From Bacilli bacterium (GTDB lineage: Bacteria > Bacillota_I > Bacilli_A > RFN20 > CAG-826), in assembly GCA_017445245.1 (NCBI GenBank), contig JAFSUM010000033.1, forward strand, positions 6,520 to 70,519: 64,000 nucleotides of DNA. Reading direction: 5' to 3'. Numbering within the stretch: the first letter of the stretch is position 1; the number at the start of each line of letters is the position of its first letter. A model generated the notes under the pieces. That model saw nothing but the letters and a program-made list of their open reading frames with translations. It made no database searches and was not told the origin of the DNA. Below, in pieces: positions 1-64,000 of this stretch. The position numbers and the translations under genes were made by a program.

Positions 1-483
1 GTTAATTAATTCACTAAGCAAATCAGGCACTTCGTTATATTCAGGTGGGATATATGCAGGAGTTCCATCGTCGTTCCAAACAGCAAATAAAACTCCAGGG
101 GGCATCGTTCCTCTTAAACCAATCTTTTCTTTTGGCTCGCCATCGCATATTTGCTTTTGGGCTTCTAATATAAGTTTTAATGAAACAGGCTCTTTGTTTT
201 CTAATTTCTTTTCAAGAAGTTCTAACGCTAAATAATAGTTTCTTATTTCTTGTTCCGGCTTAAGAAAATGTCTATTCTTCGATTCAATAGCGGCGTCAGC
301 TTGCTCATATGTCAAAGGATTGCCTTCAATACGATTAGAGGCATATGAAGACCTCTTTTTAGTGTTCTTTCTAAACTTGTTGGATAAATTAACTGGCAGC
401 TTTACTAGATTTAAAGCTTCTTTATTTTTTTCAATTTCTAAAATCTTATTCAATATATCGTTGTTTAATGTTGTTTTAATCAT
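1..483 (-). CDS. Fic/DOC family protein, N-terminal 161 codons (partial, continues past window start)
   Basis: My own minus-strand translation from the ATG at 483 gives MIKTTLNNDILNKILEIEKNKEALNLVKLPVNLSNKFRKNTKKRSSYASNRIEGNPLTYEQADAAIE... and stays open to position 1. SNRIEG matches the Fic N-terminal/inhibitory-helix motif [ST]xxxE[GN]. A GAGG Shine-Dalgarno lies upstream. It is missing from the ORF track because it is truncated at the edge. The Fic core motif would lie outside the window. Confidence 0.55.
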   Translation of the reverse strand, partial: MIKTTLNNDILNKILEIEKNKEALNLVKLPVNLSNKFRKNTKKRSSYASNRIEGNPLTYEQADAAIESKNRHFLKPEQEIRNYYLALELLEKKLENKEPVSLKLILEAQKQICDGEPKEKIGLRGTMPPGVLFAVWNDDGTPAYIPPEYNEVPDLLSELIN

Positions 484-516
484 TATTAACCTCGCATATA
501 TAATAAATCAAAATTT

Positions 517-549
517 CACTATTTTTTCACTATTTTTTCACTATTTTTA
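517..549. repeat. Three tandem 11-bp repeats CACTATTTTTT (phased T/A tracts) upstream of the Fic gene
   Basis: Direct reading gives cactatttttt cactatttttt cactattttta. The 11-bp period is about one helical turn. The repeats lie in the Fic promoter region. Confidence 0.8.
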
Positions 550-660
550 ACTTAAAAAGCGGTATCAGACAATAAGTTCTACCGAAAGTAGAGAAAAAAT
601 GACGCGGATAATTTGCGTATAGACCTCTTTGCAAGGATGATTAAGGCGAAAGGAGCGACA

Positions 661-2853
661 ATGGAAAAGCAATACGAAATCGGCAATCTGATCACCGAGC
701 TCCGAAAAGAGAAGAAGCTGACCCAATCCAAACTTGCCGAAGCCCTGGGTGTCACGGACAAATCGGTCTCCAAATGGGAGAACGGGAAAAGCCTGCCTGA
801 CACGAAAATCATGCCGCGGCTTTGCGAAATCTTGGGGATCTCGCTCGAAGAGCTGCTTAACGGCAAGCTCAACCCTATCACGGAATCGCCCGTGCTGGAC
901 GATCTCCAGCGCCTTGAGCACGTCTATAAGTACTATTCCGACGAACATCGCGTGAACGTCGGCATCTCCGACATCAACCTAGCACTTAACCTCGGCGAAC
1001 GCGTCGCGATAACGGGTCCGTCCGGGTCCGGGAAGACGACGCTTCTTAAAATGATTGGTGGAATCGACCGCTTCGAGCGCGGCGAGATCTTCATCCGCAA
1101 AGAGGGTATTTCTCGCTTTGATGAGGAGGATTATGAGCTCTACCGCAAGGATTTCATCGCCTACATATTTCAGGAATACGGCGTCTTCGAAAACTATTCC
1201 CTGCTCGATAATCTCATCTTGGTTCGCCTCCTCATGGGCGATGCGTACAAAGAGGCCAAAGCCAAGGCGTTAGCCATGCTCGAAAAGGTTGGATTTGCGA
1301 AATTCGCCGGCAAAAAGGCCTCCAAATTATCCGGTGGACAAAAGCAAAAGCTTGCCGTTGCCCGCGCCCTGCTCAAGGATTCGCCAATCATCCTCGGGGA
1401 TGAGATTACCTCCTCGCTCGACAAGAAAAGCGCGAAGGAGGTGCTGCGTCTGCTCTTCGCTAACGCCAGCGGGAAACTCGTCGTCTTGGTCACGCACCAC
1501 TATGAAGAGGTCGAGGAGTTCTGCACGCGCAAGATCACCATGGCCGATGGAGGAATCGTGAAGGACGAGGTTCTGGAAATCGTCCCAAAGCAAGACCCTC
1601 GCGCGATTAGGCAACCCTCCAGAAAGCTTAATCCGCTACGCGCCCTAGGGATTTTGTTCCGAAATCGCGTGGGCTTAGGGCTCGCCCTCCTTTCCCTTTG
1701 CTTGATCCCGTCGGCCGCGATCGTCGGCGGCAACTACGGCCTGGACTACGCATACCAAACCACGTTGAAGGAGCCCACTACGCACCTTTTGAACGAAGAC
1801 GAGCTTTACGTCCGCAAGAAAGACGGCTTCGCTAACGGAGAGCTTTTAGAAATCGCCTCGAGATTCGAAGGGACGTGTTTTGCCCAAACCCATGCGAAAA
1901 CAGGCTTTTCCTATGTCGCCGATCCAAGCGTGCCCAAAGGAATCCGTTACACCCGCGCCCTCGATTCGGTCTTCGGGTTCAGCGTTCCAACTTCCCTCGC
2001 CGTTACCTTTGCCGAGAAACGCCTATCAGGGGAAAACGACGCCTATCCAGAACGTATATCAGTCGAGGATTATCTTGCCATTTTGCCCGCGTTGAATTAC
2101 TTCGGCAAAAAAGACAACAAGCCCATGCCGCCCCTGAAGCTGAAATACCGGCTGGGGGAGGAGGAGTTTGCGACCAACGTCGCCTGCGTAAATTTGCTGC
2201 CTGCGGACGAAACGCCGAAAATCCATGTTCGCCCAGGCCGTCTTCCCGACGGGGCAGAGCCGCTTTCGATTTCCTTTGCAGACGGAACGGAAGCCAGCGA
2301 TTTTGCTTTGGACGCAAGCCAGGACGGTTTGACCGCGATGTACGTGGGGTTCCCTCGCACGTATTTTTCCCACTTCGTTGGGGACGTAACGGAAATAAAC
2401 CTTCTATGCCCCACGGGAAAGAAGGCGGAGATGAAAAGGTCGTTGGCTAGCGACGGCTATGTCGTTATCTCCGCCGAGGACGAACTCGGCGGCATCAAGG
2501 GCAACGACGTTGCCTTCACAAACGAGGCGCTCTTCTCCCTTTTTTCGGTTTTGATCACGATCGCCCTTATTCCGCTAGCGCGGCGCTTCTCCTCCCTCAC
2601 GCTTCGGGGACAAAAGCACGAAGTGTATCTCTGGCGGCGGATCGGCTTTTCTAGCGAGGACGTGGAGGCGTCTTTCCTCGCGCTGCAGATGGTGCCGATG
2701 GCGGTGCTTGATGCCCTTTGCCTAGCCGGGGTTTGGTTCCTAGGCCTGGCTAGCCCGGCTTTGTTGACCCTTTCCCTGATCGAAATGGGGCTCCTAACCT
2801 ATTTCCTTTGGGTTGGAGACATCAAAGCCATGAGAAAGACGATGGAGGCGTAA
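661..2853 (+). CDS. XRE-HTH / ABC ATPase / FtsX-type permease triple fusion (MacB-like)
   Basis: GAAAGGAG Shine-Dalgarno 5 nt before the ATG at 661. The N-terminus LITELRKEKKLTQSKLAEALGVTDKSVSKWENGKSLP is XRE/HTH_3-like. ATPase motifs: Walker A GPSGSGKTT, signature LSGGQKQK, Walker B IILGDE, H-loop VTHH. These are followed by TM1, a roughly 300-aa extracytoplasmic domain and a C-terminal FtsX-like TM bundle (RGQKHEVYLWRRIGFS...). Confidence 0.75.
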   Translation: MEKQYEIGNLITELRKEKKLTQSKLAEALGVTDKSVSKWENGKSLPDTKIMPRLCEILGISLEELLNGKLNPITESPVLDDLQRLEHVYKYYSDEHRVNVGISDINLALNLGERVAITGPSGSGKTTLLKMIGGIDRFERGEIFIRKEGISRFDEEDYELYRKDFIAYIFQEYGVFENYSLLDNLILVRLLMGDAYKEAKAKALAMLEKVGFAKFAGKKASKLSGGQKQKLAVARALLKDSPIILGDEITSSLDKKSAKEVLRLLFANASGKLVVLVTHHYEEVEEFCTRKITMADGGIVKDEVLEIVPKQDPRAIRQPSRKLNPLRALGILFRNRVGLGLALLSLCLIPSAAIVGGNYGLDYAYQTTLKEPTTHLLNEDELYVRKKDGFANGELLEIASRFEGTCFAQTHAKTGFSYVADPSVPKGIRYTRALDSVFGFSVPTSLAVTFAEKRLSGENDAYPERISVEDYLAILPALNYFGKKDNKPMPPLKLKYRLGEEEFATNVACVNLLPADETPKIHVRPGRLPDGAEPLSISFADGTEASDFALDASQDGLTAMYVGFPRTYFSHFVGDVTEINLLCPTGKKAEMKRSLASDGYVVISAEDELGGIKGNDVAFTNEALFSLFSVLITIALIPLARRFSSLTLRGQKHEVYLWRRIGFSSEDVEASFLALQMVPMAVLDALCLAGVWFLGLASPALLTLSLIEMGLLTYFLWVGDIKAMRKTMEA

Positions 2854-2855
2854 CA

Positions 2856-4880
2856 ATGATCGAGCTAAGAAATGTAACCAAAATCTACGATGCCGGCGGC
2901 ATAGGCGAAACGGTTGGCGTTATAGACATCAATCTCAATATTGGCAATGCTGGCCTGGTGTCTTTCTTCGGCCCTTCCGGCTGCGGCAAGACCACGTTAC
3001 TTAACCTCATCGGCGGGCTAGACAAGCCTACGCGAGGGGAGGTGCTCATCGATGGCGAGACAGTCAATGACGCCTACCGACTAAACCACATCGGCTGTAT
3101 CTTCCAGGATTTCGTGCTCATGGAGTCCCTCACGGTCGCGGAAAACGTCCGCCTGCTTGATCGCTCCATCACCGACGCATCGATCAACGAAGTCCTTTCG
3201 AGCTTGGGAATAATGGGACTTAGGGACCGCAAGGCGGCGAAACTTTCCGGGGGCGAAAAACAACGCGTCTGCATCGCCCGCGCTCTCGTTGGCAAACCCG
3301 CTTTCCTCATCGCCGACGAGCCTACGGGCAACCTCGACGCAAGCAATCGCATCGGCATCATGCGTATCCTGAAGTCGATATCCAAGCACACCCTTGTCTT
3401 GCTGGTCTCCCACGAGAAGGACCTCGTCGAAGAATACAGCGACCGCATCATCAAATTGGAAGACGGGCGCGTCATCAGCGATTCCGTGGAGTCCCAAGCG
3501 GAAAACGATGCCTTCCCAAAGAGTCCGGGGCGAGAAACCGTTGTCCCCTTAAGGAAGACGAAGCGGAAAAGAGCCCGCGTTTTATCGGGCTTCCTTGCAA
3601 GCATCGCCATGGTGGCGTCTTGCTTTGCCGTGGGCTTGGCCTCTGGCAAGGCCGAGGCGTCCGACAACCTTCCTCAAAACGTTTACCACATGAGCGGCCC
3701 GCTCAAGGTCGAAGACCGCGTCGCACTTGCCCCGTTTGCTTACTTCAGGAATAGTCTAGAAACCCTTGGCCTAATCCTTGGCGATTCGCAAATCTCGCAG
3801 CATGAATTCTATGGAAGCGTTACCCTGCTCCCATTCGATTTCTATGACGGCAACGCTGACTGGCCATATGAGGAGGACGACGTCGTGATTACCCTAGGCG
3901 CCGCGCAAAGCCTGATTCAGAACTCCTATTCCTTGAACGGAACCTCCTATCGCAACTTAACACTCGGACAATATGGCGTGACATCGCCGGAGGATCTTGT
4001 CGGGATGCGGTTTAGAAACGGCTATTCGATCCGGAAAATAATCCCCGGAAGCGAAAACGTGGGATATGTTAATCCCCGCTCGTTCTATCGGGAAAACGCC
4101 TGGGTTAATTTGGGCACGGTCGACGAGCCGATTCATCTTTCCTTCACCTGTTATTCTTCTTTGGTTTTCCGCCGTCTTACCGGCATCGACGTCGGGGATG
4201 CGCGGATTGTTGTTTCCTCCTCCCACCCCCTTTCTTCGCACGGAAGCGTCGACATTGGAGGACAGCATTACTCCATCAAAATCTCTGCCGCGTTGGATGG
4301 TTTTGACGAAGCGGTGGTGCCTGTGTACCTCTCCTCTTATCTTCGCGGAGAAAGCATCGCCTCGGCCTATGCGTGGGACAATGGCTCGTTCCGAAAGTTG
4401 ATTGGTTCCTATAAGAAAGCGAACGCGGTTTCTTACTACGACATTGTTTTGGGTAGGATCAACCAAACGAAGACCGTTATTGCCGCGGTCTCGGGGGCTG
4501 TTGGGCTCGCCTTGCTGGCGGCTACCATATATTTCCACGCAATCGATCTGAGCCTTTATTTCCGAGAGAACAAGGACGAGTATGTCGTCTATCGCTGCCT
4601 TGGCGTTTCGCGCTCGCGCTTATATCGAAGAAGCCTGGCGGGCGCCGTTTTGGGTGCGATACCTCCCATTGCCGTTGGCTCGGTGGCGGGCGTGTTGGTT
4701 GTCGCTTTCCTTTGTCGGAACGAACAGGCCGCCTTGTTCTTATCGCTCAACATTGGCACGTTTGCCATTGGCGTCATCGCTGCATTGATTCTGGTGCTTT
4801 TGCTGTGCGCGGTACTTTTGATAGGCAAATTCTTACCTAATGCGGCCGAGTTCAAAAGAATTAATGGTCAATCTCAGTAG
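2856..4880 (+). CDS. ABC ATPase / FtsX-type permease fusion (MacB-like)
   Basis: GGAGG Shine-Dalgarno before the ATG at 2856, 2 nt after the upstream stop. ATPase motifs: Walker A GPSGCGKTT, LSGGEKQR, FLIADEPTGNLD, VSHE. TM1, a large external domain and a C-terminal FtsX-like segment (DEYVVYRCLGVSRSRL...) follow. Confidence 0.8.
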   Translation: MIELRNVTKIYDAGGIGETVGVIDINLNIGNAGLVSFFGPSGCGKTTLLNLIGGLDKPTRGEVLIDGETVNDAYRLNHIGCIFQDFVLMESLTVAENVRLLDRSITDASINEVLSSLGIMGLRDRKAAKLSGGEKQRVCIARALVGKPAFLIADEPTGNLDASNRIGIMRILKSISKHTLVLLVSHEKDLVEEYSDRIIKLEDGRVISDSVESQAENDAFPKSPGRETVVPLRKTKRKRARVLSGFLASIAMVASCFAVGLASGKAEASDNLPQNVYHMSGPLKVEDRVALAPFAYFRNSLETLGLILGDSQISQHEFYGSVTLLPFDFYDGNADWPYEEDDVVITLGAAQSLIQNSYSLNGTSYRNLTLGQYGVTSPEDLVGMRFRNGYSIRKIIPGSENVGYVNPRSFYRENAWVNLGTVDEPIHLSFTCYSSLVFRRLTGIDVGDARIVVSSSHPLSSHGSVDIGGQHYSIKISAALDGFDEAVVPVYLSSYLRGESIASAYAWDNGSFRKLIGSYKKANAVSYYDIVLGRINQTKTVIAAVSGAVGLALLAATIYFHAIDLSLYFRENKDEYVVYRCLGVSRSRLYRRSLAGAVLGAIPPIAVGSVAGVLVVAFLCRNEQAALFLSLNIGTFAIGVIAALILVLLLCAVLLIGKFLPNAAEFKRINGQSQ

Positions 4881-4969
4881 AACGAGACACACGCAAGTCG
4901 TAAAAAGCAGTTAGGAAGACTCTTATGTCTATCTTGTCCGCAAGAATGAGCGATGCCGAATATAAAACC

Positions 4970-5185
4970 TCATAGGGTGATGCGGACATAGGTGTCGTCG
5001 GAATCGATTTCCACCAAAGGTCTGCCCTTCATTAGCTTCTTGGATTCCTTTGCCTTTTTCAGAAAAGGAATGAGCCAAGGGTAATCGTCCGCCACCGCCT
5101 TCCTCAGTATCCATAGAGTTGCGCGTGTGGGCAAATGGAGAGAAAGCCGGAAGCCGGATTCCTTATCCCTGACCTTAAGTTTCAT
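4970..5185 (-). CDS. Small protein (71 aa), paralog of the C-terminal domain of the upstream XRE regulator
   Basis: Its start overlaps the stop of the 5182..5694 gene (ATGA). It shares FRLSLHLP... and LVEIDSDDTYVRITL with LRIQIT..VNVNLP and LIDIQSDDATIKIF of that neighbour. Confidence 0.45.
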   Translation of the reverse strand: MKLKVRDKESGFRLSLHLPTRATLWILRKAVADDYPWLIPFLKKAKESKKLMKGRPLVEIDSDDTYVRITL

Positions 5186-5694
5186 GAAATCCTTTCGGCA
5201 AAGATCTTTATGGTCGCGTCATCCGACTGGATATCGATGAGGTTGCCGAGCACGCCCTTTTCCACCAACGCGACCAATTTGCGGAAGTCGATGTTCTTTA
5301 CTTGTGGATTGTTGCCCAAATCGATGCTCAAGTGGCCGTCTTTGTCCATGATGAGTTCCAAAAGCTGGAGAGGAAGGTTTACGTTGACCTTCGCGTGATC
5401 TTCGTCGGTCGTCGTGATCTGGATGCGAAGGAAGAGGTTAGATAGGTCGATAGGGCCATCTTGGGGCTCGGCGAAGACGACCTTTTCTTTTTCTCTGCCG
5501 AGGAGTTCGTCGACGCTGACGTCGAGCAGTTCCGCGAGGGGAAGGAGGAGATCGATGTCGGGCATCGAGTCGCCGTTTTCCCATTTGGATACCGCTTGCG
5601 GTGAGACGTGTAACTTATCCGCGATATCGGATTGGGTAAGGCCTTTTTCTTTGCGAAGGGCAGCAAGCTTCTTTGCGAATTTTTTATTGTCCAT
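5182..5694 (-). CDS. XRE-family HTH transcriptional regulator with an uncharacterised C-terminal domain
   Basis: AAGGAGG Shine-Dalgarno. The N-terminus reads FAKKLAALRKEKGLTQSDIADKLHVSPQAVSKWENGDSMP. Confidence 0.8.
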   Translation of the reverse strand: MDNKKFAKKLAALRKEKGLTQSDIADKLHVSPQAVSKWENGDSMPDIDLLLPLAELLDVSVDELLGREKEKVVFAEPQDGPIDLSNLFLRIQITTTDEDHAKVNVNLPLQLLELIMDKDGHLSIDLGNNPQVKNIDFRKLVALVEKGVLGNLIDIQSDDATIKIFAERIS

Positions 5695-6052
5695 GGTTCG
5701 GACCTCCTTGCCATCATCTTAACGGGACGAACTAAAAAGAATGATTGAGCAGGAGTTGCTTTTGCACAACCATTGGTTGAAAAATCCCGCAACCGCAGGT
5801 TTCGTGAATATCACGTTTCATCTTAGATGAAAAATAATAACGCAACTGGTCGGAATCGAATAACATCCGGTTTTTTTGGATGATCTTTTTTATCGGTAGA
5901 GATCTTTTCGTCCTCGATGTCTGGGGGCTGCCATTTTGGCAATCGTGATGTTGTGGGCGATCCGCACAAAGCGGGATGGACAAAAGCGACCAGGCGAATA
6001 GACTAGCTGATGACAGTTAACGAAACCCCAAACTGGTCGCAAAGGAACTAGC

Positions 6053-6937
6053 ATGATGGAAAAATTAAGACTAAGAAGAAGCGCCCGCAAGGATTCGGAA
6101 CGGATCGAAAAACTCGTCTACGAACACTATTACAAACTCGTGCCTATGCTGGACGGTTTTAAACCCGAAGAGGAAACGGTCTGTAAGAAAGTAGTGGACA
6201 AAGACGGCAACATCATCGCCGGCTGCACGGGCTACGTTTTCCCTTGGGGCTGCATGTACATCGATGACATGTGGGTCGACGAGAGGTATCGCCGGCAAGA
6301 ACTGGGCTCAAACGCCCTTCAAGCCGTCGAGAAGGTCGCCGAAGAAAAAGGTTGCCATCTCATTTGGCTAGGAACGTGGGATTTCCAGGCAAAACCCTAT
6401 TATTTGAAGCATGGTTACACTCTTTTTGCCGAGGTTAACGATTGTCCGAAAGGCCATACGGACAACCATTTGTTCAAACGTTTAGACCAAGAACGAACCA
6501 TAAGGCCGTGCAAGCCGATCGAGTATGAAATATTGGACGGGTCGGAAGATGATGCCGAATATATCTGCGACCAACTCGACGACGGCTACAACGCCCCGAT
6601 TCTCAAACCGAAGCATGGGTACATCAAAATCAACAGAAAGCTAGTCGACGAAGACGGCAAAGTCGTCGCCGCTATTATGGCGGGGGTAAACGAAATAGAC
6701 GTTGCGTGGATTTGGAAAATCTGGGTCGAGGAAGACTACCGTGGTCAGGGACTCGGATCGTTGCTGGTTAGGCATTTCGAGAAAAAGGCAAAGGAAAAAG
6801 GCGCGACCAAGATCATATCTGAAGATATTTATGACTGGAACGTTGGTTTCTTCCAAAAGGCCGGATATAAGGTCGCGGGCGAACTGAAGGATTTGCCCAA
6901 AGGCCATAGCTTCTTTATCGTCGGGAAAGACATTTAA
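6053..6937 (+). CDS. Tandem-GNAT N-acetyltransferase (two GNAT domains)
   Basis: There are two acetyl-CoA-binding-type motifs: VDERYRRQELGSNAL and VEEDYRGQGLGSLLV. Each is followed by ...GY.. C-terminal strands. An AAAGGAA Shine-Dalgarno is present. Confidence 0.8.
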   Translation: MMEKLRLRRSARKDSERIEKLVYEHYYKLVPMLDGFKPEEETVCKKVVDKDGNIIAGCTGYVFPWGCMYIDDMWVDERYRRQELGSNALQAVEKVAEEKGCHLIWLGTWDFQAKPYYLKHGYTLFAEVNDCPKGHTDNHLFKRLDQERTIRPCKPIEYEILDGSEDDAEYICDQLDDGYNAPILKPKHGYIKINRKLVDEDGKVVAAIMAGVNEIDVAWIWKIWVEEDYRGQGLGSLLVRHFEKKAKEKGATKIISEDIYDWNVGFFQKAGYKVAGELKDLPKGHSFFIVGKDI

Positions 6938-7126
6938 ACGGCGGCCATAAACGCTTCTGGTTTAGCGGATGGCAAAACTGTGTCAAAAAGCGATTGGCGT
7001 TTTTTCCGTATGACCTCGCACCTTCTTTTTGATGGTTGTTGTTAATTCCCGATGACGCCGATTTTTTTCTTTGAAAGCGGTGGGGGCATGGCATCATAAA
7101 GCAAAGATTTCCTTGGAGGAAAAACC

Positions 7127-10100
7127 ATGAAAAGTAGGGTTCTTGGTTCTGTTTCTGTTATTGCTTTGGCTTCGCTAGTTCTCTGCGCATCGCTTTTTGC
7201 TAATAAATCCGTAAGTGAAGTTATGGCGACCGACGACACGGTTTATTTTCGCCCCAATTCGCAATGGGCCATCGGCTCTTCGGTCAACCACTATGCGGCC
7301 TATCTGTGGAAAGGGGAGGGCACTAGCTTCCAAGACGCTTGGATCAATCTCAAGACCGGAACCAACGGTTATTACACATTGGCCCCGAAAGAAGGGTTCG
7401 AGAACCTCATCTTCTGCGTGATGAAAAGCGCGACCAACAGCTGGGACAATGTCCGTTACCAGACCGCCGACCTCAAAATCAACGTTCACGACGCTGATTG
7501 CTTTGCTCTTTACAACCACCGCGCCGAAGAAAAGAAAACGCAAGGGGCGTGGCATACTCTTGGCGAGACTTTACCCGCCGGTGGAGGACAAGAGAATGTC
7601 GCTGGAACCAAAAACGGCACCTTTTATCAATTGCTGGTCTATTCTTTTGCTGACGGCAACGGAGATGGGGTGGGGGACTTCAAAGGCATCATCGACCATC
7701 TCGACTATTTAAAGAACCTCGGCATCAGCGGTCTTTGGCTTTCGCCCATCCAAAAGGCTGGAAGTTACCATGGCTATGACATTCTTGACTACTATGCCGT
7801 AAACCCCGAATACGAAGTCACGGTCGACGGGGTCAAATACGATTTGGCCAAACTCATCACCGAATGCCATAACATTGGCATCAAGGTCATCCTCGACCTC
7901 GTCTTGAATCATTGCTCCTATGGCCACCCGTGGATTACCGAACATCCCAGTTGGTTTACCAATGACCCTGCCTTTGACGGGATGAAGGACTTTAATCTCA
8001 ATAACTCCCAGGTGAACGCCGAACTTAAGAAAATCGGCAAATATTGGCTTACCGAATACGAACTCGATGGCTATCGCCTCGACGCGGTGAAATGGCTCTT
8101 CAATTCGGGTGGCATGAGCTCCGCGGATGATGCGCGCAACATCAACTGGCTCACCAGCTTCTATAACTACTGCAGAACCGAGGCGGGGCGCGACATCTTC
8201 ATGGTCGGCGAAAACTATACGTTCGATTCCGGCGAGCTCGCTTATTATCACAAGCCTTTGGATTCCTCGTTCAACTTCAACGCGATTACCGCCGCATCCG
8301 ACGCCTATGAAAACGGAAACGCGAAAGGCTATGTAACGACGATGACGAACTTTTATTCGAACGTCCATAGCCAAAATAGCAACGCACGCCTTGCCAATTT
8401 CCTTTCCAACCACGACGCAGGTCGCTTCTTCTTGTCGAATCCAGGCGTGGAGAAATACCTCTTCATGAGTTACTTAAACCTGCTTTCTCCCGGCAATTCC
8501 TTTGTCTATTATGGCGACGAGCTTAATCTGCAAGCGTCCGTCACCTACGACAACACCGTGCATAGTTCCGGCTACGAGGATTTCCTCCATCGGACTCCGA
8601 TGCCCTTTGCCACCGGACACACCAACATGGGCACCTATCTACACGGCTTCTCTGATTCCTATCGTCCCTACGTTTCCAATACCTCGGTGCCTCTAACCGG
8701 CGGGACAGCGGATTCTACCGCCTCGGAAATCGCTTCCTTCTATACGGCTTATTCCGAAGCCATCCGCGCTAAAAACGCGGCACCCGTGCTTTATGACGGC
8801 GTCATTTCTTCCAACAACATCGCCGATAACCGTTTGGGTTCTTATGTCGCGAGCAAAGGCGGAAAAGCGGCGACCGTCATCTTCAACGCCTCCCACGATT
8901 GGATTACCTTGCAGATTGATGGGGCGACTACCTCTATCCTCGGCGCGGCCTCTTTCCATGGCCGTCCGACGTTGGAAAGCAACATCCTGACCATCGCCCC
9001 TCTTTCGGGCACGGTACTAAACGGTTCGCATACCTTCTCCGTCTATTCGGGCAGCGTCGATCCTGGCGAAGATCCCGATCCGGGCACGGGGATGCAGATC
9101 TATCTCCGCGGCAGCTTCAATTCCTGGGGCACGCCTTCGAACGCCTTATTCCAAGCTGCGCCCAAAGGAAGCGACTATGACTATTGCCTCCTCAACGTCT
9201 ATATCGCTAAGGGGCAGGAATTCAAAGTCGCCACCGAAGACTGGAGCACCGTGTGCCTAGGCTATTACGATGGGAACACCAGCTTCGGCGACATGGGCGA
9301 CTATTTTTACGAGCACGGCATCGAAAACGACAACATCAAATGCACTGCAAGCGGCTATTACGATTTCTGGCTGACCAAAGGGACGATGTACATCACCCCA
9401 TTCAAAGCCCACGCCGCAAGCCTTTATGGATCGTGGAACGGATGGAAGGCCGGCCTTTCTGCCGAAACGCTGAACCCATGGAATACTTATGTTATCCACG
9501 ACGTCCCCTTAAAAGCCGGCGAAGAGGCGCAGATGTGGGTGCAGGAGTGGGATGGCGAGTACACGTGCTACCTCGTTTTGAAAGATGCGGCGGACATCAC
9601 TTCGCCTGCCGGGCACGCCTTTGTTCCCTCTAGCAACGGCAGGAACATCGAGGCTACCGTGGCGGGAACTTATGACATCGAGGTCATCGCGAACGGTTGG
9701 AACGAATATGGGATTACCTGCTACTACGTGATTACCATGAGCGACTCGGTCCCCGCGGAGGCTATCAACTTCGCCAAATCGTTCAATAACCAAATCGGCG
9801 CGGCATGCGACATTACCGGCAATAGTGACAAAGACACCGTCGTTGCGGCTTGGGCCGCGATGGAAGAGGCCTTCAACGATCTTTCTGCAGAAGCCCAGAC
9901 CGCTTTGAAAGAAGCGACCGCGGATAGTCCCGACGAAGACATGGCTGCCTTCGCGGCCAAATATCGCTCCGTCTATGCCCTTCGTGGGACGATGTGGAGC
10001 CTTAGCAATTTCTTAGACATCGATGTACTTAGTGCGTTTGCCGTTTCGCCGCACGTTGGACAAACCGACGGCAGGCTTATCGCCTTGCTATCCTGCGCGT

Positions 10101-10159
10101 CTATTGGCGTCTTGCTAAGCGGGGCCCTTGTTCTCGTCTATCGGAAACGCAAAGCATAA
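7127..10159 (+). CDS. Secreted GH13 alpha-amylase-family enzyme with starch/glycogen-binding-like modules and a C-terminal membrane anchor
   Basis: Signal peptide present. GH13 regions: GDFKGIIDHLDYLKNLGISGLWLSPI, VILDLVLNHCS, GYRLDAVKW, MVGENY and FLSNHDAGR. CBM-like repeats occur (VYFRPNSQW..., IYLRGSFNSWG...). The protein ends in a hydrophobic helix followed by RKRKA. Confidence 0.85.
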   Translation: MKSRVLGSVSVIALASLVLCASLFANKSVSEVMATDDTVYFRPNSQWAIGSSVNHYAAYLWKGEGTSFQDAWINLKTGTNGYYTLAPKEGFENLIFCVMKSATNSWDNVRYQTADLKINVHDADCFALYNHRAEEKKTQGAWHTLGETLPAGGGQENVAGTKNGTFYQLLVYSFADGNGDGVGDFKGIIDHLDYLKNLGISGLWLSPIQKAGSYHGYDILDYYAVNPEYEVTVDGVKYDLAKLITECHNIGIKVILDLVLNHCSYGHPWITEHPSWFTNDPAFDGMKDFNLNNSQVNAELKKIGKYWLTEYELDGYRLDAVKWLFNSGGMSSADDARNINWLTSFYNYCRTEAGRDIFMVGENYTFDSGELAYYHKPLDSSFNFNAITAASDAYENGNAKGYVTTMTNFYSNVHSQNSNARLANFLSNHDAGRFFLSNPGVEKYLFMSYLNLLSPGNSFVYYGDELNLQASVTYDNTVHSSGYEDFLHRTPMPFATGHTNMGTYLHGFSDSYRPYVSNTSVPLTGGTADSTASEIASFYTAYSEAIRAKNAAPVLYDGVISSNNIADNRLGSYVASKGGKAATVIFNASHDWITLQIDGATTSILGAASFHGRPTLESNILTIAPLSGTVLNGSHTFSVYSGSVDPGEDPDPGTGMQIYLRGSFNSWGTPSNALFQAAPKGSDYDYCLLNVYIAKGQEFKVATEDWSTVCLGYYDGNTSFGDMGDYFYEHGIENDNIKCTASGYYDFWLTKGTMYITPFKAHAASLYGSWNGWKAGLSAETLNPWNTYVIHDVPLKAGEEAQMWVQEWDGEYTCYLVLKDAADITSPAGHAFVPSSNGRNIEATVAGTYDIEVIANGWNEYGITCYYVITMSDSVPAEAINFAKSFNNQIGAACDITGNSDKDTVVAAWAAMEEAFNDLSAEAQTALKEATADSPDEDMAAFAAKYRSVYALRGTMWSLSNFLDIDVLSAFAVSPHVGQTDGRLIALLSCASIGVLLSGALVLVYRKRKA

Positions 10160-10299
10160 AAGCCTGCAAAAAGCGACTTATGTTGAGTTCTGAATGTTTT
10201 TCGTCGAATTGCGCGCCTTTTAGCAAAGCCAAAAGGACGTAATAGCACGCGAATAATGTCCTCATGTATAATATTTCCATACCACGTGGGGGCATATAT

Positions 10300-13200
10300 A
10301 TGAAAAAACGACCACTATTTGCGTTAATGGGGGTTTTGCTGTTGTCTCTTTCTGCCTGCGGTGATGATAATCCGCCGGAAGAATCCTCTAGCAGCGAACC
10401 CGCATCTAGCCAATCTTCCGTCGCTGAGACGTCGGAAACTCCTTCTAGCGAATCCCAGGAACCTAGTAGCAGTTCCTCTAGGCCGAGCTCTTCTAGCTCT
10501 TCGCAAAGGCCTTCTTCTAGCCAGGAGCCTTCTTCGGAACCGACCCCGGGACCAGAACCCGAGCCCTCTTCCGAGTCTTCTTCGACTAGACCTAGCAGCT
10601 CTGGCACGAAGGAATCGAGCGAACCGGAACCCTCTTCCGAACCGCAGCCGTCTAGCAGCGAAGCGCCGTCCTCAGAACCTGAGCCGTCCTCGGAACCAGA
10701 ACCGGAACCTTCTTCTGAGCCTTCCTCCGAATCTTCTAGTGCAGAACCTGTGTACGACTTTGTCGAATTCGTGTGGACATTCGCCGACGGGGTTTATACC
10801 GCCAAGGCAAAATACGTTTCCGACCAGGACCCTTCCGATGTGCATTTGTTCGATGCGGAGATGTCTTACAAGGTCAAATTAGAGCCGACGTGCGAAGAAA
10901 AAGGCATCGGCGTCTTCACCGCTTCCTACGATGGCCATACGGATACTCGCGAAGTCGATATCGATCCCATTAGCCACGACTATAAGTTCGACTCCTTCGT
11001 CTGGGCCGAAGATTATTCCGCCCAAGCCAAGTACGTCTGCGCCCACGACGCCGAACACGTGAAGTACTACACGGCGGAAGTGGACGAAGAAGTGATCCGC
11101 GTCGCGACCTACGATCGGACGGGCTTTATCCGCTATACCGCCTCCTTCGAAGGCCATAGTGAGACCAAAGACCGCGAAACCGATGCCCTCTCTCCGTTCA
11201 CCTTCGAATTGAACGAAGACGGGACAGCCTACACCATCACCAAAATCGATAATCTCGATAACATGGAACTCTTGGTAATTCCCGCCGAATACGAAGGGCT
11301 CCCCGTCACCGCGATCGCCGACAATGTGGCCAATAACGCGCAGAGTCTCCGTAGGGTCGTCTTCCCCGAGACGCTTACTTCCATCGGCACGGGCTTCCTC
11401 GCCAATGCGCAAAAGCTCTCCTACGTCTATTTGCCCAAGACCATTCAGTCCATCGGGTCTTTGACCTTTGGCTATAGCCCGCGTGCCGTCTTTGTTTCCG
11501 ATGCGCCTTCCCGTCCATCCACGTGGAAATTCTCGACCTCCTATACCGCCTATTATGGATGTACGGAGGGCGCGAATCTCTTCACCGTTGACGGTGTTGT
11601 TTATAAGAAAACCGATGCAGGTCTCACCGTAATTGCTTCCGATCCGCTTCAAGTAGGCGGAGACGGCATCCTCTCTATCGGCGGCGAAACTCATAAAGTC
11701 ACCGTCGGTGAAGAAGCCCTTCCCGTCATCGGCATCAACATCTATGCCTTCTTCGGCGTTAACCGCGCCATCGTGGAACTCGATAGCTCTCTAACCATTG
11801 CCAACAATGCGTTTTACGATTGCACTGCGATGACGATTTACGCTCATGCCAGCTTCTCTTCCATCAGCAACGACAGCTCGCAAATCTACCGCGCCCCGAC
11901 GACTGCGGGAGACATCGTCCTCGAAAACGATTGGTATGGCGTCATCGCCAGCGGCCAGGCCGTGTTGCTCCATTACATTGGTGATGAATATGACATCACG
12001 ATCCCGACCTCCTTCATGGAAAACGGCGTTTCTACCGTCGCAGGTCACGCCATTTCGGGCAAAACCCTCCGTTCCATTTATGTTTCGTCCGCCATCCCCG
12101 CTCTCGAGCAATATGCGTTCGTCGTCAGCAACATCGCCTTGATGATGGATGCCGACAAGACCCCGTCTGGCTGGTCTTCCTTCGTGAGCGGTTCCAACAA
12201 TAGATACTATTACCGCGTTACCGAGGATAGTTTTATCGAGCACGACGGTGCCATCTACGTCGCCCATTACGATTCGTGGTACGAGAGGACCTATTTGGGC
12301 TTCTTCCGCCTCGTCGACCCTGAGTGTCAGGCCTTCGTCATCGCCGATGAGATTCTCGTCGGAGAAGAAAATCTGTCCGTCAAATCGATTCTTCCCAACG
12401 CTTTTATCGATAGCAGCGTCACCTGCGTCTACATCCCTAGAGACGTCGACACTATCTACAGCGATCCGGGCCTTACCAACGGCAAAGTGGGCTCCGTCAT
12501 CGTCTATACCAATGCTTCGGACCGTCCGAGCGGATGGAATACCAGCGCGATTTCAGGCCTCACGATTTGCTATGGCCAATCGATCGATAGCCTCTCTGGC
12601 CTCTTCATCAAAGACGGCCTTATCTATCAAACAATCGATAACGAAGGCGTCAAAACCTTGACGGTTCTCGGCTATCAGGGCGAGCAGCCTTCTGCGCTCG
12701 TCGTCCCTGATATCGTCGCTACCGAACAAGGCGACCTTCCCGTCACCGCCATCGGCGAACGGGCCTTCTATGGGATCAAAGGTGTTTCTAGCGTCACGCT
12801 GTCTGGCGTCGTCGAACTCGGGGCCTATGCTTTCGGCTCTTCTTCCATCGAAACGATCGACTTGGGGGATAGCCTCCAATCCATCGCCAACTATGCGTTC
12901 TATCAGTGCCATGACCTCGCCGAAGTTCACTTCCCGGAGAACACCCTCCGTCAAATCGGCACGGACGCGTTCTATTACTGCACCTCGCTACGTGAAGTGC
13001 ATATGCCTGCTTCGGTGACTTCCTTCGGCAACTATTGCTTTGGCAGCTGCAGCAATCTCGTTACCTTCACCTTCCCCGATGAATTCGAGGGTGAAATCCC
13101 GTCTTCCATGTTCTCCAACGACGGAGCCCTTACGGAAATCGTCATCCCCAGAGGCGTAACTTCCATCGGCTATGAGGCCTTCTCTGGTTGTTCTGGCCTA

Positions 13201-16125
13201 ATGAAAGTCAAAATCAGCGAAGGCGTGCAGTCGATTGGAGCCAACTGCTTCTCGAATTGTTCCTCCTTAATGCGCCTCGACATTCCCCTTTCCGTCACCT
13301 CTGTTGGCAACTATGCCTTCTCCGGTTTCACCAGCGCTTCGACCATCTTCATTGAAGCGACTAGCGTCTCCTGGAGCTACAACTGGAAATCCAATTGCCA
13401 AGCCAAAATCGTCTACGGCGTCATTCCCGATGGCGAGGGCAGCGCGGACGGCTTCTTCTATTACCTCAGTCAAGACTGCGCCTTCCTTGCGGGCGTCGAT
13501 AGTTCCATCACGGGTGAAGTGGTGGTTCCCGAAAATGTCGTCATCGATGGCAAACAGTATAAGGTCCGCAAAATCTTAGCCGGCGCCTTCAAGAACAACA
13601 CCTCCATCACCAGAGTCACCTTGCCCGAAGGCATCACCGCGATCGGCGACGAGGCTTTCTATGGCTGCAGCAACCTGACGGAGATCAACTTGCCCGAAGG
13701 CCTTGTCTCCATCGGCGATTCCGCCTTCTATAGCTGCAAGTCCCTCGCGGAACTCATCGTTCCCGATTCCTGCACCTCCCTTGGCAGACTCTTCATCCAA
13801 TACACCGCTTTGAAGAAAATCAGCATCCCCATGATGGATCGCCGCTACAGCGAATACTTCAATTCGGGCACGATTCCCGCCCTCTTCATCGTCCGCGGTG
13901 GGGCCCTTCCCGATAATGCGTTCTCCGGTTCTGCTCCCCAGGCGATCGAACTCTATGAAGGCGTCACGGCTATCGGCGCCAGCGCGTTCGCAAACGTTAG
14001 CAACATCTATCGTCTTATCGTTCCCGCTTCTGTGGAAACGGTCGGCAAAGGCGCCTTTAATGGCGCGGGTAATCTGACGGTCTATTTCCGGGCCAATGAG
14101 GCTGGCGCTTCTTGGGCTTCCGGCTGGAATACCGGCATGAACAAGGCCGTCTTCGGCTTCAACACCGACAACAAGGAAGTCTACGCTTCTGGCATCCATT
14201 ACCTTGTCGAGGAAGACCACGTGTCCGTTGTCTATTTCGATGGCGACGCCACGCAGGTCGATCTCCCCGCCGAAATCCGTGGCCTCCCCGTCACCCGCGT
14301 CGAAATTCAGGCGTTCCAAAACCAGGCGAACGTCAAAGTCATCACGGTGCCCAATACTGTAACCTTCATCGGCAAAGGTGCCTTCATGGGCTGCAGCGGC
14401 CTTGAGACGCTACGTGTCCCCTTCCTAGGCCAAGGCATCGGCAAAGAAAACTATCTCTGCTATTTCTTCACCGTCGGCGATCTCGCCTATTACACCACCG
14501 ACGACCAGCGCGGTGCGGTCATCCCCGCTTCGCTGCTCTACCTTCGCATCGATGGCGGCGCCCTCGTCGATAGTGCCTTTGGCGGTTCCGCTCACCTCAA
14601 AAAAATCACCTTGGGTGACAGCATCACGCGCTTTGGCTCCAACCTCTTTAGCGGTTGCACGTCCCTCGAATATAACCGCGATATCGACAGCGATAGCCCA
14701 ACCCAGCAGAACTACCTGGATTACATCGGCACCGAAAGTAACCCCTACATGGTGCTGGTAAAGCTCGACTACTGCGGTAAGGGAACCGTCCGCGTCCACG
14801 CAGACTGCGAAATCATCTATCAGGAGGCCTTTGCCAATAACACGAAGGCCCGCGTGGTCGTTTTGCCAGACGGCATAAAGGCCATCGGCATGAGGGCTTT
14901 CTACAACACCAACATCTATTCGGTGAACCTCCCCGATTCCATCACCTCCATCGGCAGTTACGCCTTCTCGAAGTCTTCGCTGCAGGGTGCCTACTTTGGC
15001 GAAGAGTCGCAGTGCACCTCCATCGATAACTACGCCTTCTACGATATCGTCGCCCTCGAAGGCCTGACCTTGCCCGGCCACATTTCGACCATCGGCAGCT
15101 ACGCCTTCTCCAAGACTTCGCTCACCCACATCGATGTTCCCGCTTCCTGCACCTATGTTTACACAGGCGCCTTCTCGGATGTCTATAACAGCTCCACCGT
15201 CTTCGTCTACGTTCCGTCTACGACCTGCGTGCAGTCGAAGGCCTTCGCCAATCTAGGCAATGCCCGCATCGTTACGGATGCCGACACCACGCCGAAGATC
15301 TGGGTCAGCGACTGGAATAGCGGCAGCACGAATGTCCGTTACGGCATCACCCACGACCGTATTTGCACTTCTGGTGACGTCGTTTACATCGTCGGCTATT
15401 ACGGAACGACCGGTGAAGCCATCGCCCCCGCGCCCGTCGCCTCGACCTATGCGGCCGGATCGCGTGATCTCGTCATCCCCAACCAGGTCATCCAAGGCGA
15501 ACGCCCGGCCTTCACGGTCACGGAAATCGCCCCGTACGCTTTCTATGGCTGCCTCTGGCTGAAATCCATCAGCTTTGAGGATGCCGCGGTGGAAATCGTC
15601 GGCGAATACGCCTTCTATAACTGCACCAACGTCACGAGCTGCGTGTTGAATGACGCAATGTATTACATCGGCAATCATGCCTTCTACGCCCTTAACGATG
15701 CGGCCTACACCGCGAAGAACTACATTATCTATGTCGGTTCTTCCAGCAATCCGTATCTGCTATGTATCGGCGCGAACCGTTCGTTCTCGGGTGGCACCGT
15801 GACGATTGAAAATGGCTGCAAATTCATCGATAGCTATGCCTTCTATCAGCGCAGCGTCTCCTCGGTGACCTTGCCCGCCGGCCTTCTCGGTATTTGGGAG
15901 TCGGCCTTTGCGGACAACTCGGCGTTGGCCGGCAAGACCATTTTCATCCCTGGCAGCGTCCTCTACATGGGCCAATGCATCTTCCAATATAACCGCGGCA
16001 TGAGCTTGTATCTCCGTTGCGGCGCCTCATCGCGTCCTAGCGGTTGGAGCGAAGCCTGGAACTACAAGAACAACCCCATCATCAGCACGGATACCTATAG
16101 CACCACTTGGGGCGTCAGCGCCTAA
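10300..16125 (+). CDS. Giant surface lipoprotein with BspA-type leucine-rich repeats
   Basis: The signal peptide MKKRPLFALMGVLLLSLSAC carries a lipobox. An S/P/E-rich linker follows. After that come dozens of repeats of the form IP..VTSIG..AF..C..L..I. Confidence 0.8.
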   Translation: MKKRPLFALMGVLLLSLSACGDDNPPEESSSSEPASSQSSVAETSETPSSESQEPSSSSSRPSSSSSSQRPSSSQEPSSEPTPGPEPEPSSESSSTRPSSSGTKESSEPEPSSEPQPSSSEAPSSEPEPSSEPEPEPSSEPSSESSSAEPVYDFVEFVWTFADGVYTAKAKYVSDQDPSDVHLFDAEMSYKVKLEPTCEEKGIGVFTASYDGHTDTREVDIDPISHDYKFDSFVWAEDYSAQAKYVCAHDAEHVKYYTAEVDEEVIRVATYDRTGFIRYTASFEGHSETKDRETDALSPFTFELNEDGTAYTITKIDNLDNMELLVIPAEYEGLPVTAIADNVANNAQSLRRVVFPETLTSIGTGFLANAQKLSYVYLPKTIQSIGSLTFGYSPRAVFVSDAPSRPSTWKFSTSYTAYYGCTEGANLFTVDGVVYKKTDAGLTVIASDPLQVGGDGILSIGGETHKVTVGEEALPVIGINIYAFFGVNRAIVELDSSLTIANNAFYDCTAMTIYAHASFSSISNDSSQIYRAPTTAGDIVLENDWYGVIASGQAVLLHYIGDEYDITIPTSFMENGVSTVAGHAISGKTLRSIYVSSAIPALEQYAFVVSNIALMMDADKTPSGWSSFVSGSNNRYYYRVTEDSFIEHDGAIYVAHYDSWYERTYLGFFRLVDPECQAFVIADEILVGEENLSVKSILPNAFIDSSVTCVYIPRDVDTIYSDPGLTNGKVGSVIVYTNASDRPSGWNTSAISGLTICYGQSIDSLSGLFIKDGLIYQTIDNEGVKTLTVLGYQGEQPSALVVPDIVATEQGDLPVTAIGERAFYGIKGVSSVTLSGVVELGAYAFGSSSIETIDLGDSLQSIANYAFYQCHDLAEVHFPENTLRQIGTDAFYYCTSLREVHMPASVTSFGNYCFGSCSNLVTFTFPDEFEGEIPSSMFSNDGALTEIVIPRGVTSIGYEAFSGCSGLMKVKISEGVQSIGANCFSNCSSLMRLDIPLSVTSVGNYAFSGFTSASTIFIEATSVSWSYNWKSNCQAKIVYGVIPDGEGSADGFFYYLSQDCAFLAGVDSSITGEVVVPENVVIDGKQYKVRKILAGAFKNNTSITRVTLPEGITAIGDEAFYGCSNLTEINLPEGLVSIGDSAFYSCKSLAELIVPDSCTSLGRLFIQYTALKKISIPMMDRRYSEYFNSGTIPALFIVRGGALPDNAFSGSAPQAIELYEGVTAIGASAFANVSNIYRLIVPASVETVGKGAFNGAGNLTVYFRANEAGASWASGWNTGMNKAVFGFNTDNKEVYASGIHYLVEEDHVSVVYFDGDATQVDLPAEIRGLPVTRVEIQAFQNQANVKVITVPNTVTFIGKGAFMGCSGLETLRVPFLGQGIGKENYLCYFFTVGDLAYYTTDDQRGAVIPASLLYLRIDGGALVDSAFGGSAHLKKITLGDSITRFGSNLFSGCTSLEYNRDIDSDSPTQQNYLDYIGTESNPYMVLVKLDYCGKGTVRVHADCEIIYQEAFANNTKARVVVLPDGIKAIGMRAFYNTNIYSVNLPDSITSIGSYAFSKSSLQGAYFGEESQCTSIDNYAFYDIVALEGLTLPGHISTIGSYAFSKTSLTHIDVPASCTYVYTGAFSDVYNSSTVFVYVPSTTCVQSKAFANLGNARIVTDADTTPKIWVSDWNSGSTNVRYGITHDRICTSGDVVYIVGYYGTTGEAIAPAPVASTYAAGSRDLVIPNQVIQGERPAFTVTEIAPYAFYGCLWLKSISFEDAAVEIVGEYAFYNCTNVTSCVLNDAMYYIGNHAFYALNDAAYTAKNYIIYVGSSSNPYLLCIGANRSFSGGTVTIENGCKFIDSYAFYQRSVSSVTLPAGLLGIWESAFADNSALAGKTIFIPGSVLYMGQCIFQYNRGMSLYLRCGASSRPSGWSEAWNYKNNPIISTDTYSTTWGVSA
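10360..10746 (+). repeat. Low-complexity Ser/Pro/Glu-rich linker (SSEPEP-type) inside the LRR lipoprotein gene
   Basis: The translation reads ...SSSSEPASSQSS...EPEPSSEPQPSSSEAPSSEPEPSSEPEPEPSSEPSSESSS. Confidence 0.85.
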
Positions 16126-16145
16126 TCGTCGCCTAACGCTTCTAT

Positions 16146-16185
16146 GGGCCATCATTTCTTCTCGGAGTGGTGGCCCTTTCTTCTT
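16146..16185 (+). terminator. Rho-independent terminator candidate after the LRR gene
   Basis: The stem GGGCCATCA / TGGTGGCCC has one G-T wobble. It is followed by TTTCTTCTT. Confidence 0.55.
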
Positions 16186-16582
16186 GAACCGCTTTACGAT
16201 ACTTACAAAGCGATGTATCTAAACCGCATCGACGATCTCACTCACGTCATCGCCATCACCATTCGTAGCGCAGGTTATGGCAAGGAGTGGGCCTCCAACG
16301 TCAACTCGGAACTTCCGGCGAAGCGCAAGGCTTCCGGGAAGCTGCCGACCAAGTCAAAGAAGGCGTGAAGAAGTATCTCGATATCAAGGGATACCAGCAA
16401 TTCGTCGATAAGGGCAACGTCATCTTCTGCGTCGCAGGCTTCTCCCGCGGCGGATGTCGATCAAGCCATACCAAAGGGGGCCTGTTCCTAGACCCCGCTT
16501 TTTGGCGGGAACGCCTTTTGGCTTAGGGTCCGAAACAATGGTAAAATGAATAGACGGCCATTCTAATTGAGGGGGAAATGCC

Positions 16583-18775
16583 ATGAGAAGAGGACTCATC
16601 CGAAAAGCCTTGGTAGGGTTTCTAGCCGCGTGTCTACTCGCAAGCTGTGACATCAGCTCGATGTTCGGCTATTCCACTAGTAGTGCCGATGCGGGTGTTC
16701 GTCCCCATGCCGGCCACTATCTTTTCGACCTTTATTCGCCGACTCAAAACCGTAACCCCGGCGTCCGTTATGCCCGTGGCGAAACCACCCTCAAAATGGA
16801 CAACAAAGACGTTTACGAGGCGTTTCTGTTCGAAACTTTGGATTCGGAAGACACCACGGTCACCTTTAATATCGACAAAGGCAAATACAAAACGCTGTGC
16901 TTCGTTGCTGGCTTGGCCGAAAACTATTTCAGCCATTATGACTTTAACTCTAGCTGTGCCTTCTCCGTCTGGAATGGGAACACGCGCATCTACGAAGACA
17001 TGTTTTATGCCCTTGGGCCTTCGAAATACGTTTCCGTGGATATTTCCACCGCGAGCAGCCTTACGTTCTTCCTCTCGCACCAATTCAGCATGGATTGCTT
17101 TGGCGTCGGCGAAGTGACGTTATGGGAAGACGCGAACCATTCCATCGCCCCAGCCGTCCAACACGCGGACAAGGAGGAGGACTTCCTCGATAACACGTAT
17201 TTTGTCTATGGCGACGGAAGCAATGGGGCGGATACGTGGGAACACCTTGACGATGATGACGGCGACAGCGGGTACTTCAAAATCCTAGGCGGCGACAAGT
17301 ACGCCCTCGTGGACAACGAGCGCATCACCAAAGGCGTCGCGTTTACGACCGCCACTTGGTTTGATGACACAGATTGCAAGAAATTCGTCATCAACGCGAT
17401 GGGTCGTTACCAATACCTCCATTTCAACCTCGGGCATATCGACACGTCCAAAACCGATGGCAGCGTGTATCTAAGAGTCTCGGTGGACCGGACCGTCAAG
17501 TTGCTCCGACTAGCCAAAGACGATGACCTTCCCCACGACATTACGATTCCCCTCAATTACGGGAAGATCGTGACGTTTGAAGTATTTCCCGACCCCAACT
17601 GCAAAGACCGCAAGGACATGTTTAGCTATGGCAGCTATTGCATTTATAACATGATTGGCTCGCCTAATGAGTCTTTTCCCGCAAGCAGCTCGCAGCAAGT
17701 TTTTGATGGCAGCTACAAACTGATTTCGGAAGTCGGCAAGCCCTTTAGCATCGTCAACCAGTTCAGCAACGCGGACACCATCATGGACGGCAAGACGTCG
17801 ATGGCGGGTATCCAGATGTGCGGCGTCCTCTATTCCGAAGGCCTCCGCATGAAGTCGATTTATAACACCCTTACCTCGGGTTTAGGAGCCGTCTCGGCCA
17901 GAGCGAGCTTTAATCTGCGCGGAGCCTTTGATTTCCTCACGTTCAAAGTGGGGCGCAGGGACAAGTCGGCTCTTGTTTCGGAAAAACTGAACATCTATCT
18001 CGACGACAATTTGGTGCTGAATGATGCATTGAGTTCCATGGGCGCCGTCAAAGACTATGAAGTCCGCGTCACGGGTGGTAAAAAAGTCACCTTTGAAATC
18101 GTAGGAACAAGCGACACGTATCGTGGTTTCTATGGGATTGTCGATATCGGCGTTCATACCGGCGTGGTCCGTCCTCTATCCTTTGACCATCGACCCGTTT
18201 CGCCTCGCGCGGCCCAGGACGATTACGTTTCGGGTCAAACGTATTACCTGATGCGCGATATCTTGCCTTACGAATCCTTTTCGAAACAAAACGAACAGGA
18301 CATCCTGACCGATGACCGCAACGATACCGCCGAATATACGACCGCCGATGGGCGTGGCTTTGAGGCCAATGGTACGTGGCATTCCGAGGGCGTCGTACTA
18401 CAAACCGGAACGTATGCGTCTTTAGGAGGTGGTGGCGCTTCGATCGCCATGGGCGCGATGTTTGTCGGATTCGTCTTGCTGGTGCCAATGGGCATGAGCG
18501 ACGTGAACTGTGCCTCTTTAGCCGCCTTTAATCTCCGCGATAAATTCAGCGCCCTGTCCTTCAAAGTCGCTCCGACGCAAGACGGAGGCAAGATGGAGAA
18601 GCTCTCCGTCGTCACGCCTAATGGCGTCCTCGCTGAATATGATCTCGACCCGATGGGCGAGACAACATGCACGCTTTCCGTGGATGGCGTATCCGAATTC
18701 ATGTTCTTCCTCTCCTTCACCGACAGCGGTTCCGTGCCCTTTGGGTTCTACGACATGGAACTCACGGCAAAATAA
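16583..18775 (+). CDS. Lipoprotein with four NPCBM-like (carbohydrate-binding-type) repeats
   Basis: GAGGGGG Shine-Dalgarno. Lipobox in FLAACLLASC. Four roughly 120-aa repeats share the pattern F.L.G.Y..L.F.VG....(short).V...L....M.....V.V.G...L.F. Confidence 0.65.
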   Translation: MRRGLIRKALVGFLAACLLASCDISSMFGYSTSSADAGVRPHAGHYLFDLYSPTQNRNPGVRYARGETTLKMDNKDVYEAFLFETLDSEDTTVTFNIDKGKYKTLCFVAGLAENYFSHYDFNSSCAFSVWNGNTRIYEDMFYALGPSKYVSVDISTASSLTFFLSHQFSMDCFGVGEVTLWEDANHSIAPAVQHADKEEDFLDNTYFVYGDGSNGADTWEHLDDDDGDSGYFKILGGDKYALVDNERITKGVAFTTATWFDDTDCKKFVINAMGRYQYLHFNLGHIDTSKTDGSVYLRVSVDRTVKLLRLAKDDDLPHDITIPLNYGKIVTFEVFPDPNCKDRKDMFSYGSYCIYNMIGSPNESFPASSSQQVFDGSYKLISEVGKPFSIVNQFSNADTIMDGKTSMAGIQMCGVLYSEGLRMKSIYNTLTSGLGAVSARASFNLRGAFDFLTFKVGRRDKSALVSEKLNIYLDDNLVLNDALSSMGAVKDYEVRVTGGKKVTFEIVGTSDTYRGFYGIVDIGVHTGVVRPLSFDHRPVSPRAAQDDYVSGQTYYLMRDILPYESFSKQNEQDILTDDRNDTAEYTTADGRGFEANGTWHSEGVVLQTGTYASLGGGGASIAMGAMFVGFVLLVPMGMSDVNCASLAAFNLRDKFSALSFKVAPTQDGGKMEKLSVVTPNGVLAEYDLDPMGETTCTLSVDGVSEFMFFLSFTDSGSVPFGFYDMELTAK

Positions 18776-18790
18776 GGGACTTCTGATTGA

Positions 18791-18840
18791 AAAAACCAAG
18801 TTCTGCGCGATTAGGAACGCATTGCTTGGTTTTTGTTTTC
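18791..18840 (+). terminator. Rho-independent terminator candidate
   Basis: A long hairpin AAACCAAG...CTTGGTTT contains an inner TGCG/CGCA pairing. It is followed by TTTTGTTTT. Confidence 0.5.
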
Positions 18841-18922
18841 CTTACGTGCGTGCGGATTTTCTTTGCTTTTCTTACCCAAAGCGGCTAGATTGACGTTATA
18901 AGCCTTTCACGGAGGAATAAAT

Positions 18923-21217
18923 ATGAGAGCAAACTGGAAAGTGTTGTCGCTTCCGTTTCTTCTCGTCCTGGCACTAGGTGCCTGTGGCGAGGGAACGAGT
19001 TCGTCGCAGCAGACGAGCAGTGGTCAGGCGACCACGAGTCAAACTAGCGGCGGTGGAACTTCAAGTTCGTCCGCGCCGACGGAGGGCATCGCCTTATTTG
19101 ACGCCAACAGCGTCCTGGTCGGTGGGGTTAAGGCCAACCCGGCTGACCCGAATTCACCCTTGCCCGAACTGAAGGAAAACATCCTTACGGCGCCTCTAGC
19201 CACTTACCGCCTCGCCGGAAAAGGAGAGGCCCCGTACGTCGAAGTTTCCGAAATGGCGAACGCGATCAATGTCGCAGCGGCTACGGTCATTACGCCGGGG
19301 ATTACCACCGAAAGCAAATCCGACGGGTTCCACATTTATTCCCCCGATAAGAAAGGCGAATTGATTCTTAACGCCGAAACCGATCAGGTCAAAGCCAAGA
19401 ACACCGCCTCCTTCTCCCACCCGGCCGTCACCGACAATAACGGCGTCACGGGCGACTATTGCGTCTTCCGCGGCAAGACCATCGCCGAAAGCGATAAGAC
19501 CAAGGTTTATACGGAGGACGGATCGGCCATTCCCGAATACCTGACGTTCGATTTTGCGAAATACGGGTTCGATATTTATAAGCAAAACGGCAAGTTCTAT
19601 GCCCCTCTTGAAGCCCTTTCCAAAGTCATGTACCGCGACATCGGTTTGGATTTCGCCTATAACGGCAAGGAATTCCATCTCAATGCGCTAACGAATTACA
19701 CCAGGGCCCGCATCTATTCTTCCAAGGGCTATTGGATTTCTGCGGGCGCGATTTATAAGCCTAGCGCCAAAAAAGGCGAAGGCGAGGCTTTTCGCTTCGA
19801 ATATTCCTATAAAGCCCTGAAGGCGGGAAGCGAAACGGAAACCGAAACCCTCACCAAGTTCATGATTCTCAATGACGACGCGGCCAAAACGGGTTTCTGC
19901 GTGACCTGTGTCGGCACGGAATACGATCCGAACAAGACCGTTCCTAGCGACGAAGCGTATTTTGGCTACTCCTGGACCAAGGAAGCCGAGATGCTCTACG
20001 TTCGCGTCAGTCAGGAAGGCACGCCTGTTGGCGACTATTGCATCCATCTCGACGAGACCAACTTCAACAAAAAGGTCATCGACAAAGGCGTCAGCGAATA
20101 CAACTACAACATCCTTCGCTTCCTCTTCGATAACATCTATGGCCTTAAGGCCATCAAAGGCATCACCGATGCCGAAGCCTATTTCGAGTCCGTCGGGGCC
20201 AAAGAGGGTTTGAAGAGCACGCAGATCGCAGACTATAACAAAGCCCTCGCCAAGCTCATCGGCGCGGTGGATGATGGCCATACCGGCTTCACGTCCCTTT
20301 CGCCTTATACCGCCTATGAAGATAGCTCCTCGTTACCCGAACTGATGTCGAAAGAATTTGGGCCTCGTCTCAAAGACCTCACCACTAAAAAGAACAAATA
20401 TGCGCAAGCTAGGGTCACGAAATACGCGGAACTCAACCCCACCGATCCGCGAAGCGGCAATACGGATCCGAATTATTACCAAGGCCTTACTTTATCCAAG
20501 GACAAGAAGACGGCGATTATCACCTTCGACGGCTTCCAGCATACCGCGGCGGAAATCGATAGCATGGGTGCCATGTTCCCGCCCGATTATGAAATTGAAG
20601 AATCCGAATACCGCATCCTTTCGCGTTCGAAGATGGTCAATTCTTCTCCGGATGGTTTCTCGGCGGCTTTCCAGATTCTTAAGACCATCAACAAAAACGC
20701 GGACGTCGTCAAAAACGTCGTCGTCGATTTGACGAATAACGGTGGCGGCATGATTGCGACCTTGCCTTATCTTGCCGCTTTCTTCACCGACGACCCTACT
20801 TACGTGCTTAAAGACACCACGAACAACACCGTTCGCGAATACCATTACAAGGTCGACCTTAACGCGGATGGCGTCTATGGCGGCGCGGGCGACACGTTCA
20901 AAGGCAAGTTCAATTTCTTCTTCCTGACGTCTGGATTCTCCTTCTCTTGCGGCAATTGCCTCCCTGGCATGGCTAAGGACGCAGGGGTCAAGATCATCGG
21001 TGAGAGAAGCGGTGGCGGCGTGAGCCCCGTCGGCGTCTACCTCGATGCCCTTGGCAGTGGCATCAACCTCTCGAACTTCACCAACATGGCTTATAAGGGG
21101 CCCGACGGCAAATACATGCAAAACGATGCCGGTATTCCCCTCGACCACGAATTCCCGCTTCAAAACGGCAACTGGTACGACCCTGAAGCAATCAACACCT
21201 TCGTGAGCTCGCTGTAA
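18923..21217 (+). CDS. S41 (C-terminal-processing peptidase)-like lipoprotein
   Basis: GGAGGA Shine-Dalgarno. Lipobox in LVLALGAC. VVVDLTNNGGG resembles the S41 DLRxNxGG motif. FFLTSGFSFSCGN...VKIIGERSGGG resembles the S41 SASAxE...GExTxGKG block. Confidence 0.65.
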   Translation: MRANWKVLSLPFLLVLALGACGEGTSSSQQTSSGQATTSQTSGGGTSSSSAPTEGIALFDANSVLVGGVKANPADPNSPLPELKENILTAPLATYRLAGKGEAPYVEVSEMANAINVAAATVITPGITTESKSDGFHIYSPDKKGELILNAETDQVKAKNTASFSHPAVTDNNGVTGDYCVFRGKTIAESDKTKVYTEDGSAIPEYLTFDFAKYGFDIYKQNGKFYAPLEALSKVMYRDIGLDFAYNGKEFHLNALTNYTRARIYSSKGYWISAGAIYKPSAKKGEGEAFRFEYSYKALKAGSETETETLTKFMILNDDAAKTGFCVTCVGTEYDPNKTVPSDEAYFGYSWTKEAEMLYVRVSQEGTPVGDYCIHLDETNFNKKVIDKGVSEYNYNILRFLFDNIYGLKAIKGITDAEAYFESVGAKEGLKSTQIADYNKALAKLIGAVDDGHTGFTSLSPYTAYEDSSSLPELMSKEFGPRLKDLTTKKNKYAQARVTKYAELNPTDPRSGNTDPNYYQGLTLSKDKKTAIITFDGFQHTAAEIDSMGAMFPPDYEIEESEYRILSRSKMVNSSPDGFSAAFQILKTINKNADVVKNVVVDLTNNGGGMIATLPYLAAFFTDDPTYVLKDTTNNTVREYHYKVDLNADGVYGGAGDTFKGKFNFFFLTSGFSFSCGNCLPGMAKDAGVKIIGERSGGGVSPVGVYLDALGSGINLSNFTNMAYKGPDGKYMQNDAGIPLDHEFPLQNGNWYDPEAINTFVSSL

Positions 21218-21225
21218 CCATTAAG

Positions 21226-21257
21226 GCCCTCTTATGCAACTACATGGGAGGGTTTTT
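21226..21257 (+). terminator. Weak terminator candidate after the S41-like gene
   Basis: CCCTC...GAGGG stem followed by a T5 run. Confidence 0.4.
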
Positions 21258-21324
21258 CTCGCTCTTTCAACGGTAGTTAACACCCCTTTTAGGGGTTTGT
21301 ATGCATCAGCCAATGTTTGTTTAT

Positions 21325-21364
21325 TTACAAACTTGCGGTTTATCTACTTACAAACTTGCGGTTT
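21325..21364. repeat. Two 17-bp direct repeats TTACAAACTTGCGGTTT spaced 23 bp start to start
   Basis: Exact copies at 21325-21341 and 21348-21364, read directly from the sequence. Confidence 0.8.
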
Positions 21365-21704
21365 TACTGCGACTCTATGGGCGCTGGTCGAGGTGAAATT
21401 AGGCGATGCCGAAGAAATCAACAAGGCTTCTTTGAAACTTCTCTCTCTTGCGAATGACATTGACGAGAAAGAGCACCCAAGACCAGCTTTTCTGATGATT
21501 ATTACTTGCGGGGCCTTTGCCTCAAGAGACAAAAATGGTGTTTATATCGTCCCCCTCGGTTGTCTTAAGCCATAAGTGAACTATGGCCACAAAGGACCCC
21601 AATAAAAGCCGGGCAAGATCACTTTAACTAAGACACGGCCTCTTTCCGCCGCATGGATAGGTTAATGTTTTTTAACGAAATATAATGAAATTTAATGATT
21701 TTGC

Positions 21705-21720
21705 TTGAAAGCGCTTTCAA
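21705..21720. promoter_or_regulatory. Perfect 16-bp palindrome TTGAAAGCGCTTTCAA (cre-like operator) upstream of fruR
   Basis: It matches the CcpA cre consensus TGWAANCGNTNWCA at every specified position. It lies 19 bp downstream of a TATAAT (21681-21686) and 25 bp upstream of the fruR ATG. Confidence 0.6.
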
Positions 21721-21744
21721 CATCGTGCATAGTTAGGTGCAAAC

Positions 21745-22491
21745 ATGTTAAAAGAAGCACGCCTTAATCAGATTCTCGAAGCGGTCAACGAGCGGAAGTA
21801 CATGTCCCTCCGCGCTTTGATGGACCTCACCAATAGCAGCGAATCCACGATTCGCGCAGACCTTATCGAATTATCCAAAGCAGGGAAGATCTATCGCCTT
21901 CGCGGCGGCGCCCAAGCCATCAATAATGAAAGCTTTTCTTTTGAATTGTCCCTCGAAGATAAGATGGGAATTCGCTTGGCCGAAAAGAAAGCCATCGCCC
22001 GCAAGGCGCTTACTCTTATTCGTCCGAACACGATTCTCTATTTCGACGCAGGAACGTCTACGTATGCTCTTGCAGAGGAACTCGATGTCCCTGGCGTAAA
22101 GGTGGTCACCAATTCCGTCTATTTGGCCCGTAAGGTCATTTCCAAGGGCTACAAGGCTTATGTCATCGGTGGGGAGTTCAAGTCCTCGACCGACGCGTTT
22201 ATCGGTCCCATGGCGCAAGAAATCCTCTCGCGCTTCCACTTTGATATCGGGTTTTTCGGCACGAACGGAATCCATTTGGAGCAGGGGTGCACGACCCCTG
22301 ACGTAGAGGAAGCCGCGATCAAGCAAAAGGCCATGAACCAATGCGAGGAAGCTTATATCCTCGCGGACTCTTCCAAGTTCGGCGTCATCACCAGCGTGAG
22401 CTTCCATTCCTTCGATCCCGAGCACATCATCACCGACCATATCGAAAAAGACGAATTCAAGAACCTTGGTATTTTGGAGGCCAAAGCATGA
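21745..22491 (+). CDS. fruR: DeoR-family transcriptional regulator of the fructose operon
   Basis: The N-terminus is a DeoR HTH (RLNQILEAVNERKYMSLRALMDLTNSSESTIRADLIELSKAGKIYRLRGGA) and the C-terminus a sugar-phosphate-binding domain. It is the first gene of the fruK/fruA cluster. Confidence 0.85.
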   Translation: MLKEARLNQILEAVNERKYMSLRALMDLTNSSESTIRADLIELSKAGKIYRLRGGAQAINNESFSFELSLEDKMGIRLAEKKAIARKALTLIRPNTILYFDAGTSTYALAEELDVPGVKVVTNSVYLARKVISKGYKAYVIGGEFKSSTDAFIGPMAQEILSRFHFDIGFFGTNGIHLEQGCTTPDVEEAAIKQKAMNQCEEAYILADSSKFGVITSVSFHSFDPEHIITDHIEKDEFKNLGILEAKA

Positions 22492-23390
22492 TCTATACCG
22501 TAACCTTTTCGCCCGCGATCGACTATGTCGTCGATTTGGACCATCTCGAGAAAGGCGCGATTAACCGGAGCAAGGGAGAACATTGTCTCCCGGGCGGAAA
22601 AGGCATCAACGTGTCCATCGTTTTGGCCAATTTGGGTAAGCCTTCCATCGCGACGGGCTTCCTCGGCGGCTTTACGGGTGCCTATATTCGCGACGAACTC
22701 GAAAAGCGCGGCATCGCCTCGGGATTCGTGAAAGTCGATGGCAACACGCGCATCAACGTCAAACTTCGTGGCCAGGAAGAAACCGCGATCAACGGCCAAG
22801 GACCCCATATCACCGACGAGCAGATCGAGGAATTGATGGAGCAGTTAGAGAAATTGACGAACAAAGACCTCCTCGTCATCTCCGGCACGATCCCTTCTTC
22901 CCTTCCTAGCGATATCTACGAAAAGATCCTCGAACGCATTAAGGACAACCATGTCGAACTTATCGTCGATGCGACCAACGACATCCTCCTCAATACCCTT
23001 AAATACCGCCCCCTCTTGGTCAAACCGAACCAAGAAGAACTCGAAGAGATGTTCCATGTGACCATCCATAACGAAGAAGAACTTATCGAAAATGCGAAGA
23101 AGCTTTTAGCTCTTGGGGCCAAAAACGTCATCGTCTCCCTCGGCGGGGATGGGGCGTTATTAGTCGGCGAAGGGCTAGAGCCGCTTCATTTACCCGCCCC
23201 TAAGGGCAAAGTCGTCAATACGGTCGGAGCAGGGGATTCCCTGGTCGCCGGCTTTATCGACGAATACACCAATTCGGGAAACATCGCGAAAGCCTTCCGT
23301 CGAGGCATCGCGACAGGCAGCGCTTCCGCCTTCTCGGAAGGACTGGCGACCAAGGAAGAGGTCGAAGCCCTGCTTAAAAAGATGGATTAG
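22488..23390 (+). CDS. fruK: 1-phosphofructokinase (PfkB family)
   Basis: The ATG at 22488 overlaps the fruR stop (ATGA) and has a GGAGG Shine-Dalgarno. The sequence begins MIYTVTFSPAIDY and contains GGKGINVS and NTVGAGDSLVAGF. The 22341 start in the ORF track is an upstream in-frame artefact. Confidence 0.9.
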   Translation: MIYTVTFSPAIDYVVDLDHLEKGAINRSKGEHCLPGGKGINVSIVLANLGKPSIATGFLGGFTGAYIRDELEKRGIASGFVKVDGNTRINVKLRGQEETAINGQGPHITDEQIEELMEQLEKLTNKDLLVISGTIPSSLPSDIYEKILERIKDNHVELIVDATNDILLNTLKYRPLLVKPNQEELEEMFHVTIHNEEELIENAKKLLALGAKNVIVSLGGDGALLVGEGLEPLHLPAPKGKVVNTVGAGDSLVAGFIDEYTNSGNIAKAFRRGIATGSASAFSEGLATKEEVEALLKKMD

Positions 23391-23404
23391 AAAGGAGGAT
23401 AAGC

Positions 23405-25408
23405 ATGAAAATAACAGACCTGCTATCAGAAAAAACCATCTCCACAACCGTATTCGCCACATCGAAGGAGGACGTGATCAAGCAAGCGGTTGCCCTCATC
23501 GCGAACTCCGGCGCCATCCGTGATGTCGCCGTTTACGAGAAAGGCGTCTTCAAACGCGAAGACGAATCGACGACCGGCATCGGAGAGGGTATTGCCATTC
23601 CTCACTGCAAATCCGACGTCGTCGCCAAACCCGCTTTGGCCGCCATGGTCATCCCTGAAGGTGTCGATTACGCCGCACTAGATGGCGAACCCGTCCACCT
23701 CTTGTTCCTCATCGCGGCCCCCAACTCGGAAGATAACGTCCACCTCGACGTCCTCGCCCGTCTCTCCGAAATGCTCATGAACGACGAGTTCAAAAACAAA
23801 CTCCTCGCCGCGAAAAGCAAGAAAGAATTCCTCAAAGTCATCGACGAAGCCGAATCTGAAAAGCTAGAAGAAGCGGAAGAAACCGAACAGTTCCCGCGCG
23901 TTTTGGCCGTCACGGGCTGCCCGACGGGCATCGCCCATACCTACATGGCCGAACAGTCTTTGAAGGACAAGGCCAAGGAAATGGGCATTTCCATCAAAGT
24001 CGAAACCAATGGCTCCGGCGGCATCAAAAACGCTCTCACGGATGAAGAAATCGAACACTGCGAAGGCATCGTCGTCGCGGCGGACGTCCAGGTTGAAATG
24101 GACCGTTTCGCCGGCAAGCGCGTCGTGCAGGTCGCGGTCGCCAAAGGCATCCACGAGCCCGAGCGCTTGATTAAAGAAGCCCTCGATCCCAATACCCCCG
24201 TGTATATGGAGGGTGAAGAACGCAAGACCAGCGGTGGTGATGGCAAGCCTTCTGTTGCCCGCCAGATCTATAAGCATTTGATGTCGGGCGTCAGCCACAT
24301 GCTGCCGTTTGTCATCGGCGGCGGTATTCTCATCGCCCTCGCCTTCTTAATCGATACCATCGCCGGCAATGCTGGCGCGAAGAACTTCGGCGACGTGAAC
24401 CAAGTCGCCCACTGGTTCAAGACCGTCGGCGGATATGCCTTCAACTTCATGGTCTGGATTCTCTCGGGCTTCATCGCGTACTCGATTACCCGTCAAAACA
24501 AAGGTGCCTTGGCCGTCGGTATGGTCGGCGGCTTCATCGCGACCCAATCCGACTTCAACATCCTCGCCTCGATCCAAGGCAAAGATTACACCCTCACGGC
24601 TAACGCGGGCTTCCTCGGCGGCATCGTCGCCGGTTTCGCGGCTGGCTACCTCGTCATCGGGCTCAACCGCCTCTTCAAATTCCTGCCCAAATCGCTCGAA
24701 TCGCTTAAGGCGACTCTCATCGTCCCGGTGCTTGGCACGTTATTAATCGGCTTGACCATGTATTTGGTTAACACCCCGCTTATCTACGTCAACATCGGCT
24801 TCACCAACATGCTCAACTGGCTCGCCCAGAATAACCTCACCATCTTGCTGTGCGCTCTCCTTGGCGCGATGATGGCCATCGACATGGGCGGTCCGATCAA
24901 CAAAGCGGCCTACGTCTTCGCGACGGCTGCTCTTGCCTCCGCTTCCAGCGCCGAGCCTTCTGGCTACATCATCATGGCGGCCGTCATGGCCGGTGGTATG
25001 GTGCCGCCTCTAGGCATCGCCATCTCCGCCAACCTCTTCCCGCAGAAATATAAGAAGAATCAGCGTCGTGACGCCTATGTTAACTACGTCATGGGTGCTG
25101 CGTTTATCACCGAAGGCGCGATTCCCTTTGCTGCCAGCGATCCTTGGCGCGTCATTGTTTCCTCGGTCGGGGGTTCTGCCGTCGCCGGACTTCTCACCGG
25201 ACTCTTCGGCTGCCAGCTTTTCGCCCCGCATGGCGGTGTCTTCGTCCTCGCGACGATCCAACCCTCCGGCTGGACCATCCTTCTCTATCTTCTCGCCATT
25301 GTCGCCGGTTCGTTTGTCACCGCGCTTCTGCTCGGTATCCTAAAGAAGAATGCCGACAACCCCGAACTCGGCAAATGGAAGGGCATCAACTTCCCTTGGG
25401 CCAAATAA
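23405..25408 (+). CDS. fruA: PTS fructose-specific EIIABC
   Basis: The EIIA His site is GIAIPHCKS. The EIIB Cys site is LAVTGCPTGIAHTYMA. A multi-TM EIIC domain follows. Confidence 0.9.
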   Translation: MKITDLLSEKTISTTVFATSKEDVIKQAVALIANSGAIRDVAVYEKGVFKREDESTTGIGEGIAIPHCKSDVVAKPALAAMVIPEGVDYAALDGEPVHLLFLIAAPNSEDNVHLDVLARLSEMLMNDEFKNKLLAAKSKKEFLKVIDEAESEKLEEAEETEQFPRVLAVTGCPTGIAHTYMAEQSLKDKAKEMGISIKVETNGSGGIKNALTDEEIEHCEGIVVAADVQVEMDRFAGKRVVQVAVAKGIHEPERLIKEALDPNTPVYMEGEERKTSGGDGKPSVARQIYKHLMSGVSHMLPFVIGGGILIALAFLIDTIAGNAGAKNFGDVNQVAHWFKTVGGYAFNFMVWILSGFIAYSITRQNKGALAVGMVGGFIATQSDFNILASIQGKDYTLTANAGFLGGIVAGFAAGYLVIGLNRLFKFLPKSLESLKATLIVPVLGTLLIGLTMYLVNTPLIYVNIGFTNMLNWLAQNNLTILLCALLGAMMAIDMGGPINKAAYVFATAALASASSAEPSGYIIMAAVMAGGMVPPLGIAISANLFPQKYKKNQRRDAYVNYVMGAAFITEGAIPFAASDPWRVIVSSVGGSAVAGLLTGLFGCQLFAPHGGVFVLATIQPSGWTILLYLLAIVAGSFVTALLLGILKKNADNPELGKWKGINFPWAK

Positions 25409-25426
25409 TATAAAGGAGCATATACC

Positions 25427-25684
25427 ATGAAATCGTTCACCTACGTCATCACCGACAAAGAAGGCATCCACGCCAGACCCGCCGGCCTCGTCGTGGCCGA
25501 AGCCAAGAAATTCGCCTCCGCCATCACCATCGAAAACAAAGGTAAGAAAGCCGACCTCAAGCGCATCTTCGGCGTCATGTCCCTCTGCGTCAAAAACGGC
25601 GAAGAAGTCGTGATCACCTGCGACGGCGCCGACGAAGAAACCGCTTCTGCCGCTGTCGAAAAAGTCTTCAAGGAAAATCTCTAA
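25427..25684 (+). CDS. ptsH: HPr-like phosphocarrier protein with His15 present and regulatory Ser46 replaced by Arg
   Basis: GIHARPA contains His15. At the position of the canonical LKSIMGVMSLG the protein reads DLKRIFGVMSLC. Confidence 0.85.
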   Translation: MKSFTYVITDKEGIHARPAGLVVAEAKKFASAITIENKGKKADLKRIFGVMSLCVKNGEEVVITCDGADEETASAAVEKVFKENL

Positions 25685-25685
25685 T

Positions 25686-27329
25686 ATGACTTCCCACAAA
25701 GGATCCCGCGTTTTCGAGGGATACGCGTTGGGTAAAATCGCCGTCTATTCCGCCATCAAGGTGGAAAAGGCGGCGGGCCTTGGGGCCGAAGCCGAATTCG
25801 CCCGCTTCGAGAAAGCCCGTGCGGAAACCATCGCCGCCCTGGATAAGTCCTACATGGAAACCTTGTCCAAGCTCGGCGAAGCGGAAGCCGCACTGTTCGC
25901 CACCCATAAGGTCATGGCGGAAGACCTCGATTTCGAGGATGCCATCCGCGCTGAACTCGAAGGCGATGTCTCGGCCGAATACGCGGTCCACGCCGCCGGT
26001 GCCCAACTTGCCGAAATGTTCGCGTCCATGGATGACGCCTACATGAAGGAGAGGGCCAACGACGTCCGCGAAGTGGCCGCCCGCATCGTTTCTGCCCTCC
26101 GTAAGGAAGAAAACGGATTCGAACTCAAGGAACCCTCCATCATCGTCTGCGACGACCTCCCTGCCTCGGAGCTCATGAAGCTCGACAAGAAGATGATCCT
26201 CGGCATCGTCTTCGCCAAGGGCGGATCGAACTCCCACGTCTCCATCCTTACCCGTATGCTGGAAATCCCGGCCCTCTGTGGTCTGGATTCCCTTGAGGTG
26301 ACCAAAGAGCTGACTGGCTCCTTCGCCATTCTAGATGCGATGAAGGCAGAACTCATTCTCGCCCCCGATTCCAAACTTCTCTCCGCTTATTCTGCAAAAA
26401 AGAAGGAGTATGAAGAGAAAAAAACGAAACTGCAGGCTTTTAAAGGTAAGCCGACTCTAACCAAAGACGGCAAGAAAGTCGAGATTTACAACAATATCGC
26501 CTCTTCCTTCGAAGTCGAAAACGCCATCCGTAACGACGCGGAAGGCATTGGCCTATTCCGTTCCGAGTTCATCTACCTCGAAGCCAGCGACTATCCCACC
26601 GAAGAGGAGCAGTTCGAACACTATAAGCGCGTCGTCGAAGCCATGGGTGAGAAGCAAGTTATCATCCGCACCCTCGATATCGGCGCGGACAAGAAGATCG
26701 ACTACTTCGATTTGCCCGAGGAAGAAAACCCGGCGCTTGGCTTCCGCAGCATCCGTATCTGCAAGGCCCGCCCGGAAATCTTCTTGGCCCAGCTACAGGC
26801 CCTCTACCGGGCTTCGGCCTACGGTAATCTCGCCGTCATGGTCCCGATGATCATTTCGTTAAGCGAAATCACCTTCATTCACGAGATGGCCGCGCTTGCC
26901 AGGGAAAACCTCAAGGCGCGTAACCTCCCGTTCAACGAGAAGATGAAAATCGGCATCATGGTCGAAACGCCGGCCGCTGCGGTGTGCTCCGATCTCTTCG
27001 CCGCGAAAGTCGACTTCTTCTCCATTGGCACGAACGACCTTAGCCAGTACACGTTGGCCATCGATAGGGTCAATCCGAACCTCGCTTCGAGTTTCAACCC
27101 GCACCATCGCGCGGTGTGCCGCCTCATCAAGCTCTCGACCGAAAACGCCCACAAGGCTGGTATCCCCATCGGCATCTGCGGCGAACTCGCCCGCGACGAG
27201 AAGCTCTTGCCCTTCTTCCTAAAGATCGGGGTCGACGAGCTCTCGGTCTCCCCAGCCTATACGCTGTCGTTAAGGGAACAGATCTCCCATATCGACACCA
27301 ACGACGTCAACGTCGAAGACTTCATCTAA
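25686..27329 (+). CDS. ptsI: PTS Enzyme I (PEP-protein phosphotransferase)
   Basis: GGSNSHVSILTRMLEIPA contains the active-site His. The C-terminal PEP-utilising motifs IGTNDLSQY and CGELA are present. Confidence 0.9.
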   Translation: MTSHKGSRVFEGYALGKIAVYSAIKVEKAAGLGAEAEFARFEKARAETIAALDKSYMETLSKLGEAEAALFATHKVMAEDLDFEDAIRAELEGDVSAEYAVHAAGAQLAEMFASMDDAYMKERANDVREVAARIVSALRKEENGFELKEPSIIVCDDLPASELMKLDKKMILGIVFAKGGSNSHVSILTRMLEIPALCGLDSLEVTKELTGSFAILDAMKAELILAPDSKLLSAYSAKKKEYEEKKTKLQAFKGKPTLTKDGKKVEIYNNIASSFEVENAIRNDAEGIGLFRSEFIYLEASDYPTEEEQFEHYKRVVEAMGEKQVIIRTLDIGADKKIDYFDLPEEENPALGFRSIRICKARPEIFLAQLQALYRASAYGNLAVMVPMIISLSEITFIHEMAALARENLKARNLPFNEKMKIGIMVETPAAAVCSDLFAAKVDFFSIGTNDLSQYTLAIDRVNPNLASSFNPHHRAVCRLIKLSTENAHKAGIPIGICGELARDEKLLPFFLKIGVDELSVSPAYTLSLREQISHIDTNDVNVEDFI

Positions 27330-27348
27330 TCCATCATCAAAACGACGG

Positions 27349-27384
27349 ATGCCTCTTGATTCGTTCAAGGGGCATTTTCTTTTG
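27349..27384 (+). terminator. Rho-independent terminator after ptsI
   Basis: Stem ATGCCTCTTG / CAAGGGGCAT, followed by TTTCTTTT. Confidence 0.6.
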
Positions 27385-27391
27385 GTAAAAT
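27383..27391 (+). promoter_or_regulatory. Extended -10 element TGgTAAAAT, 6 nt upstream of the GTG start at 27398 (leaderless candidate)
   Basis: Direct reading. No Shine-Dalgarno can fit in the 6-nt gap. Confidence 0.4.
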
Positions 27392-27397
27392 TGCTTT

Positions 27398-27964
27398 GTG
27401 AAAAATGTCGGCATCGCAGTCAATCGAAGCGAATTCCGGAATTGGCTATCCATGTATGGGAAAAGCGAATCGGAATGCTGGCTCGTTTTGAAACGGGGCA
27501 AACCCCAAGACGACGGGGCCTTCTATTATTTGGACGCCGTAGAAGAAGCGCTTTGCTTCGGCTGGATCGACAGTGTCCAAAAGATCGTCGAGGGCGTGCA
27601 CTTGCAACGTTTTAGTCCACGTACCAAGAAAGGCTATTGGACCGAACTCAACAAAGAGCGTTTCCGCAGGCTAGAGAAGCTTGGTCTTATGACCCCCGAG
27701 GGAAGGAAGGTCGCGCCGAAGATGGGGGCGCGCAGTTACTCAATTGATTCCGATGTCGAAGCCGCCTTAAAAAAGGCACGTGTGTATTCGAAATTCAAAA
27801 CGTTCCCTCCGCTATACCAACGGGTACGGGCTTATAACGTTGCCTTTTATAAATCGTTCGACACGGAAGCTTATCAAAAGGCGTTAAACCACCTGATTGA
27901 AGAAACGCAAAACGGCCGCATGTATGGCGAATGGAACGATTACGGCCGTTTGTTGGATTATTGA
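27398..27964 (+). CDS. YdeI/OmpD-associated (bacteriocin-protection-type) family protein
   Basis: The sequence WLVLKRGKPQDDGAFYYLDAVEEALCFGWIDSVQK...RFSPRTKKGYWTELNKERFRRLEKLGLMTPEG is typical of the YdeI family. Confidence 0.65.
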   Translation: MKNVGIAVNRSEFRNWLSMYGKSESECWLVLKRGKPQDDGAFYYLDAVEEALCFGWIDSVQKIVEGVHLQRFSPRTKKGYWTELNKERFRRLEKLGLMTPEGRKVAPKMGARSYSIDSDVEAALKKARVYSKFKTFPPLYQRVRAYNVAFYKSFDTEAYQKALNHLIEETQNGRMYGEWNDYGRLLDY

Positions 27965-29694
27965 TCTTTATAGATTTCGGCAATGTGTTTGAAGTCTTCG
28001 AACCGCTTTTCGAATGCCTCGACTGCTTTCGGGGAGAATTGTTTGCCAGCCTGGGCGATGATCTCGTCGCGGGCTTGCTCGATGGTCCACGCGTCCTTGT
28101 AGCAGCGTTTGCTGACCAAGGCGTCGAAGACATCGGCTACGGAGGCGATTTGGGCTTCTACGGGGATTTCGTCGCCTTTTAAGTGATGCGTGTATCCGTT
28201 GCCATCCCATCTCTCGTGATGGTATTGGGCGATGACCGCGCCTAGTTGCATGATGTTGCCGGGTACGCCCTTGAGGAGTTGGCCGCCGTAATCGACGTGC
28301 TGCTGCATGATTTTGTATTCTTCGTCGGTAAAACGACCCGGCTTATGGAGAATCTTTTCGTCCACCATGATCTTGCCGACGTCATGAAGCATGGCCGCGA
28401 TGCGGATATCGTGAATCTGGGAGGGGTTAAAGCCCATCTCTTCGGCGAGGATGGCGCTGTATTCGCCGACGCGCTTGACGTGGTTGCCGGATTCACCGGA
28501 TTTATTGGAAAGGATGGTCGCGAAGTTTTCGGAGATGCTATCTTGCTGGTCGATGAGTTCTTGCAAGGACTCCTGAACCTTGGTGGCCATCGCGTTGAAG
28601 CTTTCGCCCACGTCCGTTATTTCATCATTCGCGGCTTTCTTTACGCGGACGTCGTAATGGCCTTCGCTGATTTCACCTGCCGCCTTGGAGAGGTTACGGA
28701 TGCGCTTAACCTCGTGGCTAGAGAGGAAGATGGCGGCCAGAACGGATAACGCCACGGCGACCGAGACGACCAAAACGGAGAACCAAATATTCGATTGAAG
28801 GGCTTTTTGCAGGGAACGGTGGTTAATAAAAGCCACGTATTTCCAGTTTAAAGAAGCGATATCTGCGCGGTATACCGTGTAATTCGGGCCTTCTTGGAGG
28901 CCGTTTCGCAGGGAAACATAATTGTCTAAAACCGCCTTATCGATGCTTTCTTCACCCGAGGTGAGTTGAAGTACCAACTTATCGTTCTCGTCGAATAGAA
29001 GCATGCCTTCATCTTCGTAGGAGGTGCCTGTGATGCATTCGAGGAAGGCGTCACGGTCAAAGCCATATTCGACGTAGCCGACGACCTGCATGTCATAGAC
29101 GTCATCGACGCCATAGTTGACCAAGGCCTTCCAAACGTAGAGGGAGTCGTTCTCGTTAAAGAACCAATACGAAAGACCGGGATGCTCTTTTAAGGCGGCG
29201 TAACGGGCCTCGGTGCATTCGATCGCGCTTTGACTAACGTGGAAGAGACGATTCGCGACAGGTTTGTCCGGGCTGATGAAGGGCGAATACATGGTCGCGG
29301 AGACGATGTTATGGTCGGTGATGACCAAATAGTCCATTGCCCCGACGATAGTGGAACCATCTCCGGTTAATCCGGTACCCGACATCGCCTTTTTGAGTTG
29401 GTTGGCCGCTTCGGTAGAAGTGGAGGCGTCGAGGATCGAGCTTGCGAAATCATGGTTATAACCGATTTGGCTGGAGAGCAACTTCATCGACGTATCGACA
29501 GAAGTAATCGCTCCTTCGAGGGCCATGTCGGCGTTGAGGGCGACGGAGGCGAGGTTATTGCTCGCGGTCTGTTGGGCATTGTTCGCGGAAGTGGCGGTCA
29601 AAACGACACCCAGTGTGGTAACCGAAACGGCGATGGTAATCATCGACATGACGGCTAGTTTTGCCCGAATGGAGAAACGTACCTTCCCTTGCAT
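27958..29694 (-). CDS. Membrane sensor: Cache-like extracellular domain, HAMP, then HD-GYP phosphodiesterase domain
   Basis: Two TM segments flank a roughly 270-aa external domain, followed by a HAMP domain. The HD-GYP domain contains MLHDVGK...HHERWDGNGYTHHL...VADVFDALVSKRCYK. Confidence 0.8.
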   Translation of the reverse strand: MQGKVRFSIRAKLAVMSMITIAVSVTTLGVVLTATSANNAQQTASNNLASVALNADMALEGAITSVDTSMKLLSSQIGYNHDFASSILDASTSTEAANQLKKAMSGTGLTGDGSTIVGAMDYLVITDHNIVSATMYSPFISPDKPVANRLFHVSQSAIECTEARYAALKEHPGLSYWFFNENDSLYVWKALVNYGVDDVYDMQVVGYVEYGFDRDAFLECITGTSYEDEGMLLFDENDKLVLQLTSGEESIDKAVLDNYVSLRNGLQEGPNYTVYRADIASLNWKYVAFINHRSLQKALQSNIWFSVLVVSVAVALSVLAAIFLSSHEVKRIRNLSKAAGEISEGHYDVRVKKAANDEITDVGESFNAMATKVQESLQELIDQQDSISENFATILSNKSGESGNHVKRVGEYSAILAEEMGFNPSQIHDIRIAAMLHDVGKIMVDEKILHKPGRFTDEEYKIMQQHVDYGGQLLKGVPGNIMQLGAVIAQYHHERWDGNGYTHHLKGDEIPVEAQIASVADVFDALVSKRCYKDAWTIEQARDEIIAQAGKQFSPKAVEAFEKRFEDFKHIAEIYKDQ

Positions 29695-29701
29695 GCTTGC
29701 T

Positions 29702-29735
29702 ATCTTATCAAAATCTCGAAAACGGGTGATAGAAT
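29702..29735. promoter_or_regulatory. Back-to-back extended -10 elements for two divergent genes
   Basis: On the minus strand, TGaTAAGAT (29710-29702) lies 7 nt before the ATG at 29694. On the plus strand, TGaTAGAAT (29727-29735) lies 6 nt before the GTG at 29742. The whole intergenic region is 47 bp and has no Shine-Dalgarno on either side. Confidence 0.45.
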
Positions 29736-29741
29736 ACGTCC

Positions 29742-31229
29742 GTGCAATTCAAGAAGCTTCCTATCCTTGCCCTGTCCTCTTTACTCCTAAGTGCGTGCGG
29801 AGGCGCCTCGTCTTCGGGCGACGTTTCTTCGTCTATTCCCGTCGAGGGGGATTTCGTTATCAAAGAGAAGACAGAAATCGAATTCCTTTGCATGGTCGAC
29901 GGCAGTTATTACTCCCTCCTTGAACGGATGGTTGAAGATTTCGAAAAGACCGAACCCAATGTCGACGTGAATTTGACCAACCCTCTTGGCTCGGGTAATT
30001 ACAGCGCATTAGAAAAGACCGTGGTTGCCGGGTTCTTCCGCGAGGATTATCCAGACCTCGTCCAATGCTATCCCGATAACGTCGTGAAGTATCATGACCG
30101 CGGCTATGTCGTAAACGTCGACACGTATCGTTCAAATCCCGATTACGGAATCAATTCGGACACGGATTACATCAAGGCTTTCCTCGATGAAGGCTCTTCC
30201 TATAAAGACGAAGGCACGTATTCCTTGCCTTTCTGTAAGTCCACGGAGCTCCTTTATTACAACGCGGATGTTTTGATCGGCTTGGATCTATCTTCGATCA
30301 ACGCTTCGATTAACAACGGAAAACCGTTGGACGCGGCATATCTTGATAACCTTAGTTGGGAAGAACTGTTCGAACGTCTTTGCCCTGCGATTAAGGCCTA
30401 TGACGAAGCGCAGGATGCCGATCACAAAATCATGAAGACGACCGAGAACTCGGGCATTGTCTCCTATGATTCCGACGAAAACTTCTTCATTACTTTGGCC
30501 AACCAATACGGCTACGGCTATACGAGCTTCGATAAAAACGGTAAGGCGAGTATCGACTATAACAACGATGGCATGAAGGGTTTGATGTTAAAGCTCAACC
30601 AAGCAAAGGCGAATGGATATCTCCAAACGCACAAGACGTACAACGATTATGTCTCGTATCTGTTCCAAACCCGCGAAGCCCTTTTCACCATCTCTTCGAC
30701 CGCTGGGTTAAGTTACAACTTCGTCAGCGAGAGGGATGTCCAGTCCAAAGGTTTGACGCCCTTCTCCATCGGCGTGGCCAAATTGCCCCATGCCGAGGAC
30801 AGGGATTACGTTTCGATTAACCAGGGCCCCTCGGTTTGCGTTCTCGACCATAAAGACGAAAACCGCGCCTTGGCCTCCTATCTCTTATGGAAATACGTCA
30901 CCGATGTCGAACACGCGAAGGAGTGGTCTTTGGCCACGGGTTACATCGGCGTCCGTAACAGTGTCTACGAAAGCGACGAATACAAAGCGATGATCGCCGT
31001 CGATGATAAGAGCACCATCTATGAAGTTGGTGCGGCCGATAATCTCAAGAAGATTGCCGATGTTAAAGAGATGACCTTTAATACGCCCGTCTTCCGCGGT
31101 TCGAGCAACGCACGCACTAACGTTGGGTTGTTGCTCGCGGATTGTTTAAACGAAGTAGACCTTCCATCTAAGATCGACCAGCTCTTTGCCGACTCGGTCG
31201 CGGACACGCTTAGCTACATGCCTCAATAA
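29742..31229 (+). CDS. Extracellular solute-binding lipoprotein (ABC sugar-binding type), orphan
   Basis: The signal peptide (V/M)QFKKLPILALSSLLLSAC carries a lipobox. Overall the protein looks like a family-1 solute-binding protein. No permease or ATPase gene is adjacent. Confidence 0.75.
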   Translation: MQFKKLPILALSSLLLSACGGASSSGDVSSSIPVEGDFVIKEKTEIEFLCMVDGSYYSLLERMVEDFEKTEPNVDVNLTNPLGSGNYSALEKTVVAGFFREDYPDLVQCYPDNVVKYHDRGYVVNVDTYRSNPDYGINSDTDYIKAFLDEGSSYKDEGTYSLPFCKSTELLYYNADVLIGLDLSSINASINNGKPLDAAYLDNLSWEELFERLCPAIKAYDEAQDADHKIMKTTENSGIVSYDSDENFFITLANQYGYGYTSFDKNGKASIDYNNDGMKGLMLKLNQAKANGYLQTHKTYNDYVSYLFQTREALFTISSTAGLSYNFVSERDVQSKGLTPFSIGVAKLPHAEDRDYVSINQGPSVCVLDHKDENRALASYLLWKYVTDVEHAKEWSLATGYIGVRNSVYESDEYKAMIAVDDKSTIYEVGAADNLKKIADVKEMTFNTPVFRGSSNARTNVGLLLADCLNEVDLPSKIDQLFADSVADTLSYMPQ

Positions 31230-31248
31230 TTGAGAGTTTTTGATACGA

Positions 31249-31455
31249 ATGCGAGAAGAATACGATTTCAGCAAAGGAAAGAAGAATCCCTATGCAAAAC
31301 AACCAGCGAAACGGGTGACAATCGAACTCCCGAGGACGTGATTACTATTTCAAACGCAGGCGAAAGAGGCCGGCATCCCATATCAAACACTCATCAACCT
31401 CTATTTGACTGACTGCGCGCGAAACGGAAAGCGTCTAGTTATTTCCTGGAATTAA
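31249..31455 (+). pseudogene. BrnA-type (CopG/RHH-like) antitoxin gene disrupted by an in-frame TGA and local frameshifts
   Basis: My own translation gives MREEYDFSKGKKNPYAKQPAKRVTIELPRT*LLFQTQAKEAGIPYQTLINLYLTDCARNGKRLVISWN. The expected EDVIT(Y)F segment is readable only in another frame (31333-31350). Confidence 0.55.
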
Positions 31456-31516
31456 GCGATCAAAATCACCTTTGTTTTTTGCTGTTTTCTGCAAAAAGCC
31501 GGTTTTTGAATGGATT

Positions 31517-32035
31517 TTAGATTAAAGAAAGCGGCTTTTTATTGCGATAAATGCAAAGCCTAGTGGTATATCCGTTATCTTCCACAGGTTCATTTTCGGA
31601 GACGAGTTCAAAGTCAGGATGGGCATCGAGGTTCTCGAAGAACACCTCTGCCTCACCATCCGCGTCGACTTTATTTAAGGAAACCTCGTCGACATAAGGG
31701 AGCATCTGACGGTAGATGGAAGCGCCACCGATGACGTAGACGTCACCAGCCTTTTTGGCCTCGTAGATGAGGCGCTTGAATTCTTCCATCGTGTGGGCGG
31801 GAATCGTGTTCTCATATTCGTGGGAATAGTCCGCGGACAAAACGATGTTGATGCGGTTAGGCAACGGCTTTTGGTTTGGGAAGGAAAGAAGCGTCGCTTC
31901 GCCCATGGCTACGGTATGGCCCGAGGTGGTCTCGCGGAACACCTTCATGTCCTTGGGCAGGCGAAAAAGAAGGCCGCCTTTTTTGCCGATGCCGAAATTC
32001 TTGTCGCAGTTAAGGATGGAGATGACTTTGCTCAT
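31517..32035 (-). CDS. folA: Dihydrofolate reductase
   Basis: Contains FGIGKKGGLLFRLPKDMKVFRETT, PLPNRINIVLS and VIGGASIY. Its start overlaps the thyA stop by 4 nt. Confidence 0.85.
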   Translation of the reverse strand: MSKVISILNCDKNFGIGKKGGLLFRLPKDMKVFRETTSGHTVAMGEATLLSFPNQKPLPNRINIVLSADYSHEYENTIPAHTMEEFKRLIYEAKKAGDVYVIGGASIYRQMLPYVDEVSLNKVDADGEAEVFFENLDAHPDFELVSENEPVEDNGYTTRLCIYRNKKPLSLI

Positions 32036-32862
32036 ATGGCGACGGGAATCTTCTCCTCCAGAACTTCATATTCGTAATCGATGAGTTTGAAGTCATCGGT
32101 GGTAAAGGCGTAGAAGTCTTTGACCTCGGGGTTGATCCAAAGCTTCGGCGCGGGATGTAACGGCTTGGCGATGACTTTCTTAACGAGAGGGATGTGGCGG
32201 TCGTAGATGTGCGCGTCGGCAATAACGTGGAGCAGCGTTCCGGCCTTTAATCCCGAAACTTGGGCGAGCATGTGCAGAAGCAAGGCGTATTGGGCCACGT
32301 TCCAGTTGTTCGCGGTGAGCATGTCGTTGCTACGCTGATTGAGAATGCCGTTAAGGGTATCGCCCGAGACGTTAAAGGTCATCGAATAGGCGCAGGGATA
32401 AAGATTCATCTCATGCAGGTCGTCGAAATTGTAGATGTTGGTCATGATTCGACGGGAAGAAGGGTTGTGCTTCAAATCGTAAAGAACGCGGTCGACTTGG
32501 TCGAATTCGCCTTCGGGGTAGATGGATTTTTTGGCGAGCTGATAGCCATAGGCCTTTCCGATTGAACCCGTTTCGTCGGCCCAGGAATCCCAAATGTGGG
32601 AATGGAGGTCATGGATGTTATTGGATTTCTTTTGCCAAATCCAAAGCAACTCATCTAAACAACTCTTAAACGCGGTCCGACGAATGGTAAGGATCGGGAA
32701 CTCTTCCTGCAGATTATAACGGTTCGTGACCCCAAAGATTTTGATGGTATGAGCGGGGGTGCCATCTTCCCAATGGGGGCGCACGGGCAAATGCTCATCG
32801 GAGAATCCGTTCTCCAAGATATCGTGCATGTTTTGGATAAATATTTCGTCAGCGCGGCTCAT
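32032..32862 (-). CDS. thyA: Thymidylate synthase (ThyA)
   Basis: Contains GTPAHT, ELLWIWQ, NPSSRR and the active-site Cys in LYPCAY. The C-terminus reads LWINPEVKDFYAFTTDDFKLIDY. The ATG at 32862 is chosen by alignment to remembered Bacillus ThyA. The alternative start at 32901 adds 13 hydrophobic residues. Confidence 0.9.
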   Translation of the reverse strand: MSRADEIFIQNMHDILENGFSDEHLPVRPHWEDGTPAHTIKIFGVTNRYNLQEEFPILTIRRTAFKSCLDELLWIWQKKSNNIHDLHSHIWDSWADETGSIGKAYGYQLAKKSIYPEGEFDQVDRVLYDLKHNPSSRRIMTNIYNFDDLHEMNLYPCAYSMTFNVSGDTLNGILNQRSNDMLTANNWNVAQYALLLHMLAQVSGLKAGTLLHVIADAHIYDRHIPLVKKVIAKPLHPAPKLWINPEVKDFYAFTTDDFKLIDYEYEVLEEKIPVAI

Positions 32863-32869
32863 GGCAAAG

Positions 32870-32875
32870 ATTATA
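32870..32875 (-). promoter_or_regulatory. TATAAT -10 hexamer 7 nt upstream of the thyA ATG (leaderless candidate)
   Basis: The minus strand reads TGCCTTATAATCTTTGCC-ATG, with no Shine-Dalgarno. Confidence 0.4.
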
Positions 32876-32955
32876 AGGCAAAAGGAAGGAAAATGAAGCA
32901 TAGCTTCACCCTTTGCTATATCATTAGAAGCTAGATAGGGAAAAGGAGAGCAGGA

Positions 32956-33651
32956 ATGGATTTCGTCGGCATGGAAAAACTATCGCTCGTCGACTTCGAC
33001 GATAACCTCACCGCGACCCTTTTCATGGCGGGTTGCCCTTTCCGTTGCCCCTTTTGCCATAATGGCGATCTCGTCCTGCATCCAGAGAAGGCCGAACCGA
33101 TTCCTTTCGAAGAAGTCCTAACCTACCTAAAGAAGCGCCAGGGCGTCCTTGACGCGGTTTGCATCACGGGCGGCGAGCCTACTCTTATGCCCGACCTCGA
33201 AGACAAGATTCGCGCGATCCGTGACCTCGGCTATAAGATCAAACTCGATTCCAACGGCTTCCAGCCTCACGTTTTGGAAAACCTTATCGGCAAAGGCCTG
33301 CTCGACTATGTGGCGATGGACATCAAAAACTGTCCCGAGAAATATGACCTTACAATCGGTACCCATGTGGATCTCGATTTGATTGAGCGTTCGATTCGTC
33401 TATTGATGAATTCGGGCATCGACTACGAATTCCGTACGACGACAATTGAGGAATTCCATAGCGAGGAAGACATTGAAAAACTCGCCCGATGGATTCAAGG
33501 GGCGAGTCGGTATTTCCTGCAGAAGTACATCGATTCCGAGAACTGCATCCAGCATTACTTCCATGCGATTTCGCCGCAGAAAGCGGATAGGTATTTGCAA
33601 ATCGTGCGTAAATACGTGCCGAATGCGCAGTTGCGCGGTTTCGACGATTAA
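32956..33651 (+). CDS. nrdG: Anaerobic ribonucleotide reductase activating protein (radical SAM)
   Basis: AAAGGAGAG Shine-Dalgarno. Contains SLVDFDDNLTATLFMAGCPFRCPFCHN (CxxxCxxC) and ITGGEP. Confidence 0.85.
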   Translation: MDFVGMEKLSLVDFDDNLTATLFMAGCPFRCPFCHNGDLVLHPEKAEPIPFEEVLTYLKKRQGVLDAVCITGGEPTLMPDLEDKIRAIRDLGYKIKLDSNGFQPHVLENLIGKGLLDYVAMDIKNCPEKYDLTIGTHVDLDLIERSIRLLMNSGIDYEFRTTTIEEFHSEEDIEKLARWIQGASRYFLQKYIDSENCIQHYFHAISPQKADRYLQIVRKYVPNAQLRGFDD

Positions 33652-34556
33652 CGGCTGAGATATTTGGCGATTTCAACGCCGGCGATCGCGCCGTCACTGG
33701 TCGCGGTGATGACTTGGCGGATGCCTTTCCGACGGCAATCGCCGACGGCATAGACGCCAGGGGTCTTGGTTTCCATTTTGTCGTTGGCGAGGATGAAGCC
33801 GCGTTCATCAAGATCGACGATGCCTTTGAAGCGTTCGTTGTCGGGTTGCTGTCCGATGCAGATGAAGACGCCACTGGCTTTATAGGTGACCTTCTCTTTC
33901 GTCTGGGTATCTTCAAAGAGGACGCCTTCGATTTCGTTTTCGCCAAGGAATTCGACAGAGGCGAGGTTATGACGGTAGGAGATGTTTTCGATGTGCTTGA
34001 TGCGTTCGATAAGAATCTCGTCGGCGAAGAAATGATCGAAGAGGGTCGCGATTTGGACGTGGGTGCAGATATCGGAGAGGGAAATCGCGTATTGGAGAGC
34101 GGTGTTCGCGTCGCCGATGATAATAACATCCTGCTTGGCGAAGAACGCGCCATCGCAGACCGCGCAATAGGAGATGCCGTGTCCGACCAATTCGTCTTCG
34201 CGGGCGAGCCCGAGTTTCTTATGCTCGCAGCCCGTGGCTAATACGACGGTTTTGCCCTCGTATTCGTTGAAGTCCGTTTTGACAGTAAAGGTACCGTTAG
34301 GTTTCTTGATGACCTCCATGCCGTTTTCGACTTCGAAGCTGGCGCCCAGATCCGTAATCTGATCAAAGAGTTGGCTCGCGAAATCTTCGCCCGCGATCGA
34401 GGTGATGGAAGGGAAATTTTCTAGGCGCGGGGACTTGGCGACTTGGCCGCCGATGGATTCGCGCTCTAGCAGGATAACCTTCTTGCCAGCCCTTAAGAGA
34501 TAGAGGGCGGCGGTCATGCCCGCAGGGCCGCAACCGATGATGATGGAATCGTACAT
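33648..34556 (-). CDS. Thioredoxin-reductase-like flavoprotein that keeps the CAVC redox centre but lacks NADPH-binding motifs
   Basis: The FAD-binding motif IIIGCGPAG is present, as are the redox centre SYCAVCDG and the C-terminal GVYAVGD. The canonical GGGxxAxEEA reads IIGDANTALQYA, and the canonical HRRxxxR reads LFDHFFAD. Confidence 0.8.
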   Translation of the reverse strand: MYDSIIIGCGPAGMTAALYLLRAGKKVILLERESIGGQVAKSPRLENFPSITSIAGEDFASQLFDQITDLGASFEVENGMEVIKKPNGTFTVKTDFNEYEGKTVVLATGCEHKKLGLAREDELVGHGISYCAVCDGAFFAKQDVIIIGDANTALQYAISLSDICTHVQIATLFDHFFADEILIERIKHIENISYRHNLASVEFLGENEIEGVLFEDTQTKEKVTYKASGVFICIGQQPDNERFKGIVDLDERGFILANDKMETKTPGVYAVGDCRRKGIRQVITATSDGAIAGVEIAKYLSR

Positions 34557-34577
34557 GGGAATTCTCCTTTAGATGAA

Positions 34578-34603
34578 GAAGGCCCCTGAAATCAGGAGCC
34601 TTC
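34578..34603 (-). terminator. Strong hairpin between nrdD and the TrxR-like gene (partial terminator or processing site)
   Basis: The minus strand reads GAAGGCTCCTGA..TCAGGGGCCTTC followed by TTCTTC. The AAAGGAGAA Shine-Dalgarno of the next gene follows. Confidence 0.35.
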
Positions 34604-34622
34604 ATGGGGGTTTTGCCGTGAA

Positions 34623-37004
34623 TTAGGCTTTGACGGATTCGATATAGCCTTTGATGAGAGAGGCGTTTTCGAAGGTCTTGTAGCCTTCTTTGCTCGGGAC
34701 GATGAGGGTCGGGGCCTGCTTGATGCCATAGGCGTCGACGAGGTCGCGGTTGGAGGCGGCGTCGACGTTGGTGTAGTGGATGCCAGCCTTATCGAGGAGC
34801 ATTTTCGCGAGCTTGCAGTTCGGGCAGGTCGGGGAAGTGAAGAGGACGAGGCCTTCAAGCTTCTGGACAGGGGCCGCTTTCTGCTCGGGTTCGACCGCAC
34901 AGGAGGCGCCTTCTTTGGCGATGGGTTCCTGGTCTTCGTGGATGACGTAGGTCTTGCGCATGTTGAATTCCTGAACCTTGCCGGCGTTCCAGTTCTTGAC
35001 CGGACGGTAGTAACCGGTGATGCGGGAGTAGACTTCGGTTTCCTTGCCGCAGGTCGGGCAACGATATTGCTCGCCGGAGATATAGCCGTGATCGGAGCAG
35101 ATCGAATAGGTCGGCGACATCGTGTAATAGGGGAGCTTGTAGTTGTTCGCGATCTTGCGGACGAGCTTCATGCAGGATTCCCAGCTCGGGAGGCGCTGAC
35201 CAAGGAAGCTATGGAAGACGGTGCCGGAGGTATAGAGGGTCTGGAAGCGGTCTTCGATGTCGAGGGCTCCGAAGATGTCATCGGTATAACCGACGGGGAG
35301 GTGGCTCGAGTTGGTGTAATAGGGGGTCTCGCCATTTTGGGAAGCGGTGATGATGTCGGGGTAACGCTGCTTGTCATGCTTAGCAAGGCGGTAGGAGGTG
35401 GATTCGGCGGGAGTGGCTTCGAGGTTATAGAGGTCGCCATATTGTTCCTGGAAGTCGGAGAGGCGGTTCCTCATGTGGTTGAGGACCTCTTCGGTGAAAT
35501 CCTGAGCTTCCTTATAGGTCAAGTCGACGCCGATCCAACGGGCGTTGAGGCAGGCTTCGTTCATACCGACCAAACCGATGGTGGAGAAGTGGTTGTTGAA
35601 GGTGCCGAGGTAATGTTTGGTATAGGGGTAGAGGCCAGCTTCGAGGAGTTTGCTGACGGTCTGGCGCTTCACTTTGAGGGAGCGCGCGGAGATTTCCATT
35701 AAGCGGTCGAGTCTAGAGTAGAAGTCGGCCTTATCGGTCGCGAGGTAAGCGATACGGGGCATGTTGATGGTGACGACGCCGATGGAACCGGTCGATTCGC
35801 CGGAACCGAAGAAACCACCGGTCTTTTTGCGGAGTTCGCGGAGGTCGAGACGGAGACGGCAGCACATCGAACGGACGTCGCTAGGCTTCATGTCGCTGTT
35901 GATGTAGTTGGAGAAATAGGGAGTGCCGTATTTCGCGGTCATCGTGAAGAGAAGCTTGTTGTTCTCGGTCGGGGACCAGTCGAAATCGCGGGTGATGGAA
36001 TAGGTCGGGATCGGATATTGGAAGCCACGGCCATTCGCGTCGCCTTCGATCATCGTTTCGATGAAGGCTTTGTTGACCATCGCCATTTCTTCTTTGCAAT
36101 CGGCGTAGGTGAAGTCCATTTCCTCGCCGCCGACGATCGCCGGGAGGTTGGCCATGTCATCGGGCACGGTCCAGTCGAGGGTGATGTTGGTGAAGGGGGA
36201 TTGGGTGCCCCAGCGGGAGGGTGTGTTGACGCCATAGATGAAGGATTGGATGCACTGTTTGACGTCTTTGTAGGTCAAGTGGTCTTTCTTGACGAATGGG
36301 GCGAGGTAGGTATCGAAGGAAGAGAACGCCTGCGCGCCTGCCCATTCGTTTTGCATGATGCCGAGGAAGTTGACCATCTGGTTGCAGAGGGTCATGAGGT
36401 GACGGGCGGGGGAGGAGGTGATCTTGCCCGGGACGCCGCCGAGACCTTCTTTGATGAGTTGCTTCAAAGACCAGCCAGCGCAGTAGCCGGTAAGCATCGA
36501 AAGGTCATGGATGTGGATGTCGGCGTTTCTATGGGCATCGGCGATTTCCTTGTCATAGACCTCGGAGAGCCAGTAGTTGGCCGTAACGGCGCCGGAGTTG
36601 GAAAGGATAAGGCCACCGACGGAATAGGTGACGGTGGAGTTTTCCTTGACGCGCCAGTCGGCGACGCGGAGATAGGAGTCGACGACGTTTTTGAAGTCGA
36701 GGCTCGTGTCTTTGACGTTGCGGATCGCGGCGTGCTTTGCACGGTAATCCATATAAGAACGGGCAACATCGACGTAGCCGGTCTGAATCAAGACGATTTC
36801 AACCGCGTCTTGGATGTCTTCGACGCCGACGATTTCGTTTTTGATTTTGCTGTTCAGAGTGCTGGTGACGCGCAAAGCCAAAAGCTCGATGATATCCGAG
36901 GTGAATTCCTGGTGTTCGGCCCGGAAAGCGCGCTCGATGGCACTTTCGATCTTCTTCAGGTCGAACGGGACGAAGGAGCCGTCTCTTTTACATACTTGTA
37001 ACAT
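34623..37004 (-). CDS. nrdD: Anaerobic (class III) ribonucleoside-triphosphate reductase with a C-terminal glutaredoxin/NrdH-like domain
   Basis: An ATP-cone begins the protein (MLQVCKRDGSFVPFDLKKI). Also present are the thiyl loop SMCCRLRL, the Zn site CSDHG...CPTCG and the glycyl-radical motif SRITGYYRPV. The protein then continues for about 100 more residues, ending in LVLFTSPTCPNCKLAK...QAPTLIV (thioredoxin fold with CPNC). Confidence 0.9.
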   Translation of the reverse strand: MLQVCKRDGSFVPFDLKKIESAIERAFRAEHQEFTSDIIELLALRVTSTLNSKIKNEIVGVEDIQDAVEIVLIQTGYVDVARSYMDYRAKHAAIRNVKDTSLDFKNVVDSYLRVADWRVKENSTVTYSVGGLILSNSGAVTANYWLSEVYDKEIADAHRNADIHIHDLSMLTGYCAGWSLKQLIKEGLGGVPGKITSSPARHLMTLCNQMVNFLGIMQNEWAGAQAFSSFDTYLAPFVKKDHLTYKDVKQCIQSFIYGVNTPSRWGTQSPFTNITLDWTVPDDMANLPAIVGGEEMDFTYADCKEEMAMVNKAFIETMIEGDANGRGFQYPIPTYSITRDFDWSPTENNKLLFTMTAKYGTPYFSNYINSDMKPSDVRSMCCRLRLDLRELRKKTGGFFGSGESTGSIGVVTINMPRIAYLATDKADFYSRLDRLMEISARSLKVKRQTVSKLLEAGLYPYTKHYLGTFNNHFSTIGLVGMNEACLNARWIGVDLTYKEAQDFTEEVLNHMRNRLSDFQEQYGDLYNLEATPAESTSYRLAKHDKQRYPDIITASQNGETPYYTNSSHLPVGYTDDIFGALDIEDRFQTLYTSGTVFHSFLGQRLPSWESCMKLVRKIANNYKLPYYTMSPTYSICSDHGYISGEQYRCPTCGKETEVYSRITGYYRPVKNWNAGKVQEFNMRKTYVIHEDQEPIAKEGASCAVEPEQKAAPVQKLEGLVLFTSPTCPNCKLAKMLLDKAGIHYTNVDAASNRDLVDAYGIKQAPTLIVPSKEGYKTFENASLIKGYIESVKA

Positions 37005-37410
37005 GTGTTTTTTCCTCCAATTTTTACTAGTCCAACACAGGGCTTCAAAAACCGACAGTCAGGCGGAGCCGCCACTATGCTGGGGGCGTGATAAGACCCT
37101 CCCTAGGTCTTGCGTGTCATATGTTACAGGCGAGGGGGTAAAAATCAATGCCTTTGCTTGGGCCTTCTTTTTCTTAAGAAAAGTGGCACTTGAAAAACGG
37201 ATTTTGGGCCCTCTCTTTCGAAGCCATCGAAGAAATCAAAAATGGATTAGTAGTTTTTTAGTGTCAATCCATCCCTCGAAAGTGGGAAAGTTGATGTTCC
37301 TTTATTTCGACAGTGTCTAAGAAAACCAATAATCATTAGGCCGTATCTGAAAATCCTGTTGTTTTCATTAAAGGGCCTATTGCCCAGGAGAAAATAAAGA
37401 ACCCCAAGTT

Positions 37411-37439
37411 TTGCCCAAAAAGAGCGGTGTCTTTATATT
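37411..37439 (+). promoter_or_regulatory. Sigma-70-type promoter candidate (TTGCCC, 17-bp spacer, TATATT) for the MscL-like gene
   Basis: Direct reading. It would give a 5' UTR of about 70 nt ending in an AGGAGG Shine-Dalgarno. Confidence 0.4.
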
Positions 37440-37514
37440 CACGCGCTCACAATAACGTTGAAATTAGAAAAGACCGAATTAAAATCAACGCAGTCTTTCA
37501 GGAGGTATTTATTC

Positions 37515-38237
37515 ATGGCAAAACTAACGAAAGAAGAAAAAGCCGCTCGCAAACTTGAAAGAAAGAAAGCGGGCAAAGGACTCTGGGCTGAATTCAAGGA
37601 GTTCATCAACCGTGGCAACGCGTTCATGCTCGCCGTCGGCGTCGTCATCGGCGGTGCGTTCTCCGCGATCGTTAATGCGTTCGTCAACATTCTGACCTCG
37701 CTCGCCACCTGGCCGGTTCCCGGTGGTCTTGCTGGCTTGGTTAGCCCGCTTCCCGCGATTACCGACGTCCAAAAAGGTCTTGGTGCCGGCGCCCACGTTG
37801 ATATCGGCATTGGCCAACAATTCGAAGCTGGTGATTTGATGGCAAAAGCCGAAGCCCTCGCCACCAAGCTTTATGGTGCTGGTTATTCCGACGTCCAGTT
37901 CATCGACGCGAAGAACATGCTAACCAGCAACTACACCCTCTACGGCAAAACCTATTACTACAACGCAACTGCCCTTATCAATTGGGGCACCTTGCTCAAT
38001 GCGGTCATCGCCTTCATCATCATCGCGATCGTCCTCTTCATCATCGTCAAGGTCGCCAACGCCGCTGCCGCGAAAAAGGCCGCCGCGGAAGCCAAAGCCC
38101 GCGAACGCTACTACGAGAAGCACCCCGAAGAACGTCCCGTCGAACCCGAACCCGGTGTTCCCGAGCCGACCGAAAAGGAACTCCTCGCTTCCATCCTTGC
38201 CGAGCTTAAGAAACAAAACGAACCCGCCAAGAAGTAA
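37515..38237 (+). CDS. mscL: Large-conductance mechanosensitive channel (MscL) variant with an expanded TM1-TM2 loop
   Basis: AGGAGG Shine-Dalgarno before the ATG at 37515. EFKEFINRGNAFMLAVGVVIGGAFSAIVNAFV matches the MscL TM1 signature. The C-terminal ELLASILAELKKQN matches the MscL C-helix. The protein is 240 aa. Confidence 0.75.
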   Translation: MAKLTKEEKAARKLERKKAGKGLWAEFKEFINRGNAFMLAVGVVIGGAFSAIVNAFVNILTSLATWPVPGGLAGLVSPLPAITDVQKGLGAGAHVDIGIGQQFEAGDLMAKAEALATKLYGAGYSDVQFIDAKNMLTSNYTLYGKTYYYNATALINWGTLLNAVIAFIIIAIVLFIIVKVANAAAAKKAAAEAKARERYYEKHPEERPVEPEPGVPEPTEKELLASILAELKKQNEPAKK

Positions 38238-38301
38238 GTCGCTTGAAATCGGGCCTCGCAATCGCGGGGTCCTTTTTCTTTGCCTATGTCCGTCCTCAAC
38301 A

Positions 38302-38307
38302 TAAAAT
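38302..38307 (+). promoter_or_regulatory. TAAAAT -10 hexamer 7 nt upstream of the ATG at 38315 (leaderless candidate)
   Basis: The sequence reads CATAAAATatgcggcATG, with no Shine-Dalgarno. Confidence 0.4.
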
Positions 38308-38314
38308 ATGCGGC

Positions 38315-39391
38315 ATGGAATACAAATTTGAACGCATCGAAAACTTCCGCGACCTCGGCGGATTAAATGCCAGATATGGCAAAACCGCGGAACACGTCAT
38401 CTATCGTTCGGCGGACGTCTCGAGGGCGACAGAAGCCGATTTAAAGAAACTAGAAGAGCTTGGAATCAAGACGGTTATCGACTTAAGAGGCCCTGAACTT
38501 CGCAAAGTTTTCCCTAGTCCTTTAAAAGGAAAACAGGGTATCCATGTCATCGAAATCGATATCGAAAATGGCGATAAGTTTCCCGATAAAGAAGAAGACA
38601 TCGTCGATTTATACATGTCGATGTATGCCGACGGATCTGCGACGCGCGCCATGGTAAACGCTCTTATCAACGAACCTAAGCCCATTCTCGTCCACTGCGT
38701 GGCCGGCAAAGACCGCACAGGCATCAACATGGCCTTGCTTCAAATGGCAAACGGCGTCGACCGCGAGACAATTTGTAAAGACTTTCTCGCCTCGTATAAC
38801 AATCTTCCCCAATTGCAACAAATGCTAATTGAGCACGGGCATGTATTGCCTTCCTTTGCGTTTAAGGGCAACCCAGCGATTATCAACACGGTCCTAGACC
38901 AATTCCTCGCTAAATATGGCGGTGTCGAGAATTATCTGGCCGGTTTTGGGATTCCAGATGACGACATCGTTGCCTATTGCAATCTCCTTGGTGTTCAGGA
39001 ACAGTCGGCGGGCGCGGTTGTCTTCTTTAACAACAAAGTTCTTATCGAACACATGCGCATGGGTCACTATTCCATGCCGAAGGGACATGTCGAAGAAGGC
39101 GATGGCGGCCTAAAAGAAACCGCCAAGCGCGAAATCCGCGAGGAGACGGGGCTTGAAGCCAGAATCCTCGATGGGTTTGAGACCTCCAGCGTTTATTCTC
39201 CTAAACCTGGCCACATCAAAGAAGTGCGTTGGTTCATTGCCGAAGTCGATAATGACAAAACCATTTGCCAGCTTGAAGAAGTCGAGGTTTGCTACTTTCT
39301 CGAACCCGAGGACGCCTACCGCGTTTTAAGCCACGACAGCGATCGAGCCATTCTTAAAAAAGCCTGCAAATTCTATTTCAGACAAAAATAA
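38315..39391 (+). CDS. Fusion of a protein-tyrosine/dual-specificity-type phosphatase (CX5R) and a NUDIX hydrolase
   Basis: The N-terminal half contains NFRDLGG and HCVAGKDRTG (the CX5R P-loop). The C-terminal half contains the Nudix box GHVEEGDGGLKETAKREIREETGLEA. Confidence 0.75.
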   Translation: MEYKFERIENFRDLGGLNARYGKTAEHVIYRSADVSRATEADLKKLEELGIKTVIDLRGPELRKVFPSPLKGKQGIHVIEIDIENGDKFPDKEEDIVDLYMSMYADGSATRAMVNALINEPKPILVHCVAGKDRTGINMALLQMANGVDRETICKDFLASYNNLPQLQQMLIEHGHVLPSFAFKGNPAIINTVLDQFLAKYGGVENYLAGFGIPDDDIVAYCNLLGVQEQSAGAVVFFNNKVLIEHMRMGHYSMPKGHVEEGDGGLKETAKREIREETGLEARILDGFETSSVYSPKPGHIKEVRWFIAEVDNDKTICQLEEVEVCYFLEPEDAYRVLSHDSDRAILKKACKFYFRQK

Positions 39392-39418
39392 AAAGGCGAT
39401 GTAGAAACCGCCTTTTTG
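39391..39418. terminator. Bidirectional terminator between convergent genes
   Basis: AAAGGCG..CGCCTTT hairpin flanked by A and T runs. Confidence 0.6.
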
Positions 39419-39424
39419 CAGGAA

Positions 39425-40330
39425 TTAATCCCGATATACAGCGTTATAGATGTATTCTACGTATTTTGCGGCGATATTGATTTTCGTCACGTTTTCCGCA
39501 CCTTTGATGAAGGCGTTGGAATTGATTTCGCATAGAATCGGTTCCTCGGGGATGCCGGATTCGAGGAAGTCGATGCCGCAGTAATCTAGCTTCATGATGC
39601 GGGCGATGCGCTCAGCCGTATCGATCTGGAACGGATTCATCGTGTGCTCGACGCCGATGCCACCACGGGCGAGGTTGCTGCGGAAGTCACCGCTTAGGGA
39701 ACGGCGCTTATAACCGGTGACGAACTTGCCACCGATGCAGATCAAGCGATAATCGAAGCCTTTGGAGGTTTCGATGAATTCTTGGTAGAGGCGCGGACGA
39801 TAGATGATCTTCTTTTCGATTTCCTTCAGCTCATCGAAGTTGTGGGCGAGATAGACGCCTTCGCCCTGCGAGCCGAAGTTGGATTTGACAACGATCGGAT
39901 AGGGGATGACCTTCTCGACGTTATGGAGGAAGTTATCGTTATCGAGCAAGGAATAATGGAGGGGGCCACTTACCGTCTTGGGCATGCGGATGCCAAAATG
40001 CATCAAGTTCATGTAGGTGAGCATCTTGTCGTCGCAGGCCTCGATGGCTTGGGCGGAATTGAATAGACGTAGCCCAGCCTCTTCGAGAAGGTGGGAGATG
40101 TAACGATCCTTGTCGAGGAAAACACAGAAGTCATAGGGCAGATCAATGGAGTAGAGCTCGCCATCGCTTCCGATGAAGGCGTAGATCTCGGCGGTCGTTT
40201 TGACGTCGAGTTCAATGCCGAAAGGTTCGAATTCTTCCTTCAGGCGTTCGACAAGATGTTCGATGGACGGCAAAACATCGTAGGCGTTCACCACGACGAG
40301 GCCGCGCTTATACAAATTCGTGACAGGCAT
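39425..40330 (-). CDS. ATP-grasp ligase (RimK-like)
   Basis: Contains VVKSNFGSQGEGVYL, FDYRLICIGGKFV, RSNLARGG and CGIDFL...LCEINSNA. Confidence 0.7.
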   Translation of the reverse strand: MPVTNLYKRGLVVVNAYDVLPSIEHLVERLKEEFEPFGIELDVKTTAEIYAFIGSDGELYSIDLPYDFCVFLDKDRYISHLLEEAGLRLFNSAQAIEACDDKMLTYMNLMHFGIRMPKTVSGPLHYSLLDNDNFLHNVEKVIPYPIVVKSNFGSQGEGVYLAHNFDELKEIEKKIIYRPRLYQEFIETSKGFDYRLICIGGKFVTGYKRRSLSGDFRSNLARGGIGVEHTMNPFQIDTAERIARIMKLDYCGIDFLESGIPEEPILCEINSNAFIKGAENVTKINIAAKYVEYIYNAVYRD

Positions 40331-40336
40331 GAATTG

Positions 40337-40345
40337 ATTATATCA
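40337..40345 (-). promoter_or_regulatory. Perfect extended -10 TGaTATAAT, 6 nt upstream of the ATG at 40330 (leaderless candidate)
   Basis: The minus strand reads CGATGATATAATCAATTC-ATG, with no Shine-Dalgarno. Confidence 0.5.
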
Positions 40346-40438
40346 TCGCGGGCGAAAATATATGCGCGGATTTAAGAGTATGCGTTTAAAAAACGTATCA
40401 AAAGGGTAAAATATGCATTAACAAAAGGAGATTAACAC

Positions 40439-40651
40439 ATGGCTGATCAGAGAAAGGTTTATCACGTCAACAAGCGTGCCGAGGATTCCAAGTGGACCAT
40501 CAAGTTCGCCGGCGGCGAAAAGGTCATCAAGCTCTGCAACACCAAAGAAGAGGCTGTTGCTTATGCGAACAAACTGGCCGAAAACCAGGGTGGCGTCGTC
40601 CTCGTCCATGCCTCGAAGGGCGTTAACAAAGGCAAAATCCAAAAGCAGTAA
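40439..40651 (+). CDS. DUF2188-like small protein
   Basis: AAGGAG Shine-Dalgarno. The sequence VYHVNKRAEDSKWTIKFAGGEKVIKLCNTKEEAVAYANKLAENQGGVVLVHASKG fits the remembered DUF2188 pattern. Confidence 0.6.
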   Translation: MADQRKVYHVNKRAEDSKWTIKFAGGEKVIKLCNTKEEAVAYANKLAENQGGVVLVHASKGVNKGKIQKQ

Positions 40652-40653
40652 GC

Positions 40654-41022
40654 ATGGAAAAGAAACCGACAAAGGCACAAGAAGACTTTCTTGAAGCTTT
40701 GTTGATGCTCGAGAAAGACGGCTTGCCCCTTGAAACGACAAGGGTGGCCAAGATGCTCGACATCTCGAAGCCTGCGGTCCATCAGATGGGGCATGAACTC
40801 ATCGACCGCGGATGGATTTCCCGCGTCGATTATGGCGATATGTCCCTAACCCCTGATGGTCGGGTCATCGCCGAGAAGACGTTGGAGCGTCACCACGTGC
40901 TGAAACGGTTCCTCTTGCAGATCGGCGTCAGTGAAGAAACGGCCGAAAGCGATTGCTGCCTTATGGAGCATTCTGTTTCCGACGAAACGTTCGAAGCGAT
41001 TAAGAGAATGCTTCACGACTAA
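40654..41022 (+). CDS. mntR: DtxR/MntR-family metal-dependent transcriptional regulator
   Basis: Contains EDFLEALLMLEKDG...TTRVAKMLDISKPAVHQMGHELIDRGWI...LTPDGRVIAEKTLERHHVLKRFL. Confidence 0.75.
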   Translation: MEKKPTKAQEDFLEALLMLEKDGLPLETTRVAKMLDISKPAVHQMGHELIDRGWISRVDYGDMSLTPDGRVIAEKTLERHHVLKRFLLQIGVSEETAESDCCLMEHSVSDETFEAIKRMLHD

Positions 41023-41035
41023 ACGAAAATCGCGC

Positions 41036-41076
41036 AAAAAGCCTCGCTCCAATTGGAAAACGAGGCTTTTCTTTTA
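41036..41076. terminator. Bidirectional terminator
   Basis: AAGCCTCG...CGAGGCTT hairpin, preceded by an A run and followed by TTTCTTTT. Confidence 0.65.
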
Positions 41077-41087
41077 TGTGTTTTGTC

Positions 41088-41690
41088 TTAGAGGTTCGTG
41101 CGGCGAAGGAGTTCGTCGTTATTTTTAATAATGGGAAGGAGGACCTCTTCGCGGACGGTTTCGATGGCTTTGCGCGTCTCGATTTCGTCGAGGGATTTGG
41201 TGACGAGGAGGAAGCAATCGACGATGCGGAGGATGTTGTCCTCAAGGATTTGATAATGGTCTTTGTCGATGACAAAGTCCGCGGTTTTTGCACCGGTCAA
41301 AGCGTCTTCAATGATGGGGGTGATTGCCTCTTTGACCAAGTTCATGAGCTTTTCGCTCGTGTTGGGATTCATGAAATCGTCATAAATGAAACGGCCCCGC
41401 TGTCCACGCAGCGAAATATATTCGTTGGTGAAGTCGATGATGTCATACGAGAAATAATTCATCGCGCGGATGAAGGTCAAATAGGGGACCGGATTCTTGC
41501 CGCCGGAGAGGGCGATTTTCAAAAGAGAATATTCGAGCGCGAGGTCAAAACCGATAACCCAGCGGCGGCTGTCATCGTTGAAAAACTCGTGACGGCTCGG
41601 GGCGTCGATTTTGGTAAAGCATTCCCCGAGAGTGGCGATAAGGGTATCGTGGCTCGATTTGGCGTCTTCTAGCAAAGCGGACAGTTTCAT
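41088..41690 (-). CDS. Hypothetical protein (200 aa, predicted helical)
   Basis: The ORF has an AAGAGG Shine-Dalgarno 7 nt before the ATG at 41690. I recognised no family. Confidence 0.55.
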   Translation of the reverse strand: MKLSALLEDAKSSHDTLIATLGECFTKIDAPSRHEFFNDDSRRWVIGFDLALEYSLLKIALSGGKNPVPYLTFIRAMNYFSYDIIDFTNEYISLRGQRGRFIYDDFMNPNTSEKLMNLVKEAITPIIEDALTGAKTADFVIDKDHYQILEDNILRIVDCFLLVTKSLDEIETRKAIETVREEVLLPIIKNNDELLRRTNL

Positions 41691-41994
41691 ATGTGGACCT
41701 CTTTGCATTGATTTTACTCACTTTGGGAGATTTGGCTTTATCTTCTTTTGTTTTTCAAAAGGCAAATTGAAGGAAAATGAGTCCCTATTTGACTCCGAGA
41801 TTGTCTTGGAAAACAGCAAAATCAGGCTATAAAACGCCAAAAATGAACTATTTTGAGGAAAATAATATATGAACCATCTCCCGAAAAACATTCGATAAAA
41901 TCTAAGTTTGATATTTATAACGAAAGAAAATGTTGCTTTATTTTCCGCGAAGACCATACTTTTTGGCATTGATAGTTCTCCAAGAGGGAATTTT

Positions 41995-43338
41995 ATGAAG
42001 AAATACACAAAATCGGACATTCTAGAAATGGCCAAAAAAGAGAAAGTCAGCTACGTGCGACTTCAGTTTTCGGACATCCTGGGCAATATCAAGGCGGTGG
42101 AAATCTCCGTTTCCCAACTTCCGGATGCCTTGGACAACAAAATTATTTTCGACGGTTCTTCGATCGAAGGCTTCGTCCGTATTAAAGAAGCGGACATGTT
42201 CCTTCATCCGGACTTTAGCACGTGGATGATTTTGTCCTTTGAAGACAATACTCATGGAACGGTCGCTCGTCTGATTTGCGACGTCTATACCTCCTATGGG
42301 AAACCGTTCCAAGGCGACCCGCGTTACATCCTCAAAAAACAAATAAAAGCGTTAAATGACGCGGGAATTGCAAGCTTTGACTGCGGATTTGAGCCAGAAT
42401 TCTTCCTTTTCAAATTAGATGAAAATGGCAATCCGACCGTGGATCCGGTGGATAACGGAAGCTATTTCGATTTGTCGCCTATCGACGGTGCCGAATACGT
42501 TAGGCGCGACATCGCCCTCGAACTAGAAAAACTCGGTTTCGTCATTTCCACGGCCCATCACGAAGTCGCGCCTGGTCAGGAAGAAGTCAACTTCCGTTTC
42601 GCCACCGTCCTTGAAGCCTGCGACAACGTCCAAACCTTCAAGCAGGTCGTTAAGTTCATCGCGAGGAAGCACGGCTACTACGCGACCTTCATGCCAAAGC
42701 CTATCGCGGGCATCAACGGTTCTGGTATGCACACTAATTGCTCGATGTCCGATGCGGAAGGGACGAACGTTTTCTTCGATCCGAAAGATCCGATGAAGCT
42801 CTCTCTTGTCTGCCGCAAGTTCATCACTGGCATCATCAAGCACGCTCGTGGCATGACCGCGATCACCAATCCGACCGTCAATTCTTATAAGCGCTTGATC
42901 CCCGGCTATGAAGCGCCTTGCTATGTCTGCTGGAGCGACGCGAACCGTTCTTCAATGATTCGCATTCCCTCCCAGCGCGGACAGGCGACTCGCGCCGAAC
43001 TGCGCCATGTCGATGGTACCAGCAACCCTTATTTGGCCCTTGCTGTCATCATTGCTGCCGGCCTTGATGGAATTCAAAACCTCAAGGACGACGAACTCGT
43101 CCCGCCGGTCTATGACAATATCTTTGCGTTGACGCGCCAGCAACGTGAAGCCCAGGGTATTCCGAACCTTCCCGAGAACCTAAAGGACGCTTTAAAAGAA
43201 GCCCAGAACGATCCCCTCATTTACAAGACGTTAGGCGAACATGCCTTCACCAAGTTCGTCGAAGCCAAATCCATTGAATGGGATGAGTTCCGCTGCTTGG
43301 TTACCGAGTGGGAACTCAAAAAATACCTATCTCGCTAA
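41995..43338 (+). CDS. glnA: Glutamine synthetase type I
   Basis: Contains VSYVRLQFSDILGNIK, GFEPEFFLF, HHEVAPGQEE, MPKPIAGINGSGMH and NPTVNSYKRL. Confidence 0.9.
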   Translation: MKKYTKSDILEMAKKEKVSYVRLQFSDILGNIKAVEISVSQLPDALDNKIIFDGSSIEGFVRIKEADMFLHPDFSTWMILSFEDNTHGTVARLICDVYTSYGKPFQGDPRYILKKQIKALNDAGIASFDCGFEPEFFLFKLDENGNPTVDPVDNGSYFDLSPIDGAEYVRRDIALELEKLGFVISTAHHEVAPGQEEVNFRFATVLEACDNVQTFKQVVKFIARKHGYYATFMPKPIAGINGSGMHTNCSMSDAEGTNVFFDPKDPMKLSLVCRKFITGIIKHARGMTAITNPTVNSYKRLIPGYEAPCYVCWSDANRSSMIRIPSQRGQATRAELRHVDGTSNPYLALAVIIAAGLDGIQNLKDDELVPPVYDNIFALTRQQREAQGIPNLPENLKDALKEAQNDPLIYKTLGEHAFTKFVEAKSIEWDEFRCLVTEWELKKYLSR

Positions 43339-43403
43339 ATAGAATTTCATTACGCCCGCCTTTGCCTATGGCTTTTCGCTACGAAGAAAAGCAAAATTAT
43401 GGA

Positions 43404-44555
43404 ATGAAAGTTGGCATTATCGGGGCTTCCGCGGCCGGTTTATATACCGCCATCCTCGTGGCAAAACGCCACCCGGATTATCGAGTTGTCGTCCTCGAGA
43501 AAAACGATAAAGCAGGAAAGAAATTGCTCGCGACGGGCAATGGACACTGCAATTTGTTCAATCTTTCGTTTTCCGGCAACGCGTTTAACCACCCAGAATT
43601 CGTTAATACCTTATTAAATAAATATAGTGTTTCAGACTTGCTCGCGACGTTCCGGGAACTAGGTATTTCCACAATTGAGAAAGACGGACTTCTATATCCG
43701 CTTTCCTTTAGCGCAGCCGCCCACGTTCGTTATTTGGTTACGCTTGCAGAGTCACTTGGGGTTCAATTCCGTTATGGCGAAAGGGTCGTTGGGATTAATG
43801 GACCGCAAGTAACGACAGATAAAAATGTTTATTCATTCGACAAGCTTGTTTATGCCTTCGGAGGCAAAAGCCAAGCCAATTTAGGGTCGGATGGATCCAT
43901 GTTCCTTCTCCTTTCAAAAAAGGGATATCACCTCGTAGAACAAGAGCCTTCTTTGTGCCCTCTTAAGAGCCCTGAGGTGCCAAAATCGCTATTCGGAATA
44001 CGCCATAAATGCGAGTTATGGTTGACGAAAGAAAACATGACTCTATATCACGAAATTGGCGAGGTGCTATTCAAAAAAGACGGCCTCTCTGGAATCGCCA
44101 TCATGAACGCTTCTTCTAGATACGAAAAAGGAGCGAGCGTCCGAATCGATTTGTTCCCAGAGCTAAGCGAGAAAGAACTCTATGAGAACCTGTGCCGTTC
44201 TTACCGCGCCAACCAAAGGGAATTCTTGGCGGCCGTATTAGAAAGGCCCTTAGAAGAATTTATCCTGCAAAAATCTAATATTTCATGCAAAACTGCGATA
44301 AAAGAATCTGATATTTCAAAGATTTGCAGCGTTTTGAAATCTCTTCAATTCCGTATTTCCGGGAAATATGGCTTTGAATCATCACAGGTTACAAGAGGCG
44401 GGATCGATTTGCGTGAGGTTGGAGAGAACCTTGAATCAAAACTGGAACCCAACGTATTTTTTACCGGAGAATGTTTGGACATCGACGGGCTGTGCGGAGG
44501 CTATAATTTGGGCTGGGCCCTGCTTTCCTCCAAGGTGGTCGCGGGGGCTTTATGA
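43404..44555 (+). CDS. HI0933/YhiN(BaiN)-family FAD-dependent oxidoreductase
   Basis: Contains VGIIGASAAGLY (a Rossmann-fold motif), KLLATGNGHCNL and a C-terminal GECLDIDGLCGGYNL. Confidence 0.7.
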   Translation: MKVGIIGASAAGLYTAILVAKRHPDYRVVVLEKNDKAGKKLLATGNGHCNLFNLSFSGNAFNHPEFVNTLLNKYSVSDLLATFRELGISTIEKDGLLYPLSFSAAAHVRYLVTLAESLGVQFRYGERVVGINGPQVTTDKNVYSFDKLVYAFGGKSQANLGSDGSMFLLLSKKGYHLVEQEPSLCPLKSPEVPKSLFGIRHKCELWLTKENMTLYHEIGEVLFKKDGLSGIAIMNASSRYEKGASVRIDLFPELSEKELYENLCRSYRANQREFLAAVLERPLEEFILQKSNISCKTAIKESDISKICSVLKSLQFRISGKYGFESSQVTRGGIDLREVGENLESKLEPNVFFTGECLDIDGLCGGYNLGWALLSSKVVAGAL

Positions 44556-45967
44556 AATTTTTAGTTGACGATATTCTAGTAAACGAAAAAGATGCACCTG
44601 CCACTATTCGAAAGAAGGTGGCGGACCGGCTTGGCGCGAACTATCGAAGCCTTCGTATTCAGGTTTTGAATCGCCGTTGGATTCGTAACGAGGACGGGGG
44701 TCATGTTCTCCTTTCCATTCTTGCCGAGACCAACGAGTTCCTTCGCTCTACGACAACTTTTGCCTATTCTGGTGATCCTGATTTGAAGCTTGAAAAACCT
44801 TCTTGGAAAGATCGTCCGGTCGTCGCGGGATTTGGGATTCCGGGAATCATCGCCGCTTACTATTTGGTGAAGCGCGGCTTGAAACCTATCGTGCTTGAAA
44901 GGGGCGACAGTCTTACGAAACAAGGGACATCTCCGAAAGACAAAGAGACTCTTACCCCCGACGATGAAGGCGGCATCTTTGCTCACTCGGGCGGCATCTA
45001 CAACACGGACAACATGGATAAGGAACTTCGCGCTATGTTAGCCGAAGACGGCATCCTGTTTTTCGAACCCGATGCATATGGCTTCTTAACGCCAATCCAA
45101 GTCCGAAACATTATCAGCAAACTCCATTCTTATATTGTCGATAGGGGAGGCGAAATCATCTTCAACGCGACATACCTCGGCATCAAAAAACGATTTGGCA
45201 GATTCAAAGGCGTCCTTTATTCGCATGAAGGAACGAGCAAAATCATCAAGACAACAAAGTTGCTTTTGACCTATGGCGCGTGTGACGATGTTTTCTTTGT
45301 CGGCACCAGCGTCCCAACCCTTCCCCAGAATTTCAACACTTGCATCTACGACCGGAAGACGATTGATGAAAAGGTTGCCCCTTTCTATGCGGAGTCCGAA
45401 ATCAAATTACCTCAGACCACGAGAGGACTCTTTCTTACTGGTTTAAAGAACGCGCGCGTAATGGATATCGGTTTCCGTTCCGAGATGTGTTTACAGACAT
45501 ACAACTTCGACGGAAAAGGAAAATACATCCATTCCTTCATCGGCGTGGAGACGACAAAAGAAGAGGCGGAAAAGATTTGCAAAGGCGCCTATGACACGGG
45601 CAAACCAAGACGGATTCCTTGCTCTGGCGTAAATGATTTCCTCACGAAGAAGAATCCGCTTCGTCTTGGTTCAATCAAACCAGAACGCGTCGCAGACATC
45701 CGCCTAGACAGCTTCGCCAAACTTATGGGGGCCATCACGGCTAGAAGGTTAGCCAACGTCTTGAATCACTGCGCGAAGACCTATCCTTATCTCGTTGCCA
45801 AAGACTCCATCCTCGAAGGGTTGATGGTCTTTTCAGGTTGCAAAGATGACGAGCCCCAGAAGATTGACGGGATCTATGTCTCGAGAGTCGCAGCTATCCA
45901 TTCGATGGATTTTTCGGCCAAGGCAACCTCGGGTTTTCGCGCGGCCAAGCTGATGTGCGAACGATAA
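44552..45967 (+). CDS. FAD-dependent protein (COG2509-like)
   Basis: Contains PVVAGFGIPGIIAAYYLVKRGLKPIVLERG. Its start overlaps the upstream stop (ATGA). Confidence 0.6.
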   Translation: MKFLVDDILVNEKDAPATIRKKVADRLGANYRSLRIQVLNRRWIRNEDGGHVLLSILAETNEFLRSTTTFAYSGDPDLKLEKPSWKDRPVVAGFGIPGIIAAYYLVKRGLKPIVLERGDSLTKQGTSPKDKETLTPDDEGGIFAHSGGIYNTDNMDKELRAMLAEDGILFFEPDAYGFLTPIQVRNIISKLHSYIVDRGGEIIFNATYLGIKKRFGRFKGVLYSHEGTSKIIKTTKLLLTYGACDDVFFVGTSVPTLPQNFNTCIYDRKTIDEKVAPFYAESEIKLPQTTRGLFLTGLKNARVMDIGFRSEMCLQTYNFDGKGKYIHSFIGVETTKEEAEKICKGAYDTGKPRRIPCSGVNDFLTKKNPLRLGSIKPERVADIRLDSFAKLMGAITARRLANVLNHCAKTYPYLVAKDSILEGLMVFSGCKDDEPQKIDGIYVSRVAAIHSMDFSAKATSGFRAAKLMCER

Positions 45968-46048
45968 TTCATATGCGTGGCGATGGCAATAAAGCCTCGC
46001 TTTGCTATAATCCGTTTTTGACTAGAACGAATAGATGAGGAGAAAACT

Positions 46049-47305
46049 ATGAGCACCGAAAAAGTCCTATCCCTTCTTGCGACCTCCTATAGCCCCTTTC
46101 ACGCGATTAAAAATATGGAAGAGGAACTCGTTAAGGCGGGTTTCAAAGAGTTAGATGAAACAAAGGCATTTCAGCTGAATTGCGGGGATTCTTATTTTGT
46201 AAAACGCAACGATTCTTCGCTAATTGCGTTCCGTTTACCGAAAAATTGCAAAGATTTCGCGTTTAAAATCCTTGCAACTCATAGCGATTCACCAACCTTT
46301 AAAATCAAACCGAATCCCTTGCTGAAAAAGGGTGACTTGCTCCTTCTAAACGTCGAGCCCTATGGCGGGATGATCCATTCGACCTGGCTGGACCGTCCGC
46401 TTTCTTTCGCAGGCCGCGTCGTCATAAAGAACAAGGAGGGGACCAAGCCGTATCTACTCTCCATCGATGAAGATCTTCTTCAGATTCCAAACCTCTGTAT
46501 CCACATGAACCGCGAGATCAATAATGGCTTTGCCTATAACCCGGCAAAAGATTTGATCCCGGTTTTCGGGAAAGTCGATGAAGGATTTGACTTCAATGCC
46601 TATCTTTTGGAGAAGCTCGGTGTCGAAGGTGAGATTCTCGCGCACGACTTATTCCTTTATAATCGGGATAAGCCGCGTCTACTGGGCAAAAAGAAAGAGT
46701 TCTTAAGCGCCGGAAGATTGGATGACCTTTCATCGGCTTATACGGGACTACTTGGTTTCCTCGACGCCGAAAACGACGCGGGCGTGAACGTGTTTACTTG
46801 TTTCGATAACGAAGAAGTCGGCTCCTTAACCCGCCAAGGGGCGAATAGCGATTTCCTAAAGAACGTCCTAAAGCGGATTCTCCTCGCCTTAGGCGAAAAG
46901 GATCGCTTCGAGGAAATCTTGGCCCGCTCATTCTTGCTTTCTGCGGACAACGCGCACGCCAATCACCCGAACTACCCCGAAATCAGTGACCCGACCACTC
47001 ACGTTAGTCTTGGTGGGGGCATCGTCATCAAATACAACGCGAACCAAAAATATACTTCTGACGCCTTGAGTGCCTCTTATGTTAAAGAGATCGCCGCGAG
47101 AACAGGGGTGCCCGTTCAGGAATACACCAACCGCAGCGACCTGCGGGGCGGATCCACGCTTGGAAACATCTCCAATTCAGAACTCTCCTTGATGAGTTGC
47201 GACATTGGGCTTCCGCAGTTGGCCATGCACAGCAGCAACGAGTTTATGGCCGTTGCCGACCTCGATTACATGGTCAAACTTTCTAAGGCATTTTTCGGAA
47301 AGTAA
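46049..47305 (+). CDS. M18-family aminopeptidase
   Basis: GAGGAG Shine-Dalgarno. Contains ATHSDSPTFKIKPNP, FDNEEVGS and HSSNE. Confidence 0.8.
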   Translation: MSTEKVLSLLATSYSPFHAIKNMEEELVKAGFKELDETKAFQLNCGDSYFVKRNDSSLIAFRLPKNCKDFAFKILATHSDSPTFKIKPNPLLKKGDLLLLNVEPYGGMIHSTWLDRPLSFAGRVVIKNKEGTKPYLLSIDEDLLQIPNLCIHMNREINNGFAYNPAKDLIPVFGKVDEGFDFNAYLLEKLGVEGEILAHDLFLYNRDKPRLLGKKKEFLSAGRLDDLSSAYTGLLGFLDAENDAGVNVFTCFDNEEVGSLTRQGANSDFLKNVLKRILLALGEKDRFEEILARSFLLSADNAHANHPNYPEISDPTTHVSLGGGIVIKYNANQKYTSDALSASYVKEIAARTGVPVQEYTNRSDLRGGSTLGNISNSELSLMSCDIGLPQLAMHSSNEFMAVADLDYMVKLSKAFFGK

Positions 47306-47482
47306 AATCTAGTTAACACTATTTAGCGCTTTTTTAGCACATTTAGGTTTTAAATTGGGAAAATTGTCCTATAATTCAATTGCCGCCGATTGCGCGTCCT
47401 GTTCCCCCTACATGTCCAAACTCGGGATGCGCTTCAGCGGTTTTTCTATTCTTCTCTAGTTGTGGTAGGATAACCGCCATCT

Positions 47483-48697
47483 ATGGATCCGATGCAAAGC
47501 ATGGAAAACATTCGAATCGGAATGGGCAAGAAACGCTTCTATTTCGTTTCCTGCTCCCTGTATTTGCTTTTCTTCATGGGCGATGCCTTCCTCACGAGCT
47601 ACTACTCGCATTATTTCATCGCCAACGGAATGGATCCGATGCAACAATCCGTTTTGCTAGGCGTGATTCCGTTATCGTTGTTCTTAGGCTGCGTCATCAT
47701 GTCACCTTTTGCCAAAAACTCGAGGCGTGCATTGATCCTTTTCCGGGCTTGTGCCTTGCTGGAGGCTTCGCTTAGCATCGGCTTTGCCTTTTGTTCCTCG
47801 TTCTGGGCATTATTGCCGATGACGTTCCTCATCGGTTTCTTCAACGGGGCCCCATTCCCTTTTATTGAAGGGTACGTCGCACCGAGGGCCAAAGCCCTGG
47901 GAATTCCATTTTCCACCGTCCGCATGTTCGGGACGCTTGGTTATATTGTTTCCTTGCTGCTTGGCTATCTCGTGCTGGCGAATCTACCGGTTCGCGATTG
48001 TTACTATTTTGCTGGTTCTTTGTTCTTCGTCGCCTTCTTCATCAGTTTCCTTTTGAAAGCAAAATCCCAGGTTATTGTCGAGGAAGAGCCTGCTGAAAAA
48101 CCCTCTAAAAAGGGAAGATTTATATGCAAACCCCTCATAATCTTTTTGATTTCGCAGTTATTTCTGTACGGTGCATTTACCGCGATGAGCTACCTTTTGC
48201 CCGTCCGATTGAAAGGGCTAGGGCTGAGTGATTCGGACTATTCGTTAATCCGCGGGTTTGGCATGGTGGCCGAACTTGTGACGATGCTTTTGATTCCTTT
48301 GCTCGGAAAGAAGATCCGTCGTTATAAGATTCCGATTCTTATCGCGTCTTTTGTGTGCCTAACCGCCTCTTCCTGCGGCATCTTCGTGACCTCTTCTTAT
48401 GGTCTTGCTTATAGTGCGCTTTTGCTCTCTGGCGTCGGTAAAGCGTTCTTGTTTGCCTATCAAGCTCTCTTTTTGCAGGACATCATCGGCGAAGAACGGC
48501 TTGCCGAGGCCCTTACGATCAACACGGCCGTAACAAACCTAACCGCCGCCGGGCTTAATTTAGCTAGTTCAAGCATTTATACGGCGTGGACTTTCCAAGG
48601 CTACTTCGGCTTGATCGTAGGGTTAGAAGTAGTGGGCGTCGTTCTTGTTTTCTTGATTCGGCCAAAGCGCACCGAGGCCTCTGCTTCGGAAGGATAG
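47483..48697 (+). CDS. MFS transporter (start codon uncertain)
   Basis: The hydrophobicity pattern suggests about 12 TM segments. In-frame alternative starts are at 47501 and 47522. Confidence 0.65.
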   Translation: MDPMQSMENIRIGMGKKRFYFVSCSLYLLFFMGDAFLTSYYSHYFIANGMDPMQQSVLLGVIPLSLFLGCVIMSPFAKNSRRALILFRACALLEASLSIGFAFCSSFWALLPMTFLIGFFNGAPFPFIEGYVAPRAKALGIPFSTVRMFGTLGYIVSLLLGYLVLANLPVRDCYYFAGSLFFVAFFISFLLKAKSQVIVEEEPAEKPSKKGRFICKPLIIFLISQLFLYGAFTAMSYLLPVRLKGLGLSDSDYSLIRGFGMVAELVTMLLIPLLGKKIRRYKIPILIASFVCLTASSCGIFVTSSYGLAYSALLLSGVGKAFLFAYQALFLQDIIGEERLAEALTINTAVTNLTAAGLNLASSSIYTAWTFQGYFGLIVGLEVVGVVLVFLIRPKRTEASASEG

Positions 48698-48807
48698 GCG
48701 CGCGCCTTGCGAATGCGCATTGACACCCTATCTAAGATAGACTTTAATATTGGGGCTGCTTTTTTGCCCTCATACGGCCAAAGGGGCATGTAAAGAGAGG
48801 TTTAGTT

Positions 48808-49767
48808 ATGAAATATTCACCCACCACTCGCCTAATGAACGTCATCCTGTGCGCGCTTCTGTGTTTTGGATTTGGCTATCTCGCCGTTTATTTCGGCTTC
48901 CTTGTCACCCCGTTCCTCTGGATTGGTAGGGGTCCCATCGATCTTCCGACCATGGGCCTTGCCCTTCCGTTGATGCTCGGTGCCTTCGGCCTTGCCGGTG
49001 CCCTCATCTCCCTCTATGGCTTGTTCAACTCTGTTGTTTCCATCATGAAGGAAAAGGATGATGCCCCCGTTGTTCGCACCTTTGGCGCTTACATCGCCAT
49101 CGGCTACCTCATCGCCTTCTTCTGCCTCTTCAACGCCATCTGGCTCTACCGCCTCACCTCGACGAACATCGGCTATAACGAATTTGCCTTCGTTATCACC
49201 GTCTATGCCGTTCTCTTCTTCGTTGCCTTGATCGTTTCCAACATCCCCGTTCTCAAACTCTTCGGCGAGCACGAAGAACTCAACAAGATCATGAAGATCA
49301 TCGATGGCAGCTTAACCGTCAGCACCCTTTCCATCGGCGTCCTCTTCGGTGTCAGCTACTTGGTCTTCAATGGTTCTGGCGATGTCGCGAACAAAGCTCT
49401 CGTTCTCCGTAACATGGGCATTGCCGCTCTCATCTTCCTTGTCGCTGCTCTTCTTGGCTGCCTCGCCTTCCTCGGCTATGGCAAAGCCGCCAAGGCCAAC
49501 GTCACCAATAAGAAGAACGGCCTTCTCTTCGAGGGCTCCCTCCTCTTGGTTGGTGGCGCGATCATCTTCGCTGGTGTTGCCGAATACCTCAGCCAGTCCG
49601 GCAAGAACCCCGCGAGCGTCTCCTTCGTTTACAAGAGCACCCCGAACACCAACCCCAACTATATGGAGTTCAGCATTGTTGCCTTCGTGTTCGGTTCCCT
49701 CATCGTTCTCGCCGCCCTCTACCTCATGCTCAATACTCTTAAGGGCGATAAGAAAGCGGCTCGCTAA
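48808..49767 (+). CDS. Polytopic membrane protein, uncharacterised
   Basis: GAGAGG Shine-Dalgarno. There are about 8 hydrophobic segments. I recognised no family. Confidence 0.55.
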   Translation: MKYSPTTRLMNVILCALLCFGFGYLAVYFGFLVTPFLWIGRGPIDLPTMGLALPLMLGAFGLAGALISLYGLFNSVVSIMKEKDDAPVVRTFGAYIAIGYLIAFFCLFNAIWLYRLTSTNIGYNEFAFVITVYAVLFFVALIVSNIPVLKLFGEHEELNKIMKIIDGSLTVSTLSIGVLFGVSYLVFNGSGDVANKALVLRNMGIAALIFLVAALLGCLAFLGYGKAAKANVTNKKNGLLFEGSLLLVGGAIIFAGVAEYLSQSGKNPASVSFVYKSTPNTNPNYMEFSIVAFVFGSLIVLAALYLMLNTLKGDKKAAR

Positions 49768-49782
49768 TAACAAAACCAAAAC

Positions 49783-49808
49783 AAAAACTCGGTTTCTGCC
49801 GAGTTTTT
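49783..49808. terminator. Bidirectional terminator
   Basis: The hairpin is AAAAACTCGG-tttctg-CCGAGTTTTT. Confidence 0.65.
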
Positions 49809-50325
49809 ATTTGCCTTCTATTAGGTTTTTGGCCCTTTTGGAGATGTAGCTTTCGTCGATGACGACGTATTCGTCATAGAGGTCGATGATCTCTTGGGTC
49901 GGATATTCGAACTCGGCCCGAAGCGATTCCATTGCCTCGTCGGATACGATGCGGGAATGGTGCCGCATCTTGTTTTGAATCTTGCAGATTTCAAACGGGA
50001 TATCGAAGAGGACGAGGACGTGCTTATGGAACTTCGGGGTCTGCTTGCAGTAGTACTCGCGGTACTTGTTTTGCAGATTTGTCGCATCGGCGATGACCGT
50101 CGTTCCCTCATCATCTTCCGCGTGCTCGTTAAGTTCTTTTAGGAAGGTTTCCCACACCAGAGCCTCGTGCTCGAAATTCTGCACGCCACCGGAAACGCGT
50201 TGGCGCACGTCGTCGGAGGCAACGATATAGGTCTTGGGGTGTTCTTGGCGGTAGTGGTTGGCCCAAGTGGACTTGCCCGAACCAGGAATCGCCGAGAGCA
50301 GAATAAGGGTTGCCATACGGGCCAT
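49807..50325 (-). CDS. P-loop kinase-fold ATPase (AAA_33/PNK-like)
   Basis: Walker A is SAIPGSGKSTWA. The protein is about 170 aa. A TAATAT hexamer abuts the first ATG, so the true start may be the ATG at 50316. Confidence 0.6.
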   Translation of the reverse strand: MARMATLILLSAIPGSGKSTWANHYRQEHPKTYIVASDDVRQRVSGGVQNFEHEALVWETFLKELNEHAEDDEGTTVIADATNLQNKYREYYCKQTPKFHKHVLVLFDIPFEICKIQNKMRHHSRIVSDEAMESLRAEFEYPTQEIIDLYDEYVVIDESYISKRAKNLIEGK

Positions 50326-50476
50326 ATATTAGCGCGCGGGCGCGCCCATTTCTATTAGGAAAGCGAAACGTGTCACCCGTCTCTTTGGTTTTCTTACGGT
50401 CATTAACCCGCTAATCCATCGTTAATCAGCAGAAATTGACAACCAAAGCGCCTTGTTTTTCAAGTGCCCTTCTTTT

Positions 50477-50485
50477 TGCTAAAAT
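50477..50485 (+). promoter_or_regulatory. Extended -10 TGcTAAAAT, 8 nt upstream of the ATG at 50494 (leaderless candidate)
   Basis: Direct reading, with no Shine-Dalgarno. Confidence 0.4.
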
Positions 50486-50493
50486 ATGCCTCG

Positions 50494-51078
50494 ATGGAAG
50501 AAGTCATCATCGCCAAAAACAAGAAATTCGTCGTCGAATCCGTGAAAATGGTTCATGAAGATCATACGACGTATATTTGCACATGGTCGGGTAGAACTTA
50601 TCTAGTTCGCACCTTTGTCACCGGCTTCCAAGAGACCATGGAAGACTATAAAAGGCTCAAACGCGCCGGCATCAACATGGCCAAGATTTGTTTCCATGAC
50701 GACGAGAAGAAGGTCATTGTTTTTGACTACTTCCCCGAAGACGATTGCCTCACCGCCCTTTCGAAAGGACCGCTCGCGGACATTTATTTTGACGCCCTCT
50801 TTGCCTTATATCGCTTCGCTCGTTTCTCCAAAGTTGCCTTGGACTGGGAACCGCAGAATTTCATGTTACGTGGTACCCAGATGTTCTATTTGCCGACAAA
50901 GTGGGAACCCCTAACCGAAAATAACGGTTTGGAAAAAGGCGGAATCCGCACCTGGTTCCTCGGAAAGGAAGGGCGCGGCTTGCTCGTAAGAAAAGGCTAT
51001 GACATCTCCGCTCTTCCGACGATCGAAGACGCATTAGTCAACAAGTCGATCGTCCTTCATTCTATTCAACATTGGTGA
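50494..51078 (+). CDS. Hypothetical protein with a kinase-like catalytic-loop remnant
   Basis: ALDWEPQNFML resembles the D-x-x-P-x-N catalytic loop of protein-kinase-like folds. I saw no obvious DFG motif. Confidence 0.5.
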   Translation: MEEVIIAKNKKFVVESVKMVHEDHTTYICTWSGRTYLVRTFVTGFQETMEDYKRLKRAGINMAKICFHDDEKKVIVFDYFPEDDCLTALSKGPLADIYFDALFALYRFARFSKVALDWEPQNFMLRGTQMFYLPTKWEPLTENNGLEKGGIRTWFLGKEGRGLLVRKGYDISALPTIEDALVNKSIVLHSIQHW

Positions 51079-51090
51079 TAATCTTTCACC

Positions 51091-52218
51091 ATGTCGAAGT
51101 CGTTTGGTTTAGAAATCCTTCACGTCGATAAAAAGACGGGTGCCCGTTATGGTATTTTGCATACGCCTCATGGCGATGTCGAAACGCCGATGTTTATGCC
51201 CGTCGGCACGAATGCGACCCTCAAAATGCTTTCGCCTGAGCAAGTTGCCGCCTGCGGAAGCGGTGTCGTTTTAGCGAACACGTACCATCTTCATATCCGT
51301 CCAGGCGCGGAAATCGTTAAGAAAGCCGGTGGCCTTCATAAATTTATGAATTATCACGGCCCGATCCTTACCGATTCGGGCGGTTTCCAGGTCTTCTCCC
51401 TCGCCTCTAGACGCAAAATTACGGAGGATGGGGCAACATTTCGTAATGAAATCGACGGCGGAAAGGAGTTCTTCTCCCCCGAAGTCGCGATTGGAATCCA
51501 AGAAGCTCTTGGAGCCGACATCATCATGTCCTTCGATGAATGTATTCCTTATCCCGCTTCCCGCGAATACGTGGCCCGTTCTACCGAGCGCACCTATCGT
51601 TGGGCCAAGAGGGGGCTCGAAGCAAAGACGCGAGACGACCAAGCGCTTTTTGGCATTGTCCAAGGCGGCGCCTACCCTGATTTAAGAAGGCATGCCGCCG
51701 AACAATTGGCCGCCTTGCCTTTTGAAGGCTATTCGATCGGAGGCACCTCCATCGGAGAGCCCAAGGACGTGTGCTTCCAAATGGTTCGCGATGCCATCGC
51801 CCCCCTCCCGCAAGACAAACCGCGGTATCTGATGGGCGTCGGTTCTATCGATTACCTTCTCGAAGGCGTGATGCTAGGTGTCGACATGTTCGATTGCGTC
51901 TTGCCAACCCGCCTTGCCCGCCATGGAGCCTTGTTGACGCGCCACGGTCGGCTCAACATCCAACGCAAGGAATATGAAGAAGACTTCACCCCGATCGAAG
52001 CGGATTGCGATTGCTATACCTGCCAGCATTACACCAAGGCCTATCTCCGTCATCTCTACAAAGTCGGCGAAGGATTTGGCCAGACCCTCAATTCCATCCA
52101 CAATATCCGCTTTTTGATCCGTTTGATGGAAGAGGCCCGCGAAGCGATCAAAAATGACGTTTTTGCGGAGTTTAAAGAAAAAATCTACGCAGATTTCAAT
52201 GATCCGAGGGGTTTTTGA
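51091..52218 (+). CDS. tgt: Queuine tRNA-ribosyltransferase
   Basis: Contains [21 protein letters not shown] and the Zn site CDCYTC...H. Confidence 0.9.
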
Positions 52219-53270
52219 TGGATATTAATCTCTTCGATTTTTATCTTCCCGAGGAATTAATCGCGCAAACGCCGCTTAAAGCACGCGACGAAGCCCGGTT
52301 AATGGTCATCGACCGCGAAAACAAGACGATCGAGCACAAGAAGTTTTTCGATTTGTTGGATTATTTGAAACCCGGCGACGTCATGGTGCGCAATAACACC
52401 AAGGTCATCCCCGCTCGTCTAATCGGCGTCAAAGAGGAGACCGGCGGCAAAGTCGAGGTCCTCTTGCTTCACGAAGTCCCCGAGGAAGGGGAAGACGTCT
52501 GGGAATGTCTTTTGGGTGGGGCCAAGTCCGTTAAAGTCGGCAGCCACTGTAGCTTTGGAGAAGGAAAACTCCGCGCGGAATGCGTCGGCGTCCATGACGA
52601 AGGCATCCGCCACATGAAATTCACCTACGAAGGCATCTTCCTCGAAGTTCTCGACGAACTCGGCGCGATGCCTTTGCCCCCCTACATCAAAAAGATGTGC
52701 GATGATAAAGACGACTATCAGACCGTCTATGCCAAAGTTCCTGGTTCCGTAGCCGCCCCAACCGCGGGATTCCACTTCACGGAAGCGTTATTTGAAAAGA
52801 TTCGCGCGAAGGGGGTCGAAGTTCTCGACGTGACCCTAAATATTGGTCTTGGTACCTTCCGTCCCGTCAAAGTGCAGGACACCAAAGACCACGTCATGCA
52901 CGAAGAAACATATACCATGTCGCAGGAAACGGCCGATCGCCTCAACCTCGCCCAAAAGGAGGGGAGGCGCATCATCGCCATCGGAACGACCTCCGTCCGC
53001 ACTCTGGAATCGGTCTACGCCAAGTTTGGCCATTTCGAAAAAGATTCCTCTGCGACGAGCATCTTCATTTCCCCGGGCTATGAATATAAGGCCGTCGACG
53101 CCCTCGTCACCAATTTCCATCTGCCGAAATCGACCCTCGTCATGCTCGTTTCCGCCTTCATGGGCAGGGAATGGACGCTTCATTGCTACGAAGAGGCGGT
53201 AAAGCAGCGGTATCGTTTCTTCTCTTTCGGCGACGCGATGTTTATCTATGGCAGAGCCAACAAAGATTAA
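52215..53270 (+). CDS. queA: S-adenosylmethionine:tRNA ribosyltransferase-isomerase
   Basis: Contains [20 protein letters not shown] and TAGFHFT. The start overlaps the tgt stop by 4 nt. Confidence 0.9.
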
Positions 53271-53904
53271 CTATCAGAAAGAATGCGAGAAGATTCTCGC
53301 GACCATTCCAGAAGGCGAAAAGCCGCGCCTTTTGCTGCACGTTTGCTGCGGTCCATGCGCGTGTTTTCCCCTCGTTTTCCTTTGCAAACGCTTCAAAGTC
53401 ACCATCTATTACGCGAATTCCAATATCTATCCCGCAGAGGAATACGCCCATCGTCTAAGCGAACTAGAAAAGCTTGTCTCCTATCTCCATCGCGATTTGG
53501 GTTTTGATATCGACATGGTCGTGCCCCCGTATGAAAACGAGGACTTTACCAAGGCGCTCGAACCGTTAAAGGACGAACCCGAGGGCGGGAAACGTTGCAT
53601 CCTCTGTTATTCCATGCGCATGAAGGAAAGCTATGCCTATGCCAAGGAGCGTGGCTATGACTTCTTTACGACCGTCATGTCCGTCTCCAGACAAAAGGAT
53701 TCCCAGAAGTTCAACGAAATAGGCAAAGCCCTTGAGCCGCAGTTTGCCCCCGTCCGTTACCTCTATAGCGACTTCAAGAAGAACAAAGGTCAGGAAATCG
53801 GGGTCGAGATCCGCAAGAAGTACGATTTGTATAACCAGTGCTACTGTGGGTGCGTCTATTCCTACGAAGAGATGCTGAAGCGCCCTAAACCCGAAGAGAA
53901 ATAG
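53248..53904 (+). CDS. queH: Epoxyqueuosine reductase QueH (DUF208)
   Basis: Contains [18 protein letters not shown] and CYCGC. It overlaps queA by 23 nt. Confidence 0.8.
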
Positions 53905-53924
53905 GCGATAAACGTCAACTTACT

Positions 53925-53950
53925 ATGCCTCCCATGCGGGGCATTTTTTG
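53925..53950 (+). terminator. Rho-independent terminator after queH
   Basis: Hairpin ATGCCTC-ccatgc-GGGGCAT followed by TTTTTTG. Confidence 0.6.
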
Positions 53951-54124
53951 TATTTCTAGACCAAAAATTCACCGTCCTAAATTCCAAAAATTGTGCACGG
54001 TGCACAAAGATTTAGTGATTTTTGCCTTTTTTGGAATCGGATCGAGAAGTGGGGGTTTGCACGGTTTTCGAGGATTAAATTGACGCGATATTATCGGCAC
54101 TTTTATAAAATAAACAAAAAATGT

Positions 54125-54153
54125 TTGACTCTCATATCTCGTACGCGTATATT
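54125..54153 (+). promoter_or_regulatory. Sigma-70 promoter candidate for the S10 operon (TTGACT, 17-bp spacer, TATATT)
   Basis: Direct reading. It lies about 140 nt upstream of the rpsJ ATG. Confidence 0.6.
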
Positions 54154-54290
54154 TATCCACGCTGGCGCTTACGTTGAAGCACGAGGTTGCCGAACCACCG
54201 ACAGGCGTTGTCATGAAAAGGTGGTCGGGGAATTCGCGATGAGCAAGCGTCAGAAGCCTGATAAAAGAAATTCATCAAGGAGGAACATTC

Positions 54291-54617
54291 ATGGCGAAAG
54301 AAAAAGCGATCCGCGTTCGCTTGATGGCTTACGACCACAAGATCCTCGACCTCAGCGTCGAAAAGATCCTGGAAGTGGCCAAGAAAACCGGCGCCGGCGT
54401 CAAGGGACCCATCCCTCTGCCGACCGAAAAGCAGGTCTACACGATTCTCCGCGCTACCTTCAAGTACAAGGATAGCCGCGAGCAGTTCGAGATCCGCACC
54501 CATAAGAGATTGGTCTACATCACCAATCCGACCAAAGAAACGATCGACACCCTTCGCAGGCTCGACCTGCCCAACGGTGTTGGCATCGAAATCAAATTGA
54601 ATGAAGGAGTCCAGTAA
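54291..54617 (+). CDS. rpsJ: 30S ribosomal protein S10
   Basis: AAGGAGG Shine-Dalgarno. Contains [14 protein letters not shown]...GPIPLPT...FEIRTHKRL. Confidence 0.95.
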
Positions 54618-54619
54618 TC

Positions 54620-55321
54620 ATGAAATCGATTCTCGGAAGAAAAGCGGGCATGACTACGGTCTTCGCCCCCGACGGAACGATGTACCCCGTCACCGTCATT
54701 GAGGTCCTTCCCAACGTCGTCCTCGACAAAAGGACCAATGAGAAGAACGGCTACGAAGCTCTCGTCGTCGGTTACGAAGACAAGAAAGCCCGTACCCTCT
54801 CCAAACCCCGCCTCGGCCTCTTCACCAAGGCTGGCGTGAGCCCCAAGGCCCACATCGTCGAACTCAAAGGCGACGAAATCTATGGCAAGAACGTCGGTGA
54901 GACCCTCACCTGCGACCTCTTCCAGACCGGCGAAGTCGTCGACCTCATCGGTCACAACAAAGGACACGGCTACGTTGGTACCATCAAGCATTACCACCAC
55001 GCCGTCGGCCCCCGCGGACATGGTTCTGGCTACCACCGTCAGATTGGCTCCCTTGCCAATAACGGCCGTTGCAACAACCGCGTCATCCCCGGCAAGAAGA
55101 TGTCCGGCCACTGGGGACCCAAACAGTGCACCGTCCAGAATGTCGTCATCGTCGAGAGCAACCCCGAAAAGGGCTACATCCTCGTCAAGGGCGGCGTCCC
55201 CGGACCCAAAAAGGCGCTCGTCGTGCTCCGCACCGCCGTCCGCCACCAGTTCAAGAAACCCGTCGTCAAGGCCCTCGTGAACAATGCCGCGAAGCCCGCT
55301 GACGAGGCGAAAGGAGAATAA
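54620..55321 (+). CDS. rplC: 50S ribosomal protein L3
   Basis: The sequence begins [15 protein letters not shown]. It has a short K/A-rich C-terminal tail. Confidence 0.95.
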
Positions 55322-55326
55322 GACAC

Positions 55327-55968
55327 ATGGCCGAAAAGAAAATCGCTGTGGCCGTCAAGAACCTCGCCGGCGAAGAAGTCGGCAAGGTCAACCTCGAACC
55401 TTCCGTCTTCGGTGCGAAGGACGTGAACCCGCAAGTCATCAAAGACGCGGTCACCGTCTACCTCGCCAACCGTCGCCAGGCTACGGCCAAAACCAAGAAG
55501 CGCCACGAAGTCTCCGGAACCGGCAAGAAGCCCTGGAGACAAAAAGGAACCGGCCGCGCCCGCTCGGGCGATGCCCAATCCCCGATCTGGGTCGGAGGCG
55601 GCAACGTCTTCGGACCTGACGGAACCCAGAACTACAAGCTCTCGCAGAACAAGAAAGCCCACAAGCTCGCCCTCTGCGGAGCCCTCACCGAGAAAGTCGG
55701 CAACGGCCTCGTCGTCGTCGACAAGCTCGAACTGAACGCCATCTCCACCAAGGAATTCGCCAAATCTCTTAAGGCCCTTGGCTGCGAAGGCAAGAAGAAC
55801 CTCATCGTCGTCGACGGTGAGAACGACAAGCTCATCCTCTCCGCCCGCGGCATCGAAAAGGTCGGACTCGTCGAAGTCGGCAACATCGCCGTCTACGACC
55901 TCCTCCACTTCGATAACCTCATCATCGGACAGGACGACGTCAAGAAACTTGAGGAGGCCTTGAAATAA
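55327..55968 (+). CDS. rplD: 50S ribosomal protein L4
   Basis: Contains [24 protein letters not shown]. Confidence 0.95.
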
Positions 55969-56381
55969 TGGCTGAAGAAAAAGTCACCGAAGCGGTGGTG
56001 GAAGAAGCCCCCGCCAAACCGGCCAAGAAGGCCACCCGCAAAAAGGCCGAAAAGAAGGAAGAACCCAAAAAGGTCTCCTTCGCCAAGCCGACCGCCCATG
56101 ATTACGAAGTGATCATCGAGCCGCTCATCACGGAAAAGACCATGGCGCTCATGCAGAACGCCAACAAGATCACCGTCAAGGTGAGCGAATCCGCCAACAA
56201 GATCGAGATCAAGGAAGCCTTCCAGAGGGTCTTCCAGGTCAAGGTCGTCGACGTCAAGGTCGCCAACCAGGTTGGCAAGACCACGACCCGCGGCGGACGC
56301 TACAAAGGAACCATCTCCGGCTTCAAGAAAGCGATCGTCAAGGTCGCCGAAGGCGAAGCCATCGACTTGTTCCGCGAGTAA
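55968..56381 (+). CDS. rplW: 50S ribosomal protein L23 with an N-terminal K/A/E-rich extension of about 43 aa
   Basis: GAGGAGG Shine-Dalgarno. The core reads DYEVIIEPLITEKTMAL...IKEAFQRVFQVKV. The N-terminus reads [35 protein letters not shown]. Confidence 0.9.
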   Translation: MAEEKVTEAVVEEAPAKPAKKATRKKAEKKEEPKKVSFAKPTAHDYEVIIEPLITEKTMALMQNANKITVKVSESANKIEIKEAFQRVFQVKVVDVKVANQVGKTTTRGGRYKGTISGFKKAIVKVAEGEAIDLFRE

Positions 56382-56446
56382 GTAACCACTCTCGCGTACA
56401 TATAAATAAGAAGTACGCGTAAAGAGAACACTATAGGAGAAAGAAA

Positions 56447-57280
56447 ATGGCAATTAGAACGTATCGTCCTTACACCCCGTCGCGCCGTGCCATGAGCAAC
56501 TCGACGTTCGAGGACATCACCAAGACCGCTCCTGAAAAATCGCTTCTCGTCCCCCTCAAGAAGACGGGCGGGCGCAACAATCAGGGCAAAATCACCTGCC
56601 GCCACATCGGCGGTGGCAACAAGAGGAAGTACCGCATCATCGACTTCCGCCGTCGCAAGGATGGCATCCCCGCGACCGTGAAGGCCATCGAGTACGACCC
56701 CAACCGTAACGCCAACATCGCCCTCATCTGCTACGCGGATGGCGAAAAGGCTTACATCATCGAGCCCCAGGGCCTCGGCGTCGGCGACAAGATCGTCTCC
56801 GGCCCGGCCACCGACATCAAAGTCGGCAACTGCCTCGAACTTCAGAACATCCCCGACGGAACCTTCATCCATAACGTCGAGCTCCAGCCCGGCAAAGGCG
56901 GCCAGCTCTGCCGCGCTGCCGGCACCTCGGCCCAGATCCTTGGTTCCGAAGGCAAATACGTTACCGTCCGCCTCGCCTCTGGCGAAGCCCGCAAGATCCT
57001 CAAGACCTGCCGCGCTACCGTCGGCGTCGTCGGCAACGAAGACTGGAACCTCGTCAACCTCGGCAAGGCCGGCAAGACCCGTTGGAACGGGACCCGCCCG
57101 ACCGTCCGCGGTTCCGCGATGAACCCCTGCGACCACCCCCACGGCGGTGGTGAGGGCAAATGCCCCGTCGGCCGTGACGCTCCTCGCTCCCCCTGGGGCA
57201 AGAGGACCCAAGGCGTCAAGACCCGCCGCATGAAAAAGAACTCCACCCGCCTCATCGTCAGGCGCCGTGGTGAGAAGTAA
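56447..57280 (+). CDS. rplB: 50S ribosomal protein L2
   Basis: The sequence begins [14 protein letters not shown] and contains [13 protein letters not shown] and HPHGGGEGK. Confidence 0.95.
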
Positions 57281-57295
57281 GAAAGGAGAGATTGA

Positions 57296-57583
57296 ATGTC
57301 TCGTTCACTCAAGAAAGCCCCGTTCGTGGACGCCTACCTCGTCAAGAAGGTCGAGGCCCTCGACAAAGCGGGTAAGAAAGAGATCATCAAGACATGGTCT
57401 CGCCGCTCGACGATCTACCCTGCGTTCGTCGAACACACCTTCGCCGTCTATAACGGACACGAACACATCACCGTCTATGTCACCGAGGACATGGTTGGCC
57501 ATAAGCTCGGAGAATTCGCTCCCACGCGTAACTTCCCCGGCCACAAGGGCAACAACCTCAACGACAAGGGCGGCAAGAAGTAA
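57296..57583 (+). CDS. rpsS: 30S ribosomal protein S19
   Basis: The sequence begins [12 protein letters not shown] and contains [10 protein letters not shown] and [11 protein letters not shown]. Confidence 0.95.
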
Positions 57584-57594
57584 GGAGGCACCCC

Positions 57595-58098
57595 ATGGCT
57601 GAAGAAAAGAAAACCAAGGCTCCGGCTAAGAAAGCCGTGAAGCCCGAAGGGGAAAAAGCCCCCGCCAAGAAAGCTGCCAAGGCGGAAGCCAAGGAAGCCA
57701 AGAAGGTCGCTAAGAAAGCCGTCAAGGAAGAGGCCAAGAAAGTCGAGGCCAAACCCAAGGCGACCGAAGCCCGCGCCTTCTCCCGCGACGTCCGCGTCGC
57801 CCCGCGCAAGGTCCGCCTCGTCGCCGACCTCGTCCGCGGCAAATCCGTCAAGGACGCCCTCGGCCTATTGGCCATCACCAACAAGGCCGCCAAGACCCCG
57901 GTCGAAAAGATCATCAAATCGGCCGCTGCCAACGCCGTCAATAACTTCGGGATGGACGCTTCCAAGCTCTACATCGCCGAAATCCAAGTCGGAGATGGCC
58001 TCAAGATCAAGAGGTACATCCCGCGCGCCAAAGGTTCCGCTTCCGGAATCGTAAAGCGTAACAGCCACATCTCCATCGTCGTAAAGGAAAGGAACTAA
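57595..58098 (+). CDS. rplV: 50S ribosomal protein L22 with an N-terminal K/A-rich extension of about 57 aa
   Basis: AAGGAGG Shine-Dalgarno directly upstream of the ATG at 57595. The core reads RDVRVAPRKVRLVADLVRGK. The N-terminus reads MAEEKKTKAPAKKAVKPEGEKAPAKKAAKAEAKEAKKVAKKAVKEEAKKVEAKPK. No internal start codon lies near the core. Confidence 0.9.
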   Translation: MAEEKKTKAPAKKAVKPEGEKAPAKKAAKAEAKEAKKVAKKAVKEEAKKVEAKPKATEARAFSRDVRVAPRKVRLVADLVRGKSVKDALGLLAITNKAAKTPVEKIIKSAAANAVNNFGMDASKLYIAEIQVGDGLKIKRYIPRAKGSASGIVKRNSHISIVVKERN

Positions 58099-58103
58099 GA
58101 AGC

Positions 58104-58862
58104 ATGGGACAGAAAGTTAACCCCGTCGGACTCCGCGTCGGTATCAACCGCGACTGGAACTCCAAATGGTTCGCCAAGGGCGACGACTTCGCCGCCTTCA
58201 TCGACGAGGATGTGAAAATCCGCCGTTACCTCAACAAGGAACTCCGCAACGCGATGCTCTCCCGTATCGAGATCGGCCGTTCCTCCAATGAGAAGGCTCT
58301 CCGCATCGCCGTCTGCGTCGCCCGTCCGGGTGATGTCATCGGCCAGGAAGGCGAAAACAAAAAGCGTCTCCTCGCGGGCCTAGCCAAAATCACCAAGAAG
58401 CCCGAGAACGAAATCCGTCTCGACGTCGTCGAGATCAAGAACCCGGACCTCGATGCGACTCTCGTCGCCAAGTGGATCGCCAGCGAGCTCGAAAACCGTG
58501 CCGCCTTCCGTTCCACGATGAAGAAAGCCCTCACCCGTATGCGTAAAGCGGGTGCCAAAGGATGCCGCACCCTCTGCTCTGGCCGTCTCGCCGGCGCCGA
58601 AATCGCGCGCTCCGAAGGCTACAAGGACGGCGTTGTCCCTCTGCACACTCTCCGTGCGGACATCGACTTCGCTTCCGTCCACGCCGCGACCACCTACGGC
58701 AACATCGGCGTCAAGGTGTGGATCTGCCGCAGCCTTAACAAGACCGATACCGAAACCATCAACGAGCCGGCTCCCCGCGATCCGCGCGACGATCGTCGTC
58801 CCGCCGACCGCCGTCCCGCTCGGAAAGGAGATGTAAACCATGCTGCAACCAAAGCGCGTTAA
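58104..58862 (+). CDS. rpsC: 30S ribosomal protein S3 (R/D-rich C-terminal tail, overlaps rplP by 23 nt)
   Basis: The sequence begins [23 protein letters not shown]. Confidence 0.95.
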
Positions 58863-59256
58863 GTACCGTCGTCCGCACGCCCTCAAGTACGAAGGACATG
58901 CGAAAGGTGGCACTAAGGTCGAATTCGGTGAATTCGGCTTGGTCGCCCTCGAAGGCAACTACATCACCGACCACCAGATCGAATCCGCCCGTATCGTCCT
59001 CTCCCGTTGCACGGACAGGACCGGCAAGGTGTGGATCCGCATCTTCCCCCATATGGCCAAGACCAAGAAACCGGCCGAAGTTCGTATGGGTAGCGGCAAA
59101 GGCTCGCCGGAAGGCTGGGTCGCCGTCGTCAAACAGGGCGCCGTCATGTTCGAAATCGGCGGAACCACCCCCGAGGTCGCCATGGAAGCCCTCCGTCTTG
59201 CCAGCTATAAGCTCCCGGTCAAGACCAAGATCATCAGCAAGGAGAAGGGAGAATAA
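58840..59256 (+). CDS. rplP: 50S ribosomal protein L16
   Basis: The sequence begins [13 protein letters not shown]. Confidence 0.95.
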
Positions 59257-59258
59257 CC

Positions 59259-59459
59259 ATGAACGTCAACGAACTTCGTGAACTCACCCCCGAAGAGCTC
59301 GACGAGAAGATCTACGAGCTCAAGACCCAGCTATTCGAACTCCGCCGCAAGAAAGCGGTCGGCCAGCTCGAGCACGGCGATGAGGTCCGCCGCCTGCGCA
59401 AGACCATCGCCAAAGCCGAAACCGTGAAGCGCCAGCGCGCGCTCAACATCGCTAAGTAA
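59259..59459 (+). CDS. rpmC: 50S ribosomal protein L29
   Basis: Contains ELRELTPEELDEKIYELKTQLFELR. Confidence 0.9.
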   Translation: MNVNELRELTPEELDEKIYELKTQLFELRRKKAVGQLEHGDEVRRLRKTIAKAETVKRQRALNIAK

Positions 59460-59473
59460 AGGAGGAAAGGCAA

Positions 59474-59794
59474 ATGGAAAGAAATCATCGTACCACGATC
59501 CAAGGCGTCGTCACTTCCGTGAAGATGGCCAAGACCATCGTCGTCACCGTTTCGACCGAACGCAACGACCCCCTCTACGTCAAGCGCGTCGGCTATTCGA
59601 AGAAGTACTATGCCCACGATGAAGAGGGCAAAGCCAAACTCGGCGACACCGTGACCATCATGGCCTGCCGCCCCATGTCCAAGCTCAAGAGGTTCCGCCT
59701 CGTCTCCATCGACAAGACCCCGGTTCTCGAGGATATCGAAAAGGCCGAGGAAGCCCTCGAAGCGAAGGAAGGTCTCAAGGAGGATAAAGAATAA
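59474..59794 (+). CDS. rpsQ: 30S ribosomal protein S17 (acidic C-terminal tail)
   Basis: Contains [15 protein letters not shown] and [24 protein letters not shown]. Confidence 0.9.
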
Positions 59795-60162
59795 TGGTCC
59801 ACACCGAAACCAATCTCGTTGTCGCCGACAACTCCGGCGCCAAATCGGTCCGCGCCTTCCGCCTCTATGGCGGCAGCCACCGCAAGACCTCTTCCGTCGG
59901 TGACGTCGTCCTCTGCGCCGTCAAGGACGCGATCCCCAACGCCAAGAAGAAGAAGGGTGACGTCGTCAAAGCCGTCATCGTCCGCGTCAAGCATCCGCTT
60001 CAGCGCAAGGACGGCTCGACCATCTCCTTCGACGACAACGCCGTCGTCCTCATCGATAACGACGGCAACCCGATCGGCACCCGCGTCTTCGGACCGGTCG
60101 CCCGCGAACTCCGCGACAAGGGATACATGAAAATCGTCTCCCTCGCCTTCGAGGTTCTATAA
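59794..60162 (+). CDS. rplN: 50S ribosomal protein L14
   Basis: Contains [10 protein letters not shown] and AVIVR. Confidence 0.95.
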
Positions 60163-60176
60163 GGAGGTAACTGACC

Positions 60177-60482
60177 ATGAATATCAAAAAAGGTGACAAG
60201 GTCATCGTGATCTCCGGCGCCGACAAGGGCAAAACCGGTATCGTCCAGCGCGTCTACCCCAAGCTCAACCGCGTGGTTGTCGAGGGCGTGAACGTCCACA
60301 AGAAGCACCGCAAGCCCACCCAGCAGGTCTCTGAAGGGTCGGTCGTCGACATCTACGTCCCCATCGATGCGAGCAACGTCGCCCTCATCGATCCCAAAAC
60401 CAAAAAGCCCACCCGCGTCCACTATGGCGAGGTGAAGGGCAAGAAAGTCCGCCTCGCCAAGTCCGGCGAGAGCCTCGACTAA
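60177..60482 (+). CDS. rplX: 50S ribosomal protein L24
   Basis: Contains [19 protein letters not shown]. Confidence 0.95.
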
Positions 60483-60496
60483 GAAAGGAGCCCCCG

Positions 60497-61183
60497 ATGG
60501 CAGAAGAAAAGAAAACGACCGCCAAGGCGGCCCCGAAAAAGCCCGCGGCCCCCAAAGCCGCCCCGAAAGCCGCTCCCGAAGCCGAAGCTGCCCCTAAAGC
60601 CGCTGCGAAGAAGGAAGCCAAGAAATTCGTTTCTCCCGAGCCGAAGAACCGCCTCGCGAAGAAATACCGCAACGAAGTCGTCCCCGAACTCGTCAAGGAA
60701 TTCGGCTACACTTCCGTCATGATGGCCCCGAAGATCGAGAAGATCGTCATCAACATGGGCGTTGGCGATGCTACCAGCAACTCCAAGGCTCTCGATGACG
60801 CGGTCGCCGACCTCACGATCCTCTCTGGTCAGAAGCCGGTCATCACCAAGGCCAAGAAGTCCATCGCGACCTTCAAACTCCGCGAAGGACAGGCCATCGG
60901 CTGCAAAGTCACTCTCCGTGGCGAGCGCATGTATGAGTTCCTCGATAAGCTCATCTCCGTCGCTCTCCCCCGCGTCCGTGACTTCCGCGGCATCAACCGC
61001 AACGCCTTTGACGGCCATGGCAACTACACCCTGGGCGTCAAGGAACAACTGATCTTCCCCGAAATCGATTACGATAAGGTCAGCAAGATCCGCGGTATGG
61101 ACGTCGTCATCGTCACCACCGCGCAATCGGACAAAGAGGCGGCCAGCCTTCTTGAAAAGCTCGGCATGCCCTTCCGCAAATAA
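60497..61183 (+). CDS. rplE: 50S ribosomal protein L5 with an N-terminal A/K/P-rich extension of about 49 aa
   Basis: AAAGGAG Shine-Dalgarno. The core reads [21 protein letters not shown]...INMGVGDA. The N-terminus reads [43 protein letters not shown]. Confidence 0.9.
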
Positions 61184-61195
61184 GGAGAATCGACC

Positions 61196-61381
61196 ATGGC
61201 TAAGAAAAGTTTGGTTGCAAAATCTGCCCGCAAGCAGAAATTCGCCGTCCGCGAGTACACCCGTTGCACCCGCTGCGGCCGCCCGCATGGCGTCATCCGC
61301 AAATTCGGCCTCTGCCGCATCTGCCTCCGCGAGCTCGCCTACAAAGGTGAGATCCCTGGCATGAAGAAGGCCTCTTGGTAA
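61196..61381 (+). CDS. rpsZ: 30S ribosomal protein S14, zinc-binding short (type Z) form
   Basis: The protein is 61 aa. CTRCGRP...CRIC supplies four Cys residues. Confidence 0.95.
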
Positions 61382-61400
61382 GAAAGGAGAACACGATAAC

Positions 61401-61796
61401 ATGAACGCAGATCCTATCGCCGACATGCTCACCCGTATCCGCAACGCCAACGCGCTGCGCTACGAAGACGTGTCCATGCCTTCCTCTTCCATCAAGGTCG
61501 GCATCGCCGAAATCCTCAAGAACGAAGGTTTCATCAACGACTTCTCGGTCTCCGAGGAGAAGGGCAAGAAGACCCTCACCATCGCCCTCAAGTACTCCGC
61601 TTCGGGCGAGCGCGTCATCACCAACCTGAAGCGCGTCTCCAAGCCGGGCCTCCGCGTCTATGCGGAATCCGACAAGATCCCGAGCGTCCTCAAGGGCCTT
61701 GGCATCGCCATCGTGAGTACCCCCAACGGCTTGCTCACCGACAAACAAGCAAGGAAACAACACGTCGGCGGCGAAGTGCTCGCCTACGTGTGGTAA
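61401..61796 (+). CDS. rpsH: 30S ribosomal protein S8
   Basis: Contains [13 protein letters not shown]. Confidence 0.95.
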
Positions 61797-61817
61797 TCCA
61801 GAAAGGAAGAAAACATC

Positions 61818-62366
61818 ATGTCTCGCATCGGACTCAAACCCGTGGTTCTTCCTGAAGGCGTCACCCTCGATATCAAGGAAGGCGCCGTCGCCGTCAAAGG
61901 TCCCAAAGGCGAATTGAGCGTGGCTTATCCTAGCTGCGTAAGCGTCTCTGTGGATAACGGCGTTGCCCACGTCGCTCGCAAGAACGACGAACCCGCTTCC
62001 GTGGCCAACCACGGCACCGTCAGGGCCAACCTCGCCAATGCCATCAAAGGCGTTCACGAAGGTTTCAAGAAAGAACTCGTCATCTCTGGTATCGGCTATC
62101 GTTGCGCGATGAGGGGAACCTCCATCGTCCTCAACGTCGGCTTCTCCCACGAGGTGGTCATCACTCCCGTCGAAGGCGTCAAAATCTCCGCCCCCGACGC
62201 GACCCACATCATCGTCGAGGGCATCGACCGTCAGAAAGTCGGTCAGACCGCGGCCCTCATCCACGACACCAAGCGCCCCGAACCTTATGGTGGTAAGGGC
62301 ATCCGCTATAGCGACGAAGTCGTCCTCCGCAAGGAAGGCAAGCGCGCCGCCGGCGGTAAGAAGTAA
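61818..62366 (+). CDS. rplF: 50S ribosomal protein L6
   Basis: The sequence begins MSRIGLKPVVLPEGV and contains KGPKGEL. Confidence 0.95.
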   Translation: MSRIGLKPVVLPEGVTLDIKEGAVAVKGPKGELSVAYPSCVSVSVDNGVAHVARKNDEPASVANHGTVRANLANAIKGVHEGFKKELVISGIGYRCAMRGTSIVLNVGFSHEVVITPVEGVKISAPDATHIIVEGIDRQKVGQTAALIHDTKRPEPYGGKGIRYSDEVVLRKEGKRAAGGKK

Positions 62367-62382
62367 AGGGAGGCTATAAGCA

Positions 62383-62739
62383 ATGATCGAAAAGAAATCC
62401 CGCAGCGTCGTCCGTGCCCGCAAGCACCTTCGCGTCCGCGCCAAGATCTCCGGCACGGCTGAAAAGCCCCGCCTCTGCGTCTTCCGTTCCAACAAGCACA
62501 TCGAGGCCCAGATCATCGACGACGTCAAAGGCGTCACCTTGGTCTCGTCCTCTTCCGTCCAACTCAAGCTCGCCAACGGTTCCAACTGCGAAGCGGCCGC
62601 CAAAGTCGGCGCCGACCTCGCCAAGAAGGCCAAGGCCAAAGGCATCGAAATCGTTGCCTTCGACCGTGGCGGCTACCTCTATCACGGCCGCGTGGCCGCG
62701 CTAGCCGACGCCGCTCGTGAAGGCGGACTCAAGTTCTAA
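62383..62739 (+). CDS. rplR: 50S ribosomal protein L18
   Basis: Contains [35 protein letters not shown]. Confidence 0.95.
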
Positions 62740-62744
62740 GGAGA

Positions 62745-63452
62745 ATGTCCATGGAAGAAGAAATCAAAGTTGCCGCGGCTCCGGTCGCGGAAGAAAAGCC
62801 CGCCCCCGAAAAGGGTGGATACGAGCCCCATGGCTCCCAGGCCGCCCCTCGCCCGGGCGACCGCAAGGATGGCTCCCATCGTGGACGTCCCTCCGAACGT
62901 CGCGGTGGCCGCGGCGGATTCCGTCGCGAAGGTGACGACCTCCTCGAAAGGGTCGTCGCGATCAACCGCGTCTCGAAGACCGTTCAAGGTGGCAAGCACG
63001 TCCGCTTCTCCGCTCTCGCCGTCGTCGGCGATGGCAAAGGCTCCTATGGCTTCGCCCTCACCAAATCTGGTGAAGTCCCCGACGCCATCAAGAAGTCGCT
63101 CGAAAAAGCTCGCAAGAGCATGTACAAGATCGACATCGTCAAAGGCGACACCATCGCCCATGACGTCACTGGCACCTTCGGCTCGACCAAAGTCGTCCTG
63201 AAGCCCTCGATCCCCGGCACCGGCGTCGTCGCCGGCGGTCCGGTCCGCGCGATCCTCGAGCTCGCCGGTATCAAAAACGTCGTCTCCAAGGTTTACGGTT
63301 CCCGTGCGCCGATCAACGTCATCCGCGCTACCGACGCCGGCCTTCGCTCCTTGAAGAGCTATGACAAGGTCATGGTTCTCCGCGGCAAGAAGACCGAAGA
63401 GGAAATCCGTGCCCGCAAGGCGGCCAAAGTCGAACCGAAAGGAGATAAGTAA
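62745..63452 (+). CDS. rpsE: 30S ribosomal protein S5 with an N-terminal Pro/Arg/Gly-rich extension of about 65 aa and a basic C-terminal tail
   Basis: The core reads VVAINRVSKTVQGGKHVRFSALAVVGDGKG. The N-terminus contains RGRPSERRGGRGGFRREG. Confidence 0.9.
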   Translation: MSMEEEIKVAAAPVAEEKPAPEKGGYEPHGSQAAPRPGDRKDGSHRGRPSERRGGRGGFRREGDDLLERVVAINRVSKTVQGGKHVRFSALAVVGDGKGSYGFALTKSGEVPDAIKKSLEKARKSMYKIDIVKGDTIAHDVTGTFGSTKVVLKPSIPGTGVVAGGPVRAILELAGIKNVVSKVYGSRAPINVIRATDAGLRSLKSYDKVMVLRGKKTEEEIRARKAAKVEPKGDK

Positions 63453-63454
63453 TC

Positions 63455-63904
63455 ATGTCCTCTCTCCACACGCTCAAAAACGCTGAAGGCGCCCGCACCG
63501 ATTCCTTCCGTAAGGGTAGGGGTCGCGGCTCCGGCAACGGCAAGACTGCCGGTAAGGGCATGAAGGGCCAAGGCGCCCACGCCCACACCAAGGCCAACGG
63601 CTTCGAAGGTGGTCAGAACCCCATCGCCCGTCGTTTGCCGAAGTTCGGCGTCCGCAAGACGCACAAAGGCCGCAAGGTCAACTACGCCATCGTCAACCTC
63701 GAGAAACTCAACTTCTTCGAGGAAGGCAAGCTCGTCAATGCCGCCGCTTTGATCGAAGCCGGGATCATCAAAGATGAACTCGACGGCGTCAAAGTCCTCG
63801 GCAACGGCAAGCTCACCAAGAAACTCGTCGTCGAAGCCAAGGCGTTCTCCGCCTCGGCGAAGGCCGCAATCGAATCCCTTGGCGGAGAAGCGAAGGTACT
63901 CTGA
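63455..63904 (+). CDS. rplO: 50S ribosomal protein L15
   Basis: Contains RKGRGRGSGNGKTAGKGMKGQ. It follows rpsE directly, with no L30 gene between them. Confidence 0.95.
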   Translation: MSSLHTLKNAEGARTDSFRKGRGRGSGNGKTAGKGMKGQGAHAHTKANGFEGGQNPIARRLPKFGVRKTHKGRKVNYAIVNLEKLNFFEEGKLVNAAALIEAGIIKDELDGVKVLGNGKLTKKLVVEAKAFSASAKAAIESLGGEAKVL

Positions 63905-64000
63905 TGCATAAGTTCGTCTCAATCTTTAAAAACAAAGAAATCGTTGGTCGCATTTTCTTCACGATCATGATCTTCTTCGTCATCCGGATTGGGGCGGCGA
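63904..64000 (+). CDS. secY: Preprotein translocase SecY, first 32 codons (partial, continues past window end)
   Basis: The ATG overlaps the rplO stop (TGATG). The sequence begins MHKFVSIFKNKEIVGRIFFTIMIFFVIRIGAA. It sits in the conserved position after rplO. Confidence 0.7.
   Translation, partial: MHKFVSIFKNKEIVGRIFFTIMIFFVIRIGAA

Follow-up and report, generated by a model that had tools for sequence, protein, structure and literature searches.

A MacB-fold ABC transporter half with an N-terminal Cro/C1-type helix-turn-helix domain as a putative membrane-tethered regulator of its own operon

The window, i.e. the whole 64 kb stretch of DNA analysed, harbors two adjacent plus-strand genes for MacB-type half transporters, preceded by a palindromic candidate operator. 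Gene 1 (661..2853, ATG 661 to TAA 2851-2853) encodes a protein of 730 aa that combines a helix-turn-helix (HTH) domain, an ABC ATPase domain (NBD), a first TM helix (TM1), an external domain, and TM2-4. Only 2 nt (CA) separate its stop codon from ATG 2856 of gene 2 (2856..4880, 674 aa), encoding the HTH-less partner half with the same succession of domains, as the original prediction had described. An RBS (AAGGAG, 650..655) is found in the sequence 5 nt upstream of ATG 661, and a GGAG/GAGG-type RBS occupies the matching place in all family loci. Further in-frame starts exist upstream (TTG 613 and ATG 637), and the choice of upstream starts by gene callers yielded homologues of 738 aa (P0001) and 746 aa (P0002); all remaining family members start at the MEKxYEIGN position, corresponding to ATG 661. 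A possible weak sigma-70-type promoter (TTGCGT-17 nt-GATGAT, 613..641) can be read from the sequence with low confidence. A promoter scan tool made no call for it; an analogous TTGCCA-17-CATGAT occurs at equal distance from the start codon in L082, and L001 shows TTGCCC at -49. A further HTH gene with the SKWENG signature of gene 1, coding for 170 aa on the minus strand (5182-5694), lies 2.3 kb 3' of the gene 1 stop codon and has no conserved counterpart in other family loci.

The N-terminus of the gene 1 product (residues 1-70; 661..870) is a Cro/C1 (XRE) HTH with the recognition helix ...DKSVSKWENG. Pfam HTH_3 matches residues 13-65 (E 1.9e-15, 57.1 bits vs a cut-off of 23), and the AlphaFold2 model displays five helices (2-17, 22-29, 33-40, 51-58, and 62-67) with pLDDT values of 89-96. 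The closest solved relatives include 434 repressor, P22 C2, PezA, and SinR; judged by its kinship to 434 repressor, P22 C2, and SinR, the domain is of the canonical DNA-binding type. It is followed by a short flexible linker of 12 residues (71-82; 871..906), the only part of the model with pLDDT <50 (at 73-79), and by the ATPase domain (residues 83-305; 907..1575), which is recognized by its motifs and by Pfam (ABC_tran at 103-251, E 1.9e-28). Model and hydropathy place TM1 at residues 337-369 (1669..1767; ~337-355 by hydropathy) and a C-terminal hydrophobic bundle, TM2-TM4, at residues 615-729 (2503..2847). Between them, a hypervariable extracytoplasmic domain of ~245 aa is predicted (residues 370-614; 1768..2502). 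In the complete model (pLDDT 88.7, pTM 0.68), this mixed alpha/beta domain is flanked by long helices at 337-369, 615-649, 665-694, and 699-729, and the top PDB matches are full-length MacB chains (5GKO, 5LIL, 5LJ7, and 5NIK; E 1e-26 to 1e-21 over 689-736 columns). Since Pfam detects neither FtsX nor MacB_PCD in this protein at E<=0.01, the FtsX-like character of the bundle is a prediction from its modeled fold.

The gene 2 product consists of an NBD (residues 1-209; 2856-3482) defined by motifs and Pfam (ABC_tran at 24-157), TM1 (238-263; 3567-3644), an external domain delimited in the model (264-526; 3645-4433), and TM2-4 (527-658; 4434-4829). The TM assignments stem from hydropathy and the model, whose helices span residues 238-263, 527-571, 586-619, and 633-658. 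Here, FtsX (PF02687) is detected at residues 549-655 (E 3.7e-7, 30.7 bits vs a cut-off of 25.5), and the AlphaFold2 model (pLDDT 85.6) again finds full-length MacB as its best PDB match (E 1e-27). Of the domains named in the original prediction, HTH_3 and ABC_tran were thus recovered in gene 1, and ABC_tran and FtsX in gene 2, but MacB_PCD in neither and FtsX not in gene 1. The claim that all ATPase motifs are intact held for both proteins: Walker A, Q-loop, LSGGQ/LSGGE, Walker B D-E, D-loop, and H-loop are all found (in gene 1 Walker A 119-126, Q171, LSGGQ 223-227, D247-E248, and H279). They show no variation in alignments of 32 and 95 gene 1 homologues and of 20 gene 2 homologues, and both ATPases look active by their sequences. 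Orthologues of gene 2 share contigs with those of gene 1. HTH-less paralogues likewise occur in A+B pairs, which favors a heterodimer as the most likely form of the two products.

The fusion is not confined to this contig. The HTH-ATPase-permease architecture was recovered in 36 protein clusters at 90% identity (at 50% identity 7 representatives, among 1.84 billion proteins) from independent ENA, NCBI, JGI, and Logan assemblies, all of them metagenomic; the clusters are 36-100% identical, and since the loci are phylogenetically related, with ~8 independent lineages, statistics over them exaggerate independence. Mean pairwise identity is as high in the HTH (71%) as in the ATPase (70%), and it amounts to 42% in the linker and 20% in the external domain. 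The tether between HTH and ATPase is short and of conserved length, the junction LDDLxRLEHVYKYY is kept across the family, and no member has a separate HTH gene. The same continuous frame and the conserved junction in 36 clusters indicate that the fusion is real. The reservation that the HTH might be a separate product, arising through a frameshift or an internal start at the ATPase, is countered by the conserved frame and by the family alignment, in which no internal Met is conserved at the ATPase start or in the linker. At every locus examined, an HTH-less MacB-type partner gene follows gene 1, and this two-gene module stays constant with flanking genes that differ from locus to locus.

The candidate operator proposed originally, TCTAC-N5-GTAGA (578-592), is extended by a T at 577 to TTCTAC-CGAAA-GTAGA (577..592), which is centred 76 bp upstream of ATG 661 and is the only exact match to TTCTAC-N5-GTAGA in the window. 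A 5+5 repeat alone is weak evidence; its conservation over loci makes it more than a chance occurrence. Wherever DNA upstream of a family member is available (7/7 loci), the palindrome is present, with its centre 76-85 bp before the start codon. Its arms are invariant over these loci, the spacer changes (CGAAA, CAAAA, and GTTTC), and the surrounding intergenic DNA is otherwise unalignable. None of the four HTH-less paralogue loci carries it: three (L208-L210) have neither the exact palindrome nor a symmetric variant, and the fourth (L211) has no palindrome even with one mismatch allowed. In 970 kb of DNA that had been fetched independently of the motif, 10/10 exact matches lie 60-110 nt 5' of SKWENG-type HTH genes. 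Exact or symmetric-variant palindromes also precede other architectures with this HTH type, including some from other taxa: HTH+2TM (L018), an HTH-FtsX permease with a separate ATPase gene behind it (L035, TCTAC-N5-GTAGA), an HTH-ATPase with a separate ABC-2 permease gene behind it (L007/L015, TATAC-N5-GTATA), and HTH-AAA_28 (L113 and others). That palindrome and HTH go together is a co-occurrence, which by itself does not identify the binder.

Conserved 5' of HTH-bearing genes and absent from HTH-less loci, the palindrome is a strong phylogenetic footprint and suggests that the gene 1 HTH very probably equips a membrane transporter with a DNA-binding domain for autoregulation. The sequences make it very likely that this HTH binds the palindrome, and likely that the operon is autoregulated, by repression or activation. 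In this uncultured gut bacterium of the class Bacilli (labelled Anaeroplasmataceae/Mollicutes), genes 1 and 2 would form a self-contained, translationally coupled two-gene operon for a MacB-fold (type VII) ABC transporter, most likely a heterodimer. A functional Cro/C1-type HTH, tethered by ~12 residues to the ATPase N-terminus of subunit 1, would recognize TTCTAC-N5-GTAGA ~76 bp 5' of its own start codon, and the transporter would regulate transcription of its own operon while tethered to the membrane. To this reading as a whole, a probability of about 60% is assigned. As the two half-sites lie one helical turn apart, occupancy would require two HTHs to meet, so that DNA binding would vary with how the transporters are assembled, how densely they occur, or which conformation they adopt. 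The palindrome implies two HTHs and a gene 1:gene 2 heterodimer supplies one; the two could come from two transporter complexes or from a subunit-1 homodimer. In the favored extension, ATP-driven closing and opening of the ATPase or, alternatively, substrate engagement of the variable external domain would alter HTH availability. Such a coupling of promoter occupancy to transporter activity is put forward tentatively, at somewhat less than even odds. If it is true, synthesis of the pump would be under need-based control.

XRE-type HTHs serve most often in autoregulation, and the operator and HTH evidence would fit equally well with static dosage control only. The HTH at the operator would then exert simple negative feedback on the amount of membrane transporter, with no information from substrate, ATP hydrolysis, or conformation reaching the promoter. 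Two HTHs from separate complexes would suffice for concentration-dependent occupancy, and HTH proteins whose C-terminal parts are unrelated have the identical palindrome upstream as well, so the palindrome itself is uninformative on transport. However, ABC transporter parts of three kinds (NBD-TMD, FtsX permease alone, and NBD alone) have each acquired the HTH independently. That this happened repeatedly is better understood if its physical connection to the transporter matters, and the short tether of conserved length also speaks against mere dosage control, which is considered unlikely, if still to be reckoned with.

Release of membrane-tethered regulators by proteolysis is a known principle. 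The transporter might accordingly be an anchor from which a protease, cutting the 71-82 linker on a signal, would free a soluble repressor or activator, and the linker is indeed the sole disordered segment. Yet it is short with its 12 residues, no protease gene is conserved beside the module in the loci examined, and the freed 70-residue HTH would lack a dimerization domain for a palindromic site. The fully intact and conserved ATPase motifs further imply that the protein is more than a mere anchor, which leaves this scenario very unlikely.

Highly improbable, too, is that the palindrome is bound by something else, being the site of a soluble regulator, a promoter, or an RNA element, and that the gene 1 HTH serves protein-protein contacts (like the RodZ HTH with MreB) or non-specific DNA binding instead. 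The nearby minus-strand HTH gene (5182-5694) would offer another binder, but it is not conserved at other loci, and the palindrome occurs in all seven HTH-bearing loci vs none of the four HTH-less ones and accompanies HTHs of this type even in architectures and taxa that are unrelated. As RNA, the palindrome could fold a small hairpin (-4.2 kcal/mol, z -2.05); this hairpin is weak, and constant arms with no compensatory changes fit base-specific protein recognition rather than RNA structure. Finally, the artefact of a sequencing or assembly frameshift that fused two genes, one for a regulator and one for the ATPase, has nothing but the rarity of the architecture in its favor and is effectively refuted by the identical frame in 36 clusters, the conserved junction, and the absence of a separate HTH gene in the family.

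Both proteins show the topology of type VII 'mechanotransmission' ABC transporters: four TM helices, the first two of which enclose a large extracytoplasmic domain. MacB of E. coli, A. actinomycetemcomitans, and A. baumannii likewise unites ATPase, TM1, a large external domain, and TM2-4 in a single chain. In Gram-negative bacteria, it functions as a homodimer together with MacA and TolC, whereas two different subunits are present here, and it possesses a recognizable MacB_PCD and no DNA-binding domain, whereas one subunit here carries an HTH and PF12704 (MacB_PCD) matches neither protein. MacB_PCD was found in 1 of ~120 homologues listed (P0083), the NCBIfam MacB score is 126-129 bits vs a cut-off of 966, and no HlyD/MFP or OMF gene occurs in the window neighborhood or in 7 related loci. 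The label 'MacB-type' therefore stands for fold and topology but not for orthology; MacB proper was rejected, given the missing MacB_PCD and MacA/TolC-like partner and the two distinct adjacent subunits, apparently a heterodimer.

In BceAB-BceRS of Bacillus subtilis, the functional analogy drawn in the original prediction, the activity of a type VII-related ABC transporter sets the transcription of its own genes (PMC6978683; Fritz et al. 2015, PMC4513084). BceAB, however, has a separate ATPase and a 10-TM permease and signals via BceS, a histidine kinase, and the regulator BceR. At the present locus, the ATPase is fused, each chain has four TM helices, and neither the ORFs of at least 200 aa near the module nor the called genes of related loci include a histidine kinase or a response regulator; a BceAB-type module was rejected. 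In HAAS-PadR systems, FtsX-like TM modules with MacB_PCD are linked to a transcription factor by HAAS domains (PMC6978683; PMC11237479), but PadR is a separate protein and the gene 1 HTH is fused.

With its DNA-binding domain and TM segments on a single chain, as in CadC, ToxR, and other transmembrane transcription regulators (TTRs; PMC10269533), the HTH-bearing gene 1 transporter would be an uncharacterized member of this class. HTH_3 was found in 4523 TTRs of the 2023 survey, whose supplementary table gives, without discussion, 72 with FtsX, 76 with MacB_PCD, and 1 with ABC_tran (PMC10269533). As originally surmised, literature searches yielded no characterized HTH-ABC-FtsX example in a single polypeptide. 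Membrane-bound XRE regulators as such are established, e.g. BcrR of Enterococcus faecalis, a protein with an N-terminal XRE-type HTH and four TM helices that, while membrane-bound, regulates the operon of an ABC transporter. BcrR itself only senses, and BcrAB is the separate transporter, whereas the membrane part of gene 1 constitutes an entire transporter half, and an ATPase that looks active is placed between the HTH and the membrane. The HTH_3-FtsX permease fusions of Lachnospiraceae (L035) share the SKWENG-type HTH, the upstream TCTAC-N5-GTAGA, and a type VII component, but their HTH is joined to the permease, not to the ATPase, which is encoded separately by the next gene. This family of ~100 clusters, annotated only as 'helix-turn-helix domain-containing protein', is uncharacterized and probably accounts for the 72 FtsX-containing TTRs (PMC10269533). 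The trigger enzyme PutA, finally, is a DNA-binding autoregulator and membrane-associated catalyst in one polypeptide; it carries an RHH domain and acts as a peripheral enzyme, whereas gene 1 encodes half of a transporter.

Gene 1, which encodes the HTH-bearing transporter half, runs on the plus strand from an ATG at 661 to a TAA at 2851-2853 and specifies a protein of 730 aa. Gene callers have used two alternative in-frame starts, a TTG at 613 (746 aa, database protein P0002) and an ATG at 637 (738 aa, database protein P0001). The remaining relatives all begin at the position equivalent to ATG 661 in the family alignment, and a ribosome-binding site, AAGGAG (650-655, plus strand), precedes this codon; together, alignment and binding site favor 661 as the start. 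Gene 2 (plus strand, ATG 2856 to 4880, 674 aa) begins two bases past the gene 1 stop and, judged by sequence, Pfam and structural model, has the same build without the HTH, as had been predicted. Among the Pfam domains expected, HTH_3 (residues 13-65) and ABC_tran (103-251) were found in the gene 1 product, and ABC_tran (24-157) and FtsX (549-655) in the gene 2 product; MacB_PCD matched neither protein, and FtsX did not match the gene 1 product. The ATPase domains resemble the NCBIfam models for LolD, FtsE, DevA, bacteriocin export and MacB-type proteins, all below threshold. Both proteins have all six ATPase motifs, which are invariant within each protein's family, in agreement with the claim that both sites are intact.

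The AlphaFold2 model of the gene 1 product (pLDDT 88.7, pTM 0.68, from a 95-sequence alignment) shows in order a five-helix HTH, a disordered stretch (73-79), the ATPase, a long transmembrane (TM) helix (337-369), a mixed alpha/beta domain (370-614), and three long helices (615-729). In the PDB, full-length MacB chains match it best (E 1e-26 to 1e-21 over approximately 700 columns), and the same holds for the gene 2 model (pLDDT 85.6). Pfam, model and MacB matches thus agree with the proposed architecture of HTH, ABC ATPase, TM1, external domain and TM bundle. The two proteins are 34% identical to each other, with the similarity confined to the ATPase.

Among 5.8 billion clustered proteins searched, 36 clusters (36-100% identical) combine HTH and ABC domains in a single chain; most are 707-768 aa long, with a few partial members down to 467 aa. 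Where named, these proteins are called only "ATP-binding cassette domain-containing protein" and stem from metagenome-assembled genomes of Bacilli or Anaeroplasmataceae. The GTDB genome scan was dominated by generic ABC ATPases and gave, among the matches listed, one further family member (L002; L numbers denote other loci or contigs that were retrieved), a GTDB species representative with a Mollicutes label. A filter-free HMMER search with residues 1-310 against 1.84 billion representatives at 50% identity returned a contiguous HTH and ATPase match in only seven; matches in two stretches, considered as candidate HTH-ATPase proteins, turned out to be tandem-ATPase proteins. Because of these 36 clusters and seven contiguous representatives, the fusion family is regarded as small but genuine. 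All its members come from uncultured organisms of a narrow taxonomic range. That the HTH might be a separate product, through a frameshift or an internal start, is opposed by the 36 clusters, by the HTH-ATPase junction sequence, which is kept across the family, and by the lack of a conserved methionine at the ATPase start in the family alignment. Mean family identity is 71% for the HTH and 70% for the ATPase, approximately 30% for the TM parts and 20% for the external domain; constraint on the HTH therefore equals that on the catalytic domain. A role connected with peptides or with the envelope would fit both the hypervariable external domain and the nearest ATPase models (bacteriocin export, LolD, DevA, FtsE). 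At L211, the closest pair of HTH-less paralogues, no stand-alone HTH gene that could represent a fusion precursor was found upstream.

Six further contigs carry the HTH-bearing gene with an ABC+FtsX gene behind it, which either overlaps it or begins no more than a few bases past its stop codon. The flanks differ between the loci (TsaEBD, tRNA synthetase, DEAD helicase, spore germination genes, C1 peptidase), and genes 1 and 2 make up a self-contained two-gene module. HTH-less relatives (43-54% ATPase identity) are likewise arranged as pairs of genes A and B, with the Pfam FtsX match usually missing from the first protein and present in the second, and gene 2 orthologues share contigs with gene 1 orthologues. 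The most economical reading of this pairing is a putative A:B heterodimer.

Toxin-antitoxin or defense-type genes often lie within 5 kb of the module: HipA in L085, Fic and AAA_21 in L086, AAA_13 in L084, SLFN_AlbA_2/HATPase_c_4 in L001, and a Schlafen-like helicase with nSTAND3 in L087. Variable genomic islands are a possible location of the module. An assignment as an anti-phage defense system was rejected, as PADLOC gave only generic similarities to ATPases (mad3) and HTH proteins (RmrA, capH) and no system-level match. The window itself shows a sharp composition break within positions 1-600, its first 560 or so bases having 28-37% G+C compared with 52-57% in the rest of the region, and this AT-rich start may be foreign DNA adjoining the module. 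An incomplete minus-strand ORF (1-483, 161 codons; 5' portion only) lies in it, runs off the window and has no Pfam match; its S-x-x-x-E-G-N motif (ASNRIEGN) presumably resembles the inhibitory helix of Fic proteins. A perfect tandem repeat of 3.2 copies of TTTCACTATTT (514-548), which is not present in the related loci, lies between this ORF and the palindrome. Downstream, two very large predicted surface proteins are encoded within 7127-16125, an alpha-amylase of 1010 aa with a C-terminal hydrophobic anchor and a BspA-type leucine-rich-repeat protein of 1953 aa (LRR_5, E 1e-158). The fructose-type PTS cluster at 21745-27329 (DeoR regulator, PfkB kinase, EIIA-IIB-IIC fusion, enzyme I) is ordinary and unrelated to the fusion.

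The strongest evidence obtained concerns the inverted repeat at 577-592, which the original prediction had put forward, as 578-592, as a candidate operator. When the 300-nt regions ahead of all seven family genes with available upstream DNA were compared, they proved unalignable apart from TTCTAC-N5-GTAGA, found in all seven with its center 76 to 85 bp ahead of the start codon. Both arms and nothing else are invariant, the spacer being CGAAA, CAAAA or GTTTC, and the palindrome occurs once in the 64-kb window and once per related locus. It is absent from all four HTH-less paralogue loci. In approximately 970 kb of DNA gathered for reasons independent of the motif, and used as an unbiased set, all 10 occurrences of exact TCTAC-N5-GTAGA lie 60-110 nt upstream of genes that begin with an HTH carrying SKWENG, a subclass of the XRE (Cro/C1) type. 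The symmetric form T-N-Y-A-C-N5-G-T-R-N-A is found within 200 nt upstream of 11 of the 14 SKWENG HTH genes in this set (background 0.004 per 200 nt; nominal binomial P ~4e-24, which is overstated, as some loci are related). An exact 16-mer scan of a metagenome collection with TTCTACCAAAAGTAGA is a biased sample, in which only the intergenic subset is informative, and was left out of the statistics; most of the 120 matches listed are chance occurrences in coding regions of unrelated contigs of marine or soil origin. A reading as an RNA element was rejected on account of the weak fold (a 6-bp hairpin, -4.2 kcal/mol) and of arms without compensatory change. Invariant arms, a weak hairpin and the association with the HTH form the pattern predicted for base-specific DNA recognition by a dimeric HTH. 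The half-sites are spaced 10 bp apart, as in the operators of phages 434 and P22, whose repressors belong to the nearest relatives of the gene 1 HTH with solved structures.

The palindrome accompanies the SKWENG HTH into other protein architectures. It is found before a 150-aa HTH protein with two TM segments (L018, 4924-4939), before an HTH_3-FtsX permease gene with a separate ATPase gene after it (L035, 4858-4872), as the variant TATAC-N5-GTATA before HTH-ATPase genes followed by a separate ABC-2 permease (L007, ~1358-1372; L015, ~1459-1473), and approximately 72 nt upstream of HTH_3-AAA_28 genes (~445 aa; L113, 1347-2675; also L117, L154, L173, L197, L106 and L132). Further sites lie in L014 (~5856-5870) and L066 (~4909-4923). 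Overall, a palindrome of two 5-nt arms and a 5-nt spacer stands at -50 to -110 ahead of genes that open with an XRE HTH containing ...K(A/S)(V/I)SKWENG, in the forms TCTAC/GTAGA, TATAC/GTATA or TCCAC/GTGGA, or, in L066, the asymmetric TCTAC/GTGGA with one mismatch. This amounts to a general rule, in which the pairing of SKWENG HTH and palindrome is independent of the protein's C-terminal part; no description of it was found in the literature searched. In L035 (4968-7478), the HTH is fused straight to an FtsX-type permease of ~580 aa, and a stand-alone ABC ATPase gene comes next; this permease family comprises ~100 clusters from Lachnospiraceae, annotated only as "helix-turn-helix domain-containing protein".

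In L092, L125 and L136, the palindrome is located 58 nt ahead of a gene for a Cys-containing protein of ~180 aa, and the HTH gene follows that gene; L185 shares this layout of palindrome and small gene, with no downstream HTH gene found on its short contig. The window holds a second SKWENG-type XRE HTH gene (5182-5694, minus strand, 170 aa, HTH_3 E 4.9e-19), divergent from a double-GNAT gene (6053-6937). No TNYAC-N5-GTRNA palindrome was found within 358 nt upstream of it, while a similar 180-aa protein in L137 does have the palindrome, with 9-bp arms. This gene is not kept beside the module in other loci.

Directly visible in the predicted protein is an intact DNA-binding fold tethered by approximately 12 residues to the intact ATPase of a membrane transporter half, and in the DNA a conserved, cognate-looking palindrome in front of the operon. 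We strongly infer that the gene 1 HTH binds the palindrome and that the operon is autoregulated from the membrane, autoregulation being well supported by the comparative evidence. Regulation from the membrane is an accepted mode for transmembrane transcription regulators, e.g. BcrR, CadC and ToxR (PMC10269533). With less support, occupancy of the palindrome may depend on the state of the transporter. The palindrome would need two HTHs, and since the isolated HTH lacks a dimerization module, it must be the transporter body that brings them together. This might happen through a homodimer of subunit 1 or through two heterodimers side by side, and in the HTH-ATPase-only relatives through ATP-dependent ATPase dimerization.

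Coupling of occupancy to transporter activity is plausible. ATP-driven closing and opening of the ATPases in each cycle would directly set the distance or availability of the HTHs, so that occupancy would read out activity without a kinase, second messenger or separate regulator, in a design that would have arisen repeatedly (one HTH class on a complete transporter half, on an FtsX permease alone, on an ATPase alone). The flux sensor would then be a single polypeptide. We assign this reading a probability of approximately 0.3. Plain negative feedback that depends on concentration accounts for the data almost equally well. Independent fusions have linked this one HTH class to three different ABC transporter parts, a recurrence which suggests that the physical link itself is the point and does not prove signal coupling. 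As to the sign of regulation, promoter consensus scans placed no promoter relative to the palindrome. A weak promoter-like match read by eye, TTGCGT-17-GATGAT, lies at 613-641, and L082 and L001 have similar elements equally far away; if the match is real, the palindrome would, speculatively, lie near -63, an activator-like position.

To our knowledge, a route from transporter workload to gene expression is known only for a few multi-protein relays (BceAB-BceS, PtsG-Mlc, MalK-MalT). If the flux-sensing reading is true, a transporter subunit with its own sequence-specific DNA-binding domain and candidate operator would link transport to transcription by the shortest path possible, in a compact system of two genes and one site that could be rebuilt in a model host. 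The palindrome rule offers a practical way to predict operators and regulons for a subclass that is very common in Firmicutes-like bacteria. One HTH per heterodimer facing an operator with two half-sites is a puzzle relevant to the way in which membrane-bound regulators locate and retain DNA. The system is small and directly testable, with a defined DNA site, and therefore of interest; it is held back by the narrow range of uncultured organisms.

Compared with known systems, both proteins share the fold and topology of MacB, to which extent the label MacB-type is justified; it does not extend to orthology, and MacB proper differs in its external domain signature, its homodimer, and its MacA/TolC partners. 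The regulatory logic proposed resembles flux sensing by BceAB-BceRS (PMC6978683), whose separate ATPase, 10-TM permease and adjacent two-component system are all missing from the module. FtsX/MacB_PCD modules have been noted computationally as sensors tied to a separate PadR regulator via HAAS domains (PMC11237479), a related idea in which the regulator is a protein of its own, and PutA is the classic membrane-associated catalyst that doubles as its own DNA-binding repressor. No description of an HTH-ABC or HTH-MacB transporter fusion was found in the literature searched, as the original prediction had supposed, nor any of a TCTAC/GTAGA operator. A 2023 survey of approximately 50,000 transmembrane transcription regulators counts 4523 with HTH_3, 76 with MacB_PCD, 72 with FtsX and one with ABC_tran, in a supplementary table only (PMC10269533). 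The gene 1 protein falls within the structural definition of these regulators, and the system is an uncharacterized, probable membrane-bound one-component regulator in which a complete ABC transporter half forms the membrane portion.

Follow-up and report, generated by a model that had tools for sequence, protein, structure and literature searches.

A thioredoxin reductase-like flavoprotein with a remodelled NAD(P)H pocket, encoded beside a class III ribonucleotide reductase with a tethered redoxin

That ferredoxin can feed a class III ribonucleotide reductase (RNR), by way of a disulfide reductase dedicated to it and an NrdH-like redoxin, has a precedent in Methanosarcina barkeri NrdD3, which reportedly (Wei et al. 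2015, cited in PMC9176816) uses an NrdH-like redoxin, encoded beside nrdD, together with a ferredoxin:disulfide reductase. That reductase is reportedly an Fe-S (FTR-like) enzyme and not a flavoprotein, and the redoxin is said to be a separate protein. For the class III RNRs with two finger-loop cysteines, the supply of reductant is known from essentially one enzyme, the NrdD2-type RNR of Neisseria bacilliformis, which is reduced by a generic system of thioredoxin, thioredoxin reductase (TrxR) and NADPH (Wei et al. 2014, as summarised in PMC9669993 and PMC4493059). The locus described here is alike in its two finger-loop cysteines and in a disulfide that would be re-reduced via a thiol redoxin and a flavoprotein of the TrxR type, but its redoxin forms part of NrdD and is NrdH/glutaredoxin-like, with CPNC and not WCGPC, the gene for the reductase is found at the same locus and is specialised, without an NADPH site, and the finger loop reads MCCR and not SCCR. 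Fusion of a redoxin domain to part of an RNR is also known from the Grx::NrdB protein of Facklamia ignava, where the domain was shown to act as the RNR reductant; that fusion differs in being N-terminal, in a class I RNR, and in carrying a GSH-dependent glutaredoxin (PMC6187632). The same paper lists one grx::nrdD fusion, in Lachnospiraceae TWA4, and describes no reductase partner for it.

On the side of the reductase, the protein analysed here, which we term type C, shares with the clostridial and cyanobacterial FFTR/DTR enzymes (C. pasteurianum; C. acetobutylicum, 6gna-6gnd; Gloeobacter, 5j60 and 6xtf) the low-Mr TrxR fold, FAD, the CxxC and an occurrence in anaerobes, and like them it is without GxGxxA and HRRxxxR. 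The partner of the FFTR/DTR enzymes is a free thioredoxin, whereas the putative partner of type C is a redoxin tethered to an RNR. DvTRi, the 'isolated' TR of Desulfovibrio vulgaris that works without NAD(P)H (5nii; PMC5627308), resembles type C in the acidic residue of its pyrophosphate motif (GEG, against GDA here), in the replacement of HRR and in its restriction to anaerobes. Its signature, however, is TQ/NGK with GEGxxAxN, against TLFD with GDAxxAxY in type C, and TRi is monocistronic and reduces Trx1 (PMC5627308), whereas the type C gene is tied to nrdD. Few thioredoxin reductases independent of NAD(P)H are known, and type C would add a lineage to them.

The reductase gene and its NrdD neighbour

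The ORF at 33648-34556 (minus strand) of the window, by which we mean the whole 64-kb stretch of DNA analysed, encodes 302 residues from an ATG start, which the ribosome-binding site AAAGGAG precedes at a distance of 8 nt. It matches Pfam Pyr_redox_2 (PF07992) at 1.3e-43 and is covered over its full length by the NCBIfam model TIGR01292 TRX_reduct at 297.9 bits, below the curated equivalog cut-off of 343.45. The AF2 model has a pLDDT of 88.4, and Foldseek superposes it on solved low-Mr TrxRs with TM 0.84-0.89. The FAD-binding GxGxxG motif is present as GCGPAG (residues 8-13; 34518-34535, minus strand), G8, G10 and P11 being invariant in the homologue alignment, and the redox-active CAVC (residues 131-134; 34155-34166, minus strand) has both cysteines, C131 and C134, invariant across 131 type C sequences and every relative. 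The GD motif of the fold is found as GDC at residues 272-274, and the Trx-binding pair F138/F139 is retained. Together, the alignments and the model show a predicted homodimer-type flavoprotein of the low-Mr TrxR fold in which the fold, the FAD site and the CxxC are intact, as the earlier note had already said of the latter two.

The same note had placed the gene next to nrdD with a hairpin between them, and this is what is seen. The two genes share a strand, nrdD being the next one upstream across a 66-nt spacer, in which folding gives a hairpin (34578-34603, minus strand) with an 11-bp stem, a 4-nt loop and no U-tract, a construct energy of -26 kcal/mol and a z of -3.4; the terminator scan did not call it. 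The hairpin is specific to this lineage, since most relatives have nrdD-TrxR gaps of 0-30 nt. On the other side, the gene for the radical SAM activase NrdG (32956-33651, plus strand; TIGR02495 NrdG2, 214.6 bits) is convergent, the two genes meeting tail-to-tail with stops that overlap by 4 nt. Rfam had no match in the 64-kb window, the box search found no NrdR box within 3 mismatches, and the promoter and terminator scans gave no excess over the shuffled expectation. When RNA evidence of co-transcription was sought, the locus was found only in bovine and sheep gut DNA metagenomes.

The partner NrdD (34623-37004, minus strand) is a class III RNR of 793 residues with an ATP-cone (PF03477), an NRDD core (PF13597) and a C-terminal redoxin (PF00462); it scores 1121 bits against NF006126 and has PDB matches to 8p23 and 4coi. 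Alignment to the glycyl loop of NrdDs in the PDB places the glycyl-radical motif RITGY at residues 661-665 (35010-35024, minus strand). The redoxin domain occupies residues 716-793 (34626-34859, minus strand), is preceded by a linker of ~28 residues and carries CPNC at 34815-34826 (minus strand). It matches Pfam Glutaredoxin at 4e-7, the NrdH-redoxins 1r7h, 4hs1 and 4f2i and the glutaredoxin 2klx, and is thus described as NrdH/glutaredoxin-like. The second finger-loop cysteine (xCCR), a feature of the NrdD2 type, is present in the double-cysteine motif MCCR at residues 380-383 (35856-35867, minus strand; motif class as in PMC9669993). The finger-loop methionine is associated with formate chemistry (PMC9669993) and, because MCCR retains it, the NrdD may not depend solely on a thiol relay.

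The remodelled NAD(P)H element

The alignment with canonical TrxRs found both NAD(P)H signatures absent. In phmmer alignments with the solved TrxRs 7aaw, 4gcm and 5uwy, GDANTA (residues 148-153) stands opposite GGGDSA and TLFDHFF (residues 171-177) opposite HRRDxLR. Thus GDANTALQY (residues 148-156; 34089-34115, minus strand) takes the place of the pyrophosphate-binding GGGxxAxE, and TLFDHFF (34026-34046, minus strand) that of the 2'-phosphate-binding HRRDxFR. The first replacement had been read correctly before, as GDANTA instead of GGGxxA. For the second, the string LFDHFFAD had been given for HRRxxxR, which is one residue off register; the claimed loss was right in substance since the histidine and all three arginines are gone.

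We compared 131 type C relatives (58-100% identity) with 66 NADPH-type or 'B'-type relatives. The combination of IGDANTALQY and TLFD[KHR]FF is found in 131/131 of the former (A150 at 98%) and in none of the 66, and it is present in all of the best 120 database homologues. D149 and Y156 are invariant in the 131 type C sequences and A150 is found in 128, at positions where the relatives have Gly (149), Glu/Asp (156) and Gly (150). T171, L172, F173 and F177 are conserved at 95-100%, where NADPH-type relatives have H, R, R and R. Taking as clade-defining any position at least 90% conserved in the 131 type C sequences and at most 10% shared with the 66 relatives gives nine: L45, D149, A150, Y156, T171, L172, F173, F177 and F214. 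Eight of them, L45 being the exception, belong to the pseudo-NADPH domain, and seven coincide with established NAD(P)H ligand positions. By this measure of conservation the change in the NAD(P)H motifs is far beyond chance, and a reading of the loss as decay or as a pseudogene was ruled out because the replacement residues are themselves conserved in the relatives.

We infer that type C cannot use NADPH or NADH, since the second Gly of GxGxxA is replaced by Ala with an Asp beside it, and since the ligands of the 2'-phosphate are now Thr, Leu, Phe and Phe. Synthesis of dNTP precursors in these gut bacteria would then probably run on an electron source other than NADPH, because the pocket was rebuilt and then strictly conserved.

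A conserved module and a probably dedicated lineage

An nrdD::redoxin gene followed by a TrxR homologue is found at 41 public loci in Bacilli and Clostridia, with [MI]CCR in all 41, TCPNCK in 36 and gaps that mostly fall in the same 0-30 nt range. The TrxR homologues at these loci are of three kinds: NADPH-type, a kind that has kept GGG and lost HRR, and the GDAN/TLFD kind, type C. At every one of the 11 type C loci the reductase gene stands beside nrdD::redoxin, and at 7 of them a convergent nrdG is present; all-against-all clustering of the neighbours of these 11 found no conserved gene besides nrdD, the TrxR-like gene and nrdG. This supports a conserved module and not an accident of position, and with it the previously proposed link to the NrdD-fused redoxin. 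P0173, P0168 and P0222, distant representatives of a GD[AG]N-like or B-like kind, come from contigs that are short or phage-like and carry no nrdD, and we therefore claim the link for the core clade only. The three genes, for NrdD::NrdH-like, flavoprotein reductase and NrdG, make a self-contained solution that is widely conserved in gut and rumen Firmicutes, and the three states of the input side form a natural series in which NrdD reduction in strict anaerobes and the switching of TrxR donors can be tested.

The nrdD-linked TrxRs are shown to share descent. Q155 is found in 160/160 of them, against Glu in 34/37 housekeeping (unlinked) TrxBs, and residue 44 is Arg/Lys (R44 here) against Asp/Glu; all three kinds have both Q155 and the basic residue, and the Trx-contact G[R/K]G residue (126) is altered. 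Among relatives whose motifs are intact, those nearest to type C are likewise TrxRs linked to nrdD. In the trees, the NrdD partners of type C group as a single clade (SH-aLRT 95) and all type C genome loci fall within one TrxR clade, the core of which has an SH-aLRT of 27, a weak support. Type C is most likely a lineage that gave up NAD(P)H on its own, separately from TRi and from the FFTRs of clostridia and cyanobacteria.

The proposed electron route and its alternatives

We propose that type C is a TrxR-fold flavoprotein dedicated to NrdD, a reading to which we give a probability of roughly 0.6. An external donor would reduce its FAD, and the FAD would reduce the C131/C134 disulfide. The resulting dithiol would reduce the CPNC disulfide of the domain at the C-terminus of NrdD, and this domain would in turn reduce the disulfide that arises with every turnover in the active site of NrdD, between the conserved beta-A cysteine and a finger-loop cysteine (MCCR). 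NrdH-type redoxins are established substrates of TrxRs; from this and the synteny, the TrxR-like protein most likely serves the tethered redoxin as its dedicated reductase.

The least secure step is the donor, for which a low-potential ferredoxin or flavodoxin is a reasonable analogy. It would come from the general pool of the cell and not be encoded in the module; such a pool must exist, since NrdG needs it. Ferredoxin, flavodoxin and PFOR genes are absent from the 64-kb window and none recur within 10 kb of type C loci; a regex and tblastn search of 87 loci, made with approximate probe sequences, likewise gave no recurrent ferredoxin or flavodoxin match near type C genes. The pseudo-NADPH domain has a mean net charge of -7.1, against -4.7 and -4.1 in NADPH-type relatives, and a domain as acidic as this gives no hint that a surface has evolved to dock ferredoxins or flavodoxins, which are themselves acidic. 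That the GDAxxAxY/TLFDxFF proteins are a further, independently evolved and pyridine-nucleotide-independent family of flavin disulfide reductases, which arose within an NrdD-dedicated TrxR lineage and carries low-potential electrons of the ferredoxin/flavodoxin level to dNTPs via a redoxin tethered to the class III RNR, is a proposal we make tentatively. If true, many gut and rumen Firmicutes would depend for their dNTPs on the fermentative ferredoxin pool and not on NADPH or formate.

The lack of a linked ferredoxin or flavodoxin gene, in the window and at the type C loci, would also suit a protein that is independent of NAD(P)H and takes electrons from another donor, for instance a second flavoprotein, reduced flavin in free form, rubredoxin or a carrier linked to a hydrogenase. 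No donor is known for TRi or for the Thermoplasma TrxR, an archaeal relative uses F420, and the remodelled pocket is aromatic (Y156, F173, F176, F177 and F214), so that a small aromatic ligand could fit there. These residues may, however, merely plug an empty pocket, and ferredoxin is the donor of every bacterial NAD(P)H-independent low-Mr TR for which a donor is known; we regard such other donors as unlikely.

A little less probable still is that type C continues to use NADH or NADPH through non-canonical binding, with an ordinary source of electrons. The fold of the domain is kept, with high confidence in the AF2 model, D174, F176 and E/D179 of the old HRR-region motif are still present, and there are NADPH-type enzymes among the nrdD-linked sisters. 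Against this, with GDAxxA for GxGxxA the pyrophosphate site has acquired an acidic residue, and three arginines and a histidine have given way to Leu, Phe, Phe and Thr. DvTRi, with the comparable GEGxxAxN and TQGK at the equivalent positions, was assayed and found to be reduced by neither NADPH nor NADH, and the NADH-using TR3 enzymes retain GGGxxAxE (PMC5627308).

Bit scores and Foldseek ranks were the basis for judging membership of the known FFTR family. The shared loss of GxGxxA and HRRxxxR and the occurrence in anaerobic Firmicutes speak for it, and the earlier note had likened the loss to that which defines the FFTRs and related enzymes; membership did not hold up. phmmer gives 196-209 bits to NADPH TrxRs (209 to that of B. 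cereus), against 96 (6gna) and 89 (6gnc) to CaFFTR and 123 to GvDTR (5j60), with 86.5 to DvTRi (5nii) and 65 to DDOR, and membership was rejected on this distance. No FFTR is among the top 50 Foldseek matches of the model. The deletions of FFTRs are absent from type C, since 274 chain residues align against 295 of the query; nor is there the C-terminal Trp tail of the cyanobacterial enzymes (PMC12796991), type C ending at residue 302 with EIAKYLSR, level with the TrxR C-terminus. Q155 and the basic residue 44 are, moreover, common to type C and the NADPH-type nrdD-linked TrxRs, and we consider membership very improbable.

Also very improbable is that type C is the general cellular thioredoxin reductase and its adjacency to nrdD incidental, for although a single TrxB is reported for Bacilli (PMC10880999) and the window holds no second TrxR gene, the adjacency is kept across the 41 loci of both classes with near-zero spacers, residues 155 and 44 are lineage-specific and the Trx-contact residue 126 altered, the TrxR-like proteins and NrdDs show co-phylogeny, and in other MAGs of Bacilli an NADPH-type TrxB is encoded away from nrdD (L041). 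A WCGPC thioredoxin and a CxxCxxCxxxCP ferredoxin were also sought in the window and not found; its only CGPC match is a QueH-like ORF. The automatic name 'thioredoxin reductase (NADPH)', seen on such genes, is probably wrong.

A rebuilt dinucleotide pocket

The open reading frame at 33648–34556 on the reverse strand encodes a TrxR-like protein of 302 aa; it begins at ATG, and an AAAGGAG site precedes the start by 8 nt. Pfam Pyr_redox_2 covers the protein end to end (1.3e-43), and TIGR01292 (thioredoxin-disulfide reductase) matches residues 2–300 with 297.9 bits, below the curated 343.45. Its top sequence matches among solved structures are ordinary Firmicute NADPH-dependent TrxRs, with B. cereus 7aaw (209 bits), S. 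aureus 4gcm and S. pyogenes 5uwy among the best, and an AlphaFold2 model calculated with 33 homologues (mean pLDDT 88.4) compares with Firmicute NADPH TrxR structures at TM 0.84–0.89. The motifs GCGPAG (residues 8–13), CAVC (131–134), ATG and GDC (272–274) are all present. In pairwise alignments with solved TrxRs, GDANTA falls on GGGDSA and T171-L-F-D-H-F-F177 on H-R-R-D-x-L-R. The loss of both NADPH motifs proposed in an earlier note is thus borne out; the second-motif string quoted there was right in substance and shifted by one residue in register.

We call this GDAN/TLFD form type C. A search of a 5.8-billion-protein collection found IGDANTALQY and TLFD[KHR]FF in every one of the best 120 matches (58–100% identity), which, where named, are 'Bacilli bacterium' or 'Candidatus Enteromonas'. 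Nine positions (L45, D149, A150, Y156, T171, L172, F173, F177 and F214) are at least 90% conserved in 131 type-C proteins and shared with at most 10% of 66 relatives. Seven of the nine are classical NAD(P)H ligand sites, and F214 lies in the same domain. GGGxxAxE has become GDAxxAxY and HRRDxFR has become TLFDxFF; that is, three arginines are replaced by Leu, Phe and Phe, Glu by Tyr, and an Asp has entered the glycine-rich turn. Simple decay of the motifs is rejected, since the replacement residues are themselves conserved across type C. On this sequence evidence, what sets the clade apart is its rebuilt dinucleotide pocket.

By the rules of the Rossmann fold, a site that has lost the second fingerprint glycine and has a carboxylate next to it should not admit the pyrophosphate. 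At these sites the NAD(P)H-independent reductase of Desulfovibrio vulgaris (DvTRi) has GEGxxAxN and TQGK and is inert to NADPH and NADH by assay, and NADH-specific TR3 enzymes retain GGGxxAxE (PMC5627308). On these grounds both NADPH and NADH would be unlikely donors to the type-C enzyme.

Reductases linked to nrdD

Directly upstream on the same strand lies nrdD (34623–37004), whose 793-aa product has an ATP-cone, an NRDD core (NF006126 at 1121 bits), a finger loop with the double-cysteine MCCR, the glycyl motif RITGY and, after a linker of ~28 residues, a C-terminal redoxin domain (residues 716–793, active site CPNC) with matches to Pfam Glutaredoxin and to solved NrdH-redoxins. In a comparative scan that took one genome per species, 80 loci were recovered; 40 of them have a TrxR homologue just downstream of NrdD, making 41 with the window. 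The spacers are mostly 0–30 nt; all 41 NrdDs have [MI]CCR and the C-terminal redoxin, and 36 have TCPNCK.

The linked reductases are of three types. Type A has GGGxxALQ and HRRDxFR and is therefore NADPH-type. Type B keeps GGGNSALQEA, with [VI]QNLxxxTGE in place of HRRDxFR, and may use NADH or another donor. Type C comprises the window and loci L001–L008, L044 and L050, from Bacilli, Christensenellaceae-like and other Clostridia MAGs. Gln155 is found in all 160 nrdD-linked TrxRs of the three types, versus Glu in 34 of 37 unlinked housekeeping TrxBs; position 44 is Arg/Lys rather than the Asp/Glu of housekeeping TrxBs; and the Arg/Lys of the thioredoxin-contact G[R/K]G is lost or turned to His/Lys. 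These shared features mark a lineage dedicated to nrdD, whose partner is probably not ordinary thioredoxin.

Type B (L009, L010, L013, L015–L017, L019, L021, L022, L025, L027, L032, L038, L043, L049, L051, L056, L067 and L073) forms a separate clade in Oscillospiraceae, Acutalibacteraceae and other Clostridia, with the TrxR gene at about 10001–10900 in most of these loci.

With the motif columns removed, a tree built from 215 TrxR homologues groups all type-C genome loci together and puts type B apart from them, beside A-type linked enzymes, so that HRR must have been lost on at least two occasions. The core type-C node is weakly supported (SH-aLRT 27). In an independent NrdD tree the type-C-paired NrdDs all fall in one clade (SH-aLRT 95); the module was therefore passed on as a whole, with the pocket remodelled in place. 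Distant GD[AG]N-like proteins come from contigs that are short or phage-like and carry no nrdD, so we claim the nrdD link for the core type-C clade only.

Several 'HFC' TrxR homologues were placed near type C in the tree. A phage-like contig (L087:5412–7389) carries a TrxR homologue with HFC..CDG, GGGNS and QDL...TAE between thymidine kinase and nucleoside deoxyribosyltransferase genes, followed by Thg1-like, NADAR, CTP-transferase-like and NAPRTase genes. L003 (CAVJMG010000001.1) is titled 'uncultured Bacteroidales bacterium', its NrdD and TrxR-like protein being 86% and 56% identical to those of the window; it clusters with Bacilli MAGs and the bin label is probably wrong.

Family, partner and electron donor

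Like FFTR and TRi enzymes, the TrxR-like protein has no pyridine-nucleotide site, and the earlier note had likened it to the FFTRs and related enzymes. As a family label FFTR is wrong, and membership of TRi is likewise rejected: pairwise scores are 96 (CaFFTR), 123 (GvDTR), 86 (DvTRi) and 65 bits (DDOR) versus 209 for an NADPH TrxR, the Trp tail of FFTR/DTR is absent, TLFD stands in place of the TRi signature TQ/NGK, and the closest intact-motif relatives are nrdD-linked NTRs. A published survey assigns a single TrxB to Bacilli and takes 'non-NTR' to mean 'probably FFTR' (PMC10880999). Our literature search found no description of an nrdD/TrxR-like/nrdG module. The variant is real and conserved and seems not to have been described before: within an NrdD-dedicated TrxR lineage, the type-C branch has probably abandoned NAD(P)H.

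The most economical scheme would be a private relay in which a donor reduces the FAD, the FAD reduces Cys131/Cys134, this pair reduces the tethered CPNC domain, and that domain reduces the active-site disulfide of NrdD. NrdH-type redoxins depend on TrxR. The Neisseria NrdD is described as thioredoxin-dependent (PMC9669993, PMC4493059), and a Grx::NrdB fusion is functional (PMC6187632). With the synteny, these precedents are the basis for the last two steps. The original interpretation is partly supported: it stands for the NrdD-fused redoxin as the probable partner and falls for the family.

The scheme is weakest at its donor, for which ferredoxin or flavodoxin would be the natural analogy: such donors serve clostridial and cyanobacterial FFTRs, and the class III RNR of M. 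barkeri is reportedly fed from ferredoxin. NrdG priming requires a low-potential carrier, so one must exist in the cell. Counting against the analogy, when set beside NADPH-type relatives the rebuilt domain is more acidic rather than more basic. No linked donor gene was found, either in the window or recurring at the type-C loci, and no second TrxR, WCGPC thioredoxin or ferredoxin motif was found in the 64-kb window. One relative, 58% identical, lies on a 1.03-Mb contig; there, three genes for a HydABC-type (electron-bifurcating) [FeFe]-hydrogenase (L083:2482–6627) lie just upstream of nrdD with a NUDIX gene between, showing ferredoxin-based metabolism in that organism; the adjacency is not conserved at other loci.

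Genes around the module

The conserved neighbours at the 11 type-C loci are nrdD, the reductase and nrdG only, with nrdG present in seven and convergent every time. The nrdG of the window (32956–33651, forward strand) converges on the TrxR-like gene, their stop codons overlapping by 4 nt (TTAA, 33648–33651) with no space for terminators. The same tail-to-tail overlap is seen at L001, L003, L050 and L081, several type-C loci among them, and implies overlapping convergent transcripts. As the locus was detected in DNA metagenomes only, we infer co-transcription of nrdD and the TrxR-like gene from their spacing. The 66-nt spacer contains an 11-bp hairpin without a U-tract, which is restricted to the window's lineage and may dampen expression of the TrxR-like gene. 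Neither an Rfam match nor, at up to 3 mismatches, an NrdR box was found in the non-coding leader of ~450 nt 5' of nrdD (37005–37457). Just past nrdG, thyA (289 aa) and folA (172 aa) overlap by 4 nt (31517–32901, reverse strand), giving with nrdD, the TrxR-like gene and nrdG a compact deoxynucleotide-synthesis cluster. Further away, two adjacent overlapping ORFs of 415 and 471 aa (43308–45967, forward strand) have, from Pfam calls in L081 (a 179-kb scaffold), an HI0933-like FAD protein assignment and only a faint DAO match, respectively.

Follow-up and report, generated by a model that had tools for sequence, protein, structure and literature searches.

A redoxin domain fused to the class III ribonucleotide reductase of gut Firmicutes and a possible thiol-based route for its reduction

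A single reading frame in the window (the whole 64-kb stretch of DNA analyzed here) joins an ATP-cone, a class III ribonucleotide reductase (RNR, NrdD) core, a disordered linker, and a thioredoxin-fold domain, an architecture confirmed by our analysis. We consider it probable, at roughly 60%, that the product is a thiol-dependent (NrdD2-type) class III RNR with a built-in disulfide reductant, attached to its C-terminus by a flexible tether. With the fusion conserved, an M-C-C-R finger loop, the NrdD2 glutamate, and a syntenic TrxB-like gene, a thiol-driven reduction module is the best-supported reading. The architecture is widespread and common in gut bacteria, and one instance of it has already been listed in the literature (PMC6187632), where the arrangement is barely described.

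Domain architecture of the fusion protein

The fusion gene (34623..37004, minus strand) is one ORF without interruption, encoding 793 aa and a stop codon, with Pfam matches to ATP-cone, NRDD, and Glutaredoxin. The ATP-cone, an allosteric activity site (residues 3-92; 36729..36998, minus strand; PF03477, E 4e-23), precedes a catalytic core (residues 121-686; 34947..36644, minus strand) that covers the full-length NRDD profile (PF13597, E 1e-192). Among NCBIfam models, the protein scores 1121 bits against PRK08270, with the match ending at residue 687, and 527.7 bits against TIGR02487 (cut-off 326). The AF2 model of the full-length protein has a mean pLDDT of 85.3, and its best Foldseek matches are class III RNR structures, with E-values of 1e-24 to 1e-35 for the P. 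copri, S. thermophilus, T. maritima, and T4 NrdD structures. Its catalytic-domain fold, glycyl motif, thiyl Cys, and accompanying NrdG all place the protein in the class III RNR family.

The preliminary description of this DNA had located a redoxin extension at 34623-34940, which spans residues 689-793 and the stop codon, and the strings that it cited are all present in the translation: SRITGYYRPV at 660-669 (containing Gly664), LVLFTSPTCPNCK with C727/C730 (nt 34815-34826, minus strand), QAPTLIV (containing P765), and SMCCR at 379-383. Its statement that NrdD usually stops near the glycyl motif agrees with the tail lengths of 68 representatives at 50% identity, all of which have that motif: 49 end in a tail of 22-43 aa, and the other 19 in one of at least 110 aa.

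Between core and redoxin lies a linker of about 30 aa (residues 687-716; 34857..34946, minus strand), with AF2 pLDDT below 50 at residues 696-712 and a single cysteine, Cys702. Homologous linkers have no conserved sequence, vary in the distance from the glycyl-radical Gly to CPxC (36-115 aa), and lack Cys in 31/81 cases. This predicted disorder, together with the variable length and sequence, is as expected of a tether.

The redoxin domain (residues 717-793, 77 aa; 34626..34856, minus strand) contains C727-P-N-C730 and a cis-Pro, P765, within the QAPTLIV string (nt 34710-34712, minus strand). It matches Pfam Glutaredoxin (PF00462) at residues 720-768 with 30.6 bits (gathering score 22.9). When residues 714-793 were modeled alone, AF2 gave a beta-alpha-beta-alpha-beta-beta-alpha thioredoxin fold with pLDDT 93.5, and Foldseek of the isolated domain returned thioredoxins at TM ~0.7 and generic thioredoxin-fold matches only. 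CPxC and the cis-Pro motif A-P-T occur in 81/81 fusions, and their invariance despite a domain identity of only ~41-74% between homologs indicates selection for redox activity.

The domain resists assignment to a named redoxin family. NrdH-redoxins are marked by CVQC and WSGFRP(D/E) motifs; here the active site is CPNC, WSGFRP is missing, and the score against the NrdH model TIGR02194 is 25.7 bits (cut-off 85.75). Classical glutaredoxins have a CPYC active site and the glutathione-binding motifs TVP and GGxdD; despite the PF00462 match, this domain has CPNC, reads Q-A-P in place of T-V-P, and lacks GGxdD. Grx3 was likewise rejected (TIGR02181, 26.5 bits; cut-off 90), as were YruB, MJ0307-Trx, and Trx, all far under their curated NCBIfam cut-offs. 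The earlier designation as a thioredoxin/NrdH-type domain thus keeps its first half, the thioredoxin fold seen by AF2 and Foldseek, whereas NCBIfam supports neither NrdH nor a classical glutaredoxin. Like NrdH, the domain has no glutathione-binding motifs, which suggests that its reductase is of the TrxR type.

Conservation of the fusion among relatives

The same fusion is present in all of the 120 nearest database protein clusters, and a genome scan found it uninterrupted in all of the best 80 species genomes, isolates included. Its hosts are uncultured Bacilli, Erysipelotrichaceae, Christensenellaceae, Lachnospiraceae, and Oscillospiraceae; the conservation counts over 81 sequences given throughout this text cover fusion proteins. 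A survey of relatives, as the preliminary description had proposed, therefore finds the NrdD-redoxin fusion to be real and conserved. The possibility that a missed stop or frameshift artificially merged nrdD with an independent small redoxin gene, by which that description would itself have been refuted, does draw on a few database entries that list the redoxin as a small ORF of its own (P0125, P0133). However, these come from frameshift-fragmented assemblies with the gene order unchanged: in one locus (L081) nrdD is in three pieces, and in another (L082) there is a 22-nt overlap between the two ORFs. Set against uninterrupted fusions in 120/120 clusters and 80/80 independent species genomes, the chance of such an artifact is negligible, and the intact fusions of the relatives rule out a sequencing-error or split-gene origin. 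When only the C-terminal 105 aa were searched against the protein database, the matches were 31 short fragments, which gave no view of the taxonomic spread. One Glutaredoxin:NrdD fusion, from Lachnospiraceae bacterium TWA4, was cataloged in 2018 (Table S1 of PMC6187632), and our literature search found no functional study of a Glutaredoxin:NrdD fusion.

Active-site residues and NrdD subtype

In the finger loop S379-M380-C381-C382-R383 (35856..35870, minus strand), which aligns with M288-G289-C290-R291 of T4 NrdD, C382 is the thiyl-radical Cys (counterpart of T4 C290), C381 is the extra NrdD2 Cys at the position of T4 G289, and M380 is the Met of formate-type enzymes. SMCCR is found in 80/81 fusions and the Cys pair in 81/81. 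The contrast drawn earlier with the G-C-R of formate-type enzymes is borne out by this alignment, in which the formate-dependent T4 enzyme reads M-G-C-R and the window enzyme M-C-C-R. Cys175 in GYCAG (36480..36482, minus strand), the beta-A or “bottom-face” cysteine, aligns with T. maritima Tyr124-Cys125 and is invariant (81/81). Glu529 in YNLEATPAE (35418..35420, minus strand), also kept in 81/81 fusions, is the NrdD2-type active-site glutamate and aligns with E495 of T. maritima NrdD (NIEQVPAE); the formate-type enzymes have Tyr (T4 and S. thermophilus) or Leu (P. copri) at this position. The glycyl-radical motif SRITGYY (Gly664; 35007..35027, minus strand) aligns with RI(T/V)GY of solved NrdDs and is invariant in all 81. 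A putative Zn site, C636-x2-H639 ... C649-x2-C652 (35049..35099, minus strand), was read from the sequence and aligns with the Cys-rich region of the T. maritima and P. copri NrdDs, so that these four residues may bind metal.

The thiol-dependent subtype NrdD2 is defined, following Wei et al. (2014), by a third active-site Cys beside the thiyl Cys and by an active-site Glu (PMC4493059). Both are found in the window enzyme, as C381 beside C382 and as E529, and the recommended comparison with characterized NrdDs accordingly located C175, C381, and a Glu equivalent to T. maritima E495. Judged by its residues, the core has the full thiol-type signature (C175, C381, E529) plus the formate-type Met380. 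The preliminary description took the adjacent Cys pair as the possible redox partner; by analogy with N. bacilliformis NrdD (PMC9669993), we would instead expect the disulfide to form between C381 and C175, since in that enzyme the finger-loop Cys and the beta-A Cys form a disulfide that thioredoxin reduces (PMC9669993; PMC4390871). Burnim et al. noted that MCCR enzymes possess components for either reductant (PMC9669993), and with Met380 retained in 80/81 fusions the use of formate is still conceivable.

Gene neighborhood and the TrxB-like flavoprotein

The locus consists of three transcription units: nrdD with the TrxB-like gene on the minus strand, nrdG on the plus strand and convergent with them, and thyA-folA on the minus strand. 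The gene order of the folA-thyA-nrdG-TrxR-like-nrdD cluster described earlier is therefore correct, whereas its genes form three units and not one. A gap of 66 nt with an AAGGAG ribosome-binding site separates nrdD from the TrxB-like gene, which lies directly downstream in 65/80 genomes and no more than 1.6 kb away in another 3; its syntenic place beside the fusion nrdD in 65-68/80 genomes upholds the earlier view of it as a neighbor. It is absent within 4-6 kb in 11/80 fusion loci. In the loci L059, L061, and L064 the genes intervening between nrdD and the TrxB-like gene are unrelated.

The radical-SAM activase gene nrdG (32956..33651, plus strand; TIGR02495 NrdG2, 214.6 bits, cut-off 131; CxxxCxxC as CPFRCPFC) overlaps the TrxB-like gene by 4 nt at their 3' ends, and NrdG is within the flank of 63/80 fusion loci. 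Adjoining this RNR module (31517..32901) are the dTMP cycle genes thyA (32032-32901, minus strand; PF00303, E 3e-86) and folA (31517-32035, minus strand; PF00186, E 5e-36), which also directly follow nrdD in three further loci (L063, L077, and L079). When the ORFs of the 80 loci were clustered, out to 4 kb from nrdD in both directions, the only recurrent families were NrdD, TrxB-like, and NrdG, with no recurrent ferredoxin or flavodoxin family, and the 64-kb window contains no ferredoxin, flavodoxin, thioredoxin, or PFL signatures. A search for the NrdR box (ACACWATATWTWGTGT, up to 3 mismatches) gave a single match, at 43615, no more than chance would produce; the region upstream of nrdD had none. 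An Rfam scan of 31000-38500 had no matches, and the promoter and terminator scan did no better than on shuffled sequence.

The TrxB-like flavoprotein disulfide reductase (33648..34556, minus strand; 302 aa) scores 297.9 bits against TIGR01292, under the cut-off of 343.45. Its FAD motifs IIGCGPAG and AVGDCR are kept, together with the redox-active C131-A-V-C134 (nt 34155-34166, minus strand); CxxC is present in 67/67 aligned sequences, comprising the window protein and 66 syntenic orthologs. The FAD and CxxC features of NADPH-dependent TrxB (TIGR01292) are thus in place, and the NADPH motifs are not. When aligned to B. cereus TrxR (7aaw), GGGDSA is replaced by GDANTA (the degenerate pyrophosphate motif G148-D-A-N-T-A; nt 34098-34115, minus strand) and HRRDTLRA by TLFDHFFA (T171-L-F-D-H-F-F in place of HRRDxLR; nt 34026-34046, minus strand), so that GDANTALQY stands at GGGxxAxE and TLFDHFFA at HRRDxxRA. 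These replacement motifs are conserved across 33 orthologs, and three classes can be told apart among the syntenic orthologs: TLFD, QNL, and canonical HRR. The window protein has lost both NAD(P)H motifs (pyrophosphate and 2'-phosphate); the same motif criteria define NAD(P)H-independent thioredoxin reductases (PMC5627308; PMC10880999). Its similarity is greatest to the NADPH-dependent reductase of B. cereus (7aaw, 7e-61), followed by DTR 5j60 (1e-34) and FFTR 6gna (2e-26). A clostridial FFTR was rejected as its identity, as the similarity to FFTR is far below that to NADPH-type TrxRs. With both NAD(P)H motifs gone, an external electron donor would be required, and the module is not the self-contained one first imagined.

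A proposed electron relay and its alternatives

Taking the architecture, residue identities, fold, conservation, and synteny shown above as the starting point, we infer a relay, from its donor through every electron-transfer step, that may run as follows. NrdG and S-adenosylmethionine would put the radical on Gly664, which would make the Cys382 thiyl radical that takes the 3'-H of the substrate, with Glu529 as base or proton relay. The Cys175/Cys381 dithiol would supply the two reducing equivalents and become a disulfide, and the CPNC domain (Cys727/Cys730) would swing in on its ~30-residue linker and re-reduce this disulfide by thiol-disulfide exchange; the start of the linker adjoins the glycyl loop and hence the active site. 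The TrxB-like flavoenzyme (FAD and Cys131/Cys134), the product of the co-transcribed gene, would then return the oxidized redoxin to its dithiol form. In this organism the flavoenzyme is predicted not to bind NADPH or NADH and would take its electrons from elsewhere, with reduced ferredoxin or flavodoxin as the most plausible source if FFTR, DTR, and TRi are a guide. Counted against such a donor are the lack of a linked ferredoxin or flavodoxin gene and a TrxB-like sequence nearest to NADPH-dependent Firmicute TrxRs; counted against the relay are Met380 in 80/81 fusions, the 11/80 loci without the TrxB-like gene, and a redoxin that falls below family cut-offs.

More tentatively, and with the odds against it, the whole can be read as a non-pyridine-nucleotide wire in a large group of gut Firmicutes, leading from ferredoxin or flavodoxin through an NADPH-blind TrxB paralog and the tethered redoxin to the NrdD disulfide. 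The paralog would have arisen independently of FFTR, DTR, and TRi, and the donor would have switched at least two times among syntenic orthologs, which would use NADPH (HRR), possibly NADH (QNL), or neither (TLFD).

Met380, conserved in 80/81 fusions alongside C381 and E529, is also what would be expected of an enzyme with two reductants, in which formate, perhaps the main one, acts via a Met380/Cys175 thiosulfuranyl route while the redoxin and the TrxB-like protein supply electrons when formate is scarce. We regard this as rather unlikely, since a conserved fused redoxin with a syntenic reductase would be costly for a back-up route and Glu529 is conserved where formate-dependent enzymes have Tyr or Leu; further, the window holds no pfl or formate-related gene, although a stretch of this length is little guide to the genome as a whole. 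Less likely again is a redoxin that serves protection or repair, acting on Zn-site or active-site cysteines after oxidative stress, or that serves as a redox switch, the TrxB-like protein then being a general thioredoxin reductase present by chance or co-regulation. For E. coli class III RNR, thioredoxin was reported to be activating and not reducing (PMC4390871), 11/80 fusions have no neighboring TrxB-like gene, and the domain is outside every characterized RNR-reductant family, all of which would suit such a role. However, the fusion co-occurs with the complete NrdD2 triad in 81/81 sequences, the TrxB-like protein has split into specialized classes and is still found beside nrdD, and the precedent of a glutaredoxin (Grx) domain fused to NrdB, an efficient RNR reductant, is catalytic (PMC6187632). 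We therefore favor the thiol-dependent enzyme with a tethered reductant.

Comparison with characterized systems

The window enzyme shares with the NrdDs of N. bacilliformis (which uses Trx/TrxR/NADPH) and T. maritima the beta-A Cys, the extra Cys by the thiyl Cys, and the Glu, and, as its residues suggest, would share with them a thioredoxin-fold dithiol protein as reductant. It differs from both in that its redoxin is C-terminally fused instead of being a free thioredoxin, its finger loop is MCCR, with Met kept, instead of the SCCR of N. bacilliformis/T. maritima-type NrdD2, and its linked reductase is without NAD(P)H motifs. By subclass, the published Grx:NrdD fusion is NrdDd and the N. bacilliformis and T. 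maritima enzymes are NrdDh, while the window protein matches PRK08270. In Methanosarcina barkeri NrdD3, electrons pass from ferredoxin to ferredoxin:disulfide reductase, an NrdH-like redoxin, and NrdD (Table 1 of PMC9176816). The route proposed here would be similar in that a small glutaredoxin-like redoxin feeds a class III RNR from a final donor other than a pyridine nucleotide. M. barkeri, however, has a separate redoxin and an Fe-S FTR-type reductase in place of a fused redoxin and a flavin TrxB homolog, and NrdD3 has QCCR and no Glu in place of MCCR and Glu529.

Redoxins fused to RNR components are also known from the Grx-ATP-cone-NrdB of Facklamia ignava, whose fused Grx was shown to reduce RNR efficiently, and from the Grx:NrdD of TWA4 (PMC6187632). 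In F. ignava the redoxin sits at the N-terminus of the class I radical subunit and requires glutathione, whereas the window fusion is C-terminal and on NrdD. The TWA4 protein probably has the same architecture as the window fusion; it is an entry in a supplementary table only, without report of its spread or of a linked TrxB-like gene (PMC6187632). The TrxB-like protein, for its part, resembles the clostridial FFTR, cyanobacterial DTR/FFTR, Desulfovibrio TRi, and Thermoplasma TrxR in having an FAD site and CxxC, a degenerate GGGxxAxE, and no HRRDxxR. Its motifs GDANTALQY and TLFDxFF differ from the GEGxxAxN and TQ/NGK of TRi, and its greatest similarity, to NADPH-type Firmicute TrxRs, suggests that the NAD(P)H motifs were lost independently.

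Implications

Class III RNR, which is sensitive to oxygen, is the sole DNA-precursor route of many strict anaerobes, the dominant gut Clostridia included, and the reductant of the majority “MCCR” class is explicitly an open question (PMC9669993). The practical consequence of our finding is limited to better annotation and a possible narrow-spectrum target in gut anaerobes. Being stoichiometric by construction, the fusion offers a ready-made system for studying how a redoxin gains access to an active site that lies buried in a glycyl-radical RNR, and the three TrxB-like motif classes form a natural series for the change of electron donor in thioredoxin reductases. The occurrence across many families of a redoxin welded to NrdD, with a dedicated reductase alongside, argues strongly on genomic grounds for reduction by thiols. 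If the non-pyridine-nucleotide wire is true, the formate-versus-thiol question for MCCR-type class III RNRs would be settled in favor of thiols.

Domain Architecture of the NrdD Fusion

On the minus strand, nrdD (34623-37004) occupies a single, unbroken ORF of 793 codons, and reading the DNA across its junction showed neither a stop nor a change of frame. Pfam recognized an ATP-cone (residues 3-92), a full NRDD domain (residues 121-686, E = 1e-192) and a Glutaredoxin domain (residues 720-768; 30.6 bits, gathering score 22.9); Thioredoxin-family models matched this last stretch more weakly. The match to the NCBIfam equivalog PRK08270 (1121 bits) stops at residue 687. The stretch singled out in the preliminary description (34623-34940) spans residues 689-793, made up of the linker and the additional domain. 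All the motifs quoted there were found in the ORF: the SRITGYYRPV glycyl-radical motif (Gly664), TCPNCK (Cys727 and Cys730, nt 34815-34826), QAPTLIV (Pro765), and the SMCCR finger loop (residues 379-383). It was also correct that NrdD usually ends soon after the glycyl motif: in a set of 68 motif-bearing relatives at 50% identity, the tail is 22-43 aa in 49 and at least 110 aa in 19.

The AlphaFold2 model of the full protein (mean pLDDT 85.3, from a 41-sequence alignment) has a disordered stretch at residues 696-712 (pLDDT <50); beyond it, residues 720-792 form a beta-alpha-beta-alpha-beta-beta-alpha unit. A Foldseek search groups the full model with solved class III ribonucleotide reductases (RNRs) from P. 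copri, S. thermophilus, T. maritima and T4, all of which lack a redoxin-type domain. Modeled alone (pLDDT 93.5), the redoxin domain matches thioredoxins with a TM-score of ~0.7, no subfamily being favored. Its scores against NrdH, YruB, Grx3, MJ0307-type thioredoxin and thioredoxin models are far under the curated cut-offs, and neither the glutathione-binding motifs TVP and GGxdD nor WSGFRP, the motif of the NrdH family, were found in its sequence. It is thus classified as a minimal CPNC-type redoxin, which probably works in an NrdH-like manner though it lies outside the NrdH family.

Conservation and Distribution of the Fusion

In a search of a 5.8-billion-protein collection, all of the best 120 matches (82-90% identity, from many independent assemblies) contain PF13597 and PF00462 together. 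When one genome per GTDB species was scanned, at least 597 genomes contained a relative; in each of the best 80 (68-86% identity) the alignment covers query residues 1 to ~790. Their hosts are uncultured Bacilli (including Ca. Onthovivens), Erysipelotrichaceae, Christensenellaceae, Lachnospiraceae and Oscillospiraceae, with the isolates Ruminococcus turbiniformis, Pseudoflavonifractor phocaeensis and Anaerosporobacter faecicola among them. The fusion, for which a phyletic survey had been proposed, is common rather than rare among gut Firmicutes. Across the window protein and these 80 relatives, CPxC and the A-P-T cis-proline are invariant (81/81), the former as CPNC in 77. That the fusion arose as an assembly artefact has a negligible probability, since the same fusion recurs in the 120 protein matches and at the 80 genome loci; it is real and under selection. 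A few seemingly stand-alone redoxins in the databases proved to be frameshifted copies in the same gene order.

The linker, by contrast, has no conserved sequence, and the distance from the radical glycine to CPxC varies from 36 to 115 residues in the 81 fusions. It lacks cysteine in 31 of them and has small patches (CxC, CC, CxCC, often after Ala) in the other 50; that of the window protein (residues 687-716, nt 34857-34946) has a single Cys702, in GASCAVE. Such patches might be an optional shuttle thiol pair like that of the class I C-terminal tail, or functionless.

Two other class III RNRs (P0278 and P0295) combine a Q-C-C-R, NrdD3-like finger loop with a fused PF00462 redoxin, thus extending the fusion beyond MCCR enzymes, and redoxin fusion may have had more than one origin. 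P0181 (782 aa, 47% identity, from outside the window) keeps the ATP-cone, NRDD and thioredoxin-like layout, but its finger loop no longer reads MCCR, and the glycyl-radical motif, CxxC and Zn-site cysteines are gone; it probably represents an NrdD-redoxin pseudoenzyme, catalytically inactive, from an AT-rich organism. In P0259 and P0292 a C-terminal Radical_SAM (NrdG-like) domain takes the redoxin's place; NrdD-activase fusions have been mentioned for unicellular eukaryotes (PMC4390871). Intein-type insertions are frequent, as in P0205, where a LAGLIDADG domain interrupts RWGGQ|SPF, and in many representatives of 1000-1900 aa; the alignment of many NrdD representatives to the query is split into 2-5 separate stretches.

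Catalytic Core and Reductant Type

Three reductants are known for class III RNRs: formate for NrdD1, thioredoxin for NrdD2 and, for NrdD3, an NrdH-like redoxin supplied by a ferredoxin:disulfide reductase (PMC9176816, Table 1). Key residues were placed by alignment to solved NrdD structures. M380-C381-C382-R383 aligns with T4 M288-G289-C290-R291, which makes Cys382 the thiyl-radical cysteine and Cys381 the extra cysteine; Cys175 (GYCAG) aligns with Tyr124-Cys125 of T. maritima, and Glu529 (YNLEATPAE) with its Glu495, a position occupied by Tyr in two formate-dependent enzymes (T4 and S. thermophilus) and by Leu in P. copri. The beta-A Cys (here Cys175), extra Cys and Glu define the NrdD2 subtype of Wei et al., as summarized in PMC4493059. 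Checking the SMCCR loop and the active-site Cys, Cys and Glu against characterized enzymes, as had been suggested, thus gave the NrdD2 pattern, and all three residues are invariant in the 81 fusions.

The Adjacent Thioredoxin Reductase-Like Gene

Clustering of nrdD with a TrxR-like gene, nrdG, thyA and folA was borne out. A TrxB homolog of 302 aa (33648-34556, minus strand) lies directly downstream of nrdD, after a 66-nt gap and an AAGGAG ribosome-binding site; nrdG (TIGR02495, above cut-off) is convergent with it, and thyA-folA lie beyond. The gap contains an imperfect hairpin (GAAGGCYCC...GGRGCCTTC, minus strand, 34579-34605), which, having no T-run, is not a predicted terminator and might play a part in processing or stability. 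Among the 80 loci, the TrxB-like gene adjoins nrdD downstream in 65, lies within 1.6 kb in 3 more and is absent in 11, and nrdG is in the flank of 63; no other recurring gene family was found around these loci. The genes thyA-folA are close to nrdD in the window (31517-32901) and in L001 and L002, and immediately 3' of the fusion in three Lachnospiraceae loci without the TrxB-like gene (L063, L077 and L079), a recurrent pairing of genes for anaerobic dNTP synthesis with those for thymidylate synthesis.

The window TrxB-like protein keeps the FAD motifs and a CAVC pair, and aligned to B. cereus TrxR it has GDANTALQY for GGGDSAVEE and TLFDHFFA for HRRDTLRA. Loss of both motifs (pyrophosphate/GGGxxAxE and HRRDxxR) is the criterion for NAD(P)H-independent TrxRs (PMC5627308; PMC10880999). 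We did not assign it to the FFTR type, as its similarity to NADPH-type Firmicute TrxRs (E = 7e-61) far exceeds that to the solved FFTR (2e-26) or DTR (1e-34). The 66 syntenic orthologs from the 80 loci and the window protein fall into three classes: 31-33 sequences, depending on the assignment of two atypical ones and including that of the window, have both motifs replaced (GDANTA/TLFDxFF); 23 retain GGGNSALQEA and have QNLxxLTGE in place of HRR, a pattern like NADH-type TR3; and 11 are canonical (GGGxxA/HRRDxFR). Conservation of the replacement motifs within each class argues for altered function rather than decay, and the three patterns suggest repeated electron-donor switching within one orthologous RNR-linked reductase.

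Other Genes in the Window

Divergent from nrdD is an MscL homolog of 259 aa (37458-38237, plus strand) with a long Lys/Ala/Glu-rich extension, MscL being normally ~130 aa; MscL genes also flank nrdD in L011 and in L081, a locus with a frameshifted copy. It is followed by a single ORF (38243-39391, plus strand) in which a NUDIX hydrolase domain is joined to one of the tyrosine-phosphatase family (PF13350). A 1953-aa BspA-type leucine-rich repeat protein (10264-16125, plus strand; PF13306, 520 bits in 7 stretches) is probably a surface or adhesion protein.

Proposed Electron Path and Implications

From the architecture, residues, fold, conservation and synteny observed here, we infer every electron-transfer step as follows. 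NrdG and SAM would generate the Gly664 radical, which would pass to Cys382 as the thiyl radical that abstracts the 3'-H, with Glu529 as base. The Cys175/Cys381 dithiol would supply two electrons and become a disulfide, as in N. bacilliformis NrdD, to be re-reduced by the tethered CPNC dithiol; the redoxin would in turn be recycled by the TrxB-like FAD/CAVC enzyme. The tether starts a few residues past the glycyl loop, which packs against the finger loop in solved NrdDs, and its ~30 disordered residues should be long enough to bring the redoxin to either subunit's active site.

Formate could also serve as reductant: the conserved formate-pathway residue Met380 makes the window enzyme one of the "MCCR plus Glu" type. 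Enzymes of this type, which account for most double-Cys class III RNRs, could in principle use either reductant (Burnim et al., PMC9669993). We consider such dual use unlikely, and a protective or regulatory role of the redoxin domain less likely still. In our preferred reading, the module is a class III RNR of the thiol type that carries its reductant as a fused domain, alongside a syntenic reductase that appears to vary in donor specificity. The earlier interpretation as a self-contained thiol-driven module is partly supported: the thiol-type core, fused redoxin and syntenic reductase stand, while the ultimate donor in this organism would be external, and not NAD(P)H but, by analogy, probably reduced ferredoxin or flavodoxin.

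A redoxin fused to an RNR component has been shown to be catalytic in F. ignava Grx-NrdB, and one Glutaredoxin:NrdD fusion (Lachnospiraceae bacterium TWA4, subclass NrdDd) appears in Table S1 of the same study (PMC6187632). In the literature searched, no paper was found to analyze this fusion, how widely it occurs, or its association with an NADPH-blind TrxB. According to a review (PMC4390871), class III RNRs lack an external pair of cysteines such as classes I and II have in their C-terminal tail; if the tether works as proposed, the redoxin would supply this missing thiol pair in cis. An RNR specialist would not be astonished by the module, which is an attractive experimental system and gives direct genomic leverage on formate versus thiol reduction in MCCR enzymes.
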